Origin: a virus
Length of the DNA: 35,504 nucleotides
Direction: 5' to 3' (one strand)
IMG/VR virus record: IMGVR_UViG_3300021387_000081
Location: 1 to 35,504 of that record
Numbering within the stretch: the stretch's first letter is position 1; every line of letters starts with the position of its first letter. The position numbers were made by a program, and so were the translations under genes. This document shows, piece after piece, positions 1-35,504 of this stretch. The notes beneath the pieces were generated by a model. That model ran no database searches. It saw nothing but the letters and a program-made list of their open reading frames with translations, and was not told the origin of the DNA.

Positions 1-107
1 TATCTTATCTCCAGTACGCTGTGCGACGGTATGTACTATGAGCTGACATACAACGGCGACAAGAAGGAATGGTATCTCGACGCTTACAAGAAGTTCGAGA
101 ATGTTGT
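1..107. repeat. Terminal overlap identical to 35398-35504 (circular or terminally redundant contig)
   Basis: Read base by base: tatcttatctccagtacgctgtgcgacgg...gagaatgttgt occurs at both ends with no mismatch. Confidence 0.95.
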
Positions 108-120
108 TATTACTGAATAA
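1..120 (+). CDS. C-terminal 39 codons of the small conserved phage ORF that starts at 35275 (wraps the contig junction)
   Basis: Base 1 equals base 35398, which is in phase with ATG 35275. Stop TAA is at 118-120. Confidence 0.8.
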   Translation, partial: YLISSTLCDGMYYELTYNGDKKEWYLDAYKKFENVVITE

Positions 121-128
121 TGTTTACA

Positions 129-175
129 AGCATTTGCGACCGACAACAATGTCGGCGGCAAGTGCTATTTTTATT
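129..175 (+). promoter_or_regulatory. Conserved extended hairpin plus U-tract, copy A (upstream of protease)
   Basis: agcatttgc (129-137) pairs with gcaagtgct (158-166). Inner stem is ccgaca/tgtcgg with loop acaa, followed by atttttatt. Paralogous to copies at 1494 and 32984. Confidence 0.65.
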
Positions 176-195
176 CCCTGAAAGGATGTGAAAGA

Positions 196-777
196 ATGAA
201 AATCGAAGTCAGAGCTGACGGACTGCATATAAGCGGCTACGTCAACGTCACCGGCAAGCTGAGCAGACCGGTGATAACACCCAGAGGCAAAGTCCTTGAA
301 ACTATCGAGGAGAGAGCTTTCAGCGAGGCTATCAAGAAGAACGGCGACATCACGGTGACACTCGATCACGATCAGGGGCACGCCTATGCAAATACCCGTG
401 ACGGTTCTCTCGTTCTCCGTGAGGACGCTATCGGACTTCACGCCGATGTGCTCATCACAGATGAAACAGTCATCGAAATGGCACGCAAGGGCAAACTGAG
501 AGGCTGGTCCTTCGGTATGTTCAACGTACAGGACGAAATCGAGAGCCGCGGTGAGGACGAGCTGCCGATCAGACACGTCAAGAGCCTGGAACTGGATCAT
601 GTGTCCCTCATCAAGGACAAGATACCGTGCTACGCTGCGACATCGGTGGAGTGCCGTGCAGGCGGTGACATCGACATGGAGCTGCGTTCCCTCGATATCG
701 AGCCTGTGCTTGTCATCGAGAACAAGCCGGACTACAGCGATTATGAGAACAGGCTGAAAATGCTGGAATTCGAGTGA
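196..777 (+). CDS. HK97-family prohead protease (S78/U35-like)
   Basis: 193-aa ORF lying after the portal-side cassette ORFs and before the capsid gene, separated from it by the 778-1563 cassette. N-terminal MKIEVRADGL..GYVNV and the LDHD..H pattern are typical of prohead proteases. SD aaagga lies 9 nt upstream of the ATG. Confidence 0.85.
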   Translation: MKIEVRADGLHISGYVNVTGKLSRPVITPRGKVLETIEERAFSEAIKKNGDITVTLDHDQGHAYANTRDGSLVLREDAIGLHADVLITDETVIEMARKGKLRGWSFGMFNVQDEIESRGEDELPIRHVKSLELDHVSLIKDKIPCYAATSVECRAGGDIDMELRSLDIEPVLVIENKPDYSDYENRLKMLEFE

Positions 778-828
778 AGGGCAATTGAGCTCCGGTATCG
801 CCAGTACATTCAGCTGCCGAATGGTAAA

Positions 829-1179
829 ATGAATGGCAGCAGGAGTATAGGCGGCGGAAGTCGAAAGCTCTATCATCACGATCCGGATACCGGAGGTGGC
901 GGGAGCACGAAGAAAAGTGTTGACAAATCATCAGATGATGGTGTACAATATGGTAAAGAAGAAATCAAGAATGATTTCGATGGAAAACCATATACCTATC
1001 CTGAATTACATTTACCTAAGAAAGAATATGGCACTGTTATAAGGCAAATCGATGATAACTATGAATCTAAGTATAAAGGCAAGAGTATAGGCTTTCACAG
1101 TACGTCAAAATATACCTATAAATTTGAAATACGTGGATATAACGATTATAACATTTTTTCAAAATGGAAAAATGATTAA
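829..1179 (+). CDS. Leader-linker-variable domain module (type-1 leader). The conserved coding signal already starts at 778, in frame after the protease TGA
   Basis: Same frame as the protease. Codons 787-858 encode ELRYRQYIQLPNGKMNGSRSIGGG, matching portal residues encoded at 34278-34349. The C-terminal 75 aa are AT-rich and unrelated to the other cassettes. Confidence 0.55.
   Translation: MNGSRSIGGGSRKLYHHDPDTGGGGSTKKSVDKSSDDGVQYGKEEIKNDFDGKPYTYPELHLPKKEYGTVIRQIDDNYESKYKGKSIGFHSTSKYTYKFEIRGYNDYNIFSKWKND
920..949 (+). promoter_or_regulatory. Sigma-70-like promoter inside the linker codons (TTGACA-18-TACAAT)
   Basis: ttgaca at 920-925 and tacaat at 944-949. Flank aaaagtgTTGACAaatc matches the four other junction promoters. 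This is the weakest of the set. Confidence 0.45.
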
Positions 1180-1190
1180 GGGGTGATTAT

Positions 1191-1388
1191 ATGAATGATG
1201 AGTTTAAAATGCTTATAAAATCTGTTCCTGATACATATGAAGACTTTGAACGTTGGGTATTTCGAGCAGCCGAAACATATGAGGGATATGCAGAATATAT
1301 AATCAACTACTTAAAAGATCATCCAGATGCAACTACAAGTGATATAGCTGCTTATGAAGAGCCTTTTTTAAGGGAAAGAGCAGAATAA
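1191..1388 (+). CDS. Small acidic protein, candidate cognate partner or immunity protein of the upstream variable domain
   Basis: 65-aa ORF with SD aagggg 8 nt upstream. AT-rich like the preceding variable domain and directly followed by terminator T1. Confidence 0.55.
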   Translation: MNDEFKMLIKSVPDTYEDFERWVFRAAETYEGYAEYIINYLKDHPDATTSDIAAYEEPFLRERAE

Positions 1389-1395
1389 TCGAGTT

Positions 1396-1425
1396 ACCGC
1401 CCTCATTGAGAGCGGTTTTCTTATG
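1396..1425 (+). terminator. Intrinsic terminator T1 (family GCGGTTTTCTTATG)
   Basis: accgccctca/tgagagcggt stem followed by ttttcttatg. The tail is shared with T2, T3 and T4. Confidence 0.7.
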
Positions 1426-1493
1426 CCTAAAATACGCAAAACGCTCATAAAATGCGTATCTCATGCTTATGATACGCTCATAAAACGCAAAAA

Positions 1494-1540
1494 AGCATTT
1501 GCTAAGGACACAAATGTCCCTCGCAGGTGCTATTTTTATA
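1494..1540 (+). promoter_or_regulatory. Conserved extended hairpin plus U-tract, copy B (upstream of major capsid gene)
   Basis: agcatttgc (1494-1502) pairs with gcaggtgct (1523-1531). Inner stem is ggaca/tgtcc, followed by atttttata. It carries a compensatory change relative to copies A and C. Confidence 0.65.
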
Positions 1541-1563
1541 CCCATTTAAAGGAGGAAAAATCC

Positions 1564-2718
1564 ATGAAGAAACTTATCGAAAGAAGAGCCGGACTTGTAG
1601 TCCTTCTCAATTCCATGCTGGAAGCTGTAAAGACCGAAAACAGAGCCTTTACAGAAGAGGAGGCAAAGAAGTTTGACGAGACAGAGGCTGAGATCAGGCA
1701 GCTTGATGCTACTATCAAGGCGGAGGAGAGAGCGAAGGGGATAGCTGATCTCCCTGCACCTCAGGCAGCTCCCAAGGCTGAACAGCTCACACAGGAGCAG
1801 ATCGAGGAGAGAGCTTTCGCTGACTTCATAGGCGGCAAGATCACCGAGATGAGAGCAGGCGAACAGAACATCGACTGGACTAACGGTGCATCAACAGTGC
1901 CTACGACTATCGCCAAGCGTATCATCGATGCAGCAGTTGATATGTGTCCCATTCTCGCAGGAGCTGAGGTGTACCACGAAAAAGGCACGCTCAAGATCCC
2001 CAAGTGGACAAAGGCGAACAGCACCCACGATGTGACTGTAGCCTATGCAACTGAGTTCACTCCGCTCACAGCTGACAGCGGCAAGTTCACATCGGTGGAT
2101 CTGGGCGGATACCTTGCAGGTGCTCTCGTTCTTATCGGAAAGAGCGTTATAAACAGTTCAGCGATCAATGTGACAAATTTCGTCATCAACAAGATCGCTG
2201 AGAAAGTGGCACAGTTCCTTGAACAGGAGCTGCTCAAGGGCTCAGGTTCTTCCGCAGCTCAGGGCGCTACCAAGACAAGCAATGTGGTGACTACCGGCAC
2301 TGCGCTTGCTATCGGTTTGGATGATCTTATCGCACTTCAGGCTGCTGTAAAGCAGAAGTATCAGAAAAACTCCTGCTGGACAATGACATCCAATACTTTC
2401 ACTGCACTCAAACAGCTCAAAGACGGCGACAACAGACCTCTTATCCAGCCTGATGTTACAGCGGAATTCCCCTTCAGACTTCTCGGAAAGCCTGTGCATC
2501 TCTCTGATAATATGGACGAGATCGGCGGCAACAAGCTTGCTGTCCTCTACGGTGACTACAGCGGACTCTCCGTGAACTTCCGTGAGGATATCGGTATCGA
2601 GGTACTCAGGGAAGCATACCACACTCAGCATGCTATCGGCATTGATGCGTGGTTCGAGTTCGATTCAAAGGTAACAGATGAGCAGAAGCTTGCTGTGCTC
2701 AAGATCAAGGCATCATAA
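1564..2718 (+). CDS. Major capsid protein, HK97 fold, with N-terminal coiled-coil delta/scaffold-like region
   Basis: ATG 1564 lies 8 nt after aaggagg. N-terminus MKKLIERRAGL..EEEAKKFDE..IRQLDA is delta-domain-like. The length and position after the protease fit. The upstream 47 codons of the tracked ORF overlap hairpin B. Confidence 0.9.
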   Translation: MKKLIERRAGLVVLLNSMLEAVKTENRAFTEEEAKKFDETEAEIRQLDATIKAEERAKGIADLPAPQAAPKAEQLTQEQIEERAFADFIGGKITEMRAGEQNIDWTNGASTVPTTIAKRIIDAAVDMCPILAGAEVYHEKGTLKIPKWTKANSTHDVTVAYATEFTPLTADSGKFTSVDLGGYLAGALVLIGKSVINSSAINVTNFVINKIAEKVAQFLEQELLKGSGSSAAQGATKTSNVVTTGTALAIGLDDLIALQAAVKQKYQKNSCWTMTSNTFTALKQLKDGDNRPLIQPDVTAEFPFRLLGKPVHLSDNMDEIGGNKLAVLYGDYSGLSVNFREDIGIEVLREAYHTQHAIGIDAWFEFDSKVTDEQKLAVLKIKAS

Positions 2719-2725
2719 ACAATGC

Positions 2726-2758
2726 AGCGGACAGGTGAGAGCTTGTCCGCTTAATTCA
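2726..2758 (+). terminator. Weak hairpin/attenuator after the capsid gene
   Basis: agcggacag/cttgtccgct stem followed by a weak T-tract (taattcat). Confidence 0.4.
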
Positions 2759-2778
2759 TAAAGAAAGGCGGTAGCGAT

Positions 2779-3069
2779 ATGAAGATGAGCGAGCTCACAC
2801 CGGAGATCGTAAAAGACTACTGCGGTATCTCAGACAGCGACAGTGATGATATCATCACAGCACTCATATCTGCCGCAAAGGCATATGTCAAAGGCTATAC
2901 CGGGCTTGATGATACTAAGTGCGATGAGCACGATGATATAACTATCGCCTGCATGGTGCTGGTAAATGATATGTTCACTCAGAGGGACTACACACTGAGC
3001 CTTCACAGGCAGGTATCTCCCACGGTAAAGACCATACTCAGCATGTATGCCGTGAATCATCTGGGGTGA
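2779..3069 (+). CDS. Head-tail connector (gp6-like DNA-packaging/connector protein)
   Basis: 96 aa. The pattern LT.E.VK.YCGI.D.D.D..I..LI.AAKAYV is typical of this family, and the gene sits directly after the capsid gene. Confidence 0.75.
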   Translation: MKMSELTPEIVKDYCGISDSDSDDIITALISAAKAYVKGYTGLDDTKCDEHDDITIACMVLVNDMFTQRDYTLSLHRQVSPTVKTILSMYAVNHLG

Positions 3070-3073
3070 TGCT

Positions 3074-3421
3074 ATGGCATACAACAAAAAGATCGAGATA
3101 CAGTATCTCACCGAAGAACAGGACGATATCGGCAATGACCTCTCCCATTGGACTGTACTTTTCCGTCCATGGGCGGAGATAATCGGCACAGGCGGAAGGG
3201 AATACTATGCAGCCGCACAGGTAAACTCCGAGAACGATATGCAGTTCAGGATACGCTATTCATCCTGCATGGAAGGGAAACTCTCATCTGAGCTGAGGAT
3301 AGTCTACAAAGGACTTATATACGATGTGAAGCACATTGACGACGTAAATGAGCAGCACCGGGAACTTGTAATAAGGGCTGAGCAGCATAACGGAGGTGTC
3401 AGGGATGAGCATAACACCTGA
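3074..3421 (+). CDS. Head closure / head-tail adaptor (SPP1 gp16-like)
   Basis: 115 aa containing W..LFRPWAEI..GGREYY.A.QVN.E....FRIRY, and in the syntenic position. Confidence 0.75.
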   Translation: MAYNKKIEIQYLTEEQDDIGNDLSHWTVLFRPWAEIIGTGGREYYAAAQVNSENDMQFRIRYSSCMEGKLSSELRIVYKGLIYDVKHIDDVNEQHRELVIRAEQHNGGVRDEHNT

Positions 3422-3773
3422 TGACTTTGTAAAGTCACTGACGGAGTGCTGCGCGGAGTTCACGGAGGAGATCACGGAGAAGGTAGAGGAAGGCATAAAG
3501 ACCATAGGTGAGGAAGCTGCCGGGGAAGTCAGGGCACTCTCACCGGTTGACAAGGGCGCTTACCGGCGCAGCTGGAAAACACGTTTCGAAAAGGTCCGCG
3601 GCAGCATGACCGTGACAGTCTATGCCGGAGGAAGACACTACCGCCTGACTCATCTGCTGGAAAAAGGTCACCTGAACCGTGACGGGACTACCCGTGCAAG
3701 GGCTATACCTCATATCAGCACAGCTCAGGAGCATGCGGAAAAGAAGACAGATAAACTTCTGGAGGGACTGTAA
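3405..3773 (+). CDS. HK97 gp10-like tail-completion/neck protein
   Basis: ATG 3405 lies 8 nt after GGAGG. Contains the RRSWK and HLLEKGH motifs and sits in the syntenic position. Confidence 0.7.
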   Translation: MSITPDDFVKSLTECCAEFTEEITEKVEEGIKTIGEEAAGEVRALSPVDKGAYRRSWKTRFEKVRGSMTVTVYAGGRHYRLTHLLEKGHLNRDGTTRARAIPHISTAQEHAEKKTDKLLEGL

Positions 3774-4123
3774 TGGAACTCAGTGAGATAAAATCAAAGC
3801 TTGACACGATAGGTGTTCCTGTAGCCTACATGATGTTCAGCAAACCACAGAAACTGCCGTTCATAGTGTACTATGAATCCGGTACGGACATCCGCGGAGC
3901 TGATACACTGGATCTCCTGCGCGAAACTGAGATAACAGTTGAAATGTACTCGGACAGAAAGCTGCCGGCTATTGAACGGCAGATAGAATCCCTTTTTGCG
4001 GACAGGGAGATAAAAAAGTCCGCAGATGTATATCTGAGCGAAGAGAAGATGCTGATGACTGCATTTTCTTTCGATACAATAATAAAAACAGGAGGAAATG
4101 AGAATGTCACATACACAGACTAA
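3773..4123 (+). CDS. Putative tail terminator/tail-completion protein
   Basis: 116 aa, start overlaps the preceding stop by 1 nt (TAATG, stop 3771-3773, ATG 3773-3775). Called from position between the neck genes and the major tail gene only. Confidence 0.5.
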   Translation: MELSEIKSKLDTIGVPVAYMMFSKPQKLPFIVYYESGTDIRGADTLDLLRETEITVEMYSDRKLPAIERQIESLFADREIKKSADVYLSEEKMLMTAFSFDTIIKTGGNENVTYTD

Positions 4124-4685
4124 AGAACTTAACCGCATACCTCTCGGCTCCATGGATTTCTACATCGTGGAATTCACCGGAGGAACTATCCCGGCGGACA
4201 ACGTCATTGAGACAGAAGCCAACATGATAGGACGTACAAAGAACGGTGCTACCGTCCGTTACAATGCCACATGGTATCTGGCTGAATCAGATGACGGAAA
4301 GGCCAAGAAGCGCAAGCTCACCGGTGAGAACGCTTCAATAGCCTACGGTAATATCACCTGGAACGGAAACACGCTGAAGAAGCTCATTGCCACAGCAAGA
4401 GTTACTGAGGCCGACGGCAAGCGCACCACTAAGATCGGCGGCATAACCAACGACGACGGAAAGCGCTATCTCATCCGCGGTGTACACAAGGACGCTGTTG
4501 ACGGAGATGTGAGGATAACCGGTGTCGGTGTCAACACTGGCGGCTGGGAGGCGGTATGGTCGCCCACACAGGAGACCGTGCTCAATCCTACTTTCGAGCT
4601 TGAACCCAAACTTGATGCTGACGGCACCCTTCTCATCCACGAAGAGGAGATAGTCGAAGCCGCTTCATCCGGAAATAATAATTAA
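4104..4685 (+). CDS. Major tail protein
   Basis: ATG 4104 lies 8 nt after GGAGG (an alternative ATG is at 4098). 193 aa, lies upstream of the chaperone pair and is followed by a terminator. Confidence 0.7.
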   Translation: MSHTQTKELNRIPLGSMDFYIVEFTGGTIPADNVIETEANMIGRTKNGATVRYNATWYLAESDDGKAKKRKLTGENASIAYGNITWNGNTLKKLIATARVTEADGKRTTKIGGITNDDGKRYLIRGVHKDAVDGDVRITGVGVNTGGWEAVWSPTQETVLNPTFELEPKLDADGTLLIHEEEIVEAASSGNNN

Positions 4686-4691
4686 GACTAA

Positions 4692-4720
4692 GGGACGCTG
4701 TCTGACGGCGTCCCGTTTTC
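4692..4720 (+). terminator. Intrinsic terminator after the major tail gene
   Basis: gggacgc/gcgtccc stem followed by gttttc. Confidence 0.7.
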
Positions 4721-4740
4721 TATAATCAAAGGAGCTTACT

Positions 4741-5010
4741 ATGAGAAGATACAGATTCACACTTGACAACGGAACGGTTCTGAATATCAAGCCGCCTACA
4801 CTGAGACAGTACTACAAGGGGCTGCTCACGGCAAAGAACGATGCACAGCTCTTCCGTGCAGTGGCAGAGATATGCACTGCCAATGATGAGGGTATTGCTG
4901 TGACTGAGGAATATGTCATCGACAATTTCACTGTTGATGACCTGAGCAGGTTCATGCGCGGACTGAATTCCTGGATAAATACCGAGCGGAGCGCTGACCC
5001 AAACTCATAA
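4741..5010 (+). CDS. Tail assembly chaperone (gpG-like)
   Basis: 89 aa, located immediately upstream of the tape measure gene and ending just after a slippery heptamer. Confidence 0.8.
   Translation: MRRYRFTLDNGTVLNIKPPTLRQYYKGLLTAKNDAQLFRAVAEICTANDEGIAVTEEYVIDNFTVDDLSRFMRGLNSWINTERSADPNS
4998..5004 (+). promoter_or_regulatory. -1 programmed frameshift slippery site C CCA AAC
   Basis: An X XXY YYZ heptamer in the zero frame, 2 codons before the gpG stop. The -1 frame is open from 4998 to 5279. Confidence 0.75.
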
Positions 5011-5279
5011 CGCCTTATTATCCCGGAGACGGAGAGGATAAGGCGTATTTCAAGAATCCCACCGGTGATGAGAAGCTTGTATCAGATTACACGAGACTCA
5101 GCTTCCGTGAGGTGGAGGAACTGGACCTGTTTGAATACTTCGGCTACCTTCATGACGCAGTGGTCTGGGGATGCAGCAGGAGCGAGGCGGGCAGGGAATA
5201 TCTGGAGAACGCATATTACTATCAGCAGACGGAGCCAGACCGTGAGGCACTGAGGAGGTTCGGAAAGAATGGCAGGTAA
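4998..5279 (+). CDS. gpGT-like -1 frame extension of the tail assembly chaperone
   Basis: The -1 frame reads PKLITPYYPGDGEDKAYFKNPTGDEKLVSDYTRLSFREVEELDLFEYFGYLHDAVVWG...RRFGKNGR and stops at TAA 5277-5279, overlapping the tape-measure ATG. Confidence 0.7.
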   Translation, partial: PKLITPYYPGDGEDKAYFKNPTGDEKLVSDYTRLSFREVEELDLFEYFGYLHDAVVWGCSRSEAGREYLENAYYYQQTEPDREALRRFGKNGR

Positions 5280-8200
5280 AGCGATCAAGGGCATCACCAT
5301 ACAGATCGGTGCGGATACAGTCGGACTTGACAAAGCGCTGAAAGGCGTCGAGACAGCCGGAAAGAAGACAGCATCAGAGCTGAGAGAGGTGGAGAATTCC
5401 CTGAAAAAAGCTCCTGATTCCGCTGTGCTGTGGTCACAGAAGCAGGAACTGCTCAATGACGCTCTGGAAAAAAGCCGTGAAAAGCTGAAACTGCTGGAGG
5501 ATGCACAGGCGCAGGTGAATGAGGAATTCAGCAAAGGTGCTGTCAACGAGGAACAGTACAGGGCATTCCAGAGAGAGATAGAAAACACACGTTCAGAAGT
5601 CGGGCGCTATGAGAACGGACTTAAAGATGCAGATGAAAAGGTCCGTGCCCTCGGCGATGATGCAGGCGATACTTCCGGTGATGTGAAGGAACTGGGAGAA
5701 GCAGCTGACTCCACAGCAAGCGGAGGCATATCTGCCATGACTGTCGCCCTCGGTGACCTTGTGGCAGACGGCATAAAAATGGCAGCAAGGGAACTGAAGG
5801 ACTTCACTGTGGATGTGGTGAAGACCGGAGCTGACTTTGAGGCTGGCATGTCTCAGGTGGCTGCCATATCCGGTGCGACCGGTGATGAACTGGAGCGCCT
5901 GACGGCTAAGGCTGAGGAAATGGGCGCTTCCACAAAATTCACTGCCTCAGAATCAGCAGAGGCTTTCAACTACATGGCTATGGCAGGCTGGAAGACTGAG
6001 GATATGCTGGGCGGTATAGACGGTATACTCTCACTTGCAGCTGCATCCGGTGAGGATCTGGCAACGACATCCGATATCGTGACAGACGCTATGACTGCTT
6101 TCGGACTCAGCGCCGATAATGCCGGACACTTTGCGGACGTTCTTGCAGCTGCATCCTCCAACGCGAACACCAATGTCAGCATGATGGGCGAAACGTTCAA
6201 GTATGTCGCTCCCGTTGCCGGCGCAATGAGCTATTCCATTGAGGATACTGCCGAGGCTATAGGTCTTATGGCTAATGCCGGCATCAAATCAACTCAGGCA
6301 GGAACTGCGCTGCGTTCTATCATAACAAGACTTTCCACAGATGCCGGAGCAAGTAAGAACAGTCTGGGTGCTCTTGGCACTCTGACTGAGGAACTCGGAG
6401 TGCAGTTCTACAATGCTGACGGCTCAGCCCGGGACTTCGGTGACGTTCTCAATGAGACAAGAGAAGCGTGGAAAGGGCTGACAGATGAGCAGCAGACATC
6501 CTACGGCAAGACTATCGCCGGCACGAATGCTCTGTCCGGCTGGCTTGCTCTTATGAATGCAGCGCCGGAGGATGTGGAAAAGCTTTCCGGTGCTATAAGA
6601 GACTGTGACGGCGCAGCAACTGATATGTCCACGACTATGATGGATAATCTGCAAGGTGATATGACAGTAATGCAGAGCGCTGTGGACGGTATGAAGATAT
6701 CGCTCTCCAAGGAACTGGAACCGGTGCTCCGCGAAGGAGTGCAGTACATAACAAAGCACATGCCGGAGATACAGAGTGCACTTTCAAAGGTCTTTCGTGC
6801 CGGAGCTGACGGTCTGAGCTTTGCTATACGGAATGTACCGAAGGTAATTAGTGCGGTGCAGGCACTGATGCCGCTGATAAAGACGGCTGCTGCTGCATAC
6901 CTTTCATACAAGCTCTACGATAAGACCGCAAAATTCGTCGGTCTGCTGACTTCCATGACAGGACCGCAGGGGGCTATCGTTGCGGCGGTCGGTGCTGTGG
7001 GACTTCTCACGACAGCTCTCCAGTGGCTGACGGACGCTCAGCACGACGAACTCACAGCCACCGAGAAAATGGAAGAGCAGTACAAAGAAGAACTGGATGC
7101 AGTGGACGGTCTGCGCGGAAGTCTCAATTCCATGAAGGACGATTTCTACAAACGAGCAGGGGATATCAACGCCGAAACAGAACGCACAAAGGATCTCTGG
7201 AAGGAACTTGACAAGCTGACAGATTCCACCGGAAAAGTGCGGGATGCTGACAAGAAAAGGGCGGAATACCTTCTCGGGGAACTGAATACCGCTCTTGGCA
7301 CTGAGTACACCATGACCGGCAACCAGATAGACCGGTACAAGGACATGGAAGCCGAGGTGGACAAGCTCATCGAGAAGAAAAAGGCTTCAATGTATCTGGA
7401 CGAGTTCATGTCTCAGGCTACAGAGCAGAGAAAAGTGCAGGCGGATGCACGGACTGCTTATCAGGAGGCGTATGCTAAAAGGAATGAACTGATGTCGGAT
7501 CCGGAATTTATGAAAGCTGATGAGCGGTTCAAAGAAATTACAGGCAGTTCAATGACAACACATGCTCCTGATGATTACTGGCTTTCTGTAACAAGGGGGC
7601 ATAATGCACAATTTGACCGGAAGTATGAAAACCTGAGCGATGAAGAGTACGATCAGATAGTTCAGGAACTGTATGACATATCCGAGCAGTGGAAAGACAC
7701 TTCCGCTGAGATCATAATGAATCAAAGGCTAATGACCGAGAATCAGGGTGTATATGAGGGATCACTTGGCTGGGAATCGCAGCTCAGAGAGGCTGAGACG
7801 GCGTTCGCAAGTGAAGACTACAGCAAAGTCAGCAGCATCCTCTACGATTCCGACTATGGTGACCGTTACGCGCTGGAGCATGAGTCAGATCTTCAGAAAC
7901 GGCAGGAAAAGTTCCGGGAAATGGTCACAAGATCTCTGGCGGATATGGAACTTGCAATAGACGCAGGCAGTCAGTATGCTGTGGATCAGGCGCTTTCATC
8001 CCTCGGCGAAACTGTTGAGGCAGGTGCTCTGGCAGTTGACGACCTGAGAGACGTATTCAGCCGCGAGTTCATGGACAGAGTGCAGGATATGCTGGACAAG
8101 GGATTCGATATCTCTGCACTGGCGAAATGGGGAAAGGATTCCGGTCTTGACGTGGGCGATATGTTCAGCACCGATTTCAAGACGCTTGTACAGACACAGA

Positions 8201-8799
8201 TAGACCGTGGTTTTGATATCCTCGACCTTCTTGAATGGGGCGCGGATTCAGGTCTTCTCACTGCCGGCAGCTATGATGAAGAGTTCGAAAAAAAGGTGCA
8301 GGAGGCACTGAGCAATTTCTATCCGGATACTTCCGGAATGGTGAAGTGGGCATTGGAAAACGGTGCTTCTCTTGGTGAACTGTTCGGCACCGAGTTCCAG
8401 AGCTGGTCAACAAGGTACATGTGGGCAACAAACAGCTTACAGACGCACAATATCAGCAGTGATTGGGATGCAAAACTATATAATGGCGGTCAAGGCGACT
8501 ATAAGATCGGGTATGTTTCAAAGACTGACTATAAAGCAGCCGGCGGCTGGATATCCGGAGCAGGCATAGTGGCTGAGGCAGGTCCTGAGCTCATCGAGCT
8601 CATCAACGGCGGAGTGAAGGTAACGCCTCTGAGCAGGACGGCAAAGAATACTCCCGTTGGCAGCGGAGACGGTGCAAAGAAGCTGATATACAACAACATC
8701 ACAGTGAATGCGGCAGTCTCATCGGACTATGATGTTACAAGACTGGCAGAAAGACTGGCTGCGGAACAGCGGCGTATCGAGGAGGGAAAAGGTATATGA
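5269..8799 (+). CDS. Tail tape measure protein
   Basis: 1176 aa. It has a coiled-coil N-terminus, a TP901-type core (GMSQVAAISGATGDELE...MGETFKYVAPVAG) and hydrophobic central segments. Confidence 0.9.
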   Translation: MAGKAIKGITIQIGADTVGLDKALKGVETAGKKTASELREVENSLKKAPDSAVLWSQKQELLNDALEKSREKLKLLEDAQAQVNEEFSKGAVNEEQYRAFQREIENTRSEVGRYENGLKDADEKVRALGDDAGDTSGDVKELGEAADSTASGGISAMTVALGDLVADGIKMAARELKDFTVDVVKTGADFEAGMSQVAAISGATGDELERLTAKAEEMGASTKFTASESAEAFNYMAMAGWKTEDMLGGIDGILSLAAASGEDLATTSDIVTDAMTAFGLSADNAGHFADVLAAASSNANTNVSMMGETFKYVAPVAGAMSYSIEDTAEAIGLMANAGIKSTQAGTALRSIITRLSTDAGASKNSLGALGTLTEELGVQFYNADGSARDFGDVLNETREAWKGLTDEQQTSYGKTIAGTNALSGWLALMNAAPEDVEKLSGAIRDCDGAATDMSTTMMDNLQGDMTVMQSAVDGMKISLSKELEPVLREGVQYITKHMPEIQSALSKVFRAGADGLSFAIRNVPKVISAVQALMPLIKTAAAAYLSYKLYDKTAKFVGLLTSMTGPQGAIVAAVGAVGLLTTALQWLTDAQHDELTATEKMEEQYKEELDAVDGLRGSLNSMKDDFYKRAGDINAETERTKDLWKELDKLTDSTGKVRDADKKRAEYLLGELNTALGTEYTMTGNQIDRYKDMEAEVDKLIEKKKASMYLDEFMSQATEQRKVQADARTAYQEAYAKRNELMSDPEFMKADERFKEITGSSMTTHAPDDYWLSVTRGHNAQFDRKYENLSDEEYDQIVQELYDISEQWKDTSAEIIMNQRLMTENQGVYEGSLGWESQLREAETAFASEDYSKVSSILYDSDYGDRYALEHESDLQKRQEKFREMVTRSLADMELAIDAGSQYAVDQALSSLGETVEAGALAVDDLRDVFSREFMDRVQDMLDKGFDISALAKWGKDSGLDVGDMFSTDFKTLVQTQIDRGFDILDLLEWGADSGLLTAGSYDEEFEKKVQEALSNFYPDTSGMVKWALENGASLGELFGTEFQSWSTRYMWATNSLQTHNISSDWDAKLYNGGQGDYKIGYVSKTDYKAAGGWISGAGIVAEAGPELIELINGGVKVTPLSRTAKNTPVGSGDGAKKLIYNNITVNAAVSSDYDVTRLAERLAAEQRRIEEGKGI

Positions 8800-9539
8800 G
8801 TGAATTCTTCTGGAACGGTATTTCCAGTGAAGAGCTTGGTCTGATTGTCACGAAGCCGGTAGTGCGTCCTTCATGGGCGGAGGAAGTTGGGGAGATATCA
8901 GTCCCCGGCAGGACATCGAAACTCATCCGGCGTACCGGCATCTACAGGAGTGCAGATCTGACGATCGAGACGGTCATAGAAAACGCTTCCCCTGAAAATC
9001 TCAGGAGCATATATTCGGTGCTGCATGGCAGAGGCAGGCTTGTTCTTCCCGGTGAGGAAGACGTTTATCTGAATGCCGAAGTCCAGCAGCTTGCACCGGA
9101 GGCGGTGGCGCTCTTCATGGGCGAACTTCCGGTGCATTTCAGTCTCAGTCCCTTTGCCTACGCGGTAGAGCCGACGATATCGGAGATATCAGCCGGGACA
9201 GGCTGGACAGAGATAATGAACAGCGGGTCCGTTTACTCCGAACCTGAGCTGCGATTTCATCCCGGTAGCGGTTCAGTTGTAATAGATGTGAACGGTTCGC
9301 AGCTTACTATTGATATTCCGGCAGAGGTAACAGCAGCCGGCACTGAGGCAGCGGACTGGTGGATAGTTGCGGACAGCGAAGTCCCGATCATCTACTATGA
9401 GGACAGCAACGGTGCAAAATACAGCATGACGCAGTATACCGCCGGTGATATGCCTCTGCTGCATACCGGCACCAACTACATCCGCTATACCGGAGACTGT
9501 ACCGCCATGCAGATAAATGTGAGAGAGAGGTGGTTGTGA
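8796..9539 (+). CDS. Distal tail protein (Dit, siphovirus tail component)
   Basis: 247 aa, overlaps the tape-measure stop. The N-terminus F.NG.SSEELGLIV is typical of this family. Confidence 0.8.
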   Translation: MSEFFWNGISSEELGLIVTKPVVRPSWAEEVGEISVPGRTSKLIRRTGIYRSADLTIETVIENASPENLRSIYSVLHGRGRLVLPGEEDVYLNAEVQQLAPEAVALFMGELPVHFSLSPFAYAVEPTISEISAGTGWTEIMNSGSVYSEPELRFHPGSGSVVIDVNGSQLTIDIPAEVTAAGTEAADWWIVADSEVPIIYYEDSNGAKYSMTQYTAGDMPLLHTGTNYIRYTGDCTAMQINVRERWL

Positions 9540-10333
9540 TGACAGGCACAGGAACGCAGAACGATCCGTATATCGTGGACACATGGCCTGATTTCGTGAC
9601 GGCGATAGGCACATCCGGTGCATACGTCAAGGTCGCTGATGATACGGTCTGGGATATGAACAGCATTGCACCGGAGGGAATCGGAAGAATATACTGTACT
9701 TGTACAGAACTTGATGGAAATGGTGCTGAAATACATAATTTGTATTTTAATGCGGCTGGTGAATATGGTGTATTCTATATGTACAATTCAGTGCATGATA
9801 TAAGCTTTTTGGATTTTCTGAGCAAGCAGGATTCGTCGCATTATTCACATGCTCTTATTAATCTATCAAGCGGCAGCAATATACAACGAGTTACATTTTC
9901 AGGGATAGTAAGCGGAACATATAATCATTACATTTTTGACGGTGTACAATACGAGAGGTTCAAAAACTGCTCTCTGAATCTGAAAATGCAGCTTGGCAGC
10001 GGCAAGGTATATATTTCAGATGATAATCGGTCTGCTTTAGGTTATTTTGAAAACAACCACATCGTAATTGATGCGACAAACGCTCAGCTCTACAATAGTG
10101 ACTATGGCATTCACAATGACAACTCTCTCGTTGAAATTGTCCGTGCAGAAGGCTACAGCGAGATACTGCCGAGGTCAAATGCCCGTTCAACTATCGTCAG
10201 GTACGACAAGGGTACGGAACGGGAGAAAAATTATGTTTTCGACGCAGCCGGCGCGTGGCACGAAGTCACCTCTGCCCAGCTACAGGACGCTGTATATCTC
10301 GCATCCATAGGCTTTCCCATAGGAGTTGACTGA
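9539..10333 (+). CDS. Beta-helix-like tail accessory/receptor-binding candidate inserted between Dit and Tal
   Basis: ATG 9539 follows gagaggtgg. The N-terminus GTGTQNDPYIV.TW.DF is typical of right-handed beta-helix tail proteins. The central part is visibly AT-richer. Confidence 0.55.
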   Translation: MTGTGTQNDPYIVDTWPDFVTAIGTSGAYVKVADDTVWDMNSIAPEGIGRIYCTCTELDGNGAEIHNLYFNAAGEYGVFYMYNSVHDISFLDFLSKQDSSHYSHALINLSSGSNIQRVTFSGIVSGTYNHYIFDGVQYERFKNCSLNLKMQLGSGKVYISDDNRSALGYFENNHIVIDATNAQLYNSDYGIHNDNSLVEIVRAEGYSEILPRSNARSTIVRYDKGTEREKNYVFDAAGAWHEVTSAQLQDAVYLASIGFPIGVD

Positions 10334-10334
10334 C

Positions 10335-11750
10335 ATGGCGTGGATAATGGGAGAAGACGGATTCCCGACCAATACTGACTTCATCGCGGTGCCGGAGAAG
10401 GCGATGCAGCGACCATTCCCTGACGCGCTCTGGCGGATCGATGCCGACGTGAACGACGGATTCCCCTACAACAAGCTTATCCCGGGGATGCTGCCGCGTC
10501 CTATAGTCCTTACACCTCTGATACGGGAGCACGTCATAAGAGTCTACGACATGAGCGAGCCGCAGGACGGCTTTCACGGTAACGGTCTTGCGATACTCAG
10601 TCCGACATACTGCGTCAGCGAAAAGGAACTCAACGGGCGCTGGGACGTGGAGCTGACACATCCGCTCGACGACTGGGGACGCTGGCGGCATCTCACTGCT
10701 CAGAACATCCTCAAAATAGACGGACAGCTCTTCCGCATCGACGATCAGAAGCCAGTGATAGATGAGAACAGTGCGGAGATCACAGTCCATGCAAAGCATA
10801 TCTGGTATGACCTTGCAGACCGTCTGGTGCTGAAATGCCGAGGACTCGCCGGAAACGGCAACGGATTCATCAGTCTTGTAGGACGGTATACTCTTGACCT
10901 TTCCGAAGGCTTCGATGAGTACAGATTCACCGGAACTTCGGATATCCGCCCGGAGCAGCCTGTAGAACTTGACCTTCACGGCATATCACAGGCGGCAGCT
11001 TTTCTCGGCGATGACAGCAGTCTTGTGAACCGTCTCGGCGGTGAACTCTATCGTGATAACTTCCGCTGGTCGGTGAATGAGCGCATGGAGGGGGCATCCG
11101 AAAGGGCATTCTACATCCGGTACGGCAGCGAAATGACGGCGTTTTCACCTCAGGTGAGCTACGAAGAACTATGCACCTTCCTGCGCTGTGAGGACAATTT
11201 CGGGAATATGTGGTCAGTGTCCTATGTGAGCGGCAGCTATCCGCTCCATCACCACAAGGCACGGTTTGCGTCTTTCTCGTACAGTGAGAAGGACATGCAG
11301 CGGCTTATGGATGACGGATTCGCACTCTGGATGCAGATAAGCACTCCGAAAGTCAGCTTTGAGATAGAGACAGCATCTCTCCGGGACGATCCTGTATACA
11401 GTGACTTCATCGGTCTGCAAGACTGTGATGTAGGCGACCGGGGAACGATATACTGCGAGCCTCTTGCGACGACTACGGAGCAGGAGATAGTGAGCGTTCG
11501 ACGGGATCATCTCACAGGCGACTGTCTGAAAATGACACTGGGCAGCTTTAATCCGTCCCTGATACGTCCGAAATACAAAGCTGGCACTATAACCTCGGGT
11601 ACATCAGCGGCTGAAAAGGAACTGCGTGCGGTCAGGGAAGCGCTATTTGCATCCGACACGCGGCAGATGTCCGTATCTATATCCGGCATGGAGACTTTTA
11701 GGGTGAGCGACCTCGAAGAGCGTGAAATCAATGAACTGGAGGGAAAATAA
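10335..11750 (+). CDS. Tail-associated lysin-like baseplate hub (Tal; phage minor structural protein N-terminal region)
   Basis: ATG 10335 lies 9 nt after aggag. Contains GNGLAILSPTYCVSEKELNGRWDVELTHPLDD...LKIDGQLFRI, typical of the prophage tail endopeptidase family. Confidence 0.8.
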   Translation: MAWIMGEDGFPTNTDFIAVPEKAMQRPFPDALWRIDADVNDGFPYNKLIPGMLPRPIVLTPLIREHVIRVYDMSEPQDGFHGNGLAILSPTYCVSEKELNGRWDVELTHPLDDWGRWRHLTAQNILKIDGQLFRIDDQKPVIDENSAEITVHAKHIWYDLADRLVLKCRGLAGNGNGFISLVGRYTLDLSEGFDEYRFTGTSDIRPEQPVELDLHGISQAAAFLGDDSSLVNRLGGELYRDNFRWSVNERMEGASERAFYIRYGSEMTAFSPQVSYEELCTFLRCEDNFGNMWSVSYVSGSYPLHHHKARFASFSYSEKDMQRLMDDGFALWMQISTPKVSFEIETASLRDDPVYSDFIGLQDCDVGDRGTIYCEPLATTTEQEIVSVRRDHLTGDCLKMTLGSFNPSLIRPKYKAGTITSGTSAAEKELRAVREALFASDTRQMSVSISGMETFRVSDLEEREINELEGK

Positions 11751-12439
11751 TGGGAGTTACATATACACCGAACTATGATCTCGGGAAGCAGGAAGATCAC
11801 ACTGACAAGTTCGACATGTCGGTGATAACTGAGAATATGGACAAGCTGGACACGGCTCTTGCGGATACGGATTCAGCGGTCTCATCACTTGACACGAAAA
11901 CAGATTCCATATCTGCCAAACTGAAAAGCGTGATCGACACCGGACCGAAGAACCGGATCATCTTAGGCTTCCCGGCGACGACCAAAAGCGGAGTGACGGC
12001 GACGCCGAACGATGACGGAACTATCACTATCAGCGGAACCAACAGCAGCTCATCTAATACCGTGCTCGTGTTTGACCTCTGGGGAAGTGCTGCGTCAACG
12101 ACGGACAATAAACAGAATCCCTTCACTCAGGACGGCGTGTACATCATGAAAGGCTCGGGCAGTGATAATGTCCGCATACAGTTCTATGGCTATAATGATG
12201 ACTTGCAGCTGAATCTGCTCGCAAATTCCGCAAGCGATGTGGAGGTAACTATCAACGGTGCATACAAGTATTATGTTTTCCGCATCTGGATAAAGGGTTC
12301 AGCTGTATTCGATGATCTGACGCTCTATCCCATGTGCTGCCTGAAAGACCTGTATGATATATCGCCGGACTTCAAGCCATACGTCCCGACAAATGCGGAA
12401 CTGTACGCTATGATAAAGGAACTTGGAGGCGGAGCATGA
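11750..12439 (+). CDS. Tail fibre/receptor-binding candidate
   Basis: 229 aa. The N-terminus YTPNYDLGKQ...F..SVITENMDKLD is the conserved fibre N-terminal motif. It is the last structural gene before the lysis genes. Confidence 0.55.
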   Translation: MGVTYTPNYDLGKQEDHTDKFDMSVITENMDKLDTALADTDSAVSSLDTKTDSISAKLKSVIDTGPKNRIILGFPATTKSGVTATPNDDGTITISGTNSSSSNTVLVFDLWGSAASTTDNKQNPFTQDGVYIMKGSGSDNVRIQFYGYNDDLQLNLLANSASDVEVTINGAYKYYVFRIWIKGSAVFDDLTLYPMCCLKDLYDISPDFKPYVPTNAELYAMIKELGGGA

Positions 12440-12672
12440 GCGACTGGACGGACATAGTCATTGCGGTCATAGCGGCAGCCGGCGGATTCCTCGGCTCAGT
12501 AGTCAGCAACAACAAGCAGGTGGCAGTTCTGAGCACGAAGCTGGACGGTGTCAAAGAGGAACTGAAACGGCAGGGCGAGCGCATCGACGCGCACAATCAC
12601 CTGAACGAACGTCTGACAGCGGTGGAGATAACTCTGAAGGAGCGTGAACGGCATGAAAGAGCGAATTGCTAA
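12436..12672 (+). CDS. Holin-like membrane protein (N-terminal TM plus coiled coil; BhlA/XhlA-type architecture)
   Basis: 78 aa with one hydrophobic segment (IVIAVIAAAGGFLGSVV) followed by a charged helix. It lies adjacent to the holin and lysin genes. Confidence 0.5.
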   Translation: MSDWTDIVIAVIAAAGGFLGSVVSNNKQVAVLSTKLDGVKEELKRQGERIDAHNHLNERLTAVEITLKERERHERANC

Positions 12673-12847
12673 GCTCATCGACGTAAAAACACTGGTTACC
12701 TTCACGCTTACCGGTGCATTTACATATCTTGCAGTATGCGGTGAAATAGATCCGCAGATATTCATGTCGGTATACGCAATGGTTATCGGCTTTTATTTCG
12801 GAACACAGCGTGAAAAATCAAAAAAGGAGGGAAATGACAATGACTAA
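12653..12847 (+). CDS. Holin (two TM segments, charged C-terminus)
   Basis: ATG 12653 lies 10 nt after aaggag. Contains LVTFTLTGAFTYLAV and IFMSVYAMVIGFYFG, then the tail REKSKKEGNDND. Confidence 0.7.
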   Translation: MKERIAKLIDVKTLVTFTLTGAFTYLAVCGEIDPQIFMSVYAMVIGFYFGTQREKSKKEGNDND

Positions 12848-13538
12848 AAACGGCATTGATGTGTCTGAGTGGCAGGGCGACATAGACTGGAGCAAGGTCA
12901 GGACTGACTTTGTTGTGATCCGTGCAGGATACGGCAGGGAGATCACTCAGAAGGACAAGAAATTCGAGAGGAACTATTCCGGTGCCAAGAAAGCCGGGAT
13001 ACCCTGCGGCGCTTACTGGTACAGCTACGCAATGAACGAGGATGAGGCACGGAAAGAGGCTGCTGTCTGCATTCAGGTGCTCAAAGGCAGGCAGTTTGAA
13101 TACCCGATATATATCGACGTGGAAGAGCAGAAGGTCATTGCTCTCGGACGCGATAAGGTCAGCGCGATCATCAGCGCTTTCCTGCTCGAACTCGAAAAAG
13201 CCGGCTACTATGCCGGACTCTATATGTCGGCATACAGCCTTGAGCATTGCACCACTGACTATATCAGGCAGCGTTTCACGGTCTGGGTGGCGAATTACGG
13301 CGTTCAGAAACCCACATATTCCGGCGCTTATGGCATGTGGCAGAAGTCCAACACCGGCAGCATCGCCGGAATCACCGGGAATACAGACCTCGATGAGTGC
13401 TATCTGGATTACCCGAAGATCATCAGGGATTCCGGCAAGAATGGTCTCGCCAAGCCGTCTGAACCGCAGAAGAAGTCCCTCAAGGTCACCGTGGAGCTGG
13501 ATGACCATTTGTATTCGGGACTGCTGGAGGAACAGTAA
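12834..13538 (+). CDS. Endolysin, GH25 muramidase
   Basis: Contains NGIDVSEWQGDIDWSKV...FVVIRAGYG, the GH25 signature. ATG 12834 follows aggagg. Confidence 0.9.
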   Translation: MTMTKNGIDVSEWQGDIDWSKVRTDFVVIRAGYGREITQKDKKFERNYSGAKKAGIPCGAYWYSYAMNEDEARKEAAVCIQVLKGRQFEYPIYIDVEEQKVIALGRDKVSAIISAFLLELEKAGYYAGLYMSAYSLEHCTTDYIRQRFTVWVANYGVQKPTYSGAYGMWQKSNTGSIAGITGNTDLDECYLDYPKIIRDSGKNGLAKPSEPQKKSLKVTVELDDHLYSGLLEEQ

Positions 13539-13541
13539 TGC

Positions 13542-13571
13542 TTGACTTTATCCGGACCGCTGTGCTATAAT
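13542..13571 (+). promoter_or_regulatory. Extended -10 sigma-70 promoter of the moron
   Basis: TTGACT at 13542-13547, an 18-nt spacer ending in tgc, and TATAAT at 13566-13571. Confidence 0.6.
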
Positions 13572-13599
13572 GTAAGCAGAAAGTGAAAGGGGTGCGGAA

Positions 13600-14004
13600 A
13601 TGAACATCATAAAATACCCGACTGCTGAAGCCGTGGACAGGGCTATAAACGAGGATGAGCCGCTGCTGGCACTCATCTCCTTCGACGGGAAAGAGGCTAT
13701 AATCAGCCAGATAGACGAGGCAATGGAACACCATATCCTGCTCTCTAAGGTCGGACGCAAAGACACGGATATCGACAGCTTTTTCCGCATTGTTCTGGAC
13801 AGGAGCGGCGCTGACTGGACCTTTGTGTGTCCGCCGGACTATAAGAACATCCCCTTCAAAGACAAGCGGATAGAGGCTTTCTATAAGGACGGATTTGCGG
13901 TAATTTCCGGCTTTCTCCACTCTATCGGATATCTTGTGGGCATCAACATCCCCAAGCGCTACAGCCGGCATCTGAACGTGCTCGGCAGCGATAACTATAA
14001 CTGA
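13600..14004 (+). CDS. Hypothetical protein (self-contained moron between the lysis genes and attP)
   Basis: 134-aa ORF with SD aaagggg, its own promoter and a strong terminator. No family recognised. Confidence 0.65.
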   Translation: MNIIKYPTAEAVDRAINEDEPLLALISFDGKEAIISQIDEAMEHHILLSKVGRKDTDIDSFFRIVLDRSGADWTFVCPPDYKNIPFKDKRIEAFYKDGFAVISGFLHSIGYLVGINIPKRYSRHLNVLGSDNYN

Positions 14005-14006
14005 GC

Positions 14007-14045
14007 ATCCCCCTCTGAGGAATTTGCCTCGGAGGGGGATTTTGT
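14007..14045 (+). terminator. Strong intrinsic terminator (14-bp stem)
   Basis: atccccctctgagg/cctcggagggggat stem followed by tttt. Confidence 0.8.
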
Positions 14046-14055
14046 GTTTATTGAA

Positions 14056-14601
14056 TCATTTTTCAGTAAATCCTACAAGAACGAGTTGACCATTCCAACG
14101 CTTTGGCTCAACAAATCTCTCTGGAAGCTTAATACCAAACTGATCGCAAACGCCTTTTGCCATGAGCGCGATCCTTTCGGGCTCACTTTTCTGATCTTTC
14201 ATGATCCCTCTAAGGGTTTTGATAAGGCTTGCAACTTCACCGACTGAGGTAGCTTTTCCACTGTAGAGTGTTGGAGACTGCTGTAATTTCTGCTCCATAT
14301 TGTGAAAGGCGTTCACATATAGGGCAGTAAACACTACACCTTTTTGACCTGTCAGTTTATTTGCTATCATTTCGCAGCCCTTTCGGGTGCAGAGATAGCA
14401 GGGGAGCGTTCTTCCTGTTGAATCTGTATAGTCGCTTTTGATAAAAAAATCGCAGAGCGCAATTTTGCTCTCAGCAAGATATGTGCTGTAATGGCGAATA
14501 TCTCTGAGAAGTTCCTTATGCTTCTTTCCAATAGCTTCTGCAACCTGTCTGCTGTCAACGACTTCAATTCCTCCGAGGTTTGTCAGTATGAGTTCAGTCA
14601 T
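14056..14601 (-). CDS. Rha-family phage regulatory protein
   Basis: 181 aa. The N-terminus VVDSRQVAEAIGKKHKELLRDI matches the pRha domain pattern. Confidence 0.8.
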   Translation of the reverse strand: MTELILTNLGGIEVVDSRQVAEAIGKKHKELLRDIRHYSTYLAESKIALCDFFIKSDYTDSTGRTLPCYLCTRKGCEMIANKLTGQKGVVFTALYVNAFHNMEQKLQQSPTLYSGKATSVGEVASLIKTLRGIMKDQKSEPERIALMAKGVCDQFGIKLPERFVEPKRWNGQLVLVGFTEK

Positions 14602-14858
14602 CTTTTAGCCCCCTTGCTGATAGCGTAAAGGCTTTCAGTGAGCTGTCCCAACTTCTTCATTTCTTCAAAGATTCTGTCGGTAGAAAGTCTAATAGAACTT
14701 GCACAAAAAGAGATGTGAGAGGTTACAGGTGTTTCTTTTGCGAGCTCGATTATATCGTTATCGAGCCTTTCTAAGCTAAGGTCTGCTGCGGCTCTTGCCC
14801 TTTCGATGCCAATAAGGACATCTTCGATTTCCGTGGCTACATCAAATAAGTCTGACAT
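14598..14858 (-). CDS. Hypothetical helical protein, translationally coupled to the Rha-like gene
   Basis: Starts at MSDLFD (ATG complement at 14856-14858). An ATGA overlap couples it to the Rha start. Confidence 0.55.
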   Translation of the reverse strand: MSDLFDVATEIEDVLIGIERARAAADLSLERLDNDIIELAKETPVTSHISFCASSIRLSTDRIFEEMKKLGQLTESLYAISKGAKR

Positions 14859-14880
14859 ATTATTTTCCTTTCTGTTAGTC

Positions 14881-14909
14881 TTGACAGAAAGCAAAATCTG
14901 GTATATAAT
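14881..14909 (+). promoter_or_regulatory. Perfect consensus sigma-70 promoter on the plus strand
   Basis: TTGACA, a 17-nt spacer and TATAAT with no mismatch. It points against the minus-strand operon. Confidence 0.6.
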
Positions 14910-14915
14910 AGATTT

Positions 14916-14990
14916 CAGATAGAGCAATCTGTCTGCGGAATAACGGTAACGCTTTGCTTCCTACGGTGCGGCGTTGCCGTTGTTTTTATT
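14916..14990 (+). ncRNA. Candidate cis-antisense small RNA 1 (about 75 nt)
   Basis: Bounded by the perfect promoter and by hairpin aacggtaacgc/gcgttgccgtt plus gtttttatt. There is no plus-strand ORF. Confidence 0.4.
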
Positions 14991-15186
14991 GTTTAGTGAC
15001 CTTATGATATAGAGTATCTACCATTTCTTCAAGTATGTCTGTTTTTGACTTTCCAAGAATCTGAGAACACCTATCGAATTTTTCCACAGTTGTTTTAGTA
15101 GCTCTCAATGATACCCTCATATCTTTAGGTTCATTGCCAACAAATGGTCTGCCCATTTTTTTTCTGCCGTTATCAGAAATTTTCAT
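14986..15186 (-). CDS. Ribbon-helix-helix (CopG/MobC-like) small DNA-binding protein
   Basis: MKISDNGRKKMGRPFVGNEPKDMRVSLRATKTTVEKFDRCSQILGKSKTDILEEMV. The GRP..K...V.L pattern fits an RHH strand-helix-helix fold. Confidence 0.55.
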   Translation of the reverse strand: MKISDNGRKKMGRPFVGNEPKDMRVSLRATKTTVEKFDRCSQILGKSKTDILEEMVDTLYHKVTKQ

Positions 15187-15197
15187 CACGTCCCTTC

Positions 15198-15226
15198 TTG
15201 ACAAACGGGGCAAAACGTGATATATT
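15198..15226 (+). promoter_or_regulatory. Extended -10 promoter on the plus strand, divergent from the RHH gene
   Basis: TTGACA at 15198-15203, a 17-nt spacer ending in tga, and TATATT at 15221-15226. Confidence 0.55.
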
Positions 15227-15232
15227 TGAATT

Positions 15233-15313
15233 AAAGAGAGGGCGGCGGCAGATTCCGCCCAATCTTTAGTTTTGTGGGAAGCTCTGTTATTTAAGCAGAG
15301 CTTCTATTTTTTT
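15233..15313 (+). ncRNA. Candidate small RNA 2 (about 80 nt), convergent with and overlapping the 3' end of a 37-codon ORF
   Basis: 5' hairpin gggcgg/ccgccc, then a canonical terminator gaagctctg/cagagcttc plus tattttttt. There is no convincing plus-strand ORF. Confidence 0.4.
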
Positions 15314-15400
15314 GAGTGCTTCGTCTTTGTCATTGCTGTCCTTGATTATCTGAATGATTGCTTTTATCATCATTCTCATGGTATCGTTCATCTCGTCCAT
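15287..15400 (-). CDS. 37-aa amphipathic helical peptide (below the ORF-track cutoff)
   Basis: gaaaggaggaacaa precedes the ATG. Translation is MDEMNDTMRMMIKAIIQIIKDSNDKDEALKKIEALLK. Confidence 0.4.
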   Translation of the reverse strand: MDEMNDTMRMMIKAIIQIIKDSNDKDEALKKIEALLK

Positions 15401-15516
15401 TTGTTCCTCCTTTCCCGTTCTGCCCCGTTACTTGTAAGGTGTTTCCTTACTGTGATTATATTATAACATATGGGTAGCCAAAAGTCAAGGGTTTGGATAT
15501 ATTTTTATTATTTAAT

Positions 15517-15873
15517 TTAAAATGCCTTTTCTTCTTCATCGTTCAGCCACTCTGCTACTGCGGCTATGTACAGTGAGTTTGATGGGATATCATCTGATCC
15601 TTGCAGGCTGTTGCTGAATATTTCCTTTGACAGCTCACGGTCACGGCGATGCCAGCTTTCCTTTATTGCCGATCTGGCTGCCCGCTCGACTGCTGCTGAG
15701 GTCGTGCCAAATTCTTCCGCAAGCTTCGGATAGAGCAGCTGCGACAGGTTAGTCACTGACCTCGGATCGCGCATGCAATATGCGATCCCTTTTTTTATGT
15801 ACTGGTACCCCTTGACACTCGGCTGGTTCCCCAGTAACATCAGTATTCTTGAAATTCTGCGCCCGATATTCAT
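15517..15873 (-). CDS. Spo0A C-terminal (DNA-binding) domain protein lacking a receiver domain
   Basis: VKGYQYIKKGIAYCM...LYPKLAEEFGTTSAAVERAARSAIKESWHR aligns with the B. subtilis Spo0A segment IKGYLYLREAI...[30 protein letters not shown]. The start is MNIGRR after aaggag. Confidence 0.8.
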   Translation of the reverse strand: MNIGRRISRILMLLGNQPSVKGYQYIKKGIAYCMRDPRSVTNLSQLLYPKLAEEFGTTSAAVERAARSAIKESWHRRDRELSKEIFSNSLQGSDDIPSNSLYIAAVAEWLNDEEEKAF

Positions 15874-15918
15874 AATTGCTCCTTTCAAAATATCGAGTAA
15901 CGTAATGACATCTGATGC

Positions 15919-15942
15919 CGTGTCCATTTTCGTGTCCATTTT
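15919..15942. repeat. Tandem 12-nt repeat cgtgtccatttt x2, candidate integrase arm-type sites
   Basis: Same core GTGTCC(A/G)TTTT and same orientation as the pair at 16137-16160 on the other side of the attP core. Confidence 0.5.
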
Positions 15943-16001
15943 ATTGCAGAAAACATTAATATCCACTTTGTTTTCTTAAATCTCACAAAGAATATGGAAA
16001 T

Positions 16002-16056
16002 AAAAAAATCTGCTATAAATCGCGAGAATTTGTGCATCGCCGAATTATAGCAGATT
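16002..16056 (-). terminator. Minus-strand terminator immediately downstream of the tRNA-like attP core
   Basis: Perfect 12-bp stem aatctgctataa/ttatagcagatt, followed on the minus strand by ttttttt. Confidence 0.6.
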
Positions 16057-16063
16057 CCTTGTT

Positions 16064-16091
16064 TGGTGGAGGCGAGGGGAATTGAACCCGC
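16064..16091 (-). other. attP core: 3' fragment of an Ala-type tRNA or tmRNA (T-arm, acceptor 3' strand, ACCA)
   Basis: The minus strand reads gcgggttcaattcccctcgcctccacca. It has the TTCAATT T-loop and an acceptor 3' strand with U at position 70 (G3:U70 alanine identity type). It lies next to the integrase. Confidence 0.6.
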
Positions 16092-16121
16092 AGAATCCAC
16101 TTGAAATTCGGCTATTTTACG

Positions 16122-17156
16122 TTACTCATTCGAGTTTGTGTCCGTTTTTGTGTCCGTTTTATCAATGATATTCATAAAAAACTCATCAACAGCATTATCG
16201 ACGAGCTTTCTTTCCGAGGAAAAAGTGTGCTGATAGACAGACTTCATGATATGAGGACTGCTCCAGCCGCCGCGCTCCATGGCGTACTTGTCGGGAATGC
16301 CGAGCATCAGCATAGTTGAAGCGTTCATGTGTCTGAGATCATGGAAGGTCATGTGAGCGATACCGTTGGACTGAAGCAGCCTTGAGAATCGCTTGTAGAT
16401 AGCCTGACCGCTGAGAACAGTGAAGTGTTCCTGTTCCTCCGGGAGACGGCTTATTAGTTCCATGATATAAGGCGAGAGACTGATCTGACGTGTGCTGTCG
16501 AAGGTCTTGGTAGAATCCTTGGTGATGTTCTGTCCTTCGACGGTCACGACAGTCTCATGGATAGTGAGGATATTGCCGTTCAGATCTGATCGCTTAGCAC
16601 CTCTGATCTCGGACATACGCATACCTTCCCACAGGGCAAGCATGCAGGGAAGTTCGATCTCAGATCCGATAACAGCAGCAACTACCTGTTCGGCAGGCGG
16701 GAGCTGCTTTATTTTTTTCTGCATCTTCGGGAGAGTCGTGTGCAGGACTGTTCCCGGAGAATAAGTGTTGAGTACGGAGACCAGGAGTCCGTGAGCATTT
16801 CTGACCGTCTTAGGCGAATAGGTCAGCGCCAGCATGTTCATGTGCTTCTGGACGTCGAGCTGAGTGAGCTTGCTGACCGGCAGCGGACACAGTTCACTGA
16901 GACAGTTCCTCCGGCATTTCCTGTATCCGTCGATAGTGGTCGGACTCAGGATGTTGACCTTGCTGTTGATGTAATCATCAATGCACTCACCGACTGTCCT
17001 GCTGTCGGCGTTTACTTTTTTGCCTCCGAGCCATTCCAGAGCGGCAAGCTCGGCTTCTCTTTTTGTAGGAGCCGTGAAGGACTGCCTTTTCCCTGTCTCG
17101 GGATCGGTCACTCTCACGCGGTAATTGCCGGACGGCAGCTTCTGTGCCTTTGCCAT
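16122..17156 (-). CDS. int: Tyrosine site-specific integrase
   Basis: The start MAKAQKLPSGNYRVRV follows aaaggag. The C-terminal HDLRH...GGWSS...Y catalytic pattern is present. The upstream 104 codons of the tracked ORF overlap the ImmA gene. Confidence 0.9.
   Translation of the reverse strand: MAKAQKLPSGNYRVRVTDPETGKRQSFTAPTKREAELAALEWLGGKKVNADSRTVGECIDDYINSKVNILSPTTIDGYRKCRRNCLSELCPLPVSKLTQLDVQKHMNMLALTYSPKTVRNAHGLLVSVLNTYSPGTVLHTTLPKMQKKIKQLPPAEQVVAAVIGSEIELPCMLALWEGMRMSEIRGAKRSDLNGNILTIHETVVTVEGQNITKDSTKTFDSTRQISLSPYIMELISRLPEEQEHFTVLSGQAIYKRFSRLLQSNGIAHMTFHDLRHMNASTMLMLGIPDKYAMERGGWSSPHIMKSVYQHTFSSERKLVDNAVDEFFMNIIDKTDTKTDTNSNE
16137..16160. repeat. Tandem 12-nt repeat tgtgtccgtttt x2, candidate arm-type sites inside the int 3' end
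   Basis: Encodes TDTKTDT at the int C-terminus. Same core as the pair at 15919-15942. Confidence 0.5.
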
Positions 17157-17172
17157 GGTATCACGCTCCTTT

Positions 17173-17748
17173 CTATTTCCTATGCTCGGAAATATAGTTT
17201 TCAAACTGCTCAAACACACGCTTTTCGAGTTCGGATGCGAGAAAGGCATCTCTTTTGTAAAGCACCCGCATACGCTCTGCGCGAATACGGGCATCTTCAA
17301 GCGAGATGCTGCAAACTCTTGCAATATCGTCGGTGGAATGCAGTCCAAGTCCCCAGAGTACGCAGGCAGGTGCAAGAATACCCATTGCGAAGCGTTCGGC
17401 TTGATACTCTTCAGGAGCTTTCGGATCCGCTCTTGTACCTGTGAGCCGTGTGTGAAGTCCGCTGTCAATCAGATGCCCGAAGAAGATATGCCCCAGCTCA
17501 TGACCGATAGTGAATCGCTGGACTTCAAGAGGATCCGCGCCGTTCAGAAAGATGTTGTACCTCCCGTCACGGAGAAATACGACTCCACGCTCATCGGCAG
17601 AGAAGTAACCCGAACCGCAGTCCTTGTAAAGACCGATACCGTTCGTCCGACAGATATCGTGAAAGCTGACAGGGAGTCGGTCAACGCCGTTGTCAAGGAG
17701 GAACTGCCAAGCTGCATCGCGGGTGTTGGTGTAGAGATGATAGTTCAT
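17173..17748 (-). CDS. ImmA/IrrE-family metalloprotease (anti-repressor protease)
   Basis: 191 aa containing HELGHIFFGH (HEXXH). It overlaps the upstream HTH repressor gene by 4 nt. Confidence 0.85.
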   Translation of the reverse strand: MNYHLYTNTRDAAWQFLLDNGVDRLPVSFHDICRTNGIGLYKDCGSGYFSADERGVVFLRDGRYNIFLNGADPLEVQRFTIGHELGHIFFGHLIDSGLHTRLTGTRADPKAPEEYQAERFAMGILAPACVLWGLGLHSTDDIARVCSISLEDARIRAERMRVLYKRDAFLASELEKRVFEQFENYISEHRK

Positions 17749-18683
17749 AAGCCATCACCCTCGGTGACCTCGATGAGAATGTCGGCGGACGGCGGTTCTT
17801 TAGCGCTGTTGTCAGAGCTTGTGCGCCTTGCAGCTGCTTTGCTGCTTCCCTGTTCACTTGTTATAGCCAATGAAGTGGGAGCGATAGCTGATTTTTTCTT
17901 ATCTTCTTCTTTTCTTCTGCTAACATATTCTGAGCGTTCCATATTGGTGGTCAAGTCGTTCAGAACTTCGCGATCTTCAAGTATGGTGTCTTTTACACTA
18001 TTAACCAGTTCTTCAAAACAAATACCGCATTCTTGTTTTCTTTCTGATATTGCATTTCTTCCTTTAGCCTTTATCATGTCCTCTACGGATCTGATGAATT
18101 TATAACAGGCTTCAAAGAATGAATCGGTTTCAGATCTCATTAAATCATCATCGTTTTTATAAAAACCATGTGCTTCGTCAATTATTGCAGAATCAATATT
18201 TATAAAATACTTTAATTTATCTATATCATGGCGTTCATAAAAAACTTCGTTATAAGTCTCATCGACTGACTTGAGGATTTTTGAAGCGTAATTTCGCATT
18301 TCATCATCTTTCTCTTGGATAGCATTGTATCTATCATTTTTATTCATTCTTGAAAGACTCCTTTCAGATAAACAGCGTTTTTGTTCATGTGAAGCCGTGT
18401 TTTTAATAGCTTCCCTGCCAAAATCATCAACACTTCTGAATAATTCAATCAAATTGTTTTCGTCAGATGATAATGTATTTTTTTCGTCAACGGATGCATT
18501 ATCTGTGCCGAGAAGATAGTTGACGATTATTTCGGTTTCCGATTCTGTTAAAGATGTCTTGCCGTTTTTCCAATCGGTAAGCCTTCCGCGGTATCCGCCG
18601 ATAAGACTGTTCAGAAAGGATAGCTTAATTCCTTTTTTCTTAGCTAATTTTAGTATTTCTTCTTTTGATAGTTCTTTCTTCAT
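17745..18683 (-). CDS. XRE-family HTH repressor (ImmR/CI-like) with a long AT-rich C-terminal domain
   Basis: N-terminal HTH is LAKKKGIKLSFLNSLIGGYRGRLTDWKNGK. It is paired with ImmA and divergent from an early promoter. Confidence 0.75.
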   Translation of the reverse strand: MKKELSKEEILKLAKKKGIKLSFLNSLIGGYRGRLTDWKNGKTSLTESETEIIVNYLLGTDNASVDEKNTLSSDENNLIELFRSVDDFGREAIKNTASHEQKRCLSERSLSRMNKNDRYNAIQEKDDEMRNYASKILKSVDETYNEVFYERHDIDKLKYFINIDSAIIDEAHGFYKNDDDLMRSETDSFFEACYKFIRSVEDMIKAKGRNAISERKQECGICFEELVNSVKDTILEDREVLNDLTTNMERSEYVSRRKEEDKKKSAIAPTSLAITSEQGSSKAAARRTSSDNSAKEPPSADILIEVTEGDGL

Positions 18684-18701
18684 AAAGTCACGTCCTTTCT
18701 A

Positions 18702-18730
18702 TTGACTTCTGATAAAAATCGGAATATAAT
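18702..18730 (+). promoter_or_regulatory. Early promoter P1 with an operator in the spacer
   Basis: TTGACT, a 17-nt spacer and TATAAT. The spacer tctgataaaaatcgga is a near-palindrome that recurs at 19887 and 19916. Confidence 0.65.
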
Positions 18731-18753
18731 ATAGCTGGAGGGAGGTGAAGCGA

Positions 18754-18960
18754 ATGAGGATAACTGAAAAAGGCAAGGGACATTTTATGACTATTCTTGG
18801 TGATATTCTTGATGAAACAGATAACGAACAGACAAAGTGCCTTGCAATTATAGGTCTATGTATGCTGCGCGATTTAAACAACGTCAATCTGAAAATCTTA
18901 ACAACGCAGGAAGACAGATGTGAAAGCATGGCTGATACAGCGGATCGAGAGTGCGAATAG
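18754..18960 (+). CDS. Hypothetical early protein
   Basis: ATG 18754 lies after ggaggg/aggtg. 68 aa. Confidence 0.5.
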   Translation: MRITEKGKGHFMTILGDILDETDNEQTKCLAIIGLCMLRDLNNVNLKILTTQEDRCESMADTADRECE

Positions 18961-19143
18961 TGCTATCGTGCTTTCGTGAAGAGGGGCGTGGATCAAAAAA
19001 ATAAGCTGTCAACATAAGATAATCCGCAATAATTACAGATTACATTTTCAATATCATATTCGGATATTGAATCAGTTTCAAAAATATAATCATCTTTTTT
19101 CATACTTACAGACTTACAGACTTTCTTAGAAGGAGGTGAATAA

Positions 19144-19371
19144 ATGGAACACGAATATAAGAAAAAGATAAACCGCGCTGTACGAGTAGAAAATATAATA
19201 AGAGTTGTATATATGGAAAAGTATATAGACGAAAATAACGAGTTTAAGGTGGAAAAAACTGTCATCAGTGAGCGCCAGACCGACTGTGTAGTTACAGAAC
19301 TTGGTTCTCCGAGGCAGTCTTATGAGGCTGAAAAGATAGACAAACTGATCCCGGATGAATCTACAGACTGA
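19144..19371 (+). CDS. Hypothetical early protein
   Basis: SD gaaggagg lies 7 nt upstream. 75 aa. Confidence 0.55.
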   Translation: MEHEYKKKINRAVRVENIIRVVYMEKYIDENNEFKVEKTVISERQTDCVVTELGSPRQSYEAEKIDKLIPDESTD

Positions 19372-19375
19372 CGGC

Positions 19376-19777
19376 TCATAGCTTGATCTTCTTCATGATC
19401 AGTTTTTCTGCAATATTAGTAATGATTCTGAATGTAAGTGATGGGGATAGAGACTTGACTGAAGACCATATGCTTTCATCCCTGATCGAATCAAGATACT
19501 GGTGCCCCTGATATGTGATATCGATAACGTTTTTTACCTTCGTAAAATCGTCTTCAATTATTTCTATTGTCGTTATGAAGCCACCCTCATCTAATTTGAG
19601 GATAGTATAGTATATATCCTTCACTTCATGATGCGGCGCGCCAGAAATACTGAGCATGCTTTTTTGAATATCAGCTGCTGTAACTTCCTTGTATCCTGAA
19701 GAAGAATCCGGATCAAAGCTGCACAATTCTTCAAGTACTAATAAAACATGCCGCACGCAATCATATTCTAACTTCAT
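19376..19777 (-). CDS. Winged-helix-like protein (DUF2513/YjcQ-like pattern)
   Basis: 133 aa with SD aaaggag. The pattern L.VLEE...I.YTILKL.EGGFI...ITYQGHQYLDSIR fits this family. Confidence 0.6.
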   Translation of the reverse strand: MKLEYDCVRHVLLVLEELCSFDPDSSSGYKEVTAADIQKSMLSISGAPHHEVKDIYYTILKLDEGGFITTIEIIEDDFTKVKNVIDITYQGHQYLDSIRDESIWSSVKSLSPSLTFRIITNIAEKLIMKKIKL

Positions 19778-19789
19778 TTTATCTCCTTT

Positions 19790-19821
19790 CCGCTCAGATC
19801 ACTGAGCGGCTTTTATTTTTT
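19790..19821 (+). terminator. Canonical plus-strand terminator
   Basis: ccgctcag/ctgagcgg stem with loop atca, followed by cttttatttttt. Confidence 0.75.
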
Positions 19822-19886
19822 ATCCTCCTAAAATTTTGTGAAAAACTATTAGTTTTGTATGTATAAAATAGTGCAAACAGCCGAAA

Positions 19887-19902
19887 TCTGATAAAAATCG
19901 GA
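19887..19902. promoter_or_regulatory. Operator copy O2 (tctgataaaaatcgga)
   Basis: Identical 16-mer to the P1 spacer. It lies 29 bp upstream of operator O3 inside P2. Confidence 0.5.
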
Positions 19903-19909
19903 AATAGTG

Positions 19910-19938
19910 TTGACTTCTGACAAAAATCAGACTATAAT
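19910..19938 (+). promoter_or_regulatory. Early promoter P2 with operator O3 in the spacer
   Basis: TTGACT, tctgacaaaaatcagac and TATAAT. Near-duplicate of P1, sharing ttgacttctga.aaaaatc and tataatata. Confidence 0.65.
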
Positions 19939-20082
19939 ATAATCAAGCTATTGAACAGGGTACAGTTATCCTATAGTTTGAGAGCAGTGTGATTCTATAG
20001 GGTAATATAAATATTCTTAGTCTTATTATACGACTTTTTATACATTATGTCAATAGCTGAGTTTTAAAAAGGAGGTGATAAA

Positions 20083-20295
20083 ATGTCATTCGCAGAAAAC
20101 GTAAAGTGCCTCAGAAAGGCAAAGGGCATCACACAGGCTGAGCTCGCCGCAATGGTCGATATCTCACAGGCCATGGTTGCCCAGTACGAAAAAGGACTGA
20201 AACTGCCGACGATCGTAACAGGCGTGGAGCTTGCGAAGCGTCTCGGCACAACATGCGAAGAGCTGGTCTTCGGTCAGAAAGGAGCAAGCACATGA
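20083..20295 (+). CDS. Cro-like XRE-family HTH regulator
   Basis: 70 aa containing LRKAKGITQAELAAMVDISQAMVAQYEKG. SD aaaggagg. Confidence 0.8.
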   Translation: MSFAENVKCLRKAKGITQAELAAMVDISQAMVAQYEKGLKLPTIVTGVELAKRLGTTCEELVFGQKGAST

Positions 20296-20393
20296 AACAG
20301 ATCATAGACATCATACTGGACGTGATCCAGATCATACTCAGCCTTGAGATCATAGGAATACTGACAACCGAAAACGACGACAGAGGGAGGTGA
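20292..20393 (+). CDS. 33-aa hydrophobic peptide (speculative)
   Basis: ATGA overlap with the cro-like stop. Translation is MKQIIDIILDVIQIILSLEIIGILTTENDDRGR. Confidence 0.25.
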   Translation: MKQIIDIILDVIQIILSLEIIGILTTENDDRGR

Positions 20394-20397
20394 GTTT

Positions 20398-20640
20398 ATG
20401 CCGAAGGTAGTATTGACTGAGCATCAGAGGGAAGTCGAGCGTCTGCGGAGCAATCTGGAAAAGGTGCAGGGGAAGCGGACTAACGATGAAATGGGAAAGC
20501 TTATCGGACGCAGCGGAGTTACATATGCAGCCCGTCTGCGCGATCCTGAAATGCTGACGCTGAGGGAAGTGAGGATGATATGCGACTACTTCCGGATTGA
20601 CCGGGCGAAGTTCATGACCTCACTTATGGAGCTGACGTGA
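20398..20640 (+). CDS. Hypothetical early protein (HTH-like)
   Basis: 80 aa with SD gggagg. Confidence 0.6.
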   Translation: MPKVVLTEHQREVERLRSNLEKVQGKRTNDEMGKLIGRSGVTYAARLRDPEMLTLREVRMICDYFRIDRAKFMTSLMELT

Positions 20641-20900
20641 TGTACGAACTCGGAATTATCCTCATAGTCGCCCCACTGACCTTCATAGTCCTGCCGAACA
20701 TTTTGGTGCCGTTCATGCACTGGTGTGACGGGACGGGAGAATTCAGCCCGGAGGCTAAGTGCAGACGTAAGCTGCTGCGGAGGCTTGGACAGTGGGAAAT
20801 GGAACTCGAATGGCTCCGCGGCAGCGAGGACTCAGCAGATTACATTCACGCTGAGAAAATGATATCAATGCTCCGGAGGGAGCTGGAGGAGGTGAATTGA
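20637..20900 (+). CDS. Hypothetical membrane protein
   Basis: 87 aa with an N-terminal hydrophobic segment LGIILIVAPLTFIVLPNILVPF. It overlaps its neighbours by 4 nt. Confidence 0.5.
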   Translation: MMYELGIILIVAPLTFIVLPNILVPFMHWCDGTGEFSPEAKCRRKLLRRLGQWEMELEWLRGSEDSADYIHAEKMISMLRRELEEVN

Positions 20901-21341
20901 ATGGGACTGGCAATGACCAATGAAGAGATAGTAATGAGATACCGTCAGGCGAAGGATAAGGGCGGACAGGTCCAGATCCTTGCAGAACTCAACGCCTGTC
21001 CGGTCGAGCGGATCATAGGCATACTTACCTCGAACGGAATAGACAACAGGTGCTTCAATCATCTGAGGGGACAGCTGAAGAAAAAGGAGACTGTCGATGC
21101 GGCTGTCGAAGCTGTCAAGGATTTTGATGCGGCTCTGAGCAAAGGGCAGCAGATAGAGAAGCCGAAGAAAGTCTATAAGAAGCCGGAGATCATACCGGCA
21201 CCGCAGAAGAGAATAACAGTATCAGACGCAGTTGCGGTTATCAGGGCTGAACTCGACGACATCAGCCGTCAGCAGTATCAGCTGGATATGAGAAAAACTG
21301 ACCTGTATCAGCAGCTCTGGGATATGTTAGGAGGAATATAA
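20901..21341 (+). CDS. Hypothetical protein
   Basis: 146 aa with SD ggagg and tight coupling to the neighbouring genes. Confidence 0.6.
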   Translation: MGLAMTNEEIVMRYRQAKDKGGQVQILAELNACPVERIIGILTSNGIDNRCFNHLRGQLKKKETVDAAVEAVKDFDAALSKGQQIEKPKKVYKKPEIIPAPQKRITVSDAVAVIRAELDDISRQQYQLDMRKTDLYQQLWDMLGGI

Positions 21342-21637
21342 TGAAAGCACTTAAACTTGAAGGACACAGCGTCAGCGAGATCGAGATAGATAACACTCTG
21401 GAAGCCTTGCAGAAAGCTGTTGACGGACACATCGAGACGATCGGTATCGTCCCCGGCGAAGCAGTGATGATCGTCAACGAAGAAGGCAGGCTCCGCGGAA
21501 TGGCACCGAACCCGATAGCATCAGCTTTCGCAGGTATCGACATCGTAGGTCCTGCTCTGATCGTGGGCGTGGATGAAGATGACTTCACCGATGTGCCGGA
21601 AGATGCAGCTGACGCATTGAAGAGAATGTTCGCATAA
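21341..21637 (+). CDS. DUF3846-like protein
   Basis: Contains LQKAVDGHIETIGIVPGEAVMIVNEEGRLRGMAPN...IVGPALIVG, which fits the DUF3846 pattern as I recall it. Confidence 0.6.
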   Translation: MKALKLEGHSVSEIEIDNTLEALQKAVDGHIETIGIVPGEAVMIVNEEGRLRGMAPNPIASAFAGIDIVGPALIVGVDEDDFTDVPEDAADALKRMFA

Positions 21638-21725
21638 AGAAAAAAGCTCCCCGAAGGGAGCGAGCGGGAAGTCCCGCAAACTATATACCACCAATATAAT
21701 ATCACAGAAAGGAAGAAAAGTCAAG

Positions 21726-22385
21726 ATGTGTGAAAACAAAGAGACCGCGCTGACAGTGCAGCCGGAGCAGCTGAATGAAGTAATGGCAAAGCCGAGCGGA
21801 GGCTTCATCGAGAGCTTCCGTGAAAGCTACAAACTGGCAAGCGTGTTTGCCAAGTCGTCCCTGGTACCTCAGCAATACCAGGGCAAGACAGAGGACTGCG
21901 CGATAGCTGTCGATATGGCAGAGCGCATGGGCGTCACACCGCTCATGGTAATGCAGAACCTTTACGTTGTGAAGGGGAAGCCCTCCTGGAGCGGACAGGC
22001 TTGCATGAGTTTTATAAAGGCTAAATATGGCGATGCCGAACCGATCTATACCGGACAGCGTGGGACCGATACAAGAGGCTGTTTTGTGCGTGTGACGAAG
22101 CCTGACGGTGAAGTCATCGAGGGAGCTGAGGTCACTATCGGAATGGCTAAGGCTGAGGGCTGGTATAGCAAGAAAGATAAGTACGGAAAGGAAACAAGTA
22201 AATGGCAGACAATGCCGGAGCTGATGCTCGCTTACCGCGCAGCAGCGTTCTTTGCGAGAGTTTACTGTCCGGAGATACTCATGGGAGTTCAGGTCGAGGG
22301 CGAAGTTGAGGACATGGAACGTCCGCAGCCGCAGAAAGCACCGGATCCGTTTAATGTAACAAATGTAGAGGAGTATAAAGTATGA
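21726..22385 (+). CDS. recT: RecT-family single-strand annealing recombinase
   Basis: Contains LVPQQYQGK..DCAIAVDMAERMGV.PLMVMQNLYVVKGKPSWS, a RecT-like core. Confidence 0.75.
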   Translation: MCENKETALTVQPEQLNEVMAKPSGGFIESFRESYKLASVFAKSSLVPQQYQGKTEDCAIAVDMAERMGVTPLMVMQNLYVVKGKPSWSGQACMSFIKAKYGDAEPIYTGQRGTDTRGCFVRVTKPDGEVIEGAEVTIGMAKAEGWYSKKDKYGKETSKWQTMPELMLAYRAAAFFARVYCPEILMGVQVEGEVEDMERPQPQKAPDPFNVTNVEEYKV

Positions 22386-23815
22386 GAACCACAAAAATCA
22401 AGATAAAGAACCTTTTCGGTATAAGAGAGACAGAGCTTGACGGCCGCAGTGTCGAAATAACCGGGGCGAACGGTGTCGGCAAGACCTCGGTTATCGACGC
22501 TTTCAGGTATGCACTGACTAATCAGTCTGACCGCAGCATCATCGTTCATGAAGGCGAAAAAGAGGGCGAGATCATCATAGAGACCGACACCGGTCTGAGC
22601 ATTGACCGCCGCAAGCGCACCGAACAGGCTGACTACAAGTCTATCAAGGAAAACGGTAGAGAGGTAATGTCTCCGGAAAGCTTCCTGAAACAGCTTTTCT
22701 CACCCCTCCAGCTTGATCCAGTGGCATTCACCCTTATGACAACAAAGGAGAAGAACAGGGCTATTCTCGACCTTGTTGAGTTCGACTGGGATCTGAACTT
22801 TATCAACGAGAATTTCGGTGAGATCCCCTCCTGGGTGAACTACGAACAGAACATTCTTGAAGTTCTGAGTGATATGCAGTCCGAAAGTGGAGAGTGGTTC
22901 AAAGAACGTCAGAACGTGAACCGCGACATCAGAAACGAGACTGCATTCATCGAGGACATTGCTAAAGACATTCCCGAGCATTACCAGGCTGATACCTGGG
23001 AAAAATACGATCTCGGGGCAGCATATAAGAAACTTGAACAGATAAAGGAGTTCAACAGCCGCATCGAGCGTGCGAAGCTCTTCCGCAGCAGCTATGATGC
23101 AAAGCTCAGAAAAATTGAAGCTGATAAAATGATAGAGATATCAGCAGAAGAAAAGGCTATAGCAGCTGAACGTGAAAGTCTTCTATCAGGCATCGAGCGT
23201 ATGAAAGCAGAGATCAAAGCTAATGAGGAAAAGCTTGCCGGACTTGCTGGTAAGCTTGAAGATAAGAAAGCACTTGCAGAGAGCCGTTTCAACGAAGCAA
23301 AAACCAAACTTGATTCAGATATGAGTGTTGCTGATGAATACCTCGATAAGCAGCCGCTCGACTGTGCGGAGCTTCAGGCAGAGATCGGCAACGCCGAAAA
23401 TATGAAGCGTCACCTTAACGAATACAACCGTATGAAGTCGATGCAGGAAAAGCTCGAAAGACTTCAGGAAGTATCCGCGGAGTTTACCAGAAAGATAGAA
23501 CTTGCGAGAGCACTCCCCGGCACTATTCTCGAAAATGCTCATATTCCAATCGAGGGCCTTACAGTCAAGGACGGAATACCGCTTATCAACGGGCTTCCTG
23601 TGTCGAATCTTTCTGAGGGAGAGCAGCTCAGCCTCTGCGTAGATGTTGCCCTCTCTAAGCCGAACGGATTGCAGATCATACTTATTGACGGCACTGAGAA
23701 ACTCACGTCTGAGAACCGTGAAAAGCTGTACAGCAAGTGCAGGGAGAAAGGAGTACAGTTCATAGCCACCAGAACAACTGATGATACGGAAATGAAGGTG
23801 ACTTATCTTGAATAA
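22382..23815 (+). CDS. SMC/SbcC-like AAA ATPase
   Basis: Has a Walker A motif (GANGVGKTS), a long coiled-coil centre, and a C-terminal LSEGEQ signature plus a Walker B-like LILIDG. Confidence 0.8.
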   Translation: MRTTKIKIKNLFGIRETELDGRSVEITGANGVGKTSVIDAFRYALTNQSDRSIIVHEGEKEGEIIIETDTGLSIDRRKRTEQADYKSIKENGREVMSPESFLKQLFSPLQLDPVAFTLMTTKEKNRAILDLVEFDWDLNFINENFGEIPSWVNYEQNILEVLSDMQSESGEWFKERQNVNRDIRNETAFIEDIAKDIPEHYQADTWEKYDLGAAYKKLEQIKEFNSRIERAKLFRSSYDAKLRKIEADKMIEISAEEKAIAAERESLLSGIERMKAEIKANEEKLAGLAGKLEDKKALAESRFNEAKTKLDSDMSVADEYLDKQPLDCAELQAEIGNAENMKRHLNEYNRMKSMQEKLERLQEVSAEFTRKIELARALPGTILENAHIPIEGLTVKDGIPLINGLPVSNLSEGEQLSLCVDVALSKPNGLQIILIDGTEKLTSENREKLYSKCREKGVQFIATRTTDDTEMKVTYLE

Positions 23816-24605
23816 GCATACTCTCATATCAGAAAACTACTTCTCCCCGGAGAACGAGCTGCTCTACATGGGCAGCTCACAGTTCAAGAATTTTATGAGA
23901 TGCGAGGCTGCTGCTCTGGCGGAGATACGCGGCGAATATCAGAGAGAGGTCACGGATGCGCTGCTGGTCGGCTCATATATCGATGCTCACTTTGAGGGGA
24001 CGCTTGACGTTTTCAATGCGCAGCACAAGGAGATATTCAAGAAGGACGGAGAGCTGAAAGTCCAGTACAGGCAGGCTGAAAAGATGATACAAAGAGCAGA
24101 GCGTTCAGAGTTGTTCATGCAGTTTATGTCCGGAGACAAGCAGGTCATTATGACCGGAGGGATAGCAGGAGTGCCCTTCAAGATCAAGATAGACAGCTAC
24201 TGTGCAGACAAGTGCATAGTTGACCTGAAATGCGTGAGGGACTTCCAGCTCATCTGGAATTCGGAGAAGCAGCAGCGTCAGCACTTCATCAACTACTGGG
24301 GATATGATATCCAGGGGGCGATATATCGTGAAATAGTCCGGCAGAATACCGGGAAGACGCTGCCGTTCTACATAGCAGCTGTCACCAAAGAAGCTGAGCC
24401 GGATCTTGATGTGCTTTGGGTGCCGGACGATGATCTTGACAGTTCGCTTGAAACGGTCATGAACCTTGTCCCGCGTTTCCAGCAGATAAAGGAAGGAAAG
24501 CTCACACCTCAGCGCTGCGAACACTGCGGCTATTGCCGGTTCACGAAAGTGCTGACAGCACCCAGAAATTATCACGAGGACTGCGAGGTGTATGAGGTTG
24601 AGTAA
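23808..24605 (+). CDS. PD-(D/E)XK (Cas4/RecB-like) exonuclease
   Basis: TTG start follows gaaggtg. Contains the D...DLK motif region and a C-terminal cysteine cluster CEHCGYC. Confidence 0.7.
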   Translation: MNKHTLISENYFSPENELLYMGSSQFKNFMRCEAAALAEIRGEYQREVTDALLVGSYIDAHFEGTLDVFNAQHKEIFKKDGELKVQYRQAEKMIQRAERSELFMQFMSGDKQVIMTGGIAGVPFKIKIDSYCADKCIVDLKCVRDFQLIWNSEKQQRQHFINYWGYDIQGAIYREIVRQNTGKTLPFYIAAVTKEAEPDLDVLWVPDDDLDSSLETVMNLVPRFQQIKEGKLTPQRCEHCGYCRFTKVLTAPRNYHEDCEVYEVE

Positions 24606-25149
24606 TGACGAGAAGAAGGAATTCCTGAAAAAAGTCACTGTCATTGCTGACAGCCGGGAGCAGAAGAACCGGCATATCATTGATGCTTTCAAGGCTCTTG
24701 GGATCATGTCCGAGAGCCGGAAGCTTGATTACGGTGACTACAGTTTTACCGTTGACGGAAAGGATTTTTCACGTTCCTGTGTGATCGAGCGCAAGGCTGA
24801 CATCGACGAACTTTACGGCAACCTCACAGCTGATCGTGAGCGTATCGAAAAGGAATTTGACACGATCTCGAAAAACGCCCGGCAATTCACGCTGCTGCTT
24901 GAAAACTGCTCAGGCTGGGAATATCTCAAAGGCTATCAGATATCTGATGCAGCAGCCGAAAAGCAGAACCGGAAAGTGAAGAATATCGGAGCAACGGTCT
25001 ACTCGACGATACAGGCATGGCAGTGCGGGAACAGGTACAACTTCAACGTGGTCTTCACTCCTGACCGGGAACGTTCGGCCCTGAAGATCCTGGAAGTATT
25101 CTATTACTACTACCACAACTACAGAAAAATGACAGCTCCGAGAAGGTGA
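24592..25149 (+). CDS. ERCC4-type (XPF/Mus81-like) nuclease
   Basis: Contains VIADSREQ...LDYGDYSF...VIERKADIDEL, the ERCC4 signature. Confidence 0.75.
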   Translation: MRLSNDEKKEFLKKVTVIADSREQKNRHIIDAFKALGIMSESRKLDYGDYSFTVDGKDFSRSCVIERKADIDELYGNLTADRERIEKEFDTISKNARQFTLLLENCSGWEYLKGYQISDAAAEKQNRKVKNIGATVYSTIQAWQCGNRYNFNVVFTPDRERSALKILEVFYYYYHNYRKMTAPRR

Positions 25150-25153
25150 ACCT

Positions 25154-25426
25154 ATGGGAAAGAAACTGTCATGGGAGACCGCTGAGCAGCTCGGAGCACT
25201 GAATAATCATAACGGCTCGATTTATGCTCCGCACAACAAATATGGCTACAAGCTGAACGTGAATCATCCGGATATTCGTCCGCTGTACGAGCATTACAAG
25301 CGAAAGATAGGTGCAGTGATACTTTCGGATAATGAGCGTTTCAGATTCGAGGCAGCAGTGATGAAAATGATAGGAAGGAGGAAAACGAGTGAACAAAGTG
25401 ATACTGACGGGCAGGCTGACAGCTGA
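25154..25426 (+). CDS. Hypothetical protein
   Basis: 90-aa ORF in the operon context. Confidence 0.55.
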   Translation: MGKKLSWETAEQLGALNNHNGSIYAPHNKYGYKLNVNHPDIRPLYEHYKRKIGAVILSDNERFRFEAAVMKMIGRRKTSEQSDTDGQADS

Positions 25427-25850
25427 TCCGGTACTGAGGCAGACTCAGAGTGGAGTTTCATCATGCAGATTCACAGTCGCTGTAGACAGGAGATTCGCGG
25501 ACAAGAACACCGGCGAGCGGCAGGCGGATTTCATCACCTGTGTTGCCTGGAGACAGACTGCGGAATTCGTTTCGCGCTACTTCAATAAGGGCAAGATGAT
25601 CGCTCTGGAAGGCAATCTGCGTTCCGGAAGCTACACCGACAAGAACCATTCAGATGTAACTCATTACACTACAGAAGTATACGTTGACAATGTGGAATTC
25701 TGCGGCGGAAAGAATGACAGCAGCAGTAATACTCAGAATACGCAGACCGCACAGCCTGCGGCTCAGCCGGCAGGTGATGATTCCGGTCTTTCATACGGCA
25801 ATCTCAGCGAGTTCGATGAGATCCTCTCGGACGGGGATGTGCCGTTCTGA
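25389..25850 (+). CDS. ssb: Single-stranded DNA-binding protein
   Basis: Has the OB-fold N-terminus NKVILTGRLTADPVLR and the acidic tail DGDVPF. GTG start follows GGAGG. Confidence 0.9.
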   Translation: MNKVILTGRLTADPVLRQTQSGVSSCRFTVAVDRRFADKNTGERQADFITCVAWRQTAEFVSRYFNKGKMIALEGNLRSGSYTDKNHSDVTHYTTEVYVDNVEFCGGKNDSSSNTQNTQTAQPAAQPAGDDSGLSYGNLSEFDEILSDGDVPF

Positions 25851-25964
25851 AAAATGCACTTACTGATCTTGTAGAAGCTGGCGAAGTGATCATAGTAGAA
25901 TGATAACGTTTTCTGTAAAGGGCGGCATAGTCCGTCCTTTTGCAGAATTGATCGAGGTGATAAT

Positions 25965-26729
25965 GTGGCTAATCCGCAGTTAAAGAACGGATATACCAAG
26001 ATAGCAAACGAGTTGCTCGAAGCAATATGCAGGCTTAATATCTCAGGCAATGAAATGCGGATATTGCTGTACATTATCCGCAGGACTTATGGGTTCAACA
26101 GAAGTTATGCAGAGATATCACTTTCAGAGATTGCAAGTGCTGTAGGGACAAGATCTGTGCATATTTCAAGGGCATTAAAAAAGCTTTCAGCACTGAATCT
26201 GATAGAACTGAGATCAAGTGAAGGTGTTAAACCTCAGACTATTTCCATTGTGAAAGATTATGAAGAATGGGCTGTTGAAAGTTGTACAGAATTACTATTA
26301 CCAAAAATGGTAACCGTTACCAAAAATGGTAACCTTACTATTACCAAAAATGGTAACTCTACTATTACCAAAAATGGTAACCCTACTATTACCAAAAATG
26401 GTAACCCTACATATAAAGACAATATTAAAGAAAATATTAAAGACAGTTTTAAATACAACAAAACAACCTACGGCAGAAATGGAAAAGTATTGTTGAAAAC
26501 CGAGGAGTACGACAAATTAATTAACGATTACGGGAAGAAAACAGCTGAGAGGTACATTGATCGTATGGATAATTATTTGGCATCCCAAAGCCGAGAGTAC
26601 AAGGACTGCTATGCTGAGCTTCTTGTCTGGCTCGATAAGGACGGAGTTCAAAAAAATGATCCAGATGCTTTCGATGTTGATAAGTACAAGTTCGTTATCA
26701 ACAGATTCGGGAAGGAGAAAGCGCGGTGA
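25965..26729 (+). CDS. Replication initiator/replisome organizer (phage O-like N-terminal domain) with internal iterons
   Basis: Contains NGYTKIANELLEAI....SGNEMRILLYIIRRTYGF, a winged-helix replication-protein N-terminus. GTG start follows gaggtg. Confidence 0.8.
   Translation: MANPQLKNGYTKIANELLEAICRLNISGNEMRILLYIIRRTYGFNRSYAEISLSEIASAVGTRSVHISRALKKLSALNLIELRSSEGVKPQTISIVKDYEEWAVESCTELLLPKMVTVTKNGNLTITKNGNSTITKNGNPTITKNGNPTYKDNIKENIKDSFKYNKTTYGRNGKVLLKTEEYDKLINDYGKKTAERYIDRMDNYLASQSREYKDCYAELLVWLDKDGVQKNDPDAFDVDKYKFVINRFGKEKAR
26298..26405. repeat. Five iterons TTACCAAAAATGGTAAC (candidate ori) inside the replication gene
   Basis: Copies start at 26298, 26317, 26341, 26365 and 26389. Each is an inverted repeat TTACCA/TGGTAA. 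They are translated as the (I)TKNGN repeats. Confidence 0.8.
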
Positions 26730-26905
26730 AAGAACTGCTGTGCCGTGAAAACATCTGCTCTCAGCAAATACATTGCCTGAGCTGTCCGCTGTCTGTGATG
26801 AGGACAGGCACGGACTGCCGGGAGCTGAGTGCGGAGGAGATACGGGAGATCATGAAGGAGGTAAAAGAAAGTGACACGCTTGCAGGAAGTAGAAAAGCTG
26901 ATTGA
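26726..26905 (+). CDS. Small Cys-rich protein (59 aa, below the track cutoff)
   Basis: GTG overlaps the preceding stop. Translation is VKELLCRENICSQQIHCLSCPLSVMRTGTDCRELSAEEIREIMKEV... Confidence 0.35.
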   Translation: MKELLCRENICSQQIHCLSCPLSVMRTGTDCRELSAEEIREIMKEVKESDTLAGSRKAD

Positions 26906-27170
26906 TGAGAATCTTGCACTGATTACACAGTACACAAAGAGAGCCGCCGAGTTAATAGGATCTGTTAGGCAGCTCGAAAAAGAAAGGGACAGACTGATGA
27001 AGAAAAACAAGGGCATCGAGATTGTGCGATGCAAAGATTGTGTAAAGCTCAACCGTTACGACTGTCCTATGTGTTACATAGAAAATAAGACATTGCAGTT
27101 TGCTGAGGTCAAGCCGAATTTTTATTGCGGTAAAGGCAGTCTTAGTGAGGAGGTAAGAGATAATGAGTGA
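26871..27170 (+). CDS. Hypothetical coiled-coil plus zinc-ribbon-like protein
   Basis: 99 aa with CKDC...CPMC. Confidence 0.55.
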   Translation: MTRLQEVEKLIDENLALITQYTKRAAELIGSVRQLEKERDRLMKKNKGIEIVRCKDCVKLNRYDCPMCYIENKTLQFAEVKPNFYCGKGSLSEEVRDNE

Positions 27171-27363
27171 CACTGACATGCTCTACATGGCGAGCCTGCA
27201 AAAGAGGCTCGATGCATCAGAAGAGGAGAACCGGAAGCTGAAGGAGCTGCTGCGTGACATTCAGCCGCTCATAACCGGGGCGCTGTATGTGAACTACAAG
27301 CAGACCAAGGCTGCGGATGAGGTCTACGACAGGATAGTGAAGGCGCTGGGAGAGAAGCGATGA
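27163..27363 (+). CDS. Hypothetical protein
   Basis: 66 aa, overlapping its neighbours. Confidence 0.5.
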   Translation: MSDTDMLYMASLQKRLDASEEENRKLKELLRDIQPLITGALYVNYKQTKAADEVYDRIVKALGEKR

Positions 27364-27788
27364 CGGAGACTGAACTGACCACAAGGCACTGGCTGAACCG
27401 TGCCTTCTACGCGGACAAGAAAGCAAAGGCACTGGAAATGCTCGTCAGGCAGTGCAGAGAACGCGCTGAGGGGCTTTCACGATGCTCGGAGGGCAATGAC
27501 AAGGGCAGGAGCGACGGCGCCGAAAACGGCACGGAAAACGCTCTCATGAAGCTTGCGGAAATGGAGAGAAAAGCGGATGCCCAGAGAGTTGAGGCAGTGA
27601 ACGTCTTGGCAGAGATACAGACGATCATCTCCGGACTTCACGACGATGACCTTGAAGCTGTTCTGATACACAGATATATTCTGTTTCACACTATCGAGCA
27701 GACCGCGGAGATAATGAACTATCATCCGAACACTGTGAAGAGCAAGGTCAAGAAAGCAATACAGAAACTATGTACCGAAATGTCTTGA
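27360..27788 (+). CDS. Putative late-gene transcriptional regulator (sigma-70 region-4-like HTH; RinA/ArpU/DUF1492-type position)
   Basis: The C-terminus LIHRYILFHTIEQTAEIMNYHPNTVKSKVKKAIQKL resembles sigma region 4. It is the last gene before the packaging module. Confidence 0.55.
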   Translation: MTETELTTRHWLNRAFYADKKAKALEMLVRQCRERAEGLSRCSEGNDKGRSDGAENGTENALMKLAEMERKADAQRVEAVNVLAEIQTIISGLHDDDLEAVLIHRYILFHTIEQTAEIMNYHPNTVKSKVKKAIQKLCTEMS

Positions 27789-27941
27789 AATGTCCTTTCC
27801 TTATGTGATATGCTGTATACATAGAGATCAGGCAAGAGCCGGGAGCTTAGGAATTTCCTTCCGCTCAGCCTGCTCTCTGTCTCCTTTCTTTTGTTCTACA
27901 CATCATGATCTTATTTTATCTGCCGGTGACGGCAGACTTCT

Positions 27942-28016
27942 GGCAGGTTGGAACAGCGGCAGTTCGCAAGGCTCATAACCTTGAGGTCGTGGGTTCGAGT
28001 CCCACACCTGCAACCA
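27942..28016 (+). tRNA. tRNA with CAT anticodon (Met, or Ile2 if lysidine-modified)
   Basis: Manual cloverleaf: acceptor ggcaggt/acctgca, D stem gaac/gttc, anticodon stem caagg/ccttg with loop ctCATaa, T arm gtggg-ttcgagt-cccac, and an encoded ACCA. Positions 1 and 72 are G and A (unpaired). Confidence 0.8.
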
Positions 28017-28100
28017 GCAGCAGACATAGAAACTATATCTTCCTAACAGAGTACCGTTCCATTTGGGGCGGTATTTCTGTTATACACATGGAGGGATCAT

Positions 28101-28304
28101 ATGGACATAAACAAATGCACCTGCGGAGGACTTGCAGAGCTGAAACGAGAGTACGCGAAAAATAGCGTGAGCATGAAAATAGAGTGCATTTCCTGCGGAC
28201 GAAGTGGGAGAACAGTCACTCTCACTGCCTCAGGTCCGATACCCGAAGCAATGCTCGACAGATTCGCTGAGCAGCTGACAGCAGACTGGAACGCCGGCAG
28301 ATGA
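28101..28304 (+). CDS. Lar-family restriction-alleviation-like protein
   Basis: 67 aa with C.CGG...C.SCG and a C-terminal A.DWN..R, the Lar-family pattern as I recall it. SD ggaggg. Confidence 0.55.
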   Translation: MDINKCTCGGLAELKREYAKNSVSMKIECISCGRSGRTVTLTASGPIPEAMLDRFAEQLTADWNAGR

Positions 28305-28660
28305 AGAAGGCATGTCCGTACTGCGGAGGCATCCACAGCAGCGGCGAAGTCTGCGCGAAAAAGCCGGCAGAGAAGAACGCTTCATCCGGCGCAGATGTGT
28401 TCCGCGGCAGCTATGAGTGGAAGGAAAAGCGTGGATACATCATGCGCCGTGACAAGTATCTCTGTCAGGCGTGTCTTCACGGTATAGGCGGAAAGATCCG
28501 GCTCTGCAACGAGGAACTATCAGTGCATCATATACGGCCGCTGAAAACTAACTTTGAGTTGCGTTTAGATGAAAAAAACCTGATAACACTATGCCGTTTT
28601 CATCACGAAAAGGCAGAAAGCGGAGAAATTTCTGCGGAAAAATTGTTAAAAATCTTGTAA
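28301..28660 (+). CDS. HNH endonuclease (terminase-associated)
   Basis: Contains C.YCGG, YLCQAC, VHHI.PL and LCRFHH, and lies immediately upstream of terS. Confidence 0.85.
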   Translation: MKKACPYCGGIHSSGEVCAKKPAEKNASSGADVFRGSYEWKEKRGYIMRRDKYLCQACLHGIGGKIRLCNEELSVHHIRPLKTNFELRLDEKNLITLCRFHHEKAESGEISAEKLLKIL

Positions 28661-28743
28661 AATATCCCCCCGGAGGTCAGATTTTTTTTGAAATGCTCCG
28701 GACATCCACCGACGCCCCCCTCTGAAAATAAAATATTCCCTAA

Positions 28744-29214
28744 ATGAAAGGACGTGATACTGTGGCGAGACCGGCAATGAGTGCGAAAACTACGTCAAAG
28801 CACCTTACGAAGGCGGAGGCTGAGGCAAAGTCCTCGACCGAAGAACTGCTCAGAGGCAGGGCAGACAGGCTGCGTCCGCCTAAGTATCTGACGACTGCGC
28901 AGAAGAAGATCTTCAAGTTCATCGTCCGGGAACTGGAGGGCAGCGGCATCCTTGGCAATCTGGACATCTATGTGCTGACCGAGTGCTGCATCGCGCTTGA
29001 CAGGATGCAGGAGATAGAGAGCAGGATCAATCAGGATCCGGTGCAGCTCAGCAATGACAAGCTGCTGCAATCGAAGGACAGATATACGAAGTCCTTCTTC
29101 CGCTGCTGCAATGAGCTGTGCCTGAGTCCTCAGAGCAGGGCGAAAATGGGCAACCTCAACTTGCAGGCGAAGGAAGAGAATCCGCTGCTGAAGGTGCTGA
29201 GCGATGATGAATAA
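28744..29214 (+). CDS. terS: Terminase small subunit (P27 family)
   Basis: Contains P.YLT..QKKIFKFIV.EL...GILGNLD...L...C.ALDR, typical of P27-family small subunits. Confidence 0.8.
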   Translation: MKGRDTVARPAMSAKTTSKHLTKAEAEAKSSTEELLRGRADRLRPPKYLTTAQKKIFKFIVRELEGSGILGNLDIYVLTECCIALDRMQEIESRINQDPVQLSNDKLLQSKDRYTKSFFRCCNELCLSPQSRAKMGNLNLQAKEENPLLKVLSDDE

Positions 29215-29839
29215 AGACTGGTTCATAGATTACGCGGAACATGCGGTCAGAGTGATAGACATCGAGACACGCTGGTATGAGCTCAGAGGCTGGATAACAA
29301 AAAACGGAAGGCATATCCTGATTGGCGATGATGAGGGTGGCAGCTCCACCAGCGGAGCAGGCAGAAAAGCTGCCAAAAAGGTTGACAAAGCCGGGGAAAG
29401 TGGTATAATTGAAGAAAAGACAGGAGAAACGGCGGGAACTGATGTGCATAAAGTTGGAAAGATAGATGTTGAAAAGTTTGAAACTATTGCAAATGGAAGA
29501 ATTCTCACCGACGAGGTGATCATAACAGATAATCGGATCGAACACATTATTGAGCGAAGAGGTCAGAAGTTTTATGACGATTTTAAAGGCTATTTTCCTG
29601 AAATAATAGAAGCACCCGACTATATATTCAAAGATGATATGGACAATACAGCTATTGTGTCTAAATCATATAGCCATAAGGGAAAAACAGTAAACTTAGT
29701 TCTTAGGCTCGTAGTTGAAGGGGAAAACCCAAGCTATAAGAATTCTATACTAACTGCAATTGGTGAGAACGAGAAAAGATTTGCTCAACGTTTACGCAAT
29801 AACGTTCCTGTGTATAAAAAAGTTGACAAATCAGAATAA
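29204..29839 (+). CDS. Type-2 leader, Gly/Ser linker and PBECR-like (barnase-EndoU-colicin E5/D-RelE fold) nuclease domain
   Basis: 211 aa. The leader is WFIDYAEHAVRVIDIETRWYELRGWITKNGRHILIG. The C-terminus ITDNRIEHIIERRG...PEIIEAPDYIFKD..NTAIVSK...VNLVLRL resembles phage PBECR domains. The gene sits between terS and terL. Confidence 0.7.
   Translation: MMNKDWFIDYAEHAVRVIDIETRWYELRGWITKNGRHILIGDDEGGSSTSGAGRKAAKKVDKAGESGIIEEKTGETAGTDVHKVGKIDVEKFETIANGRILTDEVIITDNRIEHIIERRGQKFYDDFKGYFPEIIEAPDYIFKDDMDNTAIVSKSYSHKGKTVNLVLRLVVEGENPSYKNSILTAIGENEKRFAQRLRNNVPVYKKVDKSE
29219..29325 (+). repeat. 107-nt direct repeat (leader coding), partner at 31762-31868
   Basis: 9 mismatches by eye. Five fall in the codons for ELRG and all five are synonymous. 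Confidence 0.9.
29382..29409 (+). promoter_or_regulatory. Extended -10 consensus promoter inside the linker codons (KKVDKAGESGII)
   Basis: TTGACA at 29382-29387, a 16-nt spacer ending in tgg, and TATAAT at 29404-29409. Confidence 0.55.
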
Positions 29840-29851
29840 ATGTGATATAAT
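29823..29851 (+). promoter_or_regulatory. Extended -10 consensus promoter at the 3' end of the PBECR-like ORF (KKVDKSE-stop)
   Basis: TTGACA at 29823-29828, a 17-nt spacer ending in tga, and TATAAT at 29846-29851. Confidence 0.6.
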
Positions 29852-29857
29852 GAAGGT

Positions 29858-29980
29858 AAGATAAGAGTAGGTTATCAGAGGTGGTAAATTTCGTAGCGAC
29901 CACACGCCGCTGGTAACGACAGGGAGTAATCCCGAGAGATGCAGGAGAATGCTACGCCTGCCTGATAACCACTCTTTCCA
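29858..29980 (+). ncRNA. Candidate structured RNA between terS-side cassette and terL
   Basis: A 15-bp long-range helix (29863-29878 with 29962-29976, one bulged A) encloses hairpins 29881-29903, 29922-29933 (GUAA loop) and 29941-29961. Two hairpin loops carry complementary hexamers cgtagc and gctacg. Confidence 0.45.
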
Positions 29981-29981
29981 G

Positions 29982-30014
29982 ACCGCTTCGAGAAATCGGA
30001 GCGGTTTTCTTATA
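29982..30014 (+). terminator. Intrinsic terminator T4 (family GCGGTTTTCTTAT)
   Basis: accgcttcga/tcggagcggt stem with GAAA loop, followed by ttttcttata. Confidence 0.7.
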
Positions 30015-30041
30015 CCCGGACGCAGAAAGGAGCTGACAGCA

Positions 30042-31742
30042 ATTGACATAGTGAAGAACAGCAGAGCTTATAAATATGCTCTGTGGTGTACCGAGCCGGA
30101 CAATCACTATGTCGGGCGGTACATAAAGAAGCAGGCGGTGATCTGGCTGGAGATAGCGGACGGTCAGAGCGATGAAGCATATGTCTGTGAGAAGCGCTGG
30201 AAGAAGATAACGAAGCTGCTGAAGATCATCATGCACCCTGACCTCGGACATTCGATGTATGAGGGACTTGAGGACTACGCAGTTTTATTCATATATGCCT
30301 TGTTCTGTACAAAGCGCCGGAGCGACAGTCTCCGGTACTACGAGACCGGGCTTTTAGAGATCGCGAGGAAGAACTTCAAGACGTTCACCTCAGCGGTCAT
30401 TTTTATTATCGGACTGCTGACAGAGCCGAAGTTCAGCCGCTTTTTCAGTGTGGCACCGGATCTGAAACTCTCCAGTGAATTGCAGGTGGCTATCAAGAAG
30501 ATAATCAAGTCGAGCCCCTGTCTGGCGGACGAGAAGGTGTTCAAGCTGCTGCGGAAGGAGATACGCTGCAAGCTGACTGACTCTGAGTATACTCCTCTTG
30601 CTTACTTACAGGACAAGATGGACGGAAAGCTTGCAAATATGTTTCTTGCTGACGAGTGCGGAGCAATGGACAACTATCCCATAGAAGCCATGCGATCCTC
30701 ACAGATCGTGCTGAGGGAGAAGCTTGGCATCATCATCTCTACCCAGTACCCCAATGACAACAATGCTATGCTGGAAGAGGTTGACAACGCCAAAAAGATC
30801 CTTGACGGACTACGGCATGGAAGGGTGTTCGCACTGCTCTATGAGCCGGATGATGAGTTCAAGACCGGCGATGCGTGGATGACATCGGACACAGCGCTGT
30901 ATCAGGCTAATCCGGTGGCGTACGCCCATGAATACGTCATGGATGACCTGAGGGCGAAGCGTCAGGCTGCCATAGATTATGAGAACAAGCGGGAGAACTT
31001 CCTGTGCAAGCACATGAACATCCTCTACAAAGGACTCGGAGTTGAGGGATTTGTCGAGATAACGAAGGTAAGACTGTGTAAAGTTCCGGCGGATGCTGAG
31101 TTCTGGAGGGGCAGACAGGTATATATCGGGCTTGACCTCTCTCAGACCGATGACAATACCTCGGTCGCAATGGTGACATATGATGCGGATGAGGATATGA
31201 TATACGTCAAGGTCTGGGGATTCATCCCGGCTGACCGCATCGACGAGAAATCCCAGCGCGAAAAGGTGGATTACAAGAAGCTCATAGCCGCAGGAGAATG
31301 CTTTGCCTGCGGTGATGAGGTCATTGACTACGGCTTTGTGGAGCGGTTCATACAGTCGCTGCCGGAGCAGTACGGCGTTGAGATAGTTCAGCTGGGCTTT
31401 GACCGGTACAATGCTATCTCCACAGTACAGAAGCTGGAAAGCGGAGAGGATCCGATCGAGTGCGTTGAGATTAGACAGCACAGCAGCGTCTTACACAGAC
31501 CAACGAAGCTGCTGAAAGAACGTATCCTGAGCCGTAAGCTGCGGTATGAGGAGAATCATATGCTGGAGATCAACTTCCAGAACGCCAGATGCACCGAGGA
31601 CACGAATCTGAACAAGTATGTCAACAAGAGAAAGTCCGCCGGCAAGGTGGATATGGTGGTATCTGTCATAAACGCGCTGTATCTCTTGCAGGTGAATGTG
31701 CTTGACAGCATGGAGCAGGGGTTCGGGTGCCAGATCATATGA
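30042..31742 (+). CDS. terL: Terminase large subunit (start uncertain: ATT 30042 or GTG 30051)
   Basis: A Terminase_1-like sequence over about 560 aa. The tracked 5' extension contains terminator T4. SD aaaggag lies 9 nt before ATT and 18 nt before GTG. Confidence 0.85.
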   Translation: MDIVKNSRAYKYALWCTEPDNHYVGRYIKKQAVIWLEIADGQSDEAYVCEKRWKKITKLLKIIMHPDLGHSMYEGLEDYAVLFIYALFCTKRRSDSLRYYETGLLEIARKNFKTFTSAVIFIIGLLTEPKFSRFFSVAPDLKLSSELQVAIKKIIKSSPCLADEKVFKLLRKEIRCKLTDSEYTPLAYLQDKMDGKLANMFLADECGAMDNYPIEAMRSSQIVLREKLGIIISTQYPNDNNAMLEEVDNAKKILDGLRHGRVFALLYEPDDEFKTGDAWMTSDTALYQANPVAYAHEYVMDDLRAKRQAAIDYENKRENFLCKHMNILYKGLGVEGFVEITKVRLCKVPADAEFWRGRQVYIGLDLSQTDDNTSVAMVTYDADEDMIYVKVWGFIPADRIDEKSQREKVDYKKLIAAGECFACGDEVIDYGFVERFIQSLPEQYGVEIVQLGFDRYNAISTVQKLESGEDPIECVEIRQHSSVLHRPTKLLKERILSRKLRYEENHMLEINFQNARCTEDTNLNKYVNKRKSAGKVDMVVSVINALYLLQVNVLDSMEQGFGCQII

Positions 31743-31749
31743 GGTGGAT

Positions 31750-32385
31750 ATGGATAATAATTGGTTCATGGACTACGCGGAACATGCGGTCAGAGTGATA
31801 GACATCGAGACACACTGGTATGAATTACGCGGCTGGATAACAAAAAACGGAAGGCATATACTGATTGGTGAAGAAGGCAGTTCTTCCGGCGGAGCAGGCA
31901 AGAGTATTGACAAATCTGCGAAAAGTGGTATAATAAAATCAGGAGCGGTGAGTGGTGCATTATCTCCTGCCAGCAAAGAAGCACAGGCTCATGCTGAGCA
32001 ATACTATGAGTCTGTTCGTAAAATGAAAACAGATGTAAAAAACATCTCAAATAATACCGGCTTTAGTGAAAGCGACATTTTGCAAATAAAGAATCATGTA
32101 TTCATAGAAGAACATGATTTGGGCGGAGACGTCCCAGAGCGTTTTTATCCCAATTATGCTATGGCTCAATCATGGCAAAGGCTTATTGAGGGTAAAAACA
32201 TCCAGAAGCACGATATTACACTGCTTCATCACGAAAAAATGGAAAGCGATTTGATGAAGAAGGGCTTATCTCAGATAAAAGCTCATAGTATATCTGAGAA
32301 AAAGTTTAATTATGCTAAAGAAAGTAGGGAGTATTATGCTGAGATTAATAAACATAGCGATAGGACTAAAAACAATCGAAGCTGA
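31750..32385 (+). CDS. Type-2 leader, Gly/Ser linker and an unrecognised C-terminal domain
   Basis: 211 aa. The leader is WFMDYAEHAVRVIDIETHWYELRGWITKNGRHILIG. The C-terminal region ...IKNHVFIEEHDLGG..PERFYPNYAMAQSWQRLIEGKNIQKHDITLLHHEKMESDL has no homology to the other cassettes. ATG 31750 follows gaggtgg. Confidence 0.7.
   Translation: MDNNWFMDYAEHAVRVIDIETHWYELRGWITKNGRHILIGEEGSSSGGAGKSIDKSAKSGIIKSGAVSGALSPASKEAQAHAEQYYESVRKMKTDVKNISNNTGFSESDILQIKNHVFIEEHDLGGDVPERFYPNYAMAQSWQRLIEGKNIQKHDITLLHHEKMESDLMKKGLSQIKAHSISEKKFNYAKESREYYAEINKHSDRTKNNRS
31762..31868 (+). repeat. 107-nt direct repeat (leader coding), partner at 29219-29325
   Basis: See the partner repeat. A 40-nt block tacgcggaacatgcggtcagagtgatagacatcgagacac is identical in both. 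Confidence 0.9.
31907..31934 (+). promoter_or_regulatory. Extended -10 consensus promoter inside the linker codons (KSIDKSAKSGII)
   Basis: TTGACA at 31907-31912, a 16-nt spacer ending in tgg, and TATAAT at 31929-31934. Confidence 0.55.
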
Positions 32386-32584
32386 TTATATCCCTGAAAA
32401 TAGTGATAAGTCAGCACATATAACGCTTGATATAAAAACAAGGGATTATACTGCCGAGAGTATCAAAGAATTCGGTTCAATGTATGGCAGAATGGCTGCA
32501 AACGGGCTTATAAGGACCCTTGATGAGCTAAAAAGCGGCAAGAGGAAAGAAATTCCCGAAGAAAGACTTGTTATGTGGTATTAA
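32336..32584 (+). CDS. 82-aa protein overlapping the 3' end of the upstream variable domain, candidate cognate partner
   Basis: ATG 32336 lies 5 nt after agggag and overlaps the upstream gene by 50 nt. AT-rich. Confidence 0.5.
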   Translation: MLRLINIAIGLKTIEADYIPENSDKSAHITLDIKTRDYTAESIKEFGSMYGRMAANGLIRTLDELKSGKRKEIPEERLVMWY

Positions 32585-32604
32585 TACCTAAGGTGGGAGG
32601 ATTA

Positions 32605-32721
32605 ATGAAAGTTAAGTACACTGGTAAAACAAGTTTTCTTGTTCTGACAAACGGAAAGATATATGATGTCATTTCTGTCGAAAAAGGTTGGTACAGAATC
32701 AAAGACGACAAAGGTGCTTAA
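32605..32721 (+). CDS. 38-aa short paralogue of the ORF at 34721-34882
   Basis: MKVKYTGKTSFLVLTNGKIYDVISVEKGWYRIKDDKGA compared with MKVKYIGKQYLDTAFEKDKIYEVISVEKGWYRIMTELDEDYLFPPECFEIVEE. SD ggtgggagg. Confidence 0.45.
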   Translation: MKVKYTGKTSFLVLTNGKIYDVISVEKGWYRIKDDKGA

Positions 32722-32811
32722 AGCAACTAAAAAAGGTGAATATCGTGATAACGAATACCGAACGGTAGTAAATAAATTCCTTGATAATCAGCAGAAAGGT
32801 GGGCTTTTTGA

Positions 32812-32922
32812 ATGGAAGAAATGAATGTAGTTCTTGACGGATCAAATAAGGAAGGCTCTGAGAGACTTGCTGAAATGATCAAAAGACTTGAGGAAGAAAA
32901 GAAAAAAGATAAGACCGTCTGA
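32812..32922 (+). CDS. 36-aa charged peptide (speculative)
   Basis: SD aaaggtggg lies 8 nt upstream. The stop lies inside the T3 stem. Confidence 0.3.
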   Translation: MEEMNVVLDGSNKEGSERLAEMIKRLEEEKKKDKTV

Positions 32923-32944
32923 GAGATCAGGCGGTTTTCTTATG
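32914..32944 (+). terminator. Intrinsic terminator T3 (family GCGGTTTTCTTATG)
   Basis: accgtctga/tcaggcggt stem with loop gaga, followed by tttcttatg. Confidence 0.7.
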
Positions 32945-32983
32945 CCTATATTAAAACGCGAAGTGAAGTAAACAACGCTTGAA

Positions 32984-33030
32984 AGCATTTGTGACCGGCA
33001 CCAATGTCGGCTGCAAGTGCTGTTTTTATA
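32984..33030 (+). promoter_or_regulatory. Conserved extended hairpin plus U-tract, copy C (upstream of portal)
   Basis: agcatttgt (32984-32992) pairs with gcaagtgct (33013-33021). Inner stem is ccggca/tgtcgg, followed by gtttttata. Confidence 0.65.
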
Positions 33031-33047
33031 TCCAAACCACGAAAGGA

Positions 33048-34724
33048 GTGGTCAAAATAGGACTTTTCAGACGAAAAAAGCGGCAGGAAATAAGGGCGGA
33101 TACAGCTCAGAACGGCGAAAACACCATACTGACGTTCTTCGGACTGACCGGAGAACTTACGCGGGAGGCTGCGCTGAGCATACCGACGGTATCAGCCTGC
33201 ATCGGCAAGATAGGGGAGACCATATCGCGGCTGCCGGTGAAGCTTTACAGGAAGGATGAAGAGCAGGTCACGGAGATATCCGACGATGACCGGCTGAAGC
33301 TGCTCAACGGCAGCACCGGCGACACTCTCAGCACTGTTGACATGTGGAAAGCAGCGGTGGAGGACTACTACCTCGGGCGCGGAGCATGGATATACGTCAA
33401 CAGCGACGGTCTGAGTGTCCGGAGCCTGCACTATGTGGACAGCCGGAACGTGAGCATCATGTGCAACAATGATCCGATATTCAAGGCATTCAGAGTGCAG
33501 ATAAACGCGCAGAACTATTATGATTTCCAGTTTATCAAGCTGCTGAGGAAGACGCGGGACGGCTACACGAACATCCCGTTGCAGGAGGAGGCATCCTCGG
33601 TACTTTCGGCAGCGTGGAACGCTCTGAAGCTGGAGAACATGATGAACTCCAACGGCGGCTGCAAGCCGGGCTTCCTGAAAGCGAAGAACAGGCTCTCGGA
33701 TGCGGCGATAGCAGCGATCAGGGAAGGTTACCAGAAGGTCTATGACAACGAGCAGAAGCGTGACAAGATAATCGTGCTGAATGACGGTGTTGACTTCGAG
33801 GCGATATCCTCAACGGCTGCGGAGCTCCAGATGAACGAGAATAAGAAGACCAACAGCATCGAGATCTGCAAGCTGTTCGGCTTCCCTCATACGGTCATTG
33901 ACGGCGGAGCATCCGATGACGACAACAAGAAGTTCATTTCGGCGGTCATATCGCTCCTGAATCAGATCGAGACAGAGCTGGACAACGTTCTCCTGCTTGA
34001 ATCCGAGAAGGAGCAGGGGTATTACTGGGCGTTTGATACCAAGGAACTGACACGCGGCAGTCTTCTTGAACGTATGCAGGCTTATGAGATAGCCAAGCGG
34101 AACAACATCCTGCAGGTGGATGAGATCCGCCGGGAAGAGGACTATGAGCCTCTCGGCTTCAACTATATCACCCTCGGTCTTGCTGATGTTCTCCTTGATC
34201 CTGTTACTATGGAGGTCTATACCCCCAATACCGGACAGACAAAGAACCTTGTTACCGGTGAGGAACGGGCACTTACAGAGCTGAGGTACCGCCAATATAT
34301 CCAAGGTCCTGACGGAAAGATGCAGGGGAGCAGAAGCGTAGGCGGAGGAAGAGCGACGAAAAAGGTTGACAAATCCAAAAAAACTGATATAATAAAATTA
34401 GAGGATATTGAGGTCGGAAAGTCACTTGGAGCAAAGGCTAAAAACTATGACATTATGGATTTGGAAACGGGTGAACATTTTAACCTTGTTGAAAGGACCA
34501 GTTTGCAAGATGTTGAGGTCTTTGCTGGAAAGGGCGTTAAATCTGAGTTCCGAAAAGCTGATAAATATGCTAAAAAATACGGCGGTAAAGCCAAAGATTG
34601 GCAACACGCTAAAGGCACAGGAACTGTAGATTATTACGGTGAAGGGCGAAAAGCTGAATTACACTGGGCACAGTGTGAAGGTATAGGAAAACACGATTTT
34701 TTCATAAAGAGGTGGTTGGAATGA
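33048..34724 (+). CDS. Portal protein (HK97 family) with a roughly 130-aa C-terminal leader-linker-toxin-like extension (start uncertain: GTG 33048 or ATA 33057)
   Basis: The portal core includes ALSIPTVSACIGKIGETISRLPVKLY. After ELRYRQYIQGPDGKMQGSRSVGGG comes an AT-rich domain VGKSLGAKAKNYDIMDLETGEHF...WQHAKGTGTVDYYGEGRKAELHWAQ...FFIKRWLE, which resembles C-terminal toxin domains seen on MuF/gp7 head proteins. Confidence 0.85.
   Translation: MVKIGLFRRKKRQEIRADTAQNGENTILTFFGLTGELTREAALSIPTVSACIGKIGETISRLPVKLYRKDEEQVTEISDDDRLKLLNGSTGDTLSTVDMWKAAVEDYYLGRGAWIYVNSDGLSVRSLHYVDSRNVSIMCNNDPIFKAFRVQINAQNYYDFQFIKLLRKTRDGYTNIPLQEEASSVLSAAWNALKLENMMNSNGGCKPGFLKAKNRLSDAAIAAIREGYQKVYDNEQKRDKIIVLNDGVDFEAISSTAAELQMNENKKTNSIEICKLFGFPHTVIDGGASDDDNKKFISAVISLLNQIETELDNVLLLESEKEQGYYWAFDTKELTRGSLLERMQAYEIAKRNNILQVDEIRREEDYEPLGFNYITLGLADVLLDPVTMEVYTPNTGQTKNLVTGEERALTELRYRQYIQGPDGKMQGSRSVGGGRATKKVDKSKKTDIIKLEDIEVGKSLGAKAKNYDIMDLETGEHFNLVERTSLQDVEVFAGKGVKSEFRKADKYAKKYGGKAKDWQHAKGTGTVDYYGEGRKAELHWAQCEGIGKHDFFIKRWLE
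34366..34393 (+). promoter_or_regulatory. Extended -10 consensus promoter inside the portal linker codons (KKVDKSKKTDII)
   Basis: TTGACA at 34366-34371, a 16-nt spacer ending in tga, and TATAAT at 34388-34393. Confidence 0.55.
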
Positions 34725-34882
34725 AAGTCAAATATATAGGTAAACAGTATTTAGATACAGCTTTTGAAAAAGACAAAATATATGAAGTTATTTCGGTTGA
34801 AAAAGGCTGGTATAGGATAATGACTGAGCTTGACGAAGATTATCTTTTTCCACCTGAATGCTTTGAAATCGTAGAAGAATAA
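34721..34882 (+). CDS. 53-aa small protein, candidate cognate partner, paralogue of 32605-32721
   Basis: ATGA overlap with the portal stop. SD agaggtgg. Confidence 0.55.
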   Translation: MKVKYIGKQYLDTAFEKDKIYEVISVEKGWYRIMTELDEDYLFPPECFEIVEE

Positions 34883-34945
34883 AGAAAACAAGCGTAATCT
34901 ATAATTCTAAGGGCAACTTCCTCACGTTTGAAAGGGAGTGAGCAT

Positions 34946-35212
34946 ATGTGTAAACTTTTTGATGAATGGGCATCAGAGATTGAGATGTTTTGTCAGAAAA
35001 ATGATCTCAGCTTTGACAAGGCAAAGACACTTTCGCAGTGTTGGGGAAAAGACGATCTTATCTTGCAGTACTACGATAAAGAAAAGGGGAAAAACGGACT
35101 GCTCGATGAAACACCTATGCCTGTTGTTCTCTGGATAAAACGTGATAAGAATGGAAATCTTTCATTTGAAAAAACTGAGCATACTGAAAAATACCTTGGA
35201 AAAGTTTCCTAA
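34946..35212 (+). CDS. 88-aa hypothetical protein (cassette cargo)
   Basis: ATG 34946 lies 7 nt after agggag. It is followed directly by terminator T2. Confidence 0.6.
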   Translation: MCKLFDEWASEIEMFCQKNDLSFDKAKTLSQCWGKDDLILQYYDKEKGKNGLLDETPMPVVLWIKRDKNGNLSFEKTEHTEKYLGKVS

Positions 35213-35221
35213 TACTTCAAA

Positions 35222-35251
35222 ACCGCCCTCACTGAGAGCGGTTTTCTTATG
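35222..35251 (+). terminator. Intrinsic terminator T2 (family GCGGTTTTCTTATG)
   Basis: accgccctca/tgagagcggt followed by ttttcttatg. It differs from T1 at one loop base. Confidence 0.7.
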
Positions 35252-35274
35252 TCCATTTGAAGGAGGTGAGGAGA

Positions 35275-35504
35275 ATGGACGAGAAAGCCTTACAGATAGT
35301 CAGAGATTATATATTTGCACATCTCGACAAGACGGATACTGTTCCGCCTTTTGATGTCTATATGGTCTGGAAGTGCAAAGCCTTGCAGAACTGGAAGTAT
35401 CTTATCTCCAGTACGCTGTGCGACGGTATGTACTATGAGCTGACATACAACGGCGACAAGAAGGAATGGTATCTCGACGCTTACAAGAAGTTCGAGAATG
35501 TTGT
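35275..35504 (+). CDS. Small conserved phage protein (79 aa in total; continues at 1-120)
   Basis: ATG 35275 follows aggaggtgag. Translation MDEKALQIVRDYIFAHLDKTDTVPPFDVYMVWKCKALQNWKYLISSTLCDGMYYELTYNGDKKEWYLDAYKK resembles a widespread head-module hypothetical family. Confidence 0.75.
   Translation, partial: MDEKALQIVRDYIFAHLDKTDTVPPFDVYMVWKCKALQNWKYLISSTLCDGMYYELTYNGDKKEWYLDAYKKFENV
35398..35504. repeat. Terminal overlap identical to 1-107
   Basis: See feature 1-107. Confidence 0.95.

Follow-up and report, generated by a model that had tools for sequence, protein, structure and literature searches.

The window analysed here is the whole 35,504-nt stretch of DNA, and its source genome is a circular temperate Ruminococcus phage that carries four polymorphic toxin/immunity cassettes. 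One of these cassettes spans about 770-1520, between the genes for the prohead protease and the major capsid protein. The region contains the following features.

196..777, plus strand: prohead (capsid maturation) serine protease, 193 aa (Pfam Peptidase_S78, E=3e-24; PHROG head maturation protease)
667..768, plus strand: protease C-terminal tail, aa 158-191, with the putative autocleavage motif M-E-L-R↓S at 679-687 (BLASTP against relatives' effectors)
775..777, plus strand: in-frame UGA followed by A (UGA-A), preceded by acidic E-F-E (sequence; TGA-A in 10/10 related junctions)
778..858, plus strand: start-less leader, comprising R-A-I, E-L-R (putative prohead-protease cleavage site) and then YRQYIQLPNGKMNGSRSIGGG (codon comparison)
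859..918, plus strand: Gly-rich linker SRKLYHHDPDTGGGGSTKKS, mosaic among relatives (comparison of relatives)
919..1179, plus strand: variable C-terminal domain, 86 aa, 'WKND' type, stop TAA at 1177-1179; also fused to portal C-termini elsewhere
920..949, plus strand: sigma-70-type promoter in the V-D-K-S..Y codons, TTGACA, 18 nt, TACAAT (11/12); also the recombination breakpoint between constant leader and variable toxin
1191..1388, plus strand: putative cognate immunity-like gene, 65 aa, good RBS (homologous small gene after the same toxin type)
1396..1425, plus strand: cassette terminator, hairpin (1396-1416) and U-tract; like copies at 35222-35251 and about 32913-32953 follow other cassettes
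1494..1539, plus strand: stable hairpin and U-run just 5' of the major capsid protein RBS (fold calculation)
1564..2718, plus strand: major capsid protein, HK97 fold (Pfam Phage_capsid)

The cassette behind the prohead protease

As the preliminary description of this DNA stated, the protease ends at TGA 775-777 and its frame is open to 1179; ORF and translation agree. Past the stop, the frame reads RAIELRYRQYIQLPNGKMNGSRSIGGG... from 778 and forms a start-less ORF of 133 codons, which exceeds 220 codons at most in relatives. An open frame of 133 codons is improbable in DNA of 28-37% GC, and the junction recurs in ten related contexts; together these two facts rule out chance as a credible origin of the open frame and its junction. 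The absence of an obvious start was likewise described correctly. There is no in-frame ATG, GTG or TTG in 778-828, and inspection of the sequence found nothing like a Shine-Dalgarno (SD) sequence before the ATG at 829. A non-canonical ATT/ATC start at the third post-stop codon was considered and ruled out, since one related junction (L010) carries GCC there.

The stretch 778-1179 is the toxin half of a putative polymorphic toxin/immunity cassette, lying in frame after the protease UGA. The common cassette layout starts with an E-L-R leader and a Gly-rich linker, continues with a KKVDK(S/A)..II junction that doubles as a consensus sigma-70 promoter, and ends with a variable toxin, a cognate small gene and a terminator. 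Behind the same leaders stand at least five C-terminal types, including PBECR2 and Ntox50, which is the constant-plus-variable organization of a polymorphic toxin system. The earlier label of a leader-effector module was apt: the same domain type is found on portal C-termini elsewhere, and sister cassettes carry PBECR2 and Ntox50. The window's own WKND-type domain had no Pfam or PHROG match, and its AF2 model (pLDDT 81) had no significant Foldseek match (best E 0.08 in PDB and 0.03 in BFVD). The GC content of the variable domain is 28-35%, against about 52% in the backbone, and the break falls at the junction. Each toxin type is paired with its own small gene, of putative immunity function, at portal, post-protease and orphan sites. 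A homologue of the gene at 1191-1388 follows the WKND-type toxin at every site (930-1130 in L121 and 442-654 in L124). The hairpin at 1494-1539 has paralogues before the protease (116-174) and before the portal (32971-33029), with folding energies of -19 to -24 kcal/mol and z of -3.8 to -6.4.

A start-less ORF could also be a decaying, functionless remnant, the fragment of a pseudogenised portal 3' end. Decay would account for the missing start codon and for the post-protease toxin of L119, in which an A7 run is frameshifted (the scaffold has Ns). It is nevertheless a very unlikely explanation, as the ORF is uninterrupted and reaches the full length seen in portal-fused homologues (window, L120, L007, L127 and L136), the small gene, promoter and terminator are likewise undamaged, and toxins have been exchanged at this site recently between near-identical phages.

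Junction promoters and cassette exchange

The other cassettes of the window are carried by the portal gene and by two standalone effector genes.

29204..29839, plus strand: standalone effector a, with its own ATG, N-peptide, ELRGWITKNGRHILIG leader, promoter at 29382-29409 and PBECR2 nuclease domain (Pfam PBECR2, E=1.2e-8)
31750..32385, plus strand: standalone effector b, with junction promoter at 31907-31934 and a C-terminal domain unlike that of a
33048..34724 (start approximate), plus strand: portal, with C-terminal leader at 34278-34349, junction promoter at 34366-34393 and a different toxin domain to 34721
34721..35251, plus strand: immunity-like small genes of the portal cassette (34721-34882 and 34946-35212) and terminator (35222-35251)

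The Pfam Phage_portal match covers aa 43-362 of the portal protein, and the N-terminus of effector b is 88% nucleotide-identical to that of effector a. A small gene (DUF6275) and the protease gene separate the post-protease cassette from the portal toxin/immunity pair.

All four cassettes have a promoter within their junction codons. The one behind the protease scores 11/12 and has no extended -10 TG; those of the three other cassettes (29382, 31907 and 34366) score 12/12 and have it. A fourth 12/12 promoter site is found at 29823, at the end of effector a. Among 18 cassette junctions in relatives, the TTGACA -35 box is invariant: 13 read TTGACA-16 nt-TATAAT with TG, 2 have TAAAAT, and the remaining 3 are of the WKND type, with an 18-nt spacer, TA(C/G)AAT and no TG.

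The junction also marks where cassettes differ. Up to TTGACAAA (V-D-K), identity between the window and L120 is 97-100%, and beyond it about 25%; this conserved pre-toxin motif is the recombination breakpoint for toxin/immunity swapping. In L007 and L119, the same pair of cassettes is present with the portal and post-protease positions exchanged. Sequence comparison shows that toxin/immunity pairs have been swapped at the junction among three kinds of site: portal, post-protease and standalone gene. The AT-rich insert that forms the post-protease cassette is absent from L002, and near-identical proteases occur both with the junction and without it (L002).

The in-frame junction in ten related contexts

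Ten contexts contain the junction: the window, L120, L007, L010, L036, L119, L125, L129, L136 and L137, whose lineages are not fully independent. The layout is the same in 10/10, with the protease and its acidic tail followed by TGA-A and then by (RA/RE/KD)(I/A)ELR in frame. Acidic residues precede the stop (EFE, EYE, DYE, DDA or DDD), and among the ten junctions there are three types of leader and no fewer than five of toxin. At synonymous sites, the protease genes of these contexts are close to saturation (pS 0.5-0.8). At the post-protease site, the full leader and an identical boundary are kept in 10/10; in the true orphans L121-124, leaders are truncated or deleted and bear no frame relation to the upstream gene. 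Beyond these contexts, blastn of positions 1-3000 against a set of 50,697 deposited phage genomes yielded no relative of the region, its single match being 78 nt long and lying in a small gene that is unrelated. Searches of metagenome and genome collections with degenerate junction patterns returned nearly all chance matches; the true ones were already known contigs and one Ruminococcus flavefaciens MAG.

Translation from the ATG at 829 would give a leaderless protein of 116 aa, which public annotation lists as the hypothetical protein P0001. Past the stop, no canonical start precedes this ATG in the frame, and gene callers chose it. It lacks an SD, however, and sits within the conserved leader, 3' of the invariant ELR. 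In 7/10 junctions, those with ELRGW-type leaders, there is no Met anywhere in the leader, and in L007 and L010, the two junctions measured, the first in-frame start lies 81-84 codons past the stop. Furthermore, the internal promoter at 920-949 is 3' of this ATG, so transcripts made in the prophage state would omit it. An independent start at 829 is accordingly most improbable.

Sense decoding of the TGA, by an alternative code or a phage suppressor tRNA, would make the protease always a fusion. TGA is the commonest ordinary stop of the genome, closing 33/55 crude ORFs, so its presence behind the protease is not special per se. These ORFs include those of the portal, large terminase and tape-measure proteins, and they have no long in-frame extensions. 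The genome encodes no suppressor tRNA, its sole tRNA being tRNA-Met. A public gene call, P0009, does read the homologous TGA as Trp, but this apparent Trp fusion was rejected, as the gene was called with code 4 over DNA that is TGA. Sense codons at this position, for which the preliminary description proposed to compare homologues, occurred in none of about 5.8 billion and 1.8 billion proteins. Regular decoding of the TGA as sense is therefore rejected, as the most remote of the explanations weighed here.

The leader is conserved as a peptide. A recount of codons 787-858 against portal codons 34278-34349 reproduced the earlier figures exactly: 20/24 residues are identical, 14 of them through different synonymous codons. 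The other codons comprise 6 identical codons and 4 replacements, the nucleotide differences number 5, 1 and 16 at the three codon positions, and nucleotide identity is 69%. Of the 14 conserved codons claimed upstream of ATG 829, all 14 are aligned, but only 12 are conserved, with L/G and N/D differing. The likeness reaches across the stop, where the protease has E-F-E-TGA-R-A-I-ELR and the portal G-E-E-R-A-L-T-ELR. Downstream of the leader, the TKK(S)VDKS likeness is at the DNA level and coincides with the promoter -35 box; since the stretch serves as that box, it is not proof of peptide selection.

Among the related junctions, variable sites after the stop fall at the three codon positions as 1, 1 and 6 (of 6) and as 2, 3 and 17 (of 19), and the last 20 protease codons are similar (5, 5 and 16). 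The I/A spacer codon, which is specific to this site, varies synonymously among relatives. The post-stop codon begins with A in 10/10, and the ELR arginine codon begins with C in 8/10 (Fisher p=0.0007); compared with the homologous portal arginine, the +4 A reaches only p=0.087.

The earlier argument that synonymous divergence proves selection on the post-protease copy fails as stated. In the toxin domain, dN/dS is 0.10 for two true orphans (L121 and L124) and 0.14 for two post-protease copies, which is equally low. The use of dN/dS to tell translated from silent copies was consequently rejected, the orphan-orphan control giving the same value. A copy can bring such a low-dN/dS signature with it from an earlier stay at an expressed (portal) site. 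Purifying-selection signatures therefore do not separate readthrough from a silent cassette, because true orphan copies show them too.

Possible translation past the UGA and comparison with known systems

Programmed readthrough of the UGA and an orphan module retained without its own start were the two options of the preliminary description, and both are still the right candidates. The comparative data lean towards readthrough because of the invariant in-frame TGA-A in ten contexts, the truncated leaders of true orphans, and standalone effectors in relatives that join a protease tail to a leader. Low-level UGA readthrough that loads toxin cargo into the procapsid is the favoured reading, to which we assign a probability of about 50%.

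The standalone effectors in question, P0138 and P0187, are encoded between TerS and TerL. Their N-terminus of ~31 aa is homologous to the protease tail and is joined straight to the leader (BLASTP, 56% identity over 34 aa, E=2e-7 for P0138; 47% identity, E=9e-7 for P0187). Since these effectors start with a tail copy and a leader, tail-leader-toxin is a working design, and the same homology makes the protease tail a likely capsid-targeting peptide. The N-peptides of the window's own standalone effectors have modest similarity to the tail (shuffle p 6e-4 to 0.18). A word-indexed search with the window's standalone leader gave 4 matches, and the family was recovered by a full HMMER search.

Release of the toxin would depend on prohead-protease cleavage at E-x-R motifs. 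ELR is the sole invariant element over all leader types, and the E-x-R motif is common to the delta-domain border of the major capsid protein, the protease tail and all leaders. At the border and in the tail, it is conserved as E-x-R↓(A/S/G). In the capsid protein, T-E-M-R↓A-GEQN at aa 94-101 (E-M-R at 1846-1854) is the putative delta-domain cleavage site and is conserved in the alignment of relatives.

No conserved RNA structure was found 3' of the UGA (RNAalifold consensus -2.8 kcal/mol, no covariation); to our knowledge, a downstream stimulatory RNA element is not needed in known bacterial readthrough cases. Misreading by tRNA-Trp is most likely at a UGA followed by A (PMC5289835), and UGA readthrough in wild-type B. 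subtilis was measured at about 6% (PMC7918605). During late expression, most ribosomes would stop at the UGA-A and yield the 193-aa protease, while a few percent would insert Trp and produce a protease-leader-toxin protein of about 37 kDa. The C-terminal tail of the protease would bring this fusion into the assembling procapsid, as for the protease itself. There the protease would cleave after E-x-R in the capsid protein, its own tail and the leader, leaving the N-termini AGEQNIDWTNGASTVPTTIAK, SLDIEPVLVIENK and YRQYIQLPNGK, respectively, and freeing a small toxin in the head that would be ejected together with the DNA. In the lysogen, and right after DNA entry, the junction promoter would drive the immunity gene independently of late transcription. 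The joint reading, which combines a leaky UGA-A, the protease tail as portable targeting peptide, release at E-L-R and a dual-coded antidote promoter, falls a little short of an even chance in our estimation.

The orphan option takes the form of a silent cassette. Its toxin would be untranslated, and the cassette would be kept for a promoter-driven immunity gene that guards lysogens and as a recombination reservoir for the portal site. The in-frame abutment would be the relic of one recombination with the portal 3' end, after which a stop restored termination of the protease. Such a cassette is quite possible without being probable. It accords with a toxin part devoid of start codon and SD, with a promoter, immunity gene and terminator that form a self-sufficient unit, with the demonstrated movement between portal and post-protease sites, and with undoubted orphans (L121 and L124) that keep intact toxin ORFs at low dN/dS. 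The failure to find a stimulatory structure at the UGA or a sense-codon fusion in either protein set points the same way, as does the resemblance of E-[stop]-R-A to the portal E-E-R-A. Additionally, the E-x-R-A..ELR junction is also present at portal sites, where its codons vary in a similar way, and gene conversion from these sites is therefore possible; they could have donated sequence to the post-protease site, and the in-frame junction may have had a single origin and spread by recombination.

Other observations fit a silent cassette poorly. The post-protease leader is complete and in frame in 10/10 despite protease divergence of pS 0.5-0.8, but in true orphans the leader is shortened or missing. 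The window's two leader copies, at 69% identity, are a poor recombination substrate, so DNA homology is not the cause of leader conservation, and a leader conserved as protein makes a poor recombination handle. The synonymous variation of the site-specific I/A codon, the invariant +4 A and the tail-leader-toxin architecture of standalone genes also count against it. CDI/Rhs orphans are start-less toxin tips with a piece of constant region and an immunity gene, recombinable into the expressed locus, and they lie in arrays 3' of the main toxin/immunity pair and are truncated to varying degrees at the 5' end. The preliminary description's analogy to them holds in that the post-protease module is start-less and retains an immunity-like gene. 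It breaks down over location and truncation, for this is a single cassette, not 3' of the main toxin/immunity pair, with a complete leader, in frame with a different gene (the protease) and with an identical boundary in 10/10. L121 and L124 do match the CDI/Rhs-type pattern.

Readthrough of this kind has a counterpart in Q-beta, whose A1 protein arises from a leaky UGA that terminates the coat gene and carries an extension that is a structural and infectivity domain. In both cases, a leak-prone UGA closing an abundant structural gene would give a few extended copies per particle and avoid full fusion. Unlike ssRNA Q-beta, the phage here is a dsDNA, siphovirus-type phage with a swappable toxin extension, and its readthrough is putative. 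If readthrough does occur, a dsDNA phage would be using it to set the dose of an injected effector, for which no report was found in the literature searched.

The entry of cargo other than MuF fusions into HK97-type heads is poorly understood. The HK97 protease itself was reportedly described by Duda, Oh and Hendrix in 2013 as having a C-terminal targeting domain. Capsid-targeting sequences are known from T4 internal proteins (PMC3012670) and P1 DarB (PMC9024508); in T4, the targeting peptide is cut off by the prohead protease, and the cargo is then injected along with the DNA (PMC3012670). The predicted system is similar in that a short peptide would direct diverse cargo to the procapsid. It differs in that the peptide would be the protease's own tail, acting in cis through readthrough or copied onto standalone genes, and in that the cargo would be putative polymorphic toxins with immunity genes instead of anti-restriction proteins. 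Were readthrough confirmed, the tail and release site would constitute a natural portable targeting peptide, directly usable to package foreign proteins in HK97-like capsids.

Most known examples of polymorphic toxins delivered by phages are MuF fusions, which temperate phages carry (Jamet et al. 2017, PMC5576092; Zhang et al. 2012, PMC3482391). Like MuF toxins, the present cassettes have a head-associated constant part, variable C-terminal toxins (BECR-fold RNases, e.g., Ntox50) and immunity genes that follow; they occur in temperate Firmicute phages, whose particles presumably carry and inject the toxin. The carriers differ, being the portal C-terminus, a short protease-tail peptide and, via the in-frame UGA, the protease gene. 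A Pfam scan found no MuF domain (PF04233, PF06152, MuF3/4), only MuF_C at E=0.032 and 14.8 bits against a cut-off of 27.6. In the text of the MuF-toxin paper, orphans, readthrough and promoters have 0 occurrences each (PMC5576092). Effector domains of the PBECR, 2H and InPase kinds have been catalogued as attachments to portal or MuF domains and predicted to be injected (Iyer et al. 2017, PMC5512222), and the window's effector a likewise has PBECR2. That work presents domain architectures, without the shared E-L-R leader, promoter-bearing junction or cognate immunity genes, and it includes neither cassette exchange among sites nor a UGA-linked post-protease site (PMC5512222).

Independently of readthrough, the sequence holds four cassette sites in one 35-kb genome, portal/post-protease exchange, and a consensus promoter in the junction codons that form the breakpoint. 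This arrangement would offer a temperate phage a compact route to diversify its toxins with the antidote still expressed.

Phage morons consist of a promoter, gene and terminator inserted among late genes. The post-protease cassette has a similar appearance, an AT-rich insert between two head genes in which a predicted sigma-70 promoter (920-949) and a terminator flank the inserted gene. It departs from morons in that the promoter lies within the upstream toxin ORF, whose codons double as promoter sequence, and marks the recombination junction.

The post-protease toxin cassette

The segment in frame behind the protease stop (778-1179) belongs to a polymorphic toxin/immunity cassette whose junction bears a promoter, a reading to which we assign a probability of about 0.9. 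Four modules of this design are present in the window, a complete circular genome of 35,397 bp (1-107 is repeated at 35398-35504). Each opens with a leader in which E-L-R is invariant, followed by a Gly-rich linker and a KKVDK(S/A)..II junction; then come the variable C-terminal domain, a small gene and, as terminator, a hairpin plus U-tract. The genome is that of a temperate siphovirus-type phage or prophage, with a tyrosine integrase, a Rha regulator, replication protein O, a GH25 lysin and an HK97-type head module. Public copies of its proteins carry the label Ruminococcus sp., and one relative was found within a Ruminococcus flavefaciens MAG.

Toxin modules and head-module genes of the window
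28744-29214, TerS
29204-29839, standalone toxin gene with its own ATG, PBECR2 nuclease domain (Pfam E=1.2e-8)
29949-31742, TerL
31750-32385, standalone gene with its own ATG, same module design
about 33048-34724, portal, whose C-terminal extension is a module
196-777, Peptidase_S78 protease
778-1179, post-protease segment, a module
1564-2718, major capsid protein

Regardless of site, a given toxin type invariably has its own small protein encoded behind it. The domain of the post-protease segment (labeled WKND) is joined to portal C-termini in other contigs, and other post-protease cassettes contain Ntox50, predicted to act as an RNase toxin of the BECR fold in polymorphic toxin systems (PMC3482391). 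The window toxin domain gave a good model (pLDDT 81) and no significant match in sequence or structure searches. The immunity-like gene of the portal cassette (34721-34882) has a truncated paralogue upstream of the portal at 32606-32722 (38 aa, MKVKYTGKTSF..EKGWYRIKDDKGA), which may be the leftover of an earlier cassette.

The system works in like manner to the MuF polymorphic toxins (PMC5576092) and the portal-effector fusions of polyvalent proteins (PMC5512222). Having no MuF domain, it falls outside the MuF family. Three features are additional and did not turn up in the literature searched: the protease site linked by a UGA, the second use of the protease tail, and a dual-coded promoter junction.

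Predicted junction promoter and cassette exchange

Judged by its sequence, the cassette junction is a predicted sigma-70 promoter embedded in codons, with V-D-K supplying the -35 box and ..I-I the -10 box. TTGACA, a 16-nt spacer and TATAAT with an extended -10 TG (12/12 matches) occur at 29382-29409, 31907-31934 and 34366-34393; a form with a 17-nt spacer at 29823-29851 overlaps the last codons (KKVDKSE-stop) of the standalone effector designated a. Perfect promoters of this kind within coding sequence thus number four, each on a (K)KVDK(S/A) motif, against a chance expectation of ~0.003 per 7 kb. The post-protease junction (920-949) has TTGACA, 18 nt and TACAAT, or 11/12 matches. Every cassette of every related locus examined carries the junction promoter with an invariant -35 TTGACA. 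The -10 box and spacer are variable: 13 of 18 junctions in relatives have 16 nt, TATAAT and TG, and the rest show either TAAAAT or an 18-nt spacer with no TG. About 20 nt downstream of the 29823-29851 promoter begins an Rfam skipping-rope RNA (RF02924, 51 bits, E=1.7e-9; 29871-29969), located between effector a and TerL.

The mobility of the cassette is evident from related contigs. L002, a close relative whose protease gene stands at pS 0.13 from that of the window across the first 190 codons, has no cassette; its protease ends in KMLG-TAA and its capsid gene starts 95 nt on, so the insert in the window spans about 770-1520. In a second contig, L120, the stretch comprising protease, TGA, leader and linker shares 97-100% identity with the window, and right after TTGACAAA identity drops to about 25%, where a different toxin/immunity pair begins. 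GC content is about 52% in the leader, as in the backbone, versus 28-37% in the toxin and immunity region. Moreover, the two cassettes of L007 recur in L119 with portal and post-protease positions swapped. The identity break and this swap identify the promoter box as the recombination junction and the post-protease site as actively engaged in cassette exchange.

Possible expression across the protease stop

As the preliminary description stated, the protease ends at TGA 775-777 and the frame is open thereafter to 1179. Its comparison of codons 787-858 with portal codons 34278-34349 also holds: 20 of 24 residues are identical, 14 of them through different synonymous codons, with 4 replacements and nucleotide differences of 5, 1 and 16 at first, second and third codon positions. 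The likeness runs across the stop (E-F-E-stop-R-A-I-ELR vs G-E-E-R-A-L-T-ELR). Further downstream, the TKK(S)VDKS match is kept at the DNA level because the junction codons double as the predicted promoter. No in-frame ATG, GTG or TTG and no SD precede ATG 829, in agreement with the earlier account; of the 14 preceding codons that it called conserved, 12 are and the remaining 2 are not. Initiation at ATG 829, the first canonical start in this frame, is unlikely.

Expression of the toxin part by low-level UGA readthrough is the best single explanation, and we give it about even odds; it would yield a minor protease-toxin fusion that would be encapsidated and released at E-L-R. Ten related contexts (the window, L120, L007/L008/L117, L010, L036, L119, L125-128, L129, L136 and L137) all have TGA as the stop, A as the next base, and the module in frame. 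Acidic residues precede the stop (EFE, EYE, DYE, DDA, DDD), and (RA/RE/KD)(I/A)ELR comes after it. These contexts comprise three leader types (ELRYRQYIQ.., ELRGWITKNGRHILIG and ELRYNHNHDEKGRF) and at least five toxin types, their protease genes are pS 0.5-0.8 apart, near saturation, and a canonical start is lacking for as many as ~80 codons beyond the stop. By codon position, variable sites past the stop are distributed 1, 1, 6 over 6 codons and 2, 3, 17 over 19 codons (ELRGW type), similar to the 5, 5, 16 of the protease's own last 20 codons. The post-stop codon begins with A in 10/10, and the ELR arginine is CGN in 8/10 of the same sequences (p=0.0007). UGA followed by A is the context likeliest to be misread by tRNA-Trp (PMC5289835), and UGA readthrough in wild-type B. 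subtilis was measured at about 6% (PMC7918605). Undisputed orphan cassettes differ in layout: L121-123 adjoin a recombinase gene, have a frame that bears no relation to that of the gene upstream and show a two-codon leader deletion, and L124 has wholly lost its leader.

The main rival to readthrough is a silent cassette retained for immunity and recombination, a serious possibility that we place below even odds. Several observations speak against readthrough. Toxin-domain dN/dS is 0.10 between two true orphans, 0.14 between two post-protease copies and 0.08-0.18 between portal and post-protease copies; as the values are equally low in true orphans, the selection signatures may date from time at expressed sites. 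At portal sites, the homologous E-E-R-A..ELR junction varies in its codons to a similar degree, which makes gene conversion a candidate source of the post-protease conservation; against the homologous portal arginine, the +4 A contrast reaches just p=0.087. The in-frame junction may have had a single origin and then spread by recombination. Neither about 5.8 billion nor 1.8 billion proteins included a sense-codon fusion at the junction. An apparent Trp fusion, the public protein P0009 (L119 1220-1777), was rejected; a code-4 gene call rendered two real TGA codons as Trp and so placed a spurious protease-tail/toxin fusion in the database. The post-protease toxin of L119 is frameshifted in an A7 run on a scaffold that contains Ns. 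TGA is the most frequent ordinary stop in the genome. Simple decay of the segment is unlikely, and so is recoding. No conserved RNA structure was found after the stop, and the window has no suppressor tRNA, its sole tRNA gene being tRNA-Met (27942-28016), with an anticodon (CAT) unsuited to stop codons.

Readthrough would produce a protein design that also exists without a stop. A full HMMER search recovered standalone effectors, encoded between TerS and TerL, in which the first ~31 residues are homologous to the last ~35 of the protease, and this tail homologue runs straight into the leader. One such public protein, P0138, starts MDVIIEHRSLCMEPELVIDYSDYERRLRAIE-ERGWITKNGRHILIG.., carries Ntox50 and is 56% identical to protease residues 158-191 (E=2e-7); another, P0187, matches the tail at E=9e-7. 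Proteins of this phage group thus show tail-leader-toxin to be a design that works, and the post-protease layout is that design with a UGA between tail and leader. The C-terminal domain of the HK97 protease reportedly directs the protease to the procapsid, as described by Duda et al. 2013. By analogy with this domain and with the capsid-targeting sequences of T4 and P1 (PMC3012670, PMC9024508), we infer that the protease tail may bring cargo into the procapsid. Additionally, E-x-R is the sole invariant feature common to all leaders, and E-x-R followed by A/S/G is conserved at the delta-domain border of the capsid protein (TEMR/AGEQN) and within the protease tail (MELR/S and IEQR/G). This pattern fits a common, putative protease cleavage site.

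Additional features of the genome

Three paralogous stable hairpins with U-runs (116-174, 1481-1539 and 32971-33029; -19 to -24 kcal/mol) sit just ahead of the protease, capsid and portal ribosome-binding sites, and their stems differ by compensating changes. The cassette-free L002 has a shorter hairpin and U-run (GCACC..GGTGC, then TATTTTTAT) at the equivalent spot before its capsid gene. The three hairpins could be attenuators or processing sites, in which case late transcription would need antitermination. The portal start (33040-33060) is ambiguous: the sole nearby canonical start, GTG 33048, overlaps an AAAGGAG Shine-Dalgarno-like sequence, and the next upstream, TTG 32979, would put the conserved hairpin within coding sequence.

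Between the portal cassette and the protease, 35277-35504 running on to 118 encodes a DUF6275 protein (Pfam E=4e-29). Its DNA matches hypothetical genes of Lactobacillus phages P1, P2 and LP65 over 78 nt at 77-82% identity, the only hit that this region gave among the deposited phages. The tail chaperone gene is followed by a 62-codon ORF (5065-5253) whose terminal TGA is in frame with the tape-measure ORF (5269-8799), which starts 5 codons later; this frame match is probably fortuitous, as the ORF corresponds to the region where a frameshift extension is usually encoded. Within the gene for the replication protein O homologue (25965-26729; Pfam Phage_rep_O, E=5e-22), a 24-nt unit (TTACCAAAAATGGTAAC.., 26292-26436) is repeated five to six times in tandem, the classic lambda-like layout of origin iterons. 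Finally, the lysogeny region encodes, on the minus strand at 15520-15966, a protein with a Spo0A C-terminal DNA-binding domain (Pfam Spo0A_C, E=5e-26), a possible means to interfere with host sporulation or stationary-phase control.

Follow-up and report, generated by a model that had tools for sequence, protein, structure and literature searches.

Four cassettes of probable polymorphic toxin and immunity type, with predicted promoters embedded in their reading frames, in the head-gene module of a temperate gut phage

The stretch of DNA analysed here (hereafter the window; 35,504 nucleotides, IMG/VR record IMGVR_UViG_3300021387_000081) belongs to a temperate gut phage of the Ruminococcus type, the temperate lifestyle being indicated by genes for an integrase, an ImmA-like protein and Rha. 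The last 107 nt of the contig are identical to the first 107 nt; the contig is thus circular and the array of cassettes described below continues across the contig junction, as had been proposed from the letters alone. The order on the plus strand is terS, cassette C1, terL, cassette C2, small ORFs, the portal gene with its C-terminal extension C3 (together about 33048-34724, the extension beginning at 34278), further small ORFs, an HK97-type protease, the in-frame extension C4 (778-1179), a 65-aa ORF and the major capsid protein gene (Table 1). A cassette was therefore found after each of terS, terL, portal and protease, in agreement with the sequence-only reading, and searches with Pfam and tblastn likewise agreed with it in detecting no MuF or min_cap2 N-domain in this genome. 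The terS stop overlaps the C1 start (ATGATGA), and Peptidase_S78 was matched on the protease orthologue of the sister phage L028. A terL start at 29949, given by the mechanical ORF, was rejected because of its overlap with the skipping-rope RNA and the terminator.

All four cassettes follow one plan, comprising a conserved leader, a Gly/Ser linker, a junction, an AT-rich cargo, a partner and a common terminator. The AT-richness ascribed earlier to the C-terminal domains is borne out by the GC content of the cargo-to-terminator segments (33-37%, vs 51-54% for the head genes), with GC changing by about 15 points at each junction. The element GCGGTTTTCTTAT is present exactly at 1412, 30001, 32931 and 35238 and nowhere else in the genome without a mismatch; all four sites fold into a hairpin followed by a U tract, and a single terminator family thus closes all four regions, as had been suggested. 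Further copies of the long hairpin with a U-run that lies upstream of the portal gene were observed before the protease and capsid genes.

Table 1. Features of the head-gene module and its four cassettes, in gene order (window coordinates)
Feature	Position	Strand	Evidence or remark
terS, P27-family small terminase	28744..29214	+	NCBIfam TIGR01558, E 1.8e-16
C1 ORF	29204-29839	+	
C1 leader 2	29204..29326	+	N-terminal half protease-C-terminal-tail-like, then ELRGWITKNGRHILIG motif 29279-29326
C1 Gly/Ser-rich linker	29327..29381	+	translation
C1 predicted junction promoter	29382..29409	+	TTGACA-N16-TATAAT + TG extension, 12/12; encodes KKVDKAGESGII
C1 cargo, PBECR2 RNase-fold domain	29441..29839	+	Pfam PF18810, E 1.2e-8; phrog_29609, E 9e-36
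C1 second predicted promoter, perfect	29823..29851	+	TTGACA-N17-TATAAT, at C-terminal KKVDKSE-stop
Skipping-rope RNA (RF02924), PBECR2 partner	29871..29969	+	51.1 bits vs gathering score 36.7
C1 terminator	29980..30013	+	hairpin + GCGGTTTTCTTAT, -18.6 kcal/mol
terL	30043..31742 (start approximate)	+	TerL_ATPase, TerL_nuclease on L028 orthologue
C2 ORF	31750-32385	+	
C2 leader 2 + linker	31750..31906	+	motif 31822-31869
C2 predicted junction promoter	31907..31934	+	TTGACA-N16-TATAAT + TG extension, 12/12; encodes SIDKSAKSGII
C2 cargo, all-helical, no assigned function	31936..32385	+	AF2 pLDDT 89.6
C2 cognate partner, 82 aa	32336..32584	+	overlaps cargo 3' end; GGGAG ribosome-binding site
Truncated SH3-like ORF, orphan C3-type partner	32605..32721	+	phrog_34144
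L190-type cargo 3'-end remnant + C2 terminator	32711..32946	+	hairpin 32915-32943
Long hairpin + U-run, upstream of portal gene	32984..33030	+	-20.5 kcal/mol, z -3.2
Portal protein proper	33048..34277 (start approximate)	+	Pfam Phage_portal, E 9e-44
Portal-fused leader 1 + linker	34278..34365	+	ELRYRQYIQGPDGKMQGSRSVGGG
C3 predicted junction promoter	34366..34393	+	TTGACA-N16-TATAAT + TG extension, 12/12; encodes KKVDKSKKTDII
C3 cargo, alpha+beta, no assigned function	34395..34724	+	AF2 pLDDT 90.8
C3 cognate partner, SH3-like, 53 aa	34721..34882	+	phrog_34144, E 7e-16
88-aa ORF, probably orphan partner of other cassette type	34946..35212	+	
C3 terminator	35222..35250	+	GCGGTTTTCTTAT copy, fold
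HK97-family prohead protease	196..777	+	TIGR01543, E 1.4e-9; end ...KMLEFE-TGA
In-frame TGA, candidate readthrough codon	775..777	+	context GAG TGA AGG GC
Post-protease leader 1 + linker	778..919	+	ELRYRQYIQLPNGKMNGSRSIGGG at 787-858, then second LYHHDPDTGGGG stretch
C4 predicted junction promoter	920..949	+	TTGACA-N18-TACAAT, 11/12; encodes KSVDKSSDDGVQY
C4 cargo, ~80 aa, no assigned function	934..1179	+	homologues on portal C-termini (P0244-P0247)
C4 cognate partner, 65 aa	1191..1388	+	
C4 terminator	1396..1424	+	GCGGTTTTCTTAT copy, fold
Major capsid protein	1564-2718	+	gene order

The C1 cargo matches PF18810 above the Pfam cutoff, and the domain earlier described as PBECR-nuclease-like is therefore assigned to PBECR2. 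It carries a candidate internal GTG start ahead of the conserved His, a GTG/TTG start with a Shine-Dalgarno (SD) sequence is the pattern in its homologues, and stand-alone PBECR2 genes of 131 aa are common. A skipping-rope RNA directly follows PBECR2 in 12/12 loci (the window and 11/11 further ones), the second promoter arrangement follows every PBECR2 homologue, and the promoter at 29823 is predicted to drive this RNA. Invariant residues of the C2 cargo include H, D and HE..E; it has no PDB match by sequence or fold, and its MuF-fused homologues match from 31906 on. The C3 cargo has conserved W, K, H and E residues (WQHxKG, AE(L/V)HW) and is represented by 750 cluster representatives, in all of which it is C-terminal; it has no PDB fold match, and its only BFVD matches are the tails of homologous 'minor capsid proteins'. 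The C4 cargo has no Pfam match. No known toxin family was found for the C2, C3 and C4 cargos in PADLOC or Pfam and, since the three are without a recognisable fold or family, the term toxin is taken here from architecture and pairing only. A likeness to MuF-toxin tails had been noticed for one cargo; it extends to three of the four, MuF or minor-capsid-protein-2 proteins elsewhere having C1, C2 or C3 as their tails.

The small ORFs had been placed in the position of immunity genes from their location, to which cognate pairing can now be added, the immunity function itself being putative. The C3 partner, whose start overlaps the portal stop (ATGA), follows a C3-type cargo in 80/80 loci; a homologue of the C2 partner follows a C2-type cargo in 47/80 loci, and also in L198; and the C4 partner follows its cargo in 4/4 loci, with a 73-aa homologue after the related portal tail of L028. 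A homologue of the 88-aa ORF follows the cargo of L193.

Two leader types, each occurring twice, had been recognised and both are present. The two ELRGWITKNGRHILIG copies (29279-29326 and 31822-31869) differ in 5/16 codons, all synonymously, while the two copies with ELRYRQYIQ, at 787 and 34278, are separated over 24 codons by 14 synonymous differences and 4 non-synonymous ones. Comparison of the leader 2 motif of the window with those of L197, L189, L190, L191 and L193 gave no non-synonymous and 4-9 synonymous differences, and the motif of L195 has one non-synonymous difference from the window copies. Purifying selection on the leaders is thus strong, also where the leader lies behind the protease TGA. 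The two types are, however, not independent, since they are related and occupy the same post-TGA protease position in different phages. Leader 2 looks like the C-terminal tail of the protease, copied as a free-standing unit and joined to the ELR motif: a stand-alone carrier located after terS (P0137/L198) begins with a clear copy of the last ~33 residues of the protease, and L197 has the latter half of leader 2 after its protease TGA. BLASTP with leader-only segments gave no match to the protease tail and shuffle tests gave p = 0.0002-0.1; the proposed homology is therefore based on the intermediate sequence, positional equivalence and modest shuffle p-values. The motif E-x-R is conserved twice in the C-terminal region of the protease and occurs four times in the delta domain of the major capsid protein, including the conserved boundary TEMR|AGEQ. 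It is a candidate cleavage motif in the leader, where the maturation protease probably cuts, although the P1' residue is G, Y or F in the leaders vs A at the delta-domain sites, which counts against such cleavage. Only 5/113 C2/C3 loci have the leader motif, so that the carriers, mostly of MuF type, generally lack it.

The type 1 leader reported after the protease is indeed found at 787, but it lies behind the in-frame TGA at 775-777. No in-frame start codon is present in the window between this TGA and 829, and the sole earlier in-frame start in the window and L028 is the Met of the leader 'GKM' (829 in the window), which comes after the conserved ELRYRQYIQ. Proteases that bear a cassette were found on four contigs, of which L208 and L209 are nearly the same; they end in ...E-TGA-AGR with the reading frame open for 130-174 codons beyond the TGA, and in L208 and L211 the first 80 codons or more after it contain no start codon. 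The motif behind the TGA differs from the window copies in 7-8/16 codons, all synonymously. Readthrough of the protease TGA is likely, because a leader without a start codon is held under purifying selection behind it. The use of TGA is in itself not significant, as 8/21 proteases without a cassette also stop at TGA.

The boundaries of the cassettes were examined in the sister phages L028 and L190/L203 (94-96% identity to the window). Homology to L028 begins at 33041 for the portal, stops at 34353 and 927 and is restored at 182 and 1396, and the C2 cassette is absent there; homology to L190/L203 ends at 29418 and resumes at 29980, and these phages have neither C2 nor C4. The proposal that the cassettes are interchangeable is thus upheld: the sisters differ exactly from junction to terminator or miss whole cassettes, and polymorphism is confined between these two elements. 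The terminator stands as a recombination boundary as first thought, but the left boundary is the junction promoter and not the leader. Debris of displaced cassettes is also present in the array, 32711-32946 having 99.2% identity to L190 4643-4878, with a peptide match as well, and 34883-35250 matching L203, where it belongs to a different portal cassette, at 99.5% identity. In other phages, the same cargos are found on MuF, minor-capsid-protein-2 and portal carriers, and the same leaders bear different cargos. All carriers seen are either proteins of the capsid interior (portal, protease, MuF) or look-alikes of the protease tail.

TTGACA is present at 29382, 31907, 34366 and 920, and C1 ends with a fifth copy, at 29823. 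Four of the five sites show a 12/12 sigma-70 match with a TG-extended -10; the genome has six such 12/12 sites, as against a mean of 0.01 in block shuffles, and the remaining two lie in the lysogeny/early region. A promoter of at least 10/12 at the fixed position -29 was found in 43/56 C2-family loci (77%) and 29/57 C3-family loci (51%), vs 6/309 and 4/326 control windows, respectively. Among these promoter loci, the -10 is TATAAT in 35/43 and 17/29 and the TG extension is present in 31/43 and 25/29 of the C2 and C3 families. The -35 hexamer falls in two reading frames across loci and the encoded peptides vary (VDKSGKSGII, FTSANNDDII, LTNSVNGGKL, SSTGGRGDII, DLTKS); some homologous loci, such as those with QAPPV-repeat linkers, have no junction promoter. 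An SD sequence and start codon follow the promoter in 0-1/43 C2-family, 3/29 C3-family and 3/5 PBECR2-family loci. The KK(V/I)DKS junction of the sequence-only reading does mark the cargo boundary, but what is conserved there, as DNA, is an in-frame, near-consensus promoter of the host sigma-70 type, judged by its hexamers and spacing, rather than a peptide.

These observations make it fairly probable that the four cassettes are cargo-partner pairs of polymorphic toxin and immunity type, drawn from the pool of the MuF toxins and mounted on non-MuF capsid-interior carriers. The pool appears to be common to other temperate Firmicutes phages with MuF or minor-capsid-protein-2 carriers. The carriers would be the portal C-terminus for C3, the prohead protease via a leaky in-frame UGA for C4 and, for C1 and C2, a stand-alone peptide of ~40 residues resembling the protease C-terminal tail; capsid targeting and delivery are suggested by the capsid-interior or protease-tail-like nature of these carriers. 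Each cassette would be an autonomous transcription unit, with the in-frame junction promoter and an intrinsic terminator at its end. During late growth, the carrier-linker-cargo fusion would be translated and co-assembled into the procapsid, the cargo would be freed, probably by the maturation protease cutting at the leader E-x-R site, and would exit the virion together with the DNA. Host RNA polymerase would initiate at the junction promoter in the prophage or at an early stage of infection; the C2 and C3 transcripts would yield the downstream partner only, because the cargo has no conserved translation start, while the PBECR2 transcript may also give the free domain and the second promoter the skipping-rope RNA. 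The terminator would insulate the downstream late genes and, with the promoter, would also provide homologous-recombination boundaries for cassette exchange.

The statement that this is not the MuF-toxin architecture could not be maintained. The shared cargo and partner pool (PMC5576092) and the PBECR-portal fusions already described (PMC5512222) make the system a variant of the MuF one. As in MuF polymorphic toxins (Jamet et al. 2017, PMC5576092; Bxa and Apk2, PMC11699363), where homologues of C1, C2 and C3 form the C-termini of PF04233/PF06152 proteins, small partner genes follow the cargo in the head/packaging module of a temperate Firmicutes phage, and a proposed capsid-resident carrier bears a variable tail delivered with the DNA; the MuF model also requires immunity in lysogens (PMC5576092). 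Here, however, the MuF domain is replaced by the portal C-terminus, the protease behind its UGA and the 40-residue protease-tail-like peptide, the head module has four cassettes instead of one, and the junction promoter and common terminator are unmentioned in PMC5576092 ('promoter' occurs 0 times) and PMC11699363.

The partners could also be chaperones or packaging factors instead of immunity proteins. A related view, which we regard as rather unlikely, holds that the cargos are anti-defence (host-takeover) effectors, injected to disable the immunity of the host in the way suggested for polyvalent proteins, with partners that act as inhibitors or chaperones by which the cargos stay inert inside the producer cell. 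It predicts an identical architecture and identical carriers, accords with the want of a toxin family for C2, C3 and C4 in PADLOC and Pfam, and has a precedent in MuF or portal proteins bearing PBECR domains, which were predicted to be injected counter-defence RNases (PMC5512222). Strict one-to-one pairing and orphan partners are nevertheless a signature of toxins with immunity proteins, and a constitutive-type promoter feeding the partner suits immunity of the lysogen better than chaperoning. The two views differ in target only and are not mutually exclusive. The polyvalent proteins (Iyer et al. 2017, PMC5512222) share with this phage PBECR2, fusion of an effector to portal or MuF, and predicted packaging and injection, but carry 2-15 domains, whereas each carrier here has a single cargo, a dedicated partner gene or RNA and its own promoter and terminator.

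It is improbable that the cassettes are ordinary morons or toxin-antitoxin modules expressed from their own promoters in the lysogen, with the leaders as relics and nothing packaged. Morons, which Hendrix and Juhala reportedly defined as autonomous promoter-gene-terminator units in phage late operons, do share with the cassettes a sigma-70 promoter, a terminator, deviant GC and insertion between late genes adjacent in relatives, and the internal GTG with SD of the PBECR2 family, like its stand-alone genes, makes a free protein plausible. The promoter here, however, lies inside an ORF, the first 'gene' encodes a domain joined in frame to the upstream structural protein and only the partner genes are independent ORFs. 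The reading frame runs on from carrier to cargo in all four cassettes and in many unrelated carriers, C2- and C3-type cargos have neither start codon nor SD after the promoter, and the strong purifying selection on the leaders and the capsid-interior character of all carriers or their look-alikes also argue against relics.

That KK(V/I)DKS...GII is a peptide signal for cleavage or docking, its promoter likeness being incidental, is very improbable. In favour of this reading, the junction is translated in frame and coincides exactly with the domain boundary, and polymorphic toxins often have conserved pre-tip peptide motifs (PMC3482391). Against it, the hexamers, TG extension and 16-18 nt spacing are kept while peptides and the -35 frame change, amino-acid replacements leave the hexamers intact (GIM = TATAATG; TTGACA is retained when K becomes N or I), and the C1 stop codon carries an identical promoter, which is predicted to drive a non-coding RNA.

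The proposed toxin and immunity pairs find a parallel in Rhs loci, where internal promoters at the carrier/toxin boundary transcribe the toxin tip and the immunity gene (PMC7618764). Both have a sub-genic promoter before a variable tip, independent of the delivery machinery; here, delivery would be by the phage capsid and not the T6SS, a Gly/Ser linker and E-x-R stand at the boundary in place of the Rhs autoprotease motif, and the C2- and C3-type tip is apparently not translatable from the internal transcript. The proposed entry of a passenger into the procapsid by means of a short terminal peptide, possibly removed by the prohead protease, recalls the capsid-targeting sequences of T4 internal proteins and P1 DarB (PMC9024508). 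In contrast to these, the putative peptide here apparently derives from the protease's own tail and forms a separate small carrier after terS and terL. It is likened to the C-terminal tail of the HK97 protease, reportedly described by Duda et al. 2013. The RNA of C1 scores above the gathering score of the skipping-rope family (RF02924; Weinberg et al. 2017, PMC5737381) and has the described 3' terminator; a passage of that paper associates the RNA with a nearby protein. Unlike in the description, it occupies the slot held by immunity-type proteins in the other three cassettes, directly after PBECR2 and behind a perfect predicted promoter of its own.

The cassettes lie in the packaging and head module (terS-terL-portal-protease-capsid) of a temperate tailed phage, the genome of which carries the temperate lifestyle markers integrase, an ImmA-like protein and Rha, and the proteins of which match those of an NCBI 'Ruminococcus sp.' metagenome bin exactly. 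The window is a circular contig, as the sequence-only reading took it to be, its last 107 nt being identical to its first 107 nt. Both leader types were recovered where they had been read, leader 2 at the start of C1 and C2 (the cassettes after terS and terL) and leader 1 (ELRYRQYIQ type) on the portal (C3) and behind the protease (C4), each followed by a Gly/Ser-rich stretch and then KK(V/I)DKS. The cargos described as AT-rich have a GC content of 0.33-0.37 from junction to terminator, against 0.51-0.54 in the flanking head genes. The single terminator family is represented by GCGGTTTTCTTAT, which occurs exactly four times, once per cassette end, and which, by exact-repeat search and folding, forms the 3' arm of a stable hairpin with a U tract behind it; a terminator scan tool detected none of the four because this U tract is interrupted (UUUUCUUAU). 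The stated absence of a MuF gene also stands, as Pfam places no MuF domain on any of the four cassette proteins and in a tblastn search of the window with eight MuF or min_cap2 proteins the cargo parts alone were matched. Megablast of the 6.8-kb region against GenBank phages gave no match. The architecture, the polymorphism and the cargo/partner pairing of the cassettes are held with high confidence.

Features of the cassette array and of other elements of the genome
Feature	Position (nt)	Remark
Spo0A C-terminal domain protein	15520-15966 (-)	149 aa
tRNA	27942-28013 (+)	anticodon CAU (Met or Ile2)
HNH-type endonuclease-like ORF	28301-28660 (+)	directly before terS
terS	28744-29214	
C1	29204-29839	
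Skipping-rope RNA, promoter	29823-29851	perfect match
Skipping-rope RNA (RF02924)	29871-29969 (+)	
Skipping-rope RNA, terminator	29980-30013	3', as the family requires
terL	end 31742	
C2	31750-32385	small ORFs follow
Portal	~33048-34724	small ORFs follow
DUF6275 protein	35277-35504, continuing at 108-119	spans contig junction
Protease, HK97-type	196-777	
In-frame extension of protease	778-1179	
65-aa ORF		between protease extension and capsid gene
Capsid	1564-2718	
Junction promoters, perfect	29382, 31907, 34366	predicted
Junction promoter of C4	920	TTGACA-N18-TACAAT
Cassette terminators	30001, 32931, 35238, 1412	activity predicted
Displaced-cassette debris	32605-32721, 32663-32824, 34946-35212	
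Bipartite hairpins	32984-33030, 129-175, 1494-1540 (+)	

The cargo of C1, read earlier as PBECR-nuclease-like, was identified as PBECR2 (PF18810, 35.6 bits against a gathering score of 27.1, E 1.2e-8, residues 90-205) and is the only cargo with a predicted activity, that of an RNase. C2 carries an all-helical domain (AF2 pLDDT 89.6), C3 an alpha+beta domain (AF2 pLDDT 90.8) with conserved W, K, H and E, and C4 a small domain with few relatives. Pfam has no family for these three; for C2 and C3, sequence-profile searches of the PDB gave nothing credible, Foldseek with the AF2 models (pLDDT about 90) found no PDB hit at E <1e-3, and the BFVD matches were homologous uncharacterised or 'minor capsid protein' tails alone. 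NCBIfam and PADLOC gave no significant match for any cargo or partner, and the Pfam scan of the sister-locus cargos had a borderline DUF4258 in L191 as its sole hit. Homologues of the C1, C2 and C3 cargos are very common as C-terminal tails of Phage_Mu_F (PF04233) or Phage_min_cap2 (PF06152) proteins and some occur on portal tails; those of C4 were found on portal tails and leader carriers only. The partners recur with their cargos: an SH3-like phrog_34144 protein follows the C3-type cargo in 80/80 loci, an 82-aa protein the C2-type cargo in 47 of 80 and a 65-aa protein the C4-type cargo in all four. On these sequence relationships, toxins with immunity proteins are probably represented here, rather than anti-defence effectors with inhibitors.

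The partner of C1 is not a protein but a skipping-rope RNA, with a covariance-model score of 51.1 bits against a gathering score of 36.7, and has its own perfect promoter and its own terminator. It lies directly after PBECR2 in the window and in 11/11 further PBECR2 loci (among L001-L024 and L028), one of which (L021) has two copies; leader-2 loci bearing other cargos do not have it. The pattern suggests that PBECR2 and the RNA form a protein-RNA pair, in which the RNA might be an antitoxin-like partner or a substrate. A GP20-b RNA (RF03003) was observed about 100 nt 3' of a skipping-rope RNA in a phage whose carrier is of the MuF type (L001, 6636-6695). The terL ORF as called mechanically (597 aa; the same call in L028, a sister phage) begins at 29949, inside the skipping-rope RNA, and crosses the terminator of the RNA; the real start must be downstream of AAAGGAG (~30027), at ATT 30043 or GTG 30052.

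The junction peptide 'KK(V/I)DKS ... (S/D)GII' is, at the DNA level, TTGACA-N16-TGnTATAAT, a perfect sigma-70 match with an extended -10 in C1, C2 and C3. The four cassette junctions score 12/12 or 11/12, and a fifth perfect copy, that preceding the skipping-rope RNA, is encoded by the C-terminal 'KKVDKSE-stop' of C1. There are six 12/12 sites genome-wide against a mean of 0.01 in block shuffles, and the remaining two, together with nearly all the 11/12 sites, are in the lysogeny/early control region. The conservation of the junction was surveyed in distinct IMG/VR loci encoding homologues of the C2 and C3 cargos, where a promoter scoring >=10/12 was present at a fixed position, 29 nt 5' of the domain, in 43/56 C2 loci and 29/57 C3 loci, as compared with 6/309 and 4/326 control windows of the same genes. 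Across the surveyed loci hardly any variation is seen in the -10 hexamer or its TG extension, the -35 hexamer is found in two different reading frames (the portal junction of L028 reads GAC TTG ACA AAA, DLTK), and the junction peptides vary freely (VDKSGKSGII, FTSANNDDII, LTNSVNGGKL, SSTGGRGDII, LDIETSDGTM). Since the hexamers are kept while frame and peptide change, the junction is conserved at the nucleotide level. A Shine-Dalgarno sequence with a start inside the cargo follows the promoter in 0-1 of 43 loci of the C2 family and 3 of 29 of the C3 family and is not conserved; the internal transcript would therefore serve mostly the downstream partner gene. Just before a conserved His, the PBECR2 family retains GTG or TTG, and a purine-rich run lies 7-8 nt 5' of it. 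The junction is quite likely a functional promoter feeding the partner.

Experimental precedent exists in Rhs effectors, in which internal promoters just 5' of the toxin tip give a transcript of tip and immunity gene that does not depend on the secretion system (PMC7618764); the sub-genic promoter is here a predicted one, with DNA-level conservation across loci. Promoters are never mentioned in the MuF toxin paper PMC5576092. The in-frame consensus sigma-70 promoter at the domain boundary, present in most related loci and paralleling that of Rhs effectors, offers a possible route by which lysogens express immunity and the toxin stays under late control. In the lysogeny/early region, several near-consensus promoters (14881, 15198, 15488) adjoin the gene of a protein in which Pfam recognises the C-terminal (DNA-binding) domain of Spo0A (E 5e-26); the protein could be a phage-borne mimic of the sporulation regulator.

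The exchange of cargos in relatives foreseen in the sequence-only reading was found from junction to terminator, with its left boundary at the promoter and not, as then proposed, at the leader. L028 is ~94% identical to the window and aligns over 28861-31742, 33041-34353, 182-927 and from 1396 onwards; at its portal and protease loci the sequence between junction promoter and terminator is replaced, and it is without C2, the portal gene abutting terL. A second sister phage (L190/L203), 94-96% identical, aligns up to 29418, just past the -10 of C1, and again from 29980, at the terminator, with a different cargo in between; it is devoid of C2 and C4, and the capsid region comes immediately after a protease terminating in KMLG-TAA. 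Remnants of such cargos are present in the window. The tail of cassette 2 (32711-32946) shares 99% identity with the 3' end of the cargo at the L190 terS locus, of which the last ~35 codons remain (debris at 32663-32824; 99% DNA identity), and the same cassette contains a truncated copy (32605-32721) of the SH3-like partner proper to C3-type cargos. The segment 34883-35250 (an 88-aa ORF, 34946-35212, and terminator) has 99.5% identity with the last part of another portal cassette, that of L203, and a homologue of the 88-aa ORF follows another cargo in L193. These shuffled segments are the 'displaced tip and orphan immunity' pattern of polymorphic toxin loci, as read from the sequences. A C4-type cassette outside a head module was observed at the loci L025-L027, with a degraded portal-tail/leader remnant, a 66-aa partner, a terminator and a hairpin-U element, flanked by an AAA_25 fragment and a large serine recombinase and then by dockerin-protein genes; it is probably a prophage remnant.

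C3 is joined directly to the portal, and all twelve subunits would therefore carry it. C4, on the other hand, lies behind the protease stop, a TGA, in frame with leader 1. The arrangement ...KML(E/D)(F/Y)E-TGA-AGR-GC followed by 130-174 open codons is shared by the window and the four cassette-bearing protease contigs (L028, L208/L209, L211/L197; L208 and L209 are near-identical). In L208 and L211, ATG, GTG and TTG are absent for at least 80 codons after the TGA. In L028 and the window, the Met of 'GKM' in the leader (829 in the window), located after the conserved ELRYRQYIQ, is the sole earlier start in frame. Cassette-free proteases stop two residues earlier, with varied stop codons and junk sequence next. 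The L197 peptide behind the TGA, ELRGWITKNGRHILIG, differs from the leader-2 copies of the window in 7-8 of 16 codons, all synonymously, and the post-protease and portal copies of leader 1 in the window show 14 synonymous and 4 non-synonymous differences over 24 codons; by these counts the peptide behind the protease TGA is under purifying selection. An in-frame extension, the lack of an independent start and selection at the protein level are the sequence hallmarks of programmed stop-codon readthrough, and low-level UGA readthrough yielding a few protease-cargo fusions would be the simplest explanation, and probably the right one. Leaky decoding of UGA as Trp is known in Bacillus. Genome-wide recoding of TGA was rejected: the portal gene ends at a TGA overlapping the ATG of the next gene, and the sole tRNA has the anticodon CAU.

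In L197, the second half of leader 2 fills the slot held by leader 1 in the window, and because the two share this post-protease slot they are seen as variants of one ELR...G(R/K)(H/F/M) motif. The last ~20 protease residues align with the first half of leader 2, and shuffle tests of leader 2 against protease tails gave p = 0.0002-0.1. P0137 (locus L198) starts with an unmistakable copy of the last ~33 protease residues (IEIRSLCIEPEYVIDYSDYERRIRLIEER), followed by ELRYNHNHDEKGRF; its contig identifies it as a stand-alone carrier 3' of terS and rules out a protease-cargo fusion without stop codon. A BLASTP E-value of 2e-10 between leader 2 and the protease tail was due to the shared linker and junction, and the leaders alone gave no alignment. 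Resting on the L197 slot, the shuffle tests and P0137, with the leader-only BLASTP null, the homology of leader 2 with the protease tail is graded as moderate. The C-terminal tail of the HK97 protease is reportedly the encapsidation signal, and by analogy leader 2 may act as a capsid-targeting tag. Across other phages, at least five distinct cargos are attached to the leader-2 carriers of the terS locus. Encapsidation via the portal, the protease or a protease-tail tag is, on this evidence, somewhat favoured.

A candidate specificity motif of the S78-type protease, E-x-R-[ASG], emerged from sequence comparisons. Near their C-terminus, protease homologues have two conserved E-x-R sites with A, S or G next (SVECR|AGG, MELR|SLD), E-x-R-A occurs four times in the capsid delta domain (ENRA, EERA, EERA, EMRA; MCP residues 1-100, window 1564-1870), and the delta-domain boundary TEMR|AGEQN is conserved in >20 capsid homologues. 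The leaders have ELR followed by G, Y or F, and cleavage at this ELR can be proposed only tentatively. The leader motif is not general to all carriers, being present in only 5/113 C2/C3 loci; carriers of the MuF type are therefore without it. Speculatively, only carriers anchored to the portal or protease tail might need the site.

The locus represents a variant form of the MuF polymorphic toxin system (PMC5576092, PMC11699363); what MuF-type phage toxins do and how they are regulated is described as unknown (PMC11699363). Common to both are the cargo pool, the partner logic and the genomic niche: C-terminal domains from the toxin repertoire are present in C1, C2 and C3, and an adjacent toxin-specific small gene in C2, C3 and C4 (putative immunity), with an RNA for C1. 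However, the defining N-terminal MuF domain (PF04233, PF06152, MuF3 or MuF4) is missing here. Polymorphic toxins in general share with the cassettes a trafficking part, a variable tip, recombination at a conserved junction and displaced orphans. Polyvalent proteins (PMC5512222) overlap in that PBECR-portal fusions are reported among them, but have 2-15 effector domains, as against one carrier or leader and one cargo domain per protein here. Like morons, the cassettes have their own predicted promoter and terminator, lie between late genes that are adjacent in relatives and deviate in GC; unlike morons, which are independent genes with their own translation start, the cargos are in frame with their carriers, and own starts belong to the partner ORFs only and possibly PBECR2.

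The same cargo/partner modules are not tied to MuF and are grafted onto any capsid-interior protein. A fuller picture, conceivable but with less than even prospects, is that the cassettes would be carrier-agnostic plug-ins with a translated host promoter as left border, which MuF-less phages load into the capsid by UGA readthrough of the protease or by a ~40-residue protease-tail tag released at an E-x-R site, PBECR2 and the skipping-rope RNA being an effector/antidote pair. Neither loading route on non-MuF carriers (protease readthrough, protease-tail mini-carrier) was found described in the literature searched, nor were the translated promoter as a general left cassette border, a four-fold array in one head operon and the PBECR2/skipping-rope pairing in the immunity slot. 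The pairing links an orphan RNA to a specific RNase-fold protein and, if true, would give it a function; the readthrough is a candidate case of its kind among phage protease genes. For HK97-like capsids, the locus also suggests a minimal encapsidation tag of natural origin, which, with the candidate cleavage motif, would be useful to protein-loading phage engineering.

Several other elements were observed around the head module. The bipartite hairpins (-18 to -24 kcal/mol), followed by UAUUUUUAU, stand just upstream of the portal, protease and capsid ribosome-binding sites and are conserved, with compensatory changes between copies and further examples in L025 and L028; an Rfam match is absent, and the element could be a second terminator or attenuator needing late antitermination, or an RNA stability or translation element. 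The tRNA, similar to one in L191 and L021, is just 5' of the HNH-terS region, where the HNH-like ORF is Cys-rich with HH...N...HH motifs as judged by eye; pairing of HNH proteins with terminases is usual in cos phages. The DUF6275 protein (80 aa, Pfam E 4e-29) has its gene between the C3 terminator and the protease, in a segment unlike L028 yet 95% identical to L029.

What the first reader, a model, noticed from the sequence alone, without database searches (positions are those of the whole stretch)
29204..29839. A PBECR-like nuclease ORF sits between terS and terL
terS and terL are normally adjacent or overlapping. Here a 211-aa ORF overlaps the terS stop by 11 nt. It starts with the type-2 leader and ends in a domain with ITDNRIEHIIERRG...PEIIEAPDYIFKD..NTAIVSK...VNLVLRLV..E...YKNSILTA. 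I recognise this as the phage barnase-EndoU-ColE5/D-RelE (PBECR) type of RNase-fold domain. No protein-coding partner follows. Instead the next element is a strongly promoted structured RNA. The last residues KKVDKSE-stop repeat the cassette junction motif, as if a further cassette junction had been truncated here.
Basis: partly seen in the sequence, partly recalled or inferred. Interest (0 to 1): 0.66.

Follow-up and report, generated by a model that had tools for sequence, protein, structure and literature searches.

The report
Phage RNase toxin paired with RNA
The gene wedged between the two DNA-packaging genes of this gut-bacterial phage does encode a PBECR2-type RNA-cutting enzyme, and wherever this enzyme occurs it is followed by the same orphan structured RNA ("skipping-rope"), so the two look like a toxin and its RNA antidote.

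Summary
ORF 29204-29839 (211 aa) overlaps the terS stop by 11 nt. Its C-terminal 131 aa are a PBECR2 domain (Pfam 35.6 bits, cut-off 27.1). The catalytic His and Ser/Thr are conserved and the AF2 model is confident.

The downstream RNA is the Rfam family skipping-rope (RF02924), with a perfect sigma-70-type promoter and an intrinsic terminator.

- **Pairing:** 133 of 136 related PBECR2 loci carry this RNA directly downstream on the same strand. The three exceptions are cut by contig ends. In the reverse direction, 19 of 117 RNAs lack PBECR2.
- **Neighbours:** no protein neighbour is conserved.
- **C-terminal KKVDKSE:** it is not a truncated junction. It is the family's conserved C-terminus and carries the -35 box of the RNA promoter.
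- **Upstream junction motif:** it is a second consensus promoter, followed by a conserved GTG. This amounts to a nested 131-aa "solo" gene inside the fusion.
- **N-terminal leader:** a rare module shared with other effectors.

The best reading is a self-contained toxin plus RNA-antidote cassette, type III TA-like, grafted onto a late-expressed leader. RNase activity, neutralisation by the RNA and packaging into the virion are all inferred. The protein is a new member of a known family. The RNase-RNA pairing is a new variant.

The parts
28744..29214 (+). terS (small terminase). Its stop overlaps the start of the 211-aa ORF by 11 nt, an arrangement typical of translational coupling.
   Evidence: Pfam Terminase_4 E=2.4e-11; ORF list and sequence.
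29204..29839 (+). 211-aa ORF: leader + Gly/Ser linker + junction motif + PBECR2 domain.
   Evidence: P0001 100% identical, 3 contigs; phrog_29609 E=9.4e-36, unknown function.
29204..29331 (+). 'Type-2 leader' (aa 1-43, ...RGWITKNGRHILIG). This N-terminal module is shared with ORF 31750-32385 and with effectors of other phages.
   Evidence: 88% nt identity to 31750-31874. The leader profile finds 42 cluster representatives, mostly 125-285 aa, with the leader at the N-terminus and unrelated C-termini. The AF2 model of this part is low-confidence.
29382..29409 (+). P1: perfect TTGACA-N16-TATAAT with a TG extension, read in frame as KKVDKAGESGII (the 'cassette junction motif').
   Evidence: A promoter-like site of at least 9/12 lies at a fixed distance (31 or 34 nt) before the domain start in 57 of 66 non-redundant fused homologues.
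29444..29836 (+). PBECR2 RNase-fold domain (aa 81-211). GTG 29444 is the probable nested start of a 131-aa 'solo' protein. An SD-like GGCGGGA lies at 29431-29437.
   Evidence: Pfam PBECR2. Solo homologues of 131 aa start at this position. The codon is GTG/TTG/ATG in 60 of 66 fused and 43 of 48 solo loci; GTG is 54 of 55 Val codons here against 20% elsewhere in the domain. AF2 pLDDT 93.4.
29823..29851 (+). P2: perfect TTGACA-N17-TATAAT with a TG extension. The -35 lies in the last codons (V-D-K) of the PBECR2 ORF and the -10 lies just after the stop. It drives the RNA; the TSS is expected near 29858.
   Evidence: The -35 (TTGACA or TTTACA) sits inside the last codons in almost all of 107 non-redundant loci. 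P2 scores at least 10/12 in 99 of 102 pairs.
29871..29969 (+). skipping-rope RNA (Rfam RF02924). The probable transcript runs 29858 to about 30013.
   Evidence: 51.1 bits against GA 36.7; own CM 105.5 bits; 11 of 22 consensus pairs show compensatory changes across 25 homologues; fold z-score -4.2.
29980..30013 (+). Intrinsic terminator hairpin (-18.6 kcal/mol) followed by UUUUCUUAU.
   Evidence: The same ...GCGGTTTTCTTAT ending closes two other cassettes at 1396-1425 and 35222-35251.
30042..31742 (+). terL. The real start is most likely ATT 30042, 9 nt after AAAGGAG, not the ATG at 29949 that lies inside the RNA.
   Evidence: Pfam TerL_ATPase/TerL_nuclease. The first 25 aa of the long ORF are simply the RNA and terminator translated. 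Sibling L240 has an in-frame TAG just before the ATT, and the ATG of the L029 terL aligns with this ATT.
31750..32385 (+). Second leader-bearing ORF (211 aa) between terL and portal. It has the same leader and junction (P1-like 31907-31934) and an unrelated C-terminal domain.
   Evidence: Pfam finds no family for the C-terminus.
34366..34393 (+). The same junction/promoter motif inside the portal gene, before a C-terminal effector-like extension. Given as context for the cassette system.

Best explanation
Shown: the ORF is a three-part fusion. Part one is a rare about 43-aa N-terminal leader, placed for translational coupling to terS. Part two is a Gly/Ser linker whose 'KKVDK..GII' codons are, at the DNA level, a consensus sigma-70-type promoter (P1). 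Part three is a PBECR2 domain of the colicin-D-like branch of the BECR RNase fold, with its His and Ser/Thr residues conserved. A second consensus promoter (P2) has its -35 box inside the last codons of the ORF. P2 drives the about 150-nt skipping-rope RNA, which ends in an intrinsic terminator. The unit P1 / SD / GTG / PBECR2 / P2 / RNA / terminator is conserved and self-contained. It occurs alone between housekeeping genes in Clostridia chromosomes, in tandem arrays, and fused in frame to the C-termini of virion proteins (Phage_min_cap2, MuF, portal) in phages. Inferred, the most likely mechanism: PBECR2 is a toxic endoRNase and the skipping-rope RNA is its cis-encoded antidote, like a type III antitoxin or an 'RNA immunity' factor. 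The RNA is made from the stronger promoter, so it is in excess wherever the DNA resides. In a lysogen, P1 and the nested GTG would yield the 131-aa solo RNase held in check by the RNA, which would behave as an addiction or abortive-infection module. In the lytic cycle the late transcript would yield the leader-PBECR2 fusion. By analogy with the MuF, minor-capsid and portal fusions, that fusion would be carried in the capsid and delivered without the RNA into the next host, where it would cut host or rival RNAs. The conserved promoter/junction motifs would also serve as shared sequence at which cassettes are exchanged.
For: PBECR2 membership. RNA identity, promoter and terminator. Forward co-occurrence: Rfam finds skipping-rope in 20 of 20 loci. 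My own CM finds it in 63 of 64 viral and 70 of 72 genomic PBECR2 loci, always on the same strand and about 30-50 nt after the stop. The 3 misses (L061, L086, L131) end at or near the match. Reverse asymmetry: of 123 RNAs found by an RNA-only pattern, 117 have enough upstream sequence to test; 98 have PBECR2 directly upstream and 19 have none anywhere in the locus. PBECR2 never occurs without the RNA, which is the pattern expected for an antidote and its orphans. No conserved protein neighbour: 94 downstream ORFs are heterogeneous (Phage_scaffold 19, the rest diverse, including host genes), and 53 upstream neighbours of solo modules are mostly unrelated housekeeping genes. Slot analogy: in this same genome the other effector cassettes have small ORFs in the position the RNA occupies here, followed by the same kind of terminator. 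Nested expression: start-capable codon, SD-like stretch and promoter are conserved inside fused genes. Unit behaviour: tandem PBECR2-RNA units occur in L065 (x3), L069 (x2) and L104 (x3). Each RNA is closer to RNAs of orthologous units elsewhere (0.91-0.95) than to its neighbour. Protein and RNA identities correlate (Spearman 0.56; 0 of 500 Mantel permutations reach it). Virion link: 24 Phage_min_cap2, 15 Phage_Mu_F and 1 SPP1_portal among the N-terminal partners of 40 long homologues, in line with Iyer et al. 2017 (PMC5512222). Cassette swap: sibling phage L240 has the same leader, a different effector plus a small ORF, then the same RNA with its -35 box gone.
Against: Nothing here measures RNase activity, toxicity, RNA-protein binding, transcription start sites or virion content. 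Foldseek finds no significant solved-structure match; the best relevant hit is the CDI toxin 7m5f_C at probability 0.41. The fold assignment therefore rests on the Pfam HMM, conserved residues, predicted topology and predicted viral structures. The RNA is unlike classical type III antitoxins: it is a single complex fold rather than processed tandem repeats, and it lies downstream with its own promoter rather than upstream behind a terminator. The RNA is much more conserved than the protein (median identity 81% against 49%). That is unusual for a rapidly co-evolving immunity factor and would also fit an RNA with its own conserved function or target. Co-divergence and adjacency are expected for any tightly linked pair. 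The PBECR2 loci were recruited by similarity to this protein, so the 133/133 figure holds for this subfamily, not for all of PF18810. The role of the leader is inferred by analogy only; its AF2 model is low-confidence and it matches no characterised family.
Confidence: 0.5

Rival explanations
1. The RNA is not an inhibitor. It is the enzyme's dedicated substrate, cofactor or partner in a ribonucleoprotein: PBECR2 processes or is activated by skipping-rope RNA, and the complex is the functional unit, for example an anti-defence RNP or a decoy.
For: The pairing is near-obligate and the two behave as a unit. The RNA has many invariant unpaired nucleotides and is far more conserved than the protein. 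This fits the view of Weinberg et al. that the motif performs a 'biochemically challenging task' (PMC5737381).
Against: About 16% of RNAs persist without any PBECR2 in the locus, while no PBECR2 lacks the RNA. If each needed the other, orphans of both kinds, or of neither, would be expected. The RNA has its own, usually stronger, promoter and terminator, so its stoichiometry is not tied to the protein. When the protein is fused to a capsid protein and packaged, it would act away from the RNA.
Confidence: 0.2
2. The module is a purely intracellular prophage or chromosomal toxin-antitoxin or abortive-infection element (a moron). The in-frame leader fusion has no delivery role and the protein is never packaged.
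For: Solo modules sit between housekeeping genes with their own promoters. The nested promoter, SD and GTG are conserved even inside fusions. The leader matches no known virion protein.
Against: 40 of 40 long homologues are fused to head-morphogenesis or portal proteins. The leader ORFs are placed for coupling directly after terS and terL, and the leader recurs on other effectors in related phages. The frame stays open for 80 codons across the linker and P1.
Confidence: 0.15
3. The RNA is an independent trans-acting sRNA or a cis-regulator of the downstream gene (here terL). It travels with PBECR2 only because its promoter overlaps the gene's 3' end.
For: The RNA lies immediately upstream of terL in this phage and in L240, where PBECR2 is absent. 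Weinberg et al. class it as a likely sRNA with a terminator.
Against: Downstream genes are heterogeneous in 94 loci. In L029 the RNA is 1.5 kb from terL. An intrinsic terminator separates it from whatever follows. Linkage through a 6-nt overlap would not preserve the pair across proteins down to about 22-35% identity, or in tandem arrays.
Confidence: 0.08

Closest known systems
PBECR2 / MuF-C clade of phage BECR-fold predicted RNases (Pfam PF18810; Iyer, Burroughs, Anand, de Souza & Aravind 2017, PMC5512222)
   Same: The HMM hit is above the curated cut-off. [quoted passage not shown] It occurs among late genes, as a solo gene or as the C-terminal domain of MuF, minor-capsid or portal proteins. 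It is predicted to be packaged and injected.
   Different: Here the carrier is a small novel leader rather than MuF or portal. The gene contains a nested promoter and start. The obligate RNA partner is not mentioned in that paper or in the 2026 BECR classification preprint (10.64898/2026.08.28.747851).
skipping-rope RNA motif (Rfam RF02924; Weinberg et al. 2017, PMC5737381)
   Same: The covariance-model hit is above the gathering score and a Rho-independent terminator follows. [quoted passage not shown]
   Different: The paper's supplement was not available, so I cannot say which protein was named. In the searchable library no paper links the motif to PBECR or to an RNase toxin. The fixed geometry (same strand, promoter -35 inside the protein's last codons) and the orphan asymmetry are worked out here.
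Type III toxin-antitoxin systems (ToxIN, TenpIN, AvcID; e.g. PMC5772629, PMC8860590, PMC10511110)
   Same: A protein toxin, usually an endoRNase, is encoded next to a non-coding RNA that would neutralise it. They are found in chromosomes and phages and are often linked to phage defence.
   Different: Classical antitoxins are tandem repeats upstream of the toxin, are processed by it and are separated from it by a terminator. Here there is one complex about 100-nt fold downstream with its own promoter. The toxin fold is BECR, not the fold of ToxN or AbiEii. Neutralisation is not shown.
Polymorphic toxin and MuF-toxin cassettes of temperate phages, and colicin D/E5 with their immunity proteins (from my own knowledge of Zhang et al. 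2012 and Jamet et al. 2017; immunity-protein logic also)
   Same: A conserved N-terminal carrier is joined to a swappable C-terminal toxin. The protective gene lies immediately 3'. Orphan protective genes and cassette arrays occur.
   Different: The protective slot holds an RNA, not a protein. The junctions are promoters read in frame.

Membership tests
PBECR2 (Pfam PF18810) | Profile-HMM score at or above the curated gathering threshold | tested here: met
   35.6 bits against 27.1, E=1.2e-8, aa 90-205 matching profile positions 12-120 of 120. Precomputed PF18810 is recorded on most of 120 homologues.
PBECR2 (Pfam PF18810) | [quoted passage not shown] 2017) | tested here: met
   H114 is invariant and lies in helix aa 109-119. 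K179-N180-S181 are invariant and T184 nearly so, in the last core strand.
PBECR2 (Pfam PF18810) | [quoted passage not shown] | tested here: met
   Domain-only AF2 model, pLDDT 93.4: E2-6, E24-27, H29-39, H41-56, E60-63, E69-76, E81-88, E100-109, H110-119. This is a predicted structure only.
PBECR2 (Pfam PF18810) | Structural similarity to solved BECR-fold RNases | tested here: inconclusive
   Foldseek against PDB gives no hit at E<=1e-3; the best relevant hit is CDI toxin 7m5f_C, probability 0.41, TM about 0.33. BFVD predicted structures match a minor capsid protein (E=2e-11, TMq 0.82) and MuF C-terminal domain proteins (E about 2e-4). The PDB sequence search finds nothing.
PBECR2 (Pfam PF18810) | Metal-independent endoRNase activity | not testable with these tools
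   It is predicted only for the whole family.
skipping-rope RNA (Rfam RF02924) | Covariance-model score at or above the gathering score | tested here: met
   51.1 bits against 36.7, full model 1-80.
skipping-rope RNA (Rfam RF02924) | Followed by a Rho-independent terminator | tested here: met
   Hairpin at 29980-30007, -18.6 kcal/mol, followed by UUUUCUUAU.
skipping-rope RNA (Rfam RF02924) | Association with a particular nearby protein domain | tested here: met
   The RNA follows 133 of 136 PBECR2 loci, and 98 of 117 RNAs have PBECR2 upstream. Whether this is the domain Weinberg et al. meant could not be checked.
Type III toxin-antitoxin system | Adjacent protein-toxin gene and non-coding RNA gene forming an autonomous module | tested here: met
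   A self-promoted two-gene unit is found between unrelated housekeeping genes and in phages.
Type III toxin-antitoxin system | Antitoxin made of tandem RNA repeats, encoded upstream of the toxin behind a terminator | tested here: not met
   There is a single about 100-nt structured RNA downstream of the toxin with its own promoter. Only a few loci carry two copies.
Type III toxin-antitoxin system | Toxicity of the protein and its neutralisation by direct RNA binding | not testable with these tools
   No experiment or RNA-protein complex prediction was available.
Polymorphic / MuF-type phage effector | Conserved N-terminal carrier joined to variable C-terminal effector domains | tested here: met
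   The same leader occurs on ORF 31750-32385, on a different effector in L240, and on 125-285-aa proteins with unrelated C-termini.
Polymorphic / MuF-type phage effector | MuF (PF04233) or minor-capsid-2 (PF06152) carrier domain | tested here: not met
   No such domain is found in ORF211. 39 of 40 long homologues do have one.
Polymorphic / MuF-type phage effector | Immunity protein gene immediately downstream | tested here: not met
   No ORF lies between the stop (29839) and terL (30042), only the RNA. No downstream protein is conserved across 94 loci.

The most novel reading that the evidence does not exclude
Skipping-rope RNA is a dedicated structured-RNA antidote for the PBECR2 RNase. That would be the first BECR-fold toxin neutralised by an RNA, and a new architecture of type III-like toxin-antitoxin, or 'RNA immunity', module. 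The same gene would serve twice. It would be a constitutively expressed solo toxin plus RNA in the lysogen (addiction or abortive infection), and a late-expressed carrier-toxin fusion that the virion delivers without its antidote. The consensus promoters translated as linker peptides would double as the recombination joints at which phages swap effector cassettes.
Probability: 0.35. Interest if true: 0.8.

Novelty: new variant of a known kind. Interest (0 to 1): 0.66.

Why it matters
Two orphans would explain each other. PBECR domains occur in about a quarter of phage polyvalent proteins but have never been characterised. Skipping-rope RNA has been a conserved structured RNA without a function since 2017. 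If the RNA is the RNase's antidote, it gives a simple two-plasmid test for both. It would extend RNA antitoxins to the BECR fold. It would also show how a phage can carry a toxic effector safely, with an RNA that stays behind when the protein is packaged. The in-frame promoter junctions and the nested GTG start are a compact example of one DNA stretch coding for a linker, a promoter and a recombination joint. That is relevant to annotating the effector cassettes of gut Clostridia phages. The observation also corrects gene calls: terL starts at ATT 30042, not inside the RNA.

Tried and rejected
1. Foldseek of the full-length AF2 model against PDB was dominated by the low-confidence leader helix (CorA hits) and was uninformative. 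The domain-only model also gave no significant PDB hit.
2. The PDB sequence-profile search found nothing meaningful.
3. NCBIfam and PADLOC gave no hits for ORF211 or the three other effector-like ORFs. PHROGs gave only an 'unknown function' family.
4. GenBank phage records gave no DNA match and one weak protein match, so no cultured phage is available for comparison.
5. The supplement of Weinberg et al., which names the associated protein, is not held.
6. My first regular expression for the RNA missed most copies. I replaced it with the covariance model.
7. I tested whether the extended P1 stem seen in this window is conserved. With my anchors, observed pairing was no better than with shuffled partners, probably because of register errors. 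I make no claim about it.
8. 'RNA as leader or regulator of terL' is rejected because downstream genes are heterogeneous and a terminator intervenes.
9. 'KKVDKSE is a truncated junction' is rejected in favour of a conserved C-terminus that carries the -35 box.
10. 'terL starts at ATG 29949' is rejected.
11. 'Pseudogene' is rejected: the ORF is intact, the catalytic residues are conserved, and the identical protein occurs on 3 contigs.
Full report
**What is there**

The window is a complete, circularly assembled phage genome of 35,397 bp; bases 1-107 equal 35398-35504. Its packaging and head module runs HNH (28301-28660), terS (28744-29214), terL, portal (to 34724), prohead protease (196-777) and major capsid protein.

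Between terS and terL lies the reported ATG ORF, 29204-29839, 211 aa. It overlaps the terS stop by 11 nt in an ATGATGAATAA arrangement. The identical protein is on record as a hypothetical protein of a Ruminococcus sp. MAG on a 35,376-bp contig.

**The protein**

- Pfam assigns aa 90-205 to PBECR2 (PF18810) at E=1.2e-8 and 35.6 bits, above the curated 27.1. PBECR3 and MuF_C are weaker related hits.
- PHROGs places it in phrog_29609, of unknown function.
- A search of 5.8 billion proteins finds 229 relatives. Many are 131-aa 'solo' proteins that align to aa 81-211. Others are C-terminal domains of longer proteins carrying Phage_min_cap2 or Phage_Mu_F.
- H114 is invariant. So are T108, K154, K179-N180-S181 and N199, and T184 is nearly so. 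This is the 'His in the N-terminal helix plus C-terminal Ser/Thr' configuration that Iyer et al. give for five of the six PBECR families (PMC5512222).
- AF2 models the domain with pLDDT 93.4: two short strands, two helices (the first carrying H114), a four-strand meander and a C-terminal helix. This is the '[pre-alpha + alpha-beta1-4] with extra strands in front' layout described for colicin-like PBECRs (10.64898/2026.08.28.747851).
- Foldseek finds no significant solved structure; the best relevant hit is the CDI toxin 7m5f_C at probability 0.41. It does match predicted viral proteins annotated as minor capsid protein (E=2e-11, TMq 0.82) and MuF C-terminal domain proteins.

I file the domain as a PBECR2 member. 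RNase activity is predicted for the family, not shown.

**The N-terminal half**

Residues 1-43 (…DWFIDYAEHAVRVIDIETRWYELRGWITKNGRHILIG) are repeated at 88% nucleotide identity at the start of a second 211-aa ORF, 31750-32385. That ORF begins 8 nt after the terL stop and has an unrelated C-terminus.

The leader is rare. A word-indexed search found 5 proteins. A profile search of 1.84 billion cluster representatives found 42, mostly 125-285 aa, with the leader at the N-terminus and diverse C-termini. Some C-termini show HExxH or HxH…S..D motifs by eye, but Pfam assigns nothing.

The 'GW[IV]T.NG.H[IV].[IL]G' core also recurs four times between domains of an 838-aa polyvalent-like protein (P0146). 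AF2 gives the leader low confidence. So this is a carrier-plus-variable-effector family, but what the carrier binds is unknown.

**The junction motif is a promoter, and the gene is nested**

The linker codons KKVDKAGESGII are TTGACA-N16-TATAAT with a TG extension (29382-29409). The same motif, in the same reading frame, precedes the effector-like part of ORF 31750-32385 and of the portal's C-terminal extension. A near-copy sits in ORF 829-1179. Perfect sites number six in the window against 0.03 expected.

In 66 non-redundant fused homologues:

- A promoter-like site of at least 9/12 lies 31 or 34 nt before the first codon of the domain in 57.
- That first codon is GTG, TTG or ATG in 60.
- Of 55 Val codons at that position, 54 are GTG, although GTG is only 20% of Val codons elsewhere in the domain.
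- An SD-like stretch precedes the codon.

The 131-aa solo genes start at exactly this codon, behind the same promoter. The simplest reading is that P1, the SD and GTG 29444 form a nested gene for the solo RNase inside the leader fusion.

**The RNA**

Rfam identifies 29871-29969 as skipping-rope (RF02924): 51.1 bits against 36.7, E=1.7e-9. It is preceded by a second perfect, TG-extended promoter (29823-29851), which would start transcription near 29858. It is followed by a -18.6 kcal/mol hairpin and UUUUCUUAU.

Weinberg et al. described the motif as highly conserved, followed by terminators, not self-cleaving and associated with a nearby protein (PMC5737381). Their supplement is not held.

The -35 box of this promoter is the V-D-K of the terminal KKVDKSE. 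In homologues that position reads V/L/I/F-D-K/T/N/I, that is NTT GAC A.. More distant relatives end in L-Y-K, that is CTT TAC AAA, the one-mismatch hexamer TTTACA. P2 scores at least 10/12 in 99 of 102 non-redundant pairs. The C-terminal motif is therefore a conserved dual-use sequence, not a truncated junction.

**Is the pairing general?**

I fetched 64 viral and 72 genomic loci encoding relatives of the protein.

*Forward direction (PBECR2 to RNA).*
- Rfam found the RNA directly downstream on the same strand in 20 of 20 loci.
- A covariance model built from those hits found it in 63 of 64 and 70 of 72 loci.
- The three misses end at or within about 120 nt of the protein match.

*Reverse direction (RNA to PBECR2).* An RNA-only pattern scan of viral contigs gave 123 RNAs.
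- 98 have PBECR2 within 1.2 kb upstream.
- 6 lack upstream sequence.
- 19 have no PBECR2 anywhere in the locus. Instead they follow MuF, minor-capsid or ART-bearing polyvalent proteins, or small ORFs.

*Other findings.*
- Downstream genes are heterogeneous: scaffold protein in 19 of 94, otherwise diverse, including host genes.
- Solo modules are flanked by unrelated housekeeping genes.
- 39 of 40 long fusions are to Phage_min_cap2 or Phage_Mu_F, and one is to an SPP1-type portal.
- L065, L069 and L104 carry two or three tandem PBECR2-RNA units.
- Protein and RNA identities correlate (Spearman 0.56, 0 of 500 permutations reach it). RNAs resemble those of orthologous units elsewhere more than their neighbours.

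**Context in this phage**

Each late-region insert has the same plan: a carrier or leader, a Gly-rich linker, the junction/promoter, an effector-like domain, one or more small ORFs, and a terminator ending …GCGGTTTTCTTAT. In the PBECR2 cassette the small-ORF slot is taken by the RNA.

A sibling phage, L240, has terS at 64%, terL at 84% and the leader at 90% identity. In the terS-terL slot it carries the same leader, a different 222-aa effector and a small ORF, then the same RNA and terminator. The RNA's -35 box is gone; the break lies at the -10. This shows cassette exchange at the promoter motif and an orphaned RNA.

**Mechanism**

What is shown:
- the domain identity;
- the two promoter-like sites and the terminator;
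- the nested start signal;
- the near-obligate, oriented pairing;
- the orphan asymmetry;
- the absence of a conserved protein partner;
- the autonomy of the unit.

What is inferred:
- the RNase is toxic;
- the RNA neutralises it;
- the solo form and the RNA act as an addiction or abortive-infection pair in lysogens;
- the leader fusion is packaged and injected without the RNA.

I put the antidote model at about 0.5. The main rival is that the RNA is a substrate, cofactor or RNP partner, at about 0.2. It fits the RNA's very high conservation (median 81% against 49% for the protein) but not the asymmetry. Two weaker rivals remain. A purely intracellular module with an irrelevant leader stands at about 0.15. 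An unrelated sRNA or cis-regulator stands at about 0.08.

**Comparison and novelty**

The protein is a new member of a known family. The RNA is a known orphan family. The searchable literature does not link the two, and the 2017 supplement could not be read.

The pair works like a type III toxin-antitoxin or a polymorphic toxin-immunity cassette, but it fails defining features of both. There are no antitoxin repeats, the gene order differs from type III systems, and there is no immunity protein. I therefore rate it a new variant of a known kind.

**Caveats**

- All structure evidence is predicted.
- The loci were chosen by similarity to this subfamily.
- Many loci come from related gut Clostridia phages, so the counts are not independent events.
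- Promoter and start-site calls are consensus matches.

Noticed in passing
window 1-107 and 35398-35504: The two ends of the window are 100% identical, so the window is a circularly assembled, complete phage genome of 35,397 bp.
   Followed up: partly
window 30042 (terL start): terL most likely starts at a non-canonical ATT, 9 nt after AAAGGAG. The ATG at 29949 lies inside the RNA. Sibling L240 has an in-frame TAG just before the ATT, and the ATG of a 61%-identical terL (L029) aligns with it.
   Followed up: yes
window 128-178, 1493-1543, 32983-33033: A 51-nt repeat (AAGCATTTG.GAC…hairpin…GTGCTATTTTTAT.CCC, 78-86% identical) sits just upstream of the protease, major capsid and portal coding starts. 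Each copy lies after a cassette terminator. It could be a late promoter or regulatory element that restarts expression after each insulated cassette.
   Followed up: no
window 775-1425: The protease stop codon (TGA 775-777) is in frame with a copy of the portal's C-terminal junction (AIELRYRQYIQLPNGKMNGSRSIGGG, compare portal ELRYRQYIQGPDGKMQGSRSVGGG). ORF 829-1179 then carries the junction motif (TTGACA-N18-TACAAT) and an unknown domain. A 65-aa ORF (1191-1388) and a terminator (1396-1425) follow. It looks like a cassette copied together with the portal's 3' end.
   Followed up: partly
window 34366-35251: The portal has a C-terminal extension of about 110 aa after the junction/promoter motif. 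Homologous domains end MuF proteins elsewhere (L143). Small ORFs follow at 34721-34882 (phrog_34144) and 34946-35212, then a terminator at 35222-35251.
   Followed up: partly
window 31750-32922: A second leader ORF (211 aa) has an unannotated C-terminal domain. Several small overlapping ORFs follow it, one of which (32575-32721) again matches phrog_34144.
   Followed up: partly
P0146 (838 aa) and other long hits: The leader's core motif GW[IV]T.NG.H[IV].[IL]G recurs four or more times between different domains of large polyvalent-like proteins. It may be a general module-boundary motif, perhaps a processing site, a docking site or a recombination joint.
   Followed up: no
L240 (IMGVR_UViG_3300045988… sibling phage), oriented coordinates about 1026-2100: The terS-terL slot holds the same leader fused to a different effector (HTHP…S..D motif) plus a small ORF, then the same skipping-rope RNA without its -35 box. 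This is a cassette swap with the breakpoint at the -10 of the RNA promoter.
   Followed up: yes
L065, L069, L104; L007, L050-L052, L117, L130: L065, L069 and L104 carry tandem arrays of two or three PBECR2-RNA units. L007, L050-L052, L117 and L130 carry two RNA copies after one PBECR2.
   Followed up: partly
L001 3702-3761: A second Rfam motif, GP20-b (RF03003, 59.4 bits), lies about 100 nt after the skipping-rope RNA and just before a scaffold-protein gene.
   Followed up: no
window 26317-26436: There are four tandem 24-nt repeats (TTACCAAAAATGGTAAC.CTACTA), each containing the inverted repeat TTACCA…TGGTAA. They could be iterons or protein-binding sites.
   Followed up: no
window 27360-28016: A sigma-factor-like transcriptional regulator (phrog_36, E=3e-15) and a tRNA-Met (27942-28016) lie just upstream of the HNH-terS module.
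   Followed up: no
window 14881-14909 (+), 20025-20053 (-), 18702-18733 and 19910-19941: Two further perfect consensus promoters lie in the early/lysogeny region. A 32-nt promoter-like repeat (TTGACTTCTGA.AAAAATC.GA.TATAATATA) is also present twice.
   Followed up: no

Follow-up and report, generated by a model that had tools for sequence, protein, structure and literature searches.

Dual-coded candidate sigma-70 promoters at effector cassette junctions in a temperate rumen phage

The cassettes described here are probably self-contained effector/immunity transcription units, each with a dual-coded promoter and lying in frame behind a virion protein. The window, meaning the whole stretch of 35,504 nucleotides that was analyzed, comes from a temperate rumen phage. 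The motif, its conservation at the DNA level, the pairing of effectors with partners, the terminators, and a break in base composition were observed directly. The consensus match and its conservation suggest that host RNA polymerase would fire at the junctions, and that it would do so in the lysogen.

The first-pass annotation had reported five extended −10 promoters at the following positions, and a scan of the window found all five there, on the + strand.

920..949, + strand, weak junction promoter P-A: TTGACA-N18-TACAAT without TG; −10 in a different codon register (GVQY)
29382..29409, + strand, promoter P-B1: TTGACA-N16-TGgTATAAT at the leader/effector junction; in-frame peptide VDKAGESGII
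29823..29851, + strand, promoter P-B2: TTGACA-N17-TGaTATAAT, across the 3’ end of the PBECR2 ORF (codons for KKVDKSE and the TAA stop)
31907..31934, + strand, junction promoter P-C: TTGACA-N16-TGgTATAAT; peptide IDKSAKSGII
34366..34393, + strand, junction promoter P-D: TTGACA-N16-TGaTATAAT; peptide VDKSKKTDII

The sites at 29382, 29823, 31907, and 34366 match the hexamers at 12 of 12 positions and include the TG of an extended −10. These four have the arrangement of a −35 TTGACA, a 16-18 nucleotide spacer, and a −10 TATAAT; the site at 920 has TACAAT and N18. With GTG as the three bases preceding its −10, the site at 920 lacks the extended element, and the count is therefore corrected to four perfect extended −10 sites plus one weak site. 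The common flank that had been given, aaaaa(g)gTTGACAAATC, is approximate only; the flank upstream of 31907 is GGCAAGAGTA, and 29382 reads TTGACAAAGC. Placement at a cassette junction applies to 29382, 31907, 34366, and 920, but not to 29823, which lies at the PBECR2 stop codon with an sRNA ahead that the first-pass annotation had missed.

The pattern TTGACA-N15-19-TAnAAT has seven matches in the window. The two that remain beyond these five sites are located at 14881 (+ strand) and 20053-20025 (− strand), both in the integrase/regulator region; the same promoter type is present in the regulatory region of the phage itself. Descent and recombination clearly connect the cassettes and their linkers. 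Even so, the probability that the sites reflect chance, or unselected duplicate linkers with a recent common ancestor, is close to negligible given that seven matches were observed where 0.14 were expected (none of 100 shuffles gave as many), that the motif occurs in three unrelated leader contexts and in another phage lineage from another habitat, and that 14 consensus bases are unchanged while the spacer and flanks have heavily diverged.

The cassettes, partners, and terminators of the window are as follows.

778..1179, + strand, effector cassette (RAIELRYRQ.., linker, effector), in frame past the TGA at 775-777
1191..1388, + strand, SD-led partner ORF of 65 aa
1391..1427, + strand, terminator T1 (−11.5 kcal/mol, z −2.7)
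29204..29839, + strand, ORF with small leader (MMNKDWF..ELRGWITKNGRHILIG), G/S linker, and C-terminal PBECR2 RNase-like effector
29871..29969, + strand, skipping-rope sRNA, Rfam RF02924 (51.1 bits against a gathering score of 36.7, E=1.7e-9)
29980..30013, + strand, terminator T2 (−18.6 kcal/mol, z −4.8), then UUUUCUUAU
31750..32385, + strand, ORF in which the small leader occurs for the second time, joined to an effector unrelated to PBECR2
32336..32584, + strand, SD-led partner ORF of 82 aa (MLRLINIA..), overlapping the effector end; candidate immunity gene
32605..32922, + strand, displaced material: truncated MKVKY-type partner ORF, JAB-like effector 3’ remnant, and 36-aa partner
32912..32945, + strand, terminator T3 (−17.8 kcal/mol, z −5.0)
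32979..34724, + strand, portal protein with C-terminal extension (ELRYRQYIQGPDGKMQGSRSVGGG, linker, effector); open frame, true start uncertain
34721..34882, + strand, SD-led partner ORF of 53 aa (MKVKYIGK..VISVEKGWYRI..)
34895..35212, + strand, displaced ‘GHTHPG’ effector 3’ remnant (..NSKGNF..FERE*) and orphan partner, by comparison with L003 1650-1965
34946-35212, + strand, orphan partner ORF of 88 aa (MCKLFDEW..), within this remnant region
35219..35252, + strand, terminator T4 (−12.9 kcal/mol, z −4.6)

In the Pfam search, the 29204..29839 ORF matches PBECR2 (PF18810, E=1.2e-8, aa 90-205), the sole effector domain in the window with a family assignment, and the portal frame matches Phage_portal (E=9e-44, aa 69-388). 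The prohead protease gene occupies 196-777, and its TGA stop directly precedes the 778..1179 cassette in the same frame. This arrangement is also found in L267, L016, and L004, where the junctions equivalent to 920 carry the perfect motif. Homologues of the small leader bear differing C-termini. Across portal, small leader, protease, and MuF, the C-termini are swapped sharply at the motif.

The small gene directly downstream co-varies with the effector type, and across loci at least seven effector families each have a particular partner family behind them. The pairing seen at 1191..1388 recurs in L266 and L008, and the partner type at 34721..34882 always accompanies the effector type of the portal, including in the unrelated MuF phage. 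The SD sites that had been noted ahead of the small downstream ORFs were confirmed, and the SD-led start of 32336..32584 is called at an identical locus (L012). One partner is Cys_rich_CPCC (PF14206). A Pfam match was not found for most partners, so the label ‘immunity’ rests on position and pairing, which suggest such a role. Displaced effector ends with orphan partners are also present. The JAB-like remnant in 32605..32922 is KVLKATKKGEYRDNEYR..FEWKK, with a 36-aa partner beginning MEEMNVVL.., and L002 and L017 hold this effector end and partner in intact form; 34895-35212 corresponds to L003.

The units end at T1-T4 as described earlier, with hairpins of −11.5 to −18.6 kcal/mol (z −2.7 to −5.0) followed by UUUUCUUAU. 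The reported composition break was likewise reproduced, with GC of about 0.50-0.57 in the structural genes versus 0.32-0.40 in the cassettes, a fall from roughly 0.52 to 0.36. The units are thus placed between phage genes, with their own promoter and terminator and a deviant composition. A transcript started at a junction would reach the partner ORF only after 250-450 nucleotides of effector-coding RNA that is not translated. Such a long lead is odd for a promoter that serves immunity alone.

After the promoter, neither the four cassettes of the window nor most relatives have an in-frame start (ATG, GTG, or TTG) with an SD at the right distance. The claim that the variable domains lack a well-placed start therefore holds for the window, but not for the MTISSI..GHTHPG effector family of relatives, which has a conserved in-frame SD and ATG about 23 nucleotides after the −10 (L003 1233, L002 7982, L262 4316). 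This effector may itself be made from the junction promoter. More broadly, the embedded promoter could mainly express the effector domain and its partner, the two forming a stand-alone module of the toxin-antitoxin or addiction type, as Salmonella Rhs P2 does for a toxin starting at a CTG codon (PMC7043789). The starts in L003, L002, and L262 agree with this, as does the position of the promoter before the effector-coding part and not just ahead of the partner gene. It is nonetheless unlikely, since spaced starts are missing from the window and most relatives, and the conserved PBECR2 promoter comes after the domain. Expression of the partner is the preferred reading.

Relatives were gathered using flanking-protein anchors (portal, small leader, and MuF), and the motif was not used for selection. 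In the portal-anchored sample, where relatives carry at least eight different C-terminal effectors, the junction motif is perfect in 19 of 20 extended portals, and the twentieth (L266) has TTGACA-N17-TGtTAAACT in another frame. The leader-anchored sample has the motif in all relatives with at least 50% identity. All 56 loci of the MuF-anchored sample, which comes from an unrelated lineage of gut phages, carry the motif, before five different effectors. The entire cassette (promoter, effector, MKVKY-type partner, and terminator) is common to the portal of the window and the gut-phage MuF. As a control, 140 generic perfect promoters in viral contigs were considered. Three are located within a long ORF in the sense direction, and two of these three are the same junction.

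The junction peptide is the translation of the hexamers (xTT GAC Axx and GnT ATA ATx), and its conservation was found to follow the promoter consensus, both as the first-pass annotation proposed. The variant table, collected with a regular expression that requires the hexamers and loses about 1 in 30 junctions judging by the anchored samples, contains 44 unique DNA variants encoding 34 different peptides. These variants are related by descent and are not independent trials; under peptide-only selection, about 0.31 of the 44 would be expected to retain the consensus. Five third-codon positions inside TTGACA/TG/TATAAT are fixed with one exception, while 11 of 11 outside the consensus are variable, and TGn is kept in 43 of the 44. 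The amino acid swaps (V/I/L, K/N, S/T/P/L/D/N, G/D/A/V, I/K, and I/M) all fall on non-consensus bases. The residue pairs across TGn (SG, SD, TD, PD, LD, DD, DA, and NV) are all encoded NNT GNT. The motif is also retained in other reading frames (L266, L008-1994, and window 920) and with a stop codon in the spacer (window 29823 and L278-281), always with 16-18 nucleotide spacing. Purifying selection falls on consensus bases only in the column table and the third-codon-position test. On these sequence comparisons, selection is acting on the DNA rather than the peptide.

A function of the K-K-V-D-K-S..G-I-I peptide itself, as a prohead-protease cleavage site or capsid-targeting linker with the promoter-like DNA as a by-product, is very improbable. 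The motif does lie within a G/S-rich linker, where processing is plausible, and conservation is also fairly high in the A-rich KK codons upstream of it. The peptide varies too freely to fit, however: there are 34 different decapeptides, with S, T, P, L, D, or N before G/D/A/V, and other registers read LTNKSASAKI, SDLTKSENSVKL, or VDKSSDDGVQY. The motif also persists untranslated beyond stop codons, and synonymous sites are frozen inside the hexamers and drift outside them. The codon analysis largely refutes a functional peptide.

Exchange between cassettes is well documented in these loci. With the same leader and a different effector, homology stops exactly at or after the −10; with the same effector and a different leader, it starts at the motif. 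Displaced effector 3’ ends and orphan partners show repeated replacement, and L274 has a deletion scar ending in KVDK. These observations would fit a conserved DNA segment that is mainly a homology patch for cassette exchange (compare VENN and PxxxxDPxGL), its promoter likeness being secondary or unused. We regard this as improbable. Homologous recombination needs contiguous identity, yet the spacer is the most variable part and just the two hexamers and TG are fixed, at a fixed spacing, which is the signature of RNA polymerase contact. Before the sRNA, at the PBECR2 stop codon, the motif survives as well, and there is no exchange boundary there. The promoter and patch roles are compatible, so this alternative is partly a complement to the promoter reading.

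In the PBECR2 unit, P-B2 (29823) lies 20 nucleotides upstream of the skipping-rope sRNA and is effectively intergenic. The sRNA scores above the Rfam gathering threshold and is followed by terminator T2. P-B2 is the predicted promoter of this sRNA. Skipping-rope RNA has been an orphan structured RNA class since 2017. It follows PBECR2 in 20 of 20 homologues tested with Rfam, and TT[TG]ACA-N17-TAnnnT spans the stop codon in 9 of 9 distinct upstream sequences from PBECR2 loci. The PBECR2 cassette keeps its perfect junction promoter (P-B1), although its sRNA partner owns a separate promoter; this counts against the preferred reading, as does the weakness of the site at 920.

All computationally testable predictions of the promoter reading agree (junction occurrence, consensus, frames, partners, and terminators). 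In the proposed arrangement, the carrier is the small leader, portal, prohead protease, or, in other phages, MuF. Behind it would follow a sigma-A/sigma-70 promoter (TTGACA-N16/17-TGnTATAAT), an effector stretch that in the window would have no start codon of its own, the partner(s) or sRNA, and an intrinsic terminator. The skipping-rope sRNA would take the place of the SD-led partner genes in the PBECR2 unit. On late transcripts, ribosomes would translate the promoter DNA as a K-[KS]-[VIL]-D-[KN]-S-x-x-x-[GDAV]-I-I ‘linker’, giving by read-through a full fusion protein bound for the capsid, with the effector presumably packaged and injected. From the embedded promoter, host RNA polymerase would make a short transcript that expresses the partner alone, in the lysogen and right after genome entry, with no need for the late operon. 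Terminators, together with a second conserved hairpin, would shield the late genes from this transcription. Since the promoter occupies the sole constant sequence adjoining the swappable pair, any incoming effector/partner pair would be expressed. The same 30-50 nucleotides could double as the crossover point for cassette exchange. The purpose is probably to make the protective partner (a small RNA in one cassette) while the late genes are silent.

A wider joint reading is offered tentatively. The 28-nucleotide promoter may be the universal ‘plug’ by which effector/partner morons from a horizontally exchanged pool are joined in frame to any capsid-internal protein (MuF, portal, small leader, or prohead protease by TGA read-through) across unrelated gut and rumen phages. 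The junction peptide would then be merely translated promoter. PBECR2 RNase domains would have skipping-rope as their dedicated RNA partner, acting as immunity factor, antitoxin, or cofactor, and its promoter would be written over the last codons of the domain.

If the promoter reading is true, the junctions offer a clean example from nature of dual coding, where a promoter constraint rather than protein function fixes a ‘conserved peptide motif’, and they call for caution in motif-based annotation of polymorphic toxins. It would also explain how a temperate phage can hold virion-delivered toxic effectors in a silent late operon with the antidote still on, a logic already known for Rhs, T6SS, and colicins. 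TTGACA-N16-TGnTATAAT in frame behind a virion protein would serve as a search handle for effector/immunity cassettes in gut and rumen metagenomes. Skipping-rope is now paired with a defined protein neighbour, PBECR2, and the function of the RNA therefore becomes directly testable.

The internal promoter P2 of Salmonella Rhs was mapped by 5’RACE to a conserved region next to PxxxxDPxGL (Starsta et al. 2020, PMC7043789). Like the phage sites, it is a sigma-70 promoter inside a toxin gene, in a conserved region directly before the constant/variable junction; it adjoins many C-terminal toxins, and the expression of the toxin-CT/immunity part that it drives does not depend on the full-length gene (PMC7043789). 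The Rhs PxxxxDPxGL peptide has its own function, whereas the phage junction peptide looks like a pure promoter by-product. The Rhs toxin is translated from the internal transcript, while the phage window is without an internal start, and the carrier is a T6SS Rhs protein rather than a phage virion protein.

Colicin immunity promoters lie inside colicin genes. In V. cholerae, promoters inside vasX, tseL, and vgrG-3 keep immunity on when the T6SS is silent (Miyata et al. 2013, PMC3857813). There too, immunity is transcribed from within the effector gene, leaving cells immune while the weapon operon is silent. The V. cholerae and colicin promoters differ in lying outside any recombination junction and in deviating from the perfect consensus, and no conserved peptide is known to result from them.

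Phage morons, in the concept of Hendrix and Juhala, are extra DNA between late genes with their own promoter and terminator, deviant composition, and expected prophage expression. The phage cassettes share the first three properties, and their prophage expression is predicted. Whereas a classical moron is a gene of its own, the moron in these cassettes is an in-frame fusion to the structural gene before it, so that the cassette promoter is translated as well.

Type III toxin-antitoxin systems such as ToxIN have an RNA of short repeats adjoining an endoRNase toxin; the RNA binds and inhibits the RNase, which in turn processes the RNA. The PBECR2/skipping-rope pair alone resembles this, with an endoRNase-like protein beside a structured, sometimes tandemly repeated sRNA and then a terminator; the two are linked in the genome and may form a type III toxin-antitoxin-like pair. 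The order is reversed, with skipping-rope downstream under its own promoter. Skipping-rope has a complex fold instead of short repeats, and PBECR2 would be a virion-delivered domain.

MuF polymorphic toxins and phage polyvalent proteins, including PBECR-MuF and PBECR-portal fusions, are described in three earlier papers (Jamet 2017, PMC5576092; Iyer 2017, PMC5512222; Zhang 2012, PMC3482391). They share with the phage cassettes a head protein (MuF or portal) with variable C-terminal effectors, PBECR among them, and immunity genes downstream. The word ‘promoter’ is absent from the MuF paper (PMC5576092) and the polyvalent-protein paper (PMC5512222), and among the passages of PMC3482391 that were compared, none of its three uses concerns the junction. 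The junction promoter and the protease-linked and small-leader cassettes are not described in the consulted parts of these papers (PMC5576092, PMC5512222, PMC3482391). Taken with Rhs P2, the V. cholerae T6SS immunity promoters, and morons, the phage cassettes would belong to a known kind of system, of which the dual-coded junction promoter appears to be a new variant.

All five predicted promoters that the first-pass annotation assigned to the window are present at the positions it gave. The extended -10 that it ascribed to the whole set is found at four of them; at the site at 920, the -10 is preceded by GTG.

Predicted promoter sites in the window
29382-29409, promoter, TTGACA-N16-TGnTATAAT, extended -10 present
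29823-29851, promoter, TTGACA-N17-TGnTATAAT, extended -10 present
31907-31934, promoter, TTGACA-N16-TGnTATAAT, extended -10 present
34366-34393, promoter, TTGACA-N16-TGnTATAAT, extended -10 present
920-949, promoter, TTGACA-N18-TACAAT, extended -10 absent (GTG precedes)

The relaxed pattern TTGACA-N15-19-TAnAAT has seven matches in the window against 0.14 expected, a number reached by no shuffle. The two further matches lie in the lysogeny/regulatory region and are thus taken to be regulatory promoters of this phage that belong to the same class. The proposal that a site marks every cassette junction fails for 29823, which overlaps the end of the ORF of PBECR2, an RNase-like effector domain, rather than a leader junction. 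The remaining anatomy is as first described. In the cassettes GC content is 0.32-0.40, against approximately 0.50-0.57 in the structural genes. SD sites precede the small downstream ORFs, and no promoter of the window is followed by a well-placed in-frame start. The cassette terminators T1-T4 (1391-1427, 29980-30013, 32912-32945, and 35219-35252) fold as hairpins followed by UUUUCUUAU. A strict-criteria scan had returned no terminators; that result was overturned by the folding.

The ends of the window are identical over 94 bases (1-94 and 35411-35504), which indicates a complete phage contig that is circularly closed/permuted or terminally redundant. The phage is read as temperate because an integrase and an HTH regulator are present. 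The junction promoters occupy its packaging and head module.

Phage genes in the window
16122-17468, minus strand, integrase
20083-20295, plus strand, HTH regulator
28744-29214, small terminase
Packaging and head module, large terminase
Packaging and head module, portal (Pfam Phage_portal, E=9e-44)
196-777, prohead protease
Packaging and head module, capsid gene

The open frame of the large terminase extends back across T2 and an sRNA (29949-30060). A candidate start consists of an SD (AAAGGAG, approximately 30027-30033) with ATT at 30042 and, in frame, GTG at 30051 downstream of it.

A megablast search of GenBank phages with 28700-35504 gave no match. A scan of genome contigs returned two loci only, a prophage of Ruminococcus flavefaciens SAb67 (contig NZ_UETD01000004, roughly 63-75 kb), which is the closest cellular relative found, and a Chloroflexota MAG match. 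The latter has 38% identity and lacks the junction motif, and was taken as unrelated. The remaining relatives come from rumen-type metagenomes.

To keep ascertainment from deciding whether DNA or peptide is conserved, relatives (L-numbers) were gathered by their flanking proteins and not by the motif. With the small leader as anchor, the motif is present at the leader/effector boundary in every relative at 50% identity or more. With the portal as anchor, 20 of the 24 portals have a C-terminal extension, and a perfect motif lies exactly at the junction in 19 of these. In four of the 19 (L278-L281) the portal ORF ends at a TAG within the spacer, while the promoter is intact and the effector frame continues. 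The reading GVDKS*YDDIIKHK.. (for example L279, 3263-3290) is identical in these four contigs, which come from different samples; the TAG could be a nonsense allele or a site of read-through. The 20th extended portal (L266) has TTGACA-N17-TGtTAAACT in another frame, and in L274, a further portal, the cassette is gone and a KVDK scar is all that is left. In an unrelated phage lineage anchored on MuF, a perfect motif lies between the MuF domain and five effector types in 56 of 56 loci.

A scan of viral sequences with AAAAAGGTTGACAAA lacked specificity: ordinary intergenic promoters are among the matches listed, and it is useful as a control only. A generic TTGACAA-N12/13-TGnTATAAT scan of viral contigs gave, among the matches listed, at least 140 perfect extended -10 promoters. 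Of the 140 taken as a control, only three sit within a long ORF in the sense direction, and in two of these cases the site is the junction studied here.

Two readings of the junction were considered: that the encoded peptide is conserved for its own function, or, as first proposed, that its apparent conservation is that of the promoter. The 44 unique junction DNA variants encode 34 different decapeptides. Codon 1 is GTT, ATT, or CTT (V/I/L). Codon 2 is GAC throughout, although GAT accounts for 49% of usage elsewhere in these ORFs, and codon 3 is AAA, AAG, or AAT (K/N). The residue preceding the -10 is S, T, P, L, D, or N, with a codon ending in T in all variants. Next comes G, D, A, or V, with a GNT codon in every case. 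The codon that follows is ATA or AAA (I/K) and never ATT or ATC, and the last is ATA, ATT, or ATG (I/M). All amino-acid changes therefore fall on consensus-free bases, and the consensus-fixed bases are frozen at any codon position. The five third-codon positions within TTGACA/TG/TATAAT show one deviation in total, while the eleven outside the consensus are all variable, with 3-28 minor alleles. Under peptide-only selection, local codon usage predicts 0.31 of 44 variants spelling the consensus, a figure that is illustrative and carries no P value because the variants were collected with a hexamer-requiring regex and are related by descent. Judged from the anchored samples, this regex misses only about one junction in thirty.

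The motif is kept even at junctions that cannot preserve the peptide. In L008 it reads LTNKSASAKI, in L266 SDLTKSENSVKL, and at window 920 VDKSSDDGVQY; these three junctions share one effector family and one partner family. At window 29823 and in L278-L281, part of the motif falls past a stop codon. The hexamer spacing is 16-18 nt in all of these frame-shifted and post-stop cases. This constant spacing is a requirement of RNA polymerase that the reading frame would forbid, and the peptide-function reading is essentially excluded. The conserved junction peptide appears to be the translated promoter.

A variable domain lies behind each junction. Pfam leaves most effectors and partners without a match and assigns only PBECR2 among the variable domains; effectors of the relatives include JAB-like HNHPxG domains and one HExxH-containing domain. 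After each variable domain comes a small SD-led ORF whose type changes with that of the effector (at least seven consistent pairs across loci), and then a terminator of the form ACCGC..GCGGTTTTCTTAT. Displaced effector 3' ends and orphan partners occur at 32605-32922 and 34895-35212, where the remnants include a truncated MKVKY-type partner. Displaced ends with orphan partners are a classic sign that cassettes of a polymorphic toxin locus have been replaced, and those in the window are evidence for serial replacement. This phage's portal and a gut-phage MuF protein have one entire cassette in common, comprising the promoter, a K.(E/K)DI..GKS.GAKAKNYDI effector, an MKVKY/MTIKY-type partner, and a terminator. 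What is exchanged is thus the whole cassette, bounded 5' by the promoter, which is probably also the crossover point. One partner is a Cys_rich_CPCC protein; 'CPCC' is absent from the searchable text of Zhang (2012), and the family is thus not cited here as a described immunity protein.

At the 29823 site, the promoter overlaps the final codons of the PBECR2 ORF and its TAA stop. A skipping-rope RNA (RF02924, 51 bits) begins 20 nt downstream of the site and is followed by T2; in the window, the PBECR2 domain and this RNA lie within 29426-29969. A reading of this site as the relic of a deleted junction (ATAATG microhomology to L003) was dropped, since the promoter is at the same place in every PBECR2 locus examined. 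A protein-anchored homologue search (38-45% identity) gave 21 PBECR2 loci, whose MuF-type N-terminal parts are of several kinds (six by our reading of the sequences). In all 20 loci tested with Rfam, skipping-rope lies downstream on the same strand, starting 30-45 nt past the PBECR2 stop. The stop codon falls within TTTACA-N17-TAnnnT, with the -35 spelled by L-Y-K, in nine of nine distinct upstream sequences examined. In the reverse direction, the skipping-rope signature was picked up by a core-sequence scan at 73 sites, 56 of them preceded by a PBECR2-like ORF no more than 750 nt away. Upstream sequence is missing for six of the other 17. Among the remaining eleven, several lie behind a different effector/partner pair or a further RNA copy, as does the orphan copy in L003. 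These loci are independent support for the proposal that partners are driven by a promoter within an effector ORF. They suggest that skipping-rope is an RNA partner (immunity, antitoxin, or cofactor) of PBECR2. Two loci (L350 and L351, 2914-3223) have three tandem copies after one PBECR2 gene, an arrangement that recalls orphan immunity gene arrays or type III antitoxin repeats. The accessible text of Weinberg et al. (2017) notes a 'compelling association' of skipping-rope with nearby proteins. The literature searched, the accessible text of that paper included, gave no link between PBECR and skipping-rope.

Eight sequences representing the PBECR2-anchored loci have TTGnnA-N16/17-TGnTAnAnT-like boxes at the MuF-PBECR2 junction, one with a weaker -10. 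Because these boxes lie under quite different peptides, the embedded promoter is probably a broad phenomenon, and it seems to be general among MuF effectors. In L339-L359 the boxes (TTGnnA-N16/17-TGnTA[TC]A[AC]T) are approximately 60-90 nt upstream of the PBECR2 match, and are read as IAKAIDSGII, IAKQVDSDTM, IAMEAGSDIM, VDKEGKADIL, IEKTSKFDTI, and VAKVSQSDTM.

The protease gene ends in TGA (775-777), and an effector cassette (778-1179) continues in the same frame. This arrangement is found in four diverged loci (the window, L267 4854, L016 3989, and L004 4058), which include one in-frame indel and begin RAIELR.., RAAELR.., or RQFLELR.. after the TGA. A reading of the 920 cassette as an orphan module was dropped because of these loci. 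Programmed TGA read-through may yield a minor protease-effector fusion; the sole tRNA of the window is tRNA-Met(CAT), so a suppressor is not encoded there. In L262 (approximately 4090-4220) and L263 (approximately 3870-3998), a small lipoprotein-like ORF (..MLLKACVLLFISLTLCNSC..EPDE*) ends in TGA and is followed in the same frame by linker, junction promoter, and effector, possibly another read-through or an unfused cassette.

Immediately upstream of the protease, capsid, and portal genes (128-178, 1492-1545, and 32980-33036) lies a strong, conserved hairpin, AAGCATTTG..CAAGTGCTATTTTTAT (-18.6 to -24 kcal/mol). Its inner stem has compensatory changes, and relatives carry similar GCAC..GTGCTATTTTTA hairpins. 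It could be a second terminator/insulator or a late-transcription control element, and late transcription must pass through all copies.

Two-mode expression is the best-supported model. Late transcripts would pass T1-T4 and be translated into virion-protein/effector fusions, presumably packaged, with the promoter DNA read as linker. Host sigma-A RNA polymerase would also initiate at the embedded promoter and stop at the cassette terminator. The resulting transcript would supply the partner protein or sRNA, the putative immunity function, without effector, because the effector-coding part in this window lacks a start codon of its own. Constitutive firing fits the variability of the spacers, in which a conserved operator would find no room. 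The main rival is that the promoter serves stand-alone effector expression, as with the internal Salmonella Rhs promoter P2. The MTISSI..GHTHPG effector family of the relatives lends this rival some support: a conserved in-frame SD and ATG lie approximately 23 nt after the -10 (L003 1233, L002 7982, and L262 4316), and this effector could be translated alone from the junction transcript. Under two-mode expression, a promoter in the sole constant sequence beside a swappable pair would ensure that any incoming partner is expressed.

Colicin immunity promoters and phage morons follow the same logic. It is likewise that of Rhs P2, an internal promoter in the conserved pre-junction region (PMC7043789), and of the immunity promoters inside effector genes of the V. 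cholerae T6SS (PMC3857813). PBECR and other effectors fused to MuF and portal have been described; a junction promoter is described neither in the MuF and polyvalent-protein papers (PMC5576092 and PMC5512222) nor in the passages on promoters searched in Zhang (2012; PMC3482391). What appears to be new is the setting, in effector cassettes on phage virion proteins, together with the promoter position exactly at the constant/variable junction, its near-perfect consensus, and the demonstration that the 'junction peptide motif' of the family is a translated promoter.

What the first reader, a model, noticed from the sequence alone, without database searches (positions are those of the whole stretch)
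29852..30014. Promoter-to-terminator unit encoding a roughly 155-nt highly structured RNA between terS and terL
A consensus promoter (29823-29851) is followed by a non-coding stretch and terminator T4. By hand-folding, 29863-29878 pairs with 29962-29976 (15 bp, one bulged A) and closes a multi-helix domain. That domain contains hairpin gtggt/accac (29881-29903), hairpin ggga-GUAA-tccc (29922-29933) and hairpin gcagg/cctgc (29941-29961). The loops of the first and third hairpins contain perfectly complementary hexamers, cgtagc (29892-29897) and gctacg (29951-29956), so a kissing-loop or pseudoknot, either intra- or intermolecular, is possible. Possible roles are a leader or riboregulator of terL, an RNA partner or antidote of the adjacent PBECR-like RNase, or very speculatively a packaging-associated RNA, since loop-loop multimerisation is the principle of phi29 pRNA. 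I do not recognise it as a known Rfam family.
Basis: partly seen in the sequence, partly recalled or inferred. Interest (0 to 1): 0.7.

Follow-up and report, generated by a model that had tools for sequence, protein, structure and literature searches.

The report
Skipping-rope RNA next to nuclease gene
This is a real, separately transcribed structured RNA of about 150 nt that belongs to a catalogued family of unknown function (skipping-rope RNA). It always travels with the predicted RNase gene just upstream, so it is most likely that enzyme's RNA antidote and has nothing to do with DNA packaging.

Summary

The RNA is not unknown. Rfam model RF02924 (skipping-rope RNA, Weinberg 2017, function unknown) matches 29871-29969 at 51.1 bits against a cut-off of 36.7.

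In 72 distinct relatives, 98.8% of pair cells are paired. The loop-loop hexamer was not part of my search model, yet it covaries at 4 of 6 positions, so the pseudoknot is real.

The RNA follows the PBECR2 nuclease gene, not terL:
- 66 of 67 testable loci chosen by the PBECR2 protein alone carry the RNA 5-46 nt downstream on the same strand. The same holds for 7 of 7 PBECR3 loci.
- None of these loci has a terL, terS or HNH relative nearby.
- Some cassettes sit in ordinary chromosomal sites.
- Divergent gene+RNA cassettes occur in tandem.
- Intact orphan RNAs exist, but intact genes without the RNA were not found.
- The RNA promoter (68 of 74) and terminator (64 of 76) are conserved.

Best reading (inferred, about 0.5): an RNA antidote of the PBECR2 RNase, in the place where a protein immunity gene normally sits.

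It is a new member of a known RNA family and gives a testable functional lead.

The parts
29204..29839 (+). PBECR2-domain protein gene (211 aa). The domain covers residues ~81-211. The first ~45 residues are a module shared with ORF 31753-32385.
   Evidence: Pfam PF18810 PBECR2, 35.6 bits against a cut-off of 27.1. It is 100% identical to a Ruminococcus sp. MAG protein. The conserved residues H34, R38, R39, K99, S101, T104 and R116 of the domain are kept. N-terminal similarity to the paralogue is shown.
29382..29409 (+). Internal promoter TTGACA-16-TATAAT in the linker before the PBECR2 domain. A GTG at 29444 matches the start of the 131-aa solo homologues.
   Evidence: 12 of 12 matches. A promoter at the same distance from the domain start scores at least 10 of 12 in 34 of 52 solo and 11 of 13 fused relatives, against 7.5% of random stretches. 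The solo homologues start MHKVGKID.
29823..29851 (+). Promoter of the RNA, TTGACA-17-TATAAT. The -35 hexamer lies in the last codons (V-D-K) of the PBECR2 gene. The predicted start of transcription is about 29858.
   Evidence: 12 of 12 matches with TG. A promoter scoring at least 10 of 12 is present at a fixed distance in 68 of 74 distinct relatives.
29863..29976 (+). Whole structured domain closed by the extended P1 (29863-29878 with 29962-29976, one bulged A at 29869).
   Evidence: Sequence, fold, and extension statistics.
29871..29969 (+). Match to Rfam RF02924 skipping-rope RNA, model positions 1-80 of 80.
   Evidence: 51.1 bits against a gathering score of 36.7, E = 1.7e-9. My own model R1 scores it at 80.6 bits.
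29881..29903 (+). Hairpin H1: GUGGU / ACCAC with a 13-nt loop, AAAUUUCGUAGCG.
   Evidence: 99.4% paired across relatives, with 2 of 5 pairs changing on both sides.
29892..29897 (+). 5' strand of the pseudoknot (CGUAGC, in the H1 loop).
   Evidence: Pairs with 29951-29956. Covarying variants are CGCAGC/GCUGCG, CGUGGC/GCCACG, CGUCCC/GGGACG, CGUACG/CGUACG, CGUACA/UGUACG and CGCACG/CGUGCG (viral loci L018/L111).
29905..29936 (+). H2 region. It comprises the outer C29905:G29936 pair of the Rfam model, a 3-bp GCC/GGU stem (29906-29908 with 29912-29914), and an inserted hairpin GGGA-GUAA-UCCC (29922-29933) that is typical of the PBECR2-linked subtype.
   Evidence: Rfam alignment. In relatives the inserted hairpin varies in length and sequence but keeps its pairing (GGAA/UUCC, GGG/CCC, AGGG/CCCU, GAGA/UCUC, and longer forms).
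29941..29961 (+). Hairpin H3: GCAGG / CCUGC with the loop AGAAUGCUACG. The 3' strand of the pseudoknot is 29951-29956.
   Evidence: 100% paired across relatives, with 3 of 5 pairs changing on both sides.
29981..30013 (+). Intrinsic terminator: 11-bp stem, GAAA loop and U-rich tail. It ends both the RNA and any read-through transcript from the PBECR2 gene.
   Evidence: Fold. A terminator-like hairpin with a U run follows the RNA in 64 of 76 relatives. Rho-independent terminators follow this motif class in Weinberg 2017 (PMC5737381).

Best explanation
The element is a skipping-rope RNA (Rfam RF02924). This identification is shown.

Predicted from conserved signals:
- The RNA is made from its own near-consensus sigma-70 promoter, which is embedded in the last codons of the PBECR2 gene.
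- It ends at an intrinsic terminator and is about 150 nt long.
- It is also the 3' end of any transcript that starts at the promoter upstream of the PBECR2 domain. The cell should therefore always hold at least as much RNA as nuclease mRNA.

Fold, supported by covariation: a four-way junction (P1, H1, H2, H3) locked by a 6-bp pseudoknot between the H1 and H3 loops.

Shown by comparison: the PBECR2 gene and the RNA form one mobile two-part cassette. The cassette occurs alone in chromosomes, in tandem arrays, or as the 3' end of phage MuF-type virion protein genes.

[quoted passage not shown] It would be an RNA antitoxin or immunity factor sitting exactly where polymorphic-toxin loci carry a small immunity gene.
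For: Identity
- RF02924 hit above the gathering score. Relatives of all subtypes also match RF02924.

Structure
- Covariation including the pseudoknot, which was not in the model used to align the sequences.

Obligate, oriented linkage
- Loci chosen by the protein alone carry the RNA 5-46 nt (median 33) after the stop codon on the same strand: 66 of 67 testable PBECR2 loci and 7 of 7 testable PBECR3 loci.
- In the sample chosen by the RNA, 16 of 23 testable loci have a PBECR2 or PBECR3 gene directly upstream. None of 96 RNA-less control loci has such a gene.
- L007 is a blind confirmation: the gene was found first, and the RNA was then found behind it.

Asymmetry expected of an antidote
- No intact gene lacks the RNA.
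- Intact RNAs without a gene exist: L005, L021, L027, L031, L053, L071 and L076, plus second copies in L002, L159 and L202.

Cassette behaviour
- L148 and L128 each hold three divergent gene+RNA cassettes in tandem; L124 and L156 hold two. Each protein clade comes with its own RNA type and pseudoknot sequence.
- The cassette is autonomous. It sits between rplS and a GTPase/RNase HII operon, or between a symporter gene and a pyruvate-formate-lyase-like gene, with no phage genes nearby.

Expression logic
- RNA promoter conserved in 68 of 74 relatives, terminator in 64 of 76, and a second promoter before the nuclease domain in 45 of 65.

No room for a protein immunity gene
- The RNA and terminator fill the gap to terL.
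- RNA lengths differ by 1-2 nt among close relatives (96-102 nt), which excludes a coding reading.
- Within the window, two other promoter-linked C-terminal cassettes are followed by homologous small ORFs. The PBECR2 cassette has the RNA in that position.

Precedent
- The abiF RNA motif comes from the same 2017 survey. It was shown experimentally to be a type III-like RNA antitoxin of a prophage AbiF protein (PMC12373285).
Against: - Nothing here shows binding, toxicity or neutralisation.
- The RNase activity of PBECR2 is itself only a prediction (Pfam and Iyer 2017, PMC5512222). My AlphaFold model (pLDDT 86) has no significant match to any solved structure. It matches only predicted phage MuF-C, minor capsid and polyvalent proteins.
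- The RNA is much better conserved than the protein: about 90-93% nucleotide identity in the core where the proteins are 40-60% identical. That is unusual for a toxin/immunity pair under diversifying selection. It would suit an RNA constrained by something else.
- 'The protein is never without the RNA' is also what an obligate cofactor model predicts.
- Correlation between protein clade and RNA type could be plain co-inheritance of neighbouring DNA.
- Weinberg 2017 describes the associated gene as lying on either side and in either orientation. That is looser than what I see in these subfamilies.
- PADLOC and NCBIfam have no model for the protein.
Confidence: 0.5

Rival explanations
1. Obligate partner, not inhibitor. 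The skipping-rope RNA is a cofactor, scaffold or dedicated substrate of PBECR2. The two form a ribonucleoprotein whose activity needs the RNA. In phages with MuF-PBECR2 fusions the complex might be loaded into the capsid.
For: - The same strict 1:1 oriented linkage.
- The RNA is far more conserved than the protein, as expected if the RNA is the functional core.
- Weinberg 2017 judged that the motif's features suggest a 'sophisticated biochemical function'.
- Relatives of the protein are fused to virion proteins.
Against: - Intact, high-scoring orphan RNAs exist without a nearby gene. They make less sense for a cofactor.
- The strong separate promoter gives RNA in excess of the protein.
- The cassette thrives in non-phage chromosomal sites.
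- No free single-stranded guide-like segment varies among relatives. The variable hexamers are paired to each other.
Confidence: 0.25
2. A regulatory RNA acting through nucleic-acid contacts. It could be a 3'-UTR element that controls stability or termination of the PBECR2 mRNA, or a trans-acting base-pairing sRNA (type I-like antitoxin).
For: - It lies in the 3' UTR of the gene and shares its terminator.
- It has its own promoter, as many sRNAs do.
Against: - There is no complementarity beyond shuffled controls to the translation start regions of PBECR2 (either start) or of terL.
- Conserved unpaired nucleotides, a four-way junction and a pseudoknot are features of a folded RNA that binds a protein or ligand, not of an antisense RNA.
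- A mere stabiliser would not need its own near-consensus promoter in 68 of 74 loci.
Confidence: 0.08
3. One reading: a leader or riboregulator of terL, or a packaging RNA that multimerises through loop-loop contacts like phi29 pRNA.
For: - Its position between terS and terL in this window, 30 nt before the terL ribosome-binding site.
- The complementary loop hexamers could in principle pair between molecules.
Against: - No terL, terS or HNH relative lies within 2.5 kb in any of 69 related loci.
- Downstream genes are unrelated. Some are on the other strand or are housekeeping genes.
- The P1 3' strand does not overlap the terminator stem, so no switch is apparent.
- There is no match to pRNA or any other family at E up to 10.
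- The junction geometry (0-nt and 1-nt linkers) favours an intramolecular pseudoknot.
Confidence: 0.02

Closest known systems
Skipping-rope RNA motif (Rfam RF02924; Weinberg et al. 2017, PMC5737381)
   Same: - Full-length match above the gathering score.
- Same four-way junction, and the same conserved GAGG, AAA and GAGAUGC nucleotides.
- A terminator at the 3' end.
- Association with one particular neighbouring protein gene.
- Prophage context.
   Different: - The window belongs to a sub-class (40-60 bits) with an extra hairpin inserted in the H2 region, a longer 6-bp pseudoknot and an extended P1.
- The Rfam consensus is closer to the PBECR3-linked sub-class (70-80 bits).
- The function of the family is unpublished as far as the held literature shows.
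Type III toxin-antitoxin systems (ToxIN, CptIN, TenpIN)
   Same: - A protein endoRNase (here only predicted) paired with a structured, pseudoknotted RNA encoded next to it.
- Constitutive promoter and an intrinsic terminator.
- Found on mobile elements and prophages.
   Different: - The RNA lies downstream of the toxin gene, not upstream.
- It is a single ~100-nt unit with its own promoter, not a tandem array of 34-36-nt repeats processed by the toxin.
- The protein is PBECR2, not ToxN, CptN or TenpN.
abiF RNA motif / RCd22 with AbiF (C. difficile prophage; PMC12373285)
   Same: - A structured RNA found by the same 2017 comparative survey through its link to one protein family.
- It was later shown to neutralise that toxic protein by direct binding, in cis and in trans.
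- Prophage-borne.
   Different: - Different RNA fold and a different protein family (Abi_2, related to Cas13 ancestors).
- That RNA lies upstream of the gene and also lowers its transcription.
Polymorphic toxin / immunity cassettes, especially MuF toxins of temperate phages (Jamet 2017, PMC5576092; Iyer 2017, PMC5512222)
   Same: - A variable C-terminal nuclease domain attached to virion proteins (MuF, portal).
- The antidote sits immediately downstream.
- Tandem and orphan modules occur.
- The same domain also exists as a solo gene.
   Different: - The downstream partner here is an RNA, not a small protein.
- In the window the carrier is an ~80-residue N-terminal extension (a ~45-residue conserved module plus linker), not MuF.
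tRNA (cloverleaf)
   Same: By inference from the Rfam structure line:
- Four helices joined by linkers of 2, 1, 4 and 0 nt, as in tRNA (2, 1, 4-5, 0).
- The loops of the first and third hairpins contact each other, as the D and T loops do.
- The partner protein belongs to a fold that includes anticodon nucleases (own knowledge: colicins D and E5).
   Different: - No tRNA call by ARAGORN and no tRNA-model match even at E up to 10.
- H2 carries a 3-4-nt loop, not a 7-nt anticodon loop.
- No CCA end.
- The resemblance is topological only.
phi29 pRNA
   Same: Phage-encoded, with complementary loops that could pair.
   Different: - No sequence or structure match.
- Not linked to packaging genes in relatives.
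- Present in non-phage chromosomal sites.

Membership tests
Rfam RF02924 skipping-rope RNA | Covariance-model score at or above the curated gathering score, over the full model | tested here: met
   51.1 bits against 36.7, model positions 1-80 of 80, E = 1.7e-9.
Rfam RF02924 skipping-rope RNA | P1 closing three hairpins, with conserved GAGG, AAA and GAGAUGC nucleotides | tested here: met
   Alignment to the consensus. These positions are invariant in 20 relatives. The helices are 98-100% paired with compensatory changes.
Rfam RF02924 skipping-rope RNA | Rho-independent terminator directly after the motif (Weinberg 2017) | tested here: met
   Terminator at 29981-30013. Present in 64 of 76 relatives.
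Rfam RF02924 skipping-rope RNA | [quoted passage not shown] | tested here: met
   A PBECR2 or PBECR3 gene lies directly upstream. Whether this is the domain the authors meant could not be checked.
Type III toxin-antitoxin system | Toxin is an endoribonuclease of the ToxN/CptN/TenpN families | tested here: not met
   The protein matches only Pfam PBECR2/PBECR3 and has no PADLOC model.
Type III toxin-antitoxin system | Antitoxin is an array of short direct repeats upstream of the toxin gene, separated from it by a terminator | tested here: not met
   A single ~100-nt unit lies downstream of the gene, with its own promoter.
Type III toxin-antitoxin system | RNA binds and inhibits the toxin protein directly | not testable with these tools
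   Needs co-expression, a gel-shift assay or a structure of the complex.
Polymorphic toxin / immunity cassette (MuF toxin type) | Variable C-terminal toxin domain on a conserved N-terminal carrier; the same domain is found on different carriers | tested here: met
   The PBECR2 domain is solo (125-200 aa) or at the C-terminus of 460-560-aa proteins carrying Phage_Mu_F or Phage_min_cap2 domains. In the window it follows an N-terminal module shared with ORF 31753-32385.
Polymorphic toxin / immunity cassette (MuF toxin type) | [quoted passage not shown] | tested here: not met
   The RNA and its terminator occupy that position. Length differences of 1-2 nt among relatives exclude coding.
Polymorphic toxin / immunity cassette (MuF toxin type) | Tandem arrays and orphan antidote modules | tested here: met
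   Tandem arrays in L148, L128, L124 and L156. Orphan RNAs in L002, L159, L202, L027 and others.
BECR-fold RNase (PBECR2) | [quoted passage not shown] | tested here: met
   35.6 bits against 27.1. H34 lies in helix 29-39, and S101 and T104 lie in strand 101-108 of the model; all are invariant. The criterion is from PMC5512222.
BECR-fold RNase (PBECR2) | Structural similarity to solved BECR RNases (colicin D/E5, barnase, RelE, EndoU) | tested here: inconclusive
   Foldseek against the PDB gave a best E of 0.014 with TM below 0.35, and no BECR member among the top hits. The sequence profile against the PDB found nothing. Against BFVD it matches MuF-C, minor capsid and polyvalent proteins.
phi29-type packaging RNA | Conserved linkage to the packaging motor genes, and a match to the pRNA family | tested here: not met
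   No terL or terS near the RNA in 69 relatives. No other Rfam match at E up to 10.
tRNA / tRNA-like structure | Detected by tRNA finders or by the tRNA covariance model | tested here: not met
   ARAGORN finds only tRNA-Met at 27942-28016. The Rfam tRNA model is silent at E up to 10. Only the junction topology is alike.

The most novel reading that the evidence does not exclude
Skipping-rope RNAs are tRNA-shaped pseudo-substrates: uncleavable decoys. They have cloverleaf-like linkers of 2, 1, 4 and 0 nt, a contact between the first and third loops, and a short loop in place of the anticodon loop. They would occupy the active site of PBECR2/PBECR3 anticodon-nuclease-like toxins.

If so, they would be the first RNA immunity factors of a polymorphic-toxin system, and a fourth, unrelated architecture of RNA antitoxin. 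This would also explain why the RNA is far more conserved than its protein partner: it copies a conserved host RNA.
Probability: 0.12. Interest if true: 0.85.

Novelty: new member of a known kind. Interest (0 to 1): 0.5.

Why it matters
- Skipping-rope RNA has been an orphan motif since 2017. It was flagged then as complex enough to do something 'biochemically challenging' (PMC5737381).
- PBECR nucleases are widespread predicted phage effectors with no known target and no known antidote (PMC5512222).
- Here the two form one obligate, oriented, self-promoted cassette that behaves genomically like a toxin-antidote module. That turns both open questions into one simple experiment: express the 131-residue domain with and without the ~150-nt RNA.
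- If the RNA is the antidote, polymorphic-toxin and MuF-toxin surveys that look only for small immunity ORFs are missing a class of RNA immunity.
- Practically, automatic annotation is likely to miss the RNA. It may also start terL at the ATG at 29949, which lies inside the RNA.

Tried and rejected
- BLASTN of 28700-30100 against 50,697 phage records found no match. No cultured relative is available.
- A single-protein locus search in viral contigs gave only one partial locus. A mixed PBECR2+PBECR3 alignment was too divergent for the locus finder, so I used a PBECR2-only alignment.
- The supplement of Weinberg 2017 that names the associated protein is not held.
- The DNA pattern scan was mostly noise: 97 of 120 hits were chance. 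I used those loci as a control set.
- Antisense pairing of the RNA with the PBECR2 or terL start regions is no better than shuffles. The type I-like model was dropped.
- Structure search of the PBECR2 model against the PDB gave nothing significant, so the tRNase idea gains no structural support.
- The tRNA covariance model and ARAGORN find no similarity, so the tRNA likeness is topological only.
- A coding reading of the region (minus-strand ORF 29831-30049, or plus-strand ATG 29949) was rejected. Relatives differ by 1-2 nt in length and change in base-paired fashion.
- A riboswitch reading was rejected. Downstream genes are unrelated and sometimes on the opposite strand, and P1 does not compete with the terminator stem.
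- PADLOC and NCBIfam give no hit for the protein.
Full report
**1. What is there**

The elements are:
- a perfect TTGACA-17-TATAAT promoter at 29823-29851;
- a long closing helix, 29863-29878 with 29962-29976, with one bulged A;
- hairpins at 29881-29903, 29922-29933 and 29941-29961;
- complementary hexamers CGUAGC (29892-29897) and GCUACG (29951-29956) in the loops of the first and third hairpins;
- an 11-bp terminator hairpin (29981-30006) followed by UUCUUAU.

The 163-nt stretch folds 5.3 standard deviations better than dinucleotide shuffles. With transcription starting about 7 nt after the -10 hexamer (near 29858) and ending in the U tract, the RNA would be about 150 nt. The simple terminator scanner did not list the terminator. 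It is seen in the fold and in my own scan.

**2. It is a known RNA family**

Rfam model RF02924, 'skipping-rope RNA', matches 29871-29969 over its full length at 51.1 bits. The curated cut-off is 36.7, and E = 1.7e-9 for the whole window. No other family matches the region, even at E up to 10.

The family was described by Weinberg et al. 2017 (PMC5737381). They describe it as follows:
- a highly conserved motif followed by a terminator;
- rarely in 5' UTRs, so not a likely riboswitch;
- no self-cleavage in their tests;
- function unknown.

The supplement that names the protein is not held. A full-text search found no later functional study.

**3. The structure is supported, pseudoknot included**

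I collected relatives in two independent ways (section 4) and aligned 78 of them (72 distinct) to a covariance model. The model contained only P1, H1 and H3.

Results on that alignment:
- 98.8% of pair cells are standard pairs.
- 16 of 27 pairs show changes on both sides.
- None of 500 shuffles reached the observed values.
- Sliding the partners by 1-3 columns drops pairing to 26-58%.

The loop-loop helix was not in the model, so it is an unbiased test. It is 97.6% paired, and 4 of its 6 pairs change on both sides. The variants seen in this alignment are CGUAGC/GCUACG (the majority), CGCAGC/GCUGCG, CGUGGC/GCCACG, CGUCCC/GGGACG, CGUACG/CGUACG and CGUACA/UGUACG. A further variant, CGCACG/CGUGCG, occurs in viral loci L018 and L111.

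Other structural points:
- The inserted hairpin at 29922-29933 varies in length and sequence but keeps its pairing. It is the hallmark of the sub-class to which the window belongs.
- That sub-class scores 40-60 bits with Rfam. A shorter sub-class scores 70-80 bits.
- Extra P1 pairs beyond the Rfam model are frequent but of variable length.
- RNA lengths of 96-102 nt (up to 110) among close relatives rule out a coding reading of either strand.

**4. The RNA belongs to the gene upstream, not to terL**

[quoted passage not shown] It is identical to a protein of a Ruminococcus sp. metagenome-assembled genome.

*Sampling by RNA.* A loose DNA pattern pulled 120 viral loci, and 23 of them had the full set of helices. 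The covariance model confirmed those hits and added one more, L007.
- Of the 23 testable RNA-bearing loci, 16 have a PBECR2 or PBECR3 gene ending just upstream on the same strand.
- None of the 96 RNA-less control loci has such a gene.
- L007 is a blind confirmation. The pattern hit there was a chance match. A PBECR3 gene then turned up at 351-785 on the minus strand, and the model found an RNA at 252-329 on the same strand.

*Sampling by protein.* Peptide patterns from inside the PBECR2 domain retrieved 61 genome loci and 8 viral loci. Most are Clostridia metagenome-assembled genomes; Fusobacterium and Phascolarctobacterium are also represented.
- Two loci end at the gene and cannot be tested.
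- 66 of the remaining 67 have a skipping-rope RNA on the same strand, starting 5-46 nt (median 33) after the stop codon.
- The exception, L181, is a decayed cassette in which both the gene and the RNA are truncated.
- For PBECR3, 7 of 7 testable loci have the RNA.

*No link to packaging genes.* None of the 69 loci has a relative of the window's terL, terS, HNH gene, portal, or the paralogue at 31696, within 2.5 kb. The terL-leader and packaging-RNA ideas therefore fail. In this window the cassette simply sits between terS and terL.

**5. How the cassette behaves**

(a) *It is autonomous.* One solo PBECR2 gene with its RNA lies between rplS and a GTPase/RNase HII operon. Another lies between a solute symporter gene and a pyruvate-formate-lyase-like gene. 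Neither has phage genes nearby.

(b) *The domain is modular.* It is a solo protein of 125-200 residues, or the C-terminus of 460-560-residue proteins whose relatives carry Phage_Mu_F or Phage_min_cap2 domains. This matches the MuF and portal fusions that Iyer et al. described for PBECR domains (PMC5512222).

(c) *It forms arrays.*
- L148 and L128 each carry three divergent gene+RNA cassettes in tandem. L124 and L156 carry two.
- Protein clade and RNA type go together. Sixty clade-2 proteins come with GUGGU...ACCAC plus CGUAGC-type RNAs. Clade-1 proteins come with GUGGA...UCCAC RNAs and other pseudoknot sequences.
- Co-resident RNAs always differ in their pseudoknot sequence.

(d) *There are orphan RNAs, but no orphan genes.*
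- Intact RNAs occur without a PBECR gene beside a tail-completion gene, in a conjugative element and elsewhere.
- RNAs also occur as second copies behind or in front of a cassette. Those in L002 and L202 are confirmed as RF02924. L159 also has one. L189's has a degenerate pseudoknot, and L176's is only a partial match.

(e) *The expression signals are conserved.*
- A promoter matching at least 10 of 12 consensus positions precedes the RNA at a fixed distance in 68 of 74 distinct loci. Its -35 hexamer is read as the last codons of the gene.
- A terminator follows the RNA in 64 of 76.
- A second promoter lies 28-36 nt before the start of the PBECR2 domain in 45 of 65 loci. That count includes 11 of 13 loci where the domain is fused to a long protein. 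The background rate in random stretches is 7.5%.
- In the window this second promoter is at 29382-29409. The GTG at 29444 corresponds to the start of the 131-residue solo homologues.

**6. Mechanism**

*Shown:* family membership, the fold, the obligate oriented linkage, and the conserved transcription signals.

*Inferred:* the RNA neutralises the PBECR2 protein. Four arguments support this.
1. The genomic asymmetry: the gene is never without the RNA, while the RNA is sometimes without the gene.
2. The RNA has its own strong promoter and also lies on the nuclease transcript. The antidote would therefore be at least as abundant as the toxin mRNA.
3. The position is the one where polymorphic-toxin loci, MuF toxins included, carry a small immunity ORF (PMC5576092).
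4. There is an internal comparison in this window. Two other C-terminal domains, in ORF 31753-32385 and in the portal gene, are preceded by the same kind of in-frame perfect promoter. Both are followed by homologous small ORFs. The PBECR2 cassette has the RNA in that position instead.

A precedent exists. The abiF motif, from the same 2017 survey, is a type III-like RNA antitoxin of a prophage AbiF protein (PMC12373285).

*Against the antidote model:*
- There are no experimental data.
- PBECR2 RNase activity is itself only predicted. The AlphaFold model (pLDDT 86) shows helices followed by a four-stranded sheet. The invariant His34 lies in the first long helix and Ser101/Thr104 in the last core strand, as Iyer et al. 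describe. Even so, the model matches no solved structure and matches only predicted phage MuF-C and polyvalent proteins.
- The RNA core stays about 90-93% identical where the proteins are only 40-60% identical. This is atypical for an immunity factor. It leaves room for the cofactor rival, or for an RNA that copies a conserved cellular RNA.

There is no antisense complementarity to the start regions of the PBECR2 or terL genes.

**7. A speculative refinement**

The Rfam structure line gives junction linkers of 2, 1, 4 and 0 nt and a contact between the first and third hairpin loops. This is the connectivity of a tRNA cloverleaf with its D-loop/T-loop contact.

From my own knowledge, colicins D and E5 are anticodon nucleases and belong to the fold that gave PBECR its name. 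A tRNA-shaped, uncleavable decoy would explain the high conservation of the RNA.

This is topology only. ARAGORN and the tRNA covariance model see nothing.

**8. Verdict**

The statement that it is not a known family is wrong.
- It is a new member (a sub-class with an inserted hairpin) of a known RNA family of unknown function.
- The interest lies in the testable hypothesis that links two uncharacterised entities, not in the discovery of a new RNA.

Noticed in passing
window 29382-29409, 31907-31934, 34366-34393 (also 29823-29851): There are four perfect TTGACA-N16/17-TATAAT promoters on the + strand of the packaging module. The whole window has six, against 0.03 expected. Three of them lie in frame inside genes, in a linker just before a C-terminal domain: PBECR2, the C-terminal half of ORF 31753-32385, and a ~110-residue extension of the portal. 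The -35 hexamer is read as V/I-D-K and the -10 hexamer as ..I-I. The linker peptide motif 'KVDK..SGII' and the promoter are therefore the same DNA.
   Followed up: partly
window 29204-29340 and 31753-31890: ORF 29204-29839 and ORF 31696/31753-32385 flank terL. They share an N-terminal module, DWF(I/M)DYAEHAVRVIDIET(R/H)WYELRGWITKNGRHILIG, with 59% identity over 75 residues, but have unrelated C-terminal domains. This looks like a common carrier or address module for different cargo domains. It has no Pfam or PHROG match.
   Followed up: partly
window 32575-32721 and 34712-34882: Two homologous small ORFs (MKVKY.GK...KIY[DE]VISVEKGWYRI; 64% identity, E = 6e-12) follow the other two promoter-linked C-terminal domains. 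The second one overlaps the portal stop codon. They are candidate protein immunity genes, in the position that the RNA occupies behind PBECR2.
   Followed up: partly
window 29949-30051: The mechanical terL ORF starts at the ATG at 29949, which lies in the H3 loop of the RNA, upstream of the terminator. That start is an artefact. The real ribosome-binding site is AAAGGAG at 30026-30032. The only in-frame codon at a normal distance is ATT at 30042, and the GTG at 30051 is 18 nt away. terL may use a rare start codon, and gene callers may swallow part of the RNA.
   Followed up: no
window 27942-28016: A tRNA-Met gene (anticodon CAT) lies just upstream of the HNH-terS-PBECR2 block. Two other RNA-bearing loci also have tRNA genes close by (L019, L053). 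It is unknown whether phage tRNAs relate to a tRNA-directed nuclease.
   Followed up: no
L148 1878-3585; L128 1174-3024; L124 1841-3025; L156 1494-2618: These loci hold tandem arrays of two or three divergent PBECR2 genes. Each gene has its own promoter, skipping-rope RNA and terminator. The co-resident RNAs always carry different pseudoknot sequences.
   Followed up: yes
L202-L204 5892-6520; L199-L201 6001-6658: Solo PBECR2+RNA cassettes are inserted in housekeeping neighbourhoods with no phage genes: between rplS and a GTPase/RNase HII operon, and between a symporter gene and a pyruvate-formate-lyase-like gene. L202 also has an extra orphan RNA in front of the gene.
   Followed up: yes
window 14881-14909 (+) and 20025-20053 (-): Two further perfect consensus promoters lie elsewhere in the window. 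I did not examine them.
   Followed up: no
window 27360-27788: This ORF has Sigma-70 region 4 and DUF1492 matches at or just below the Pfam cut-offs. It is a likely late-gene activator just upstream of the packaging module. The RNA terminator at 29981-30013 would interrupt a late transcript running from terS to terL unless it is read through.
   Followed up: no
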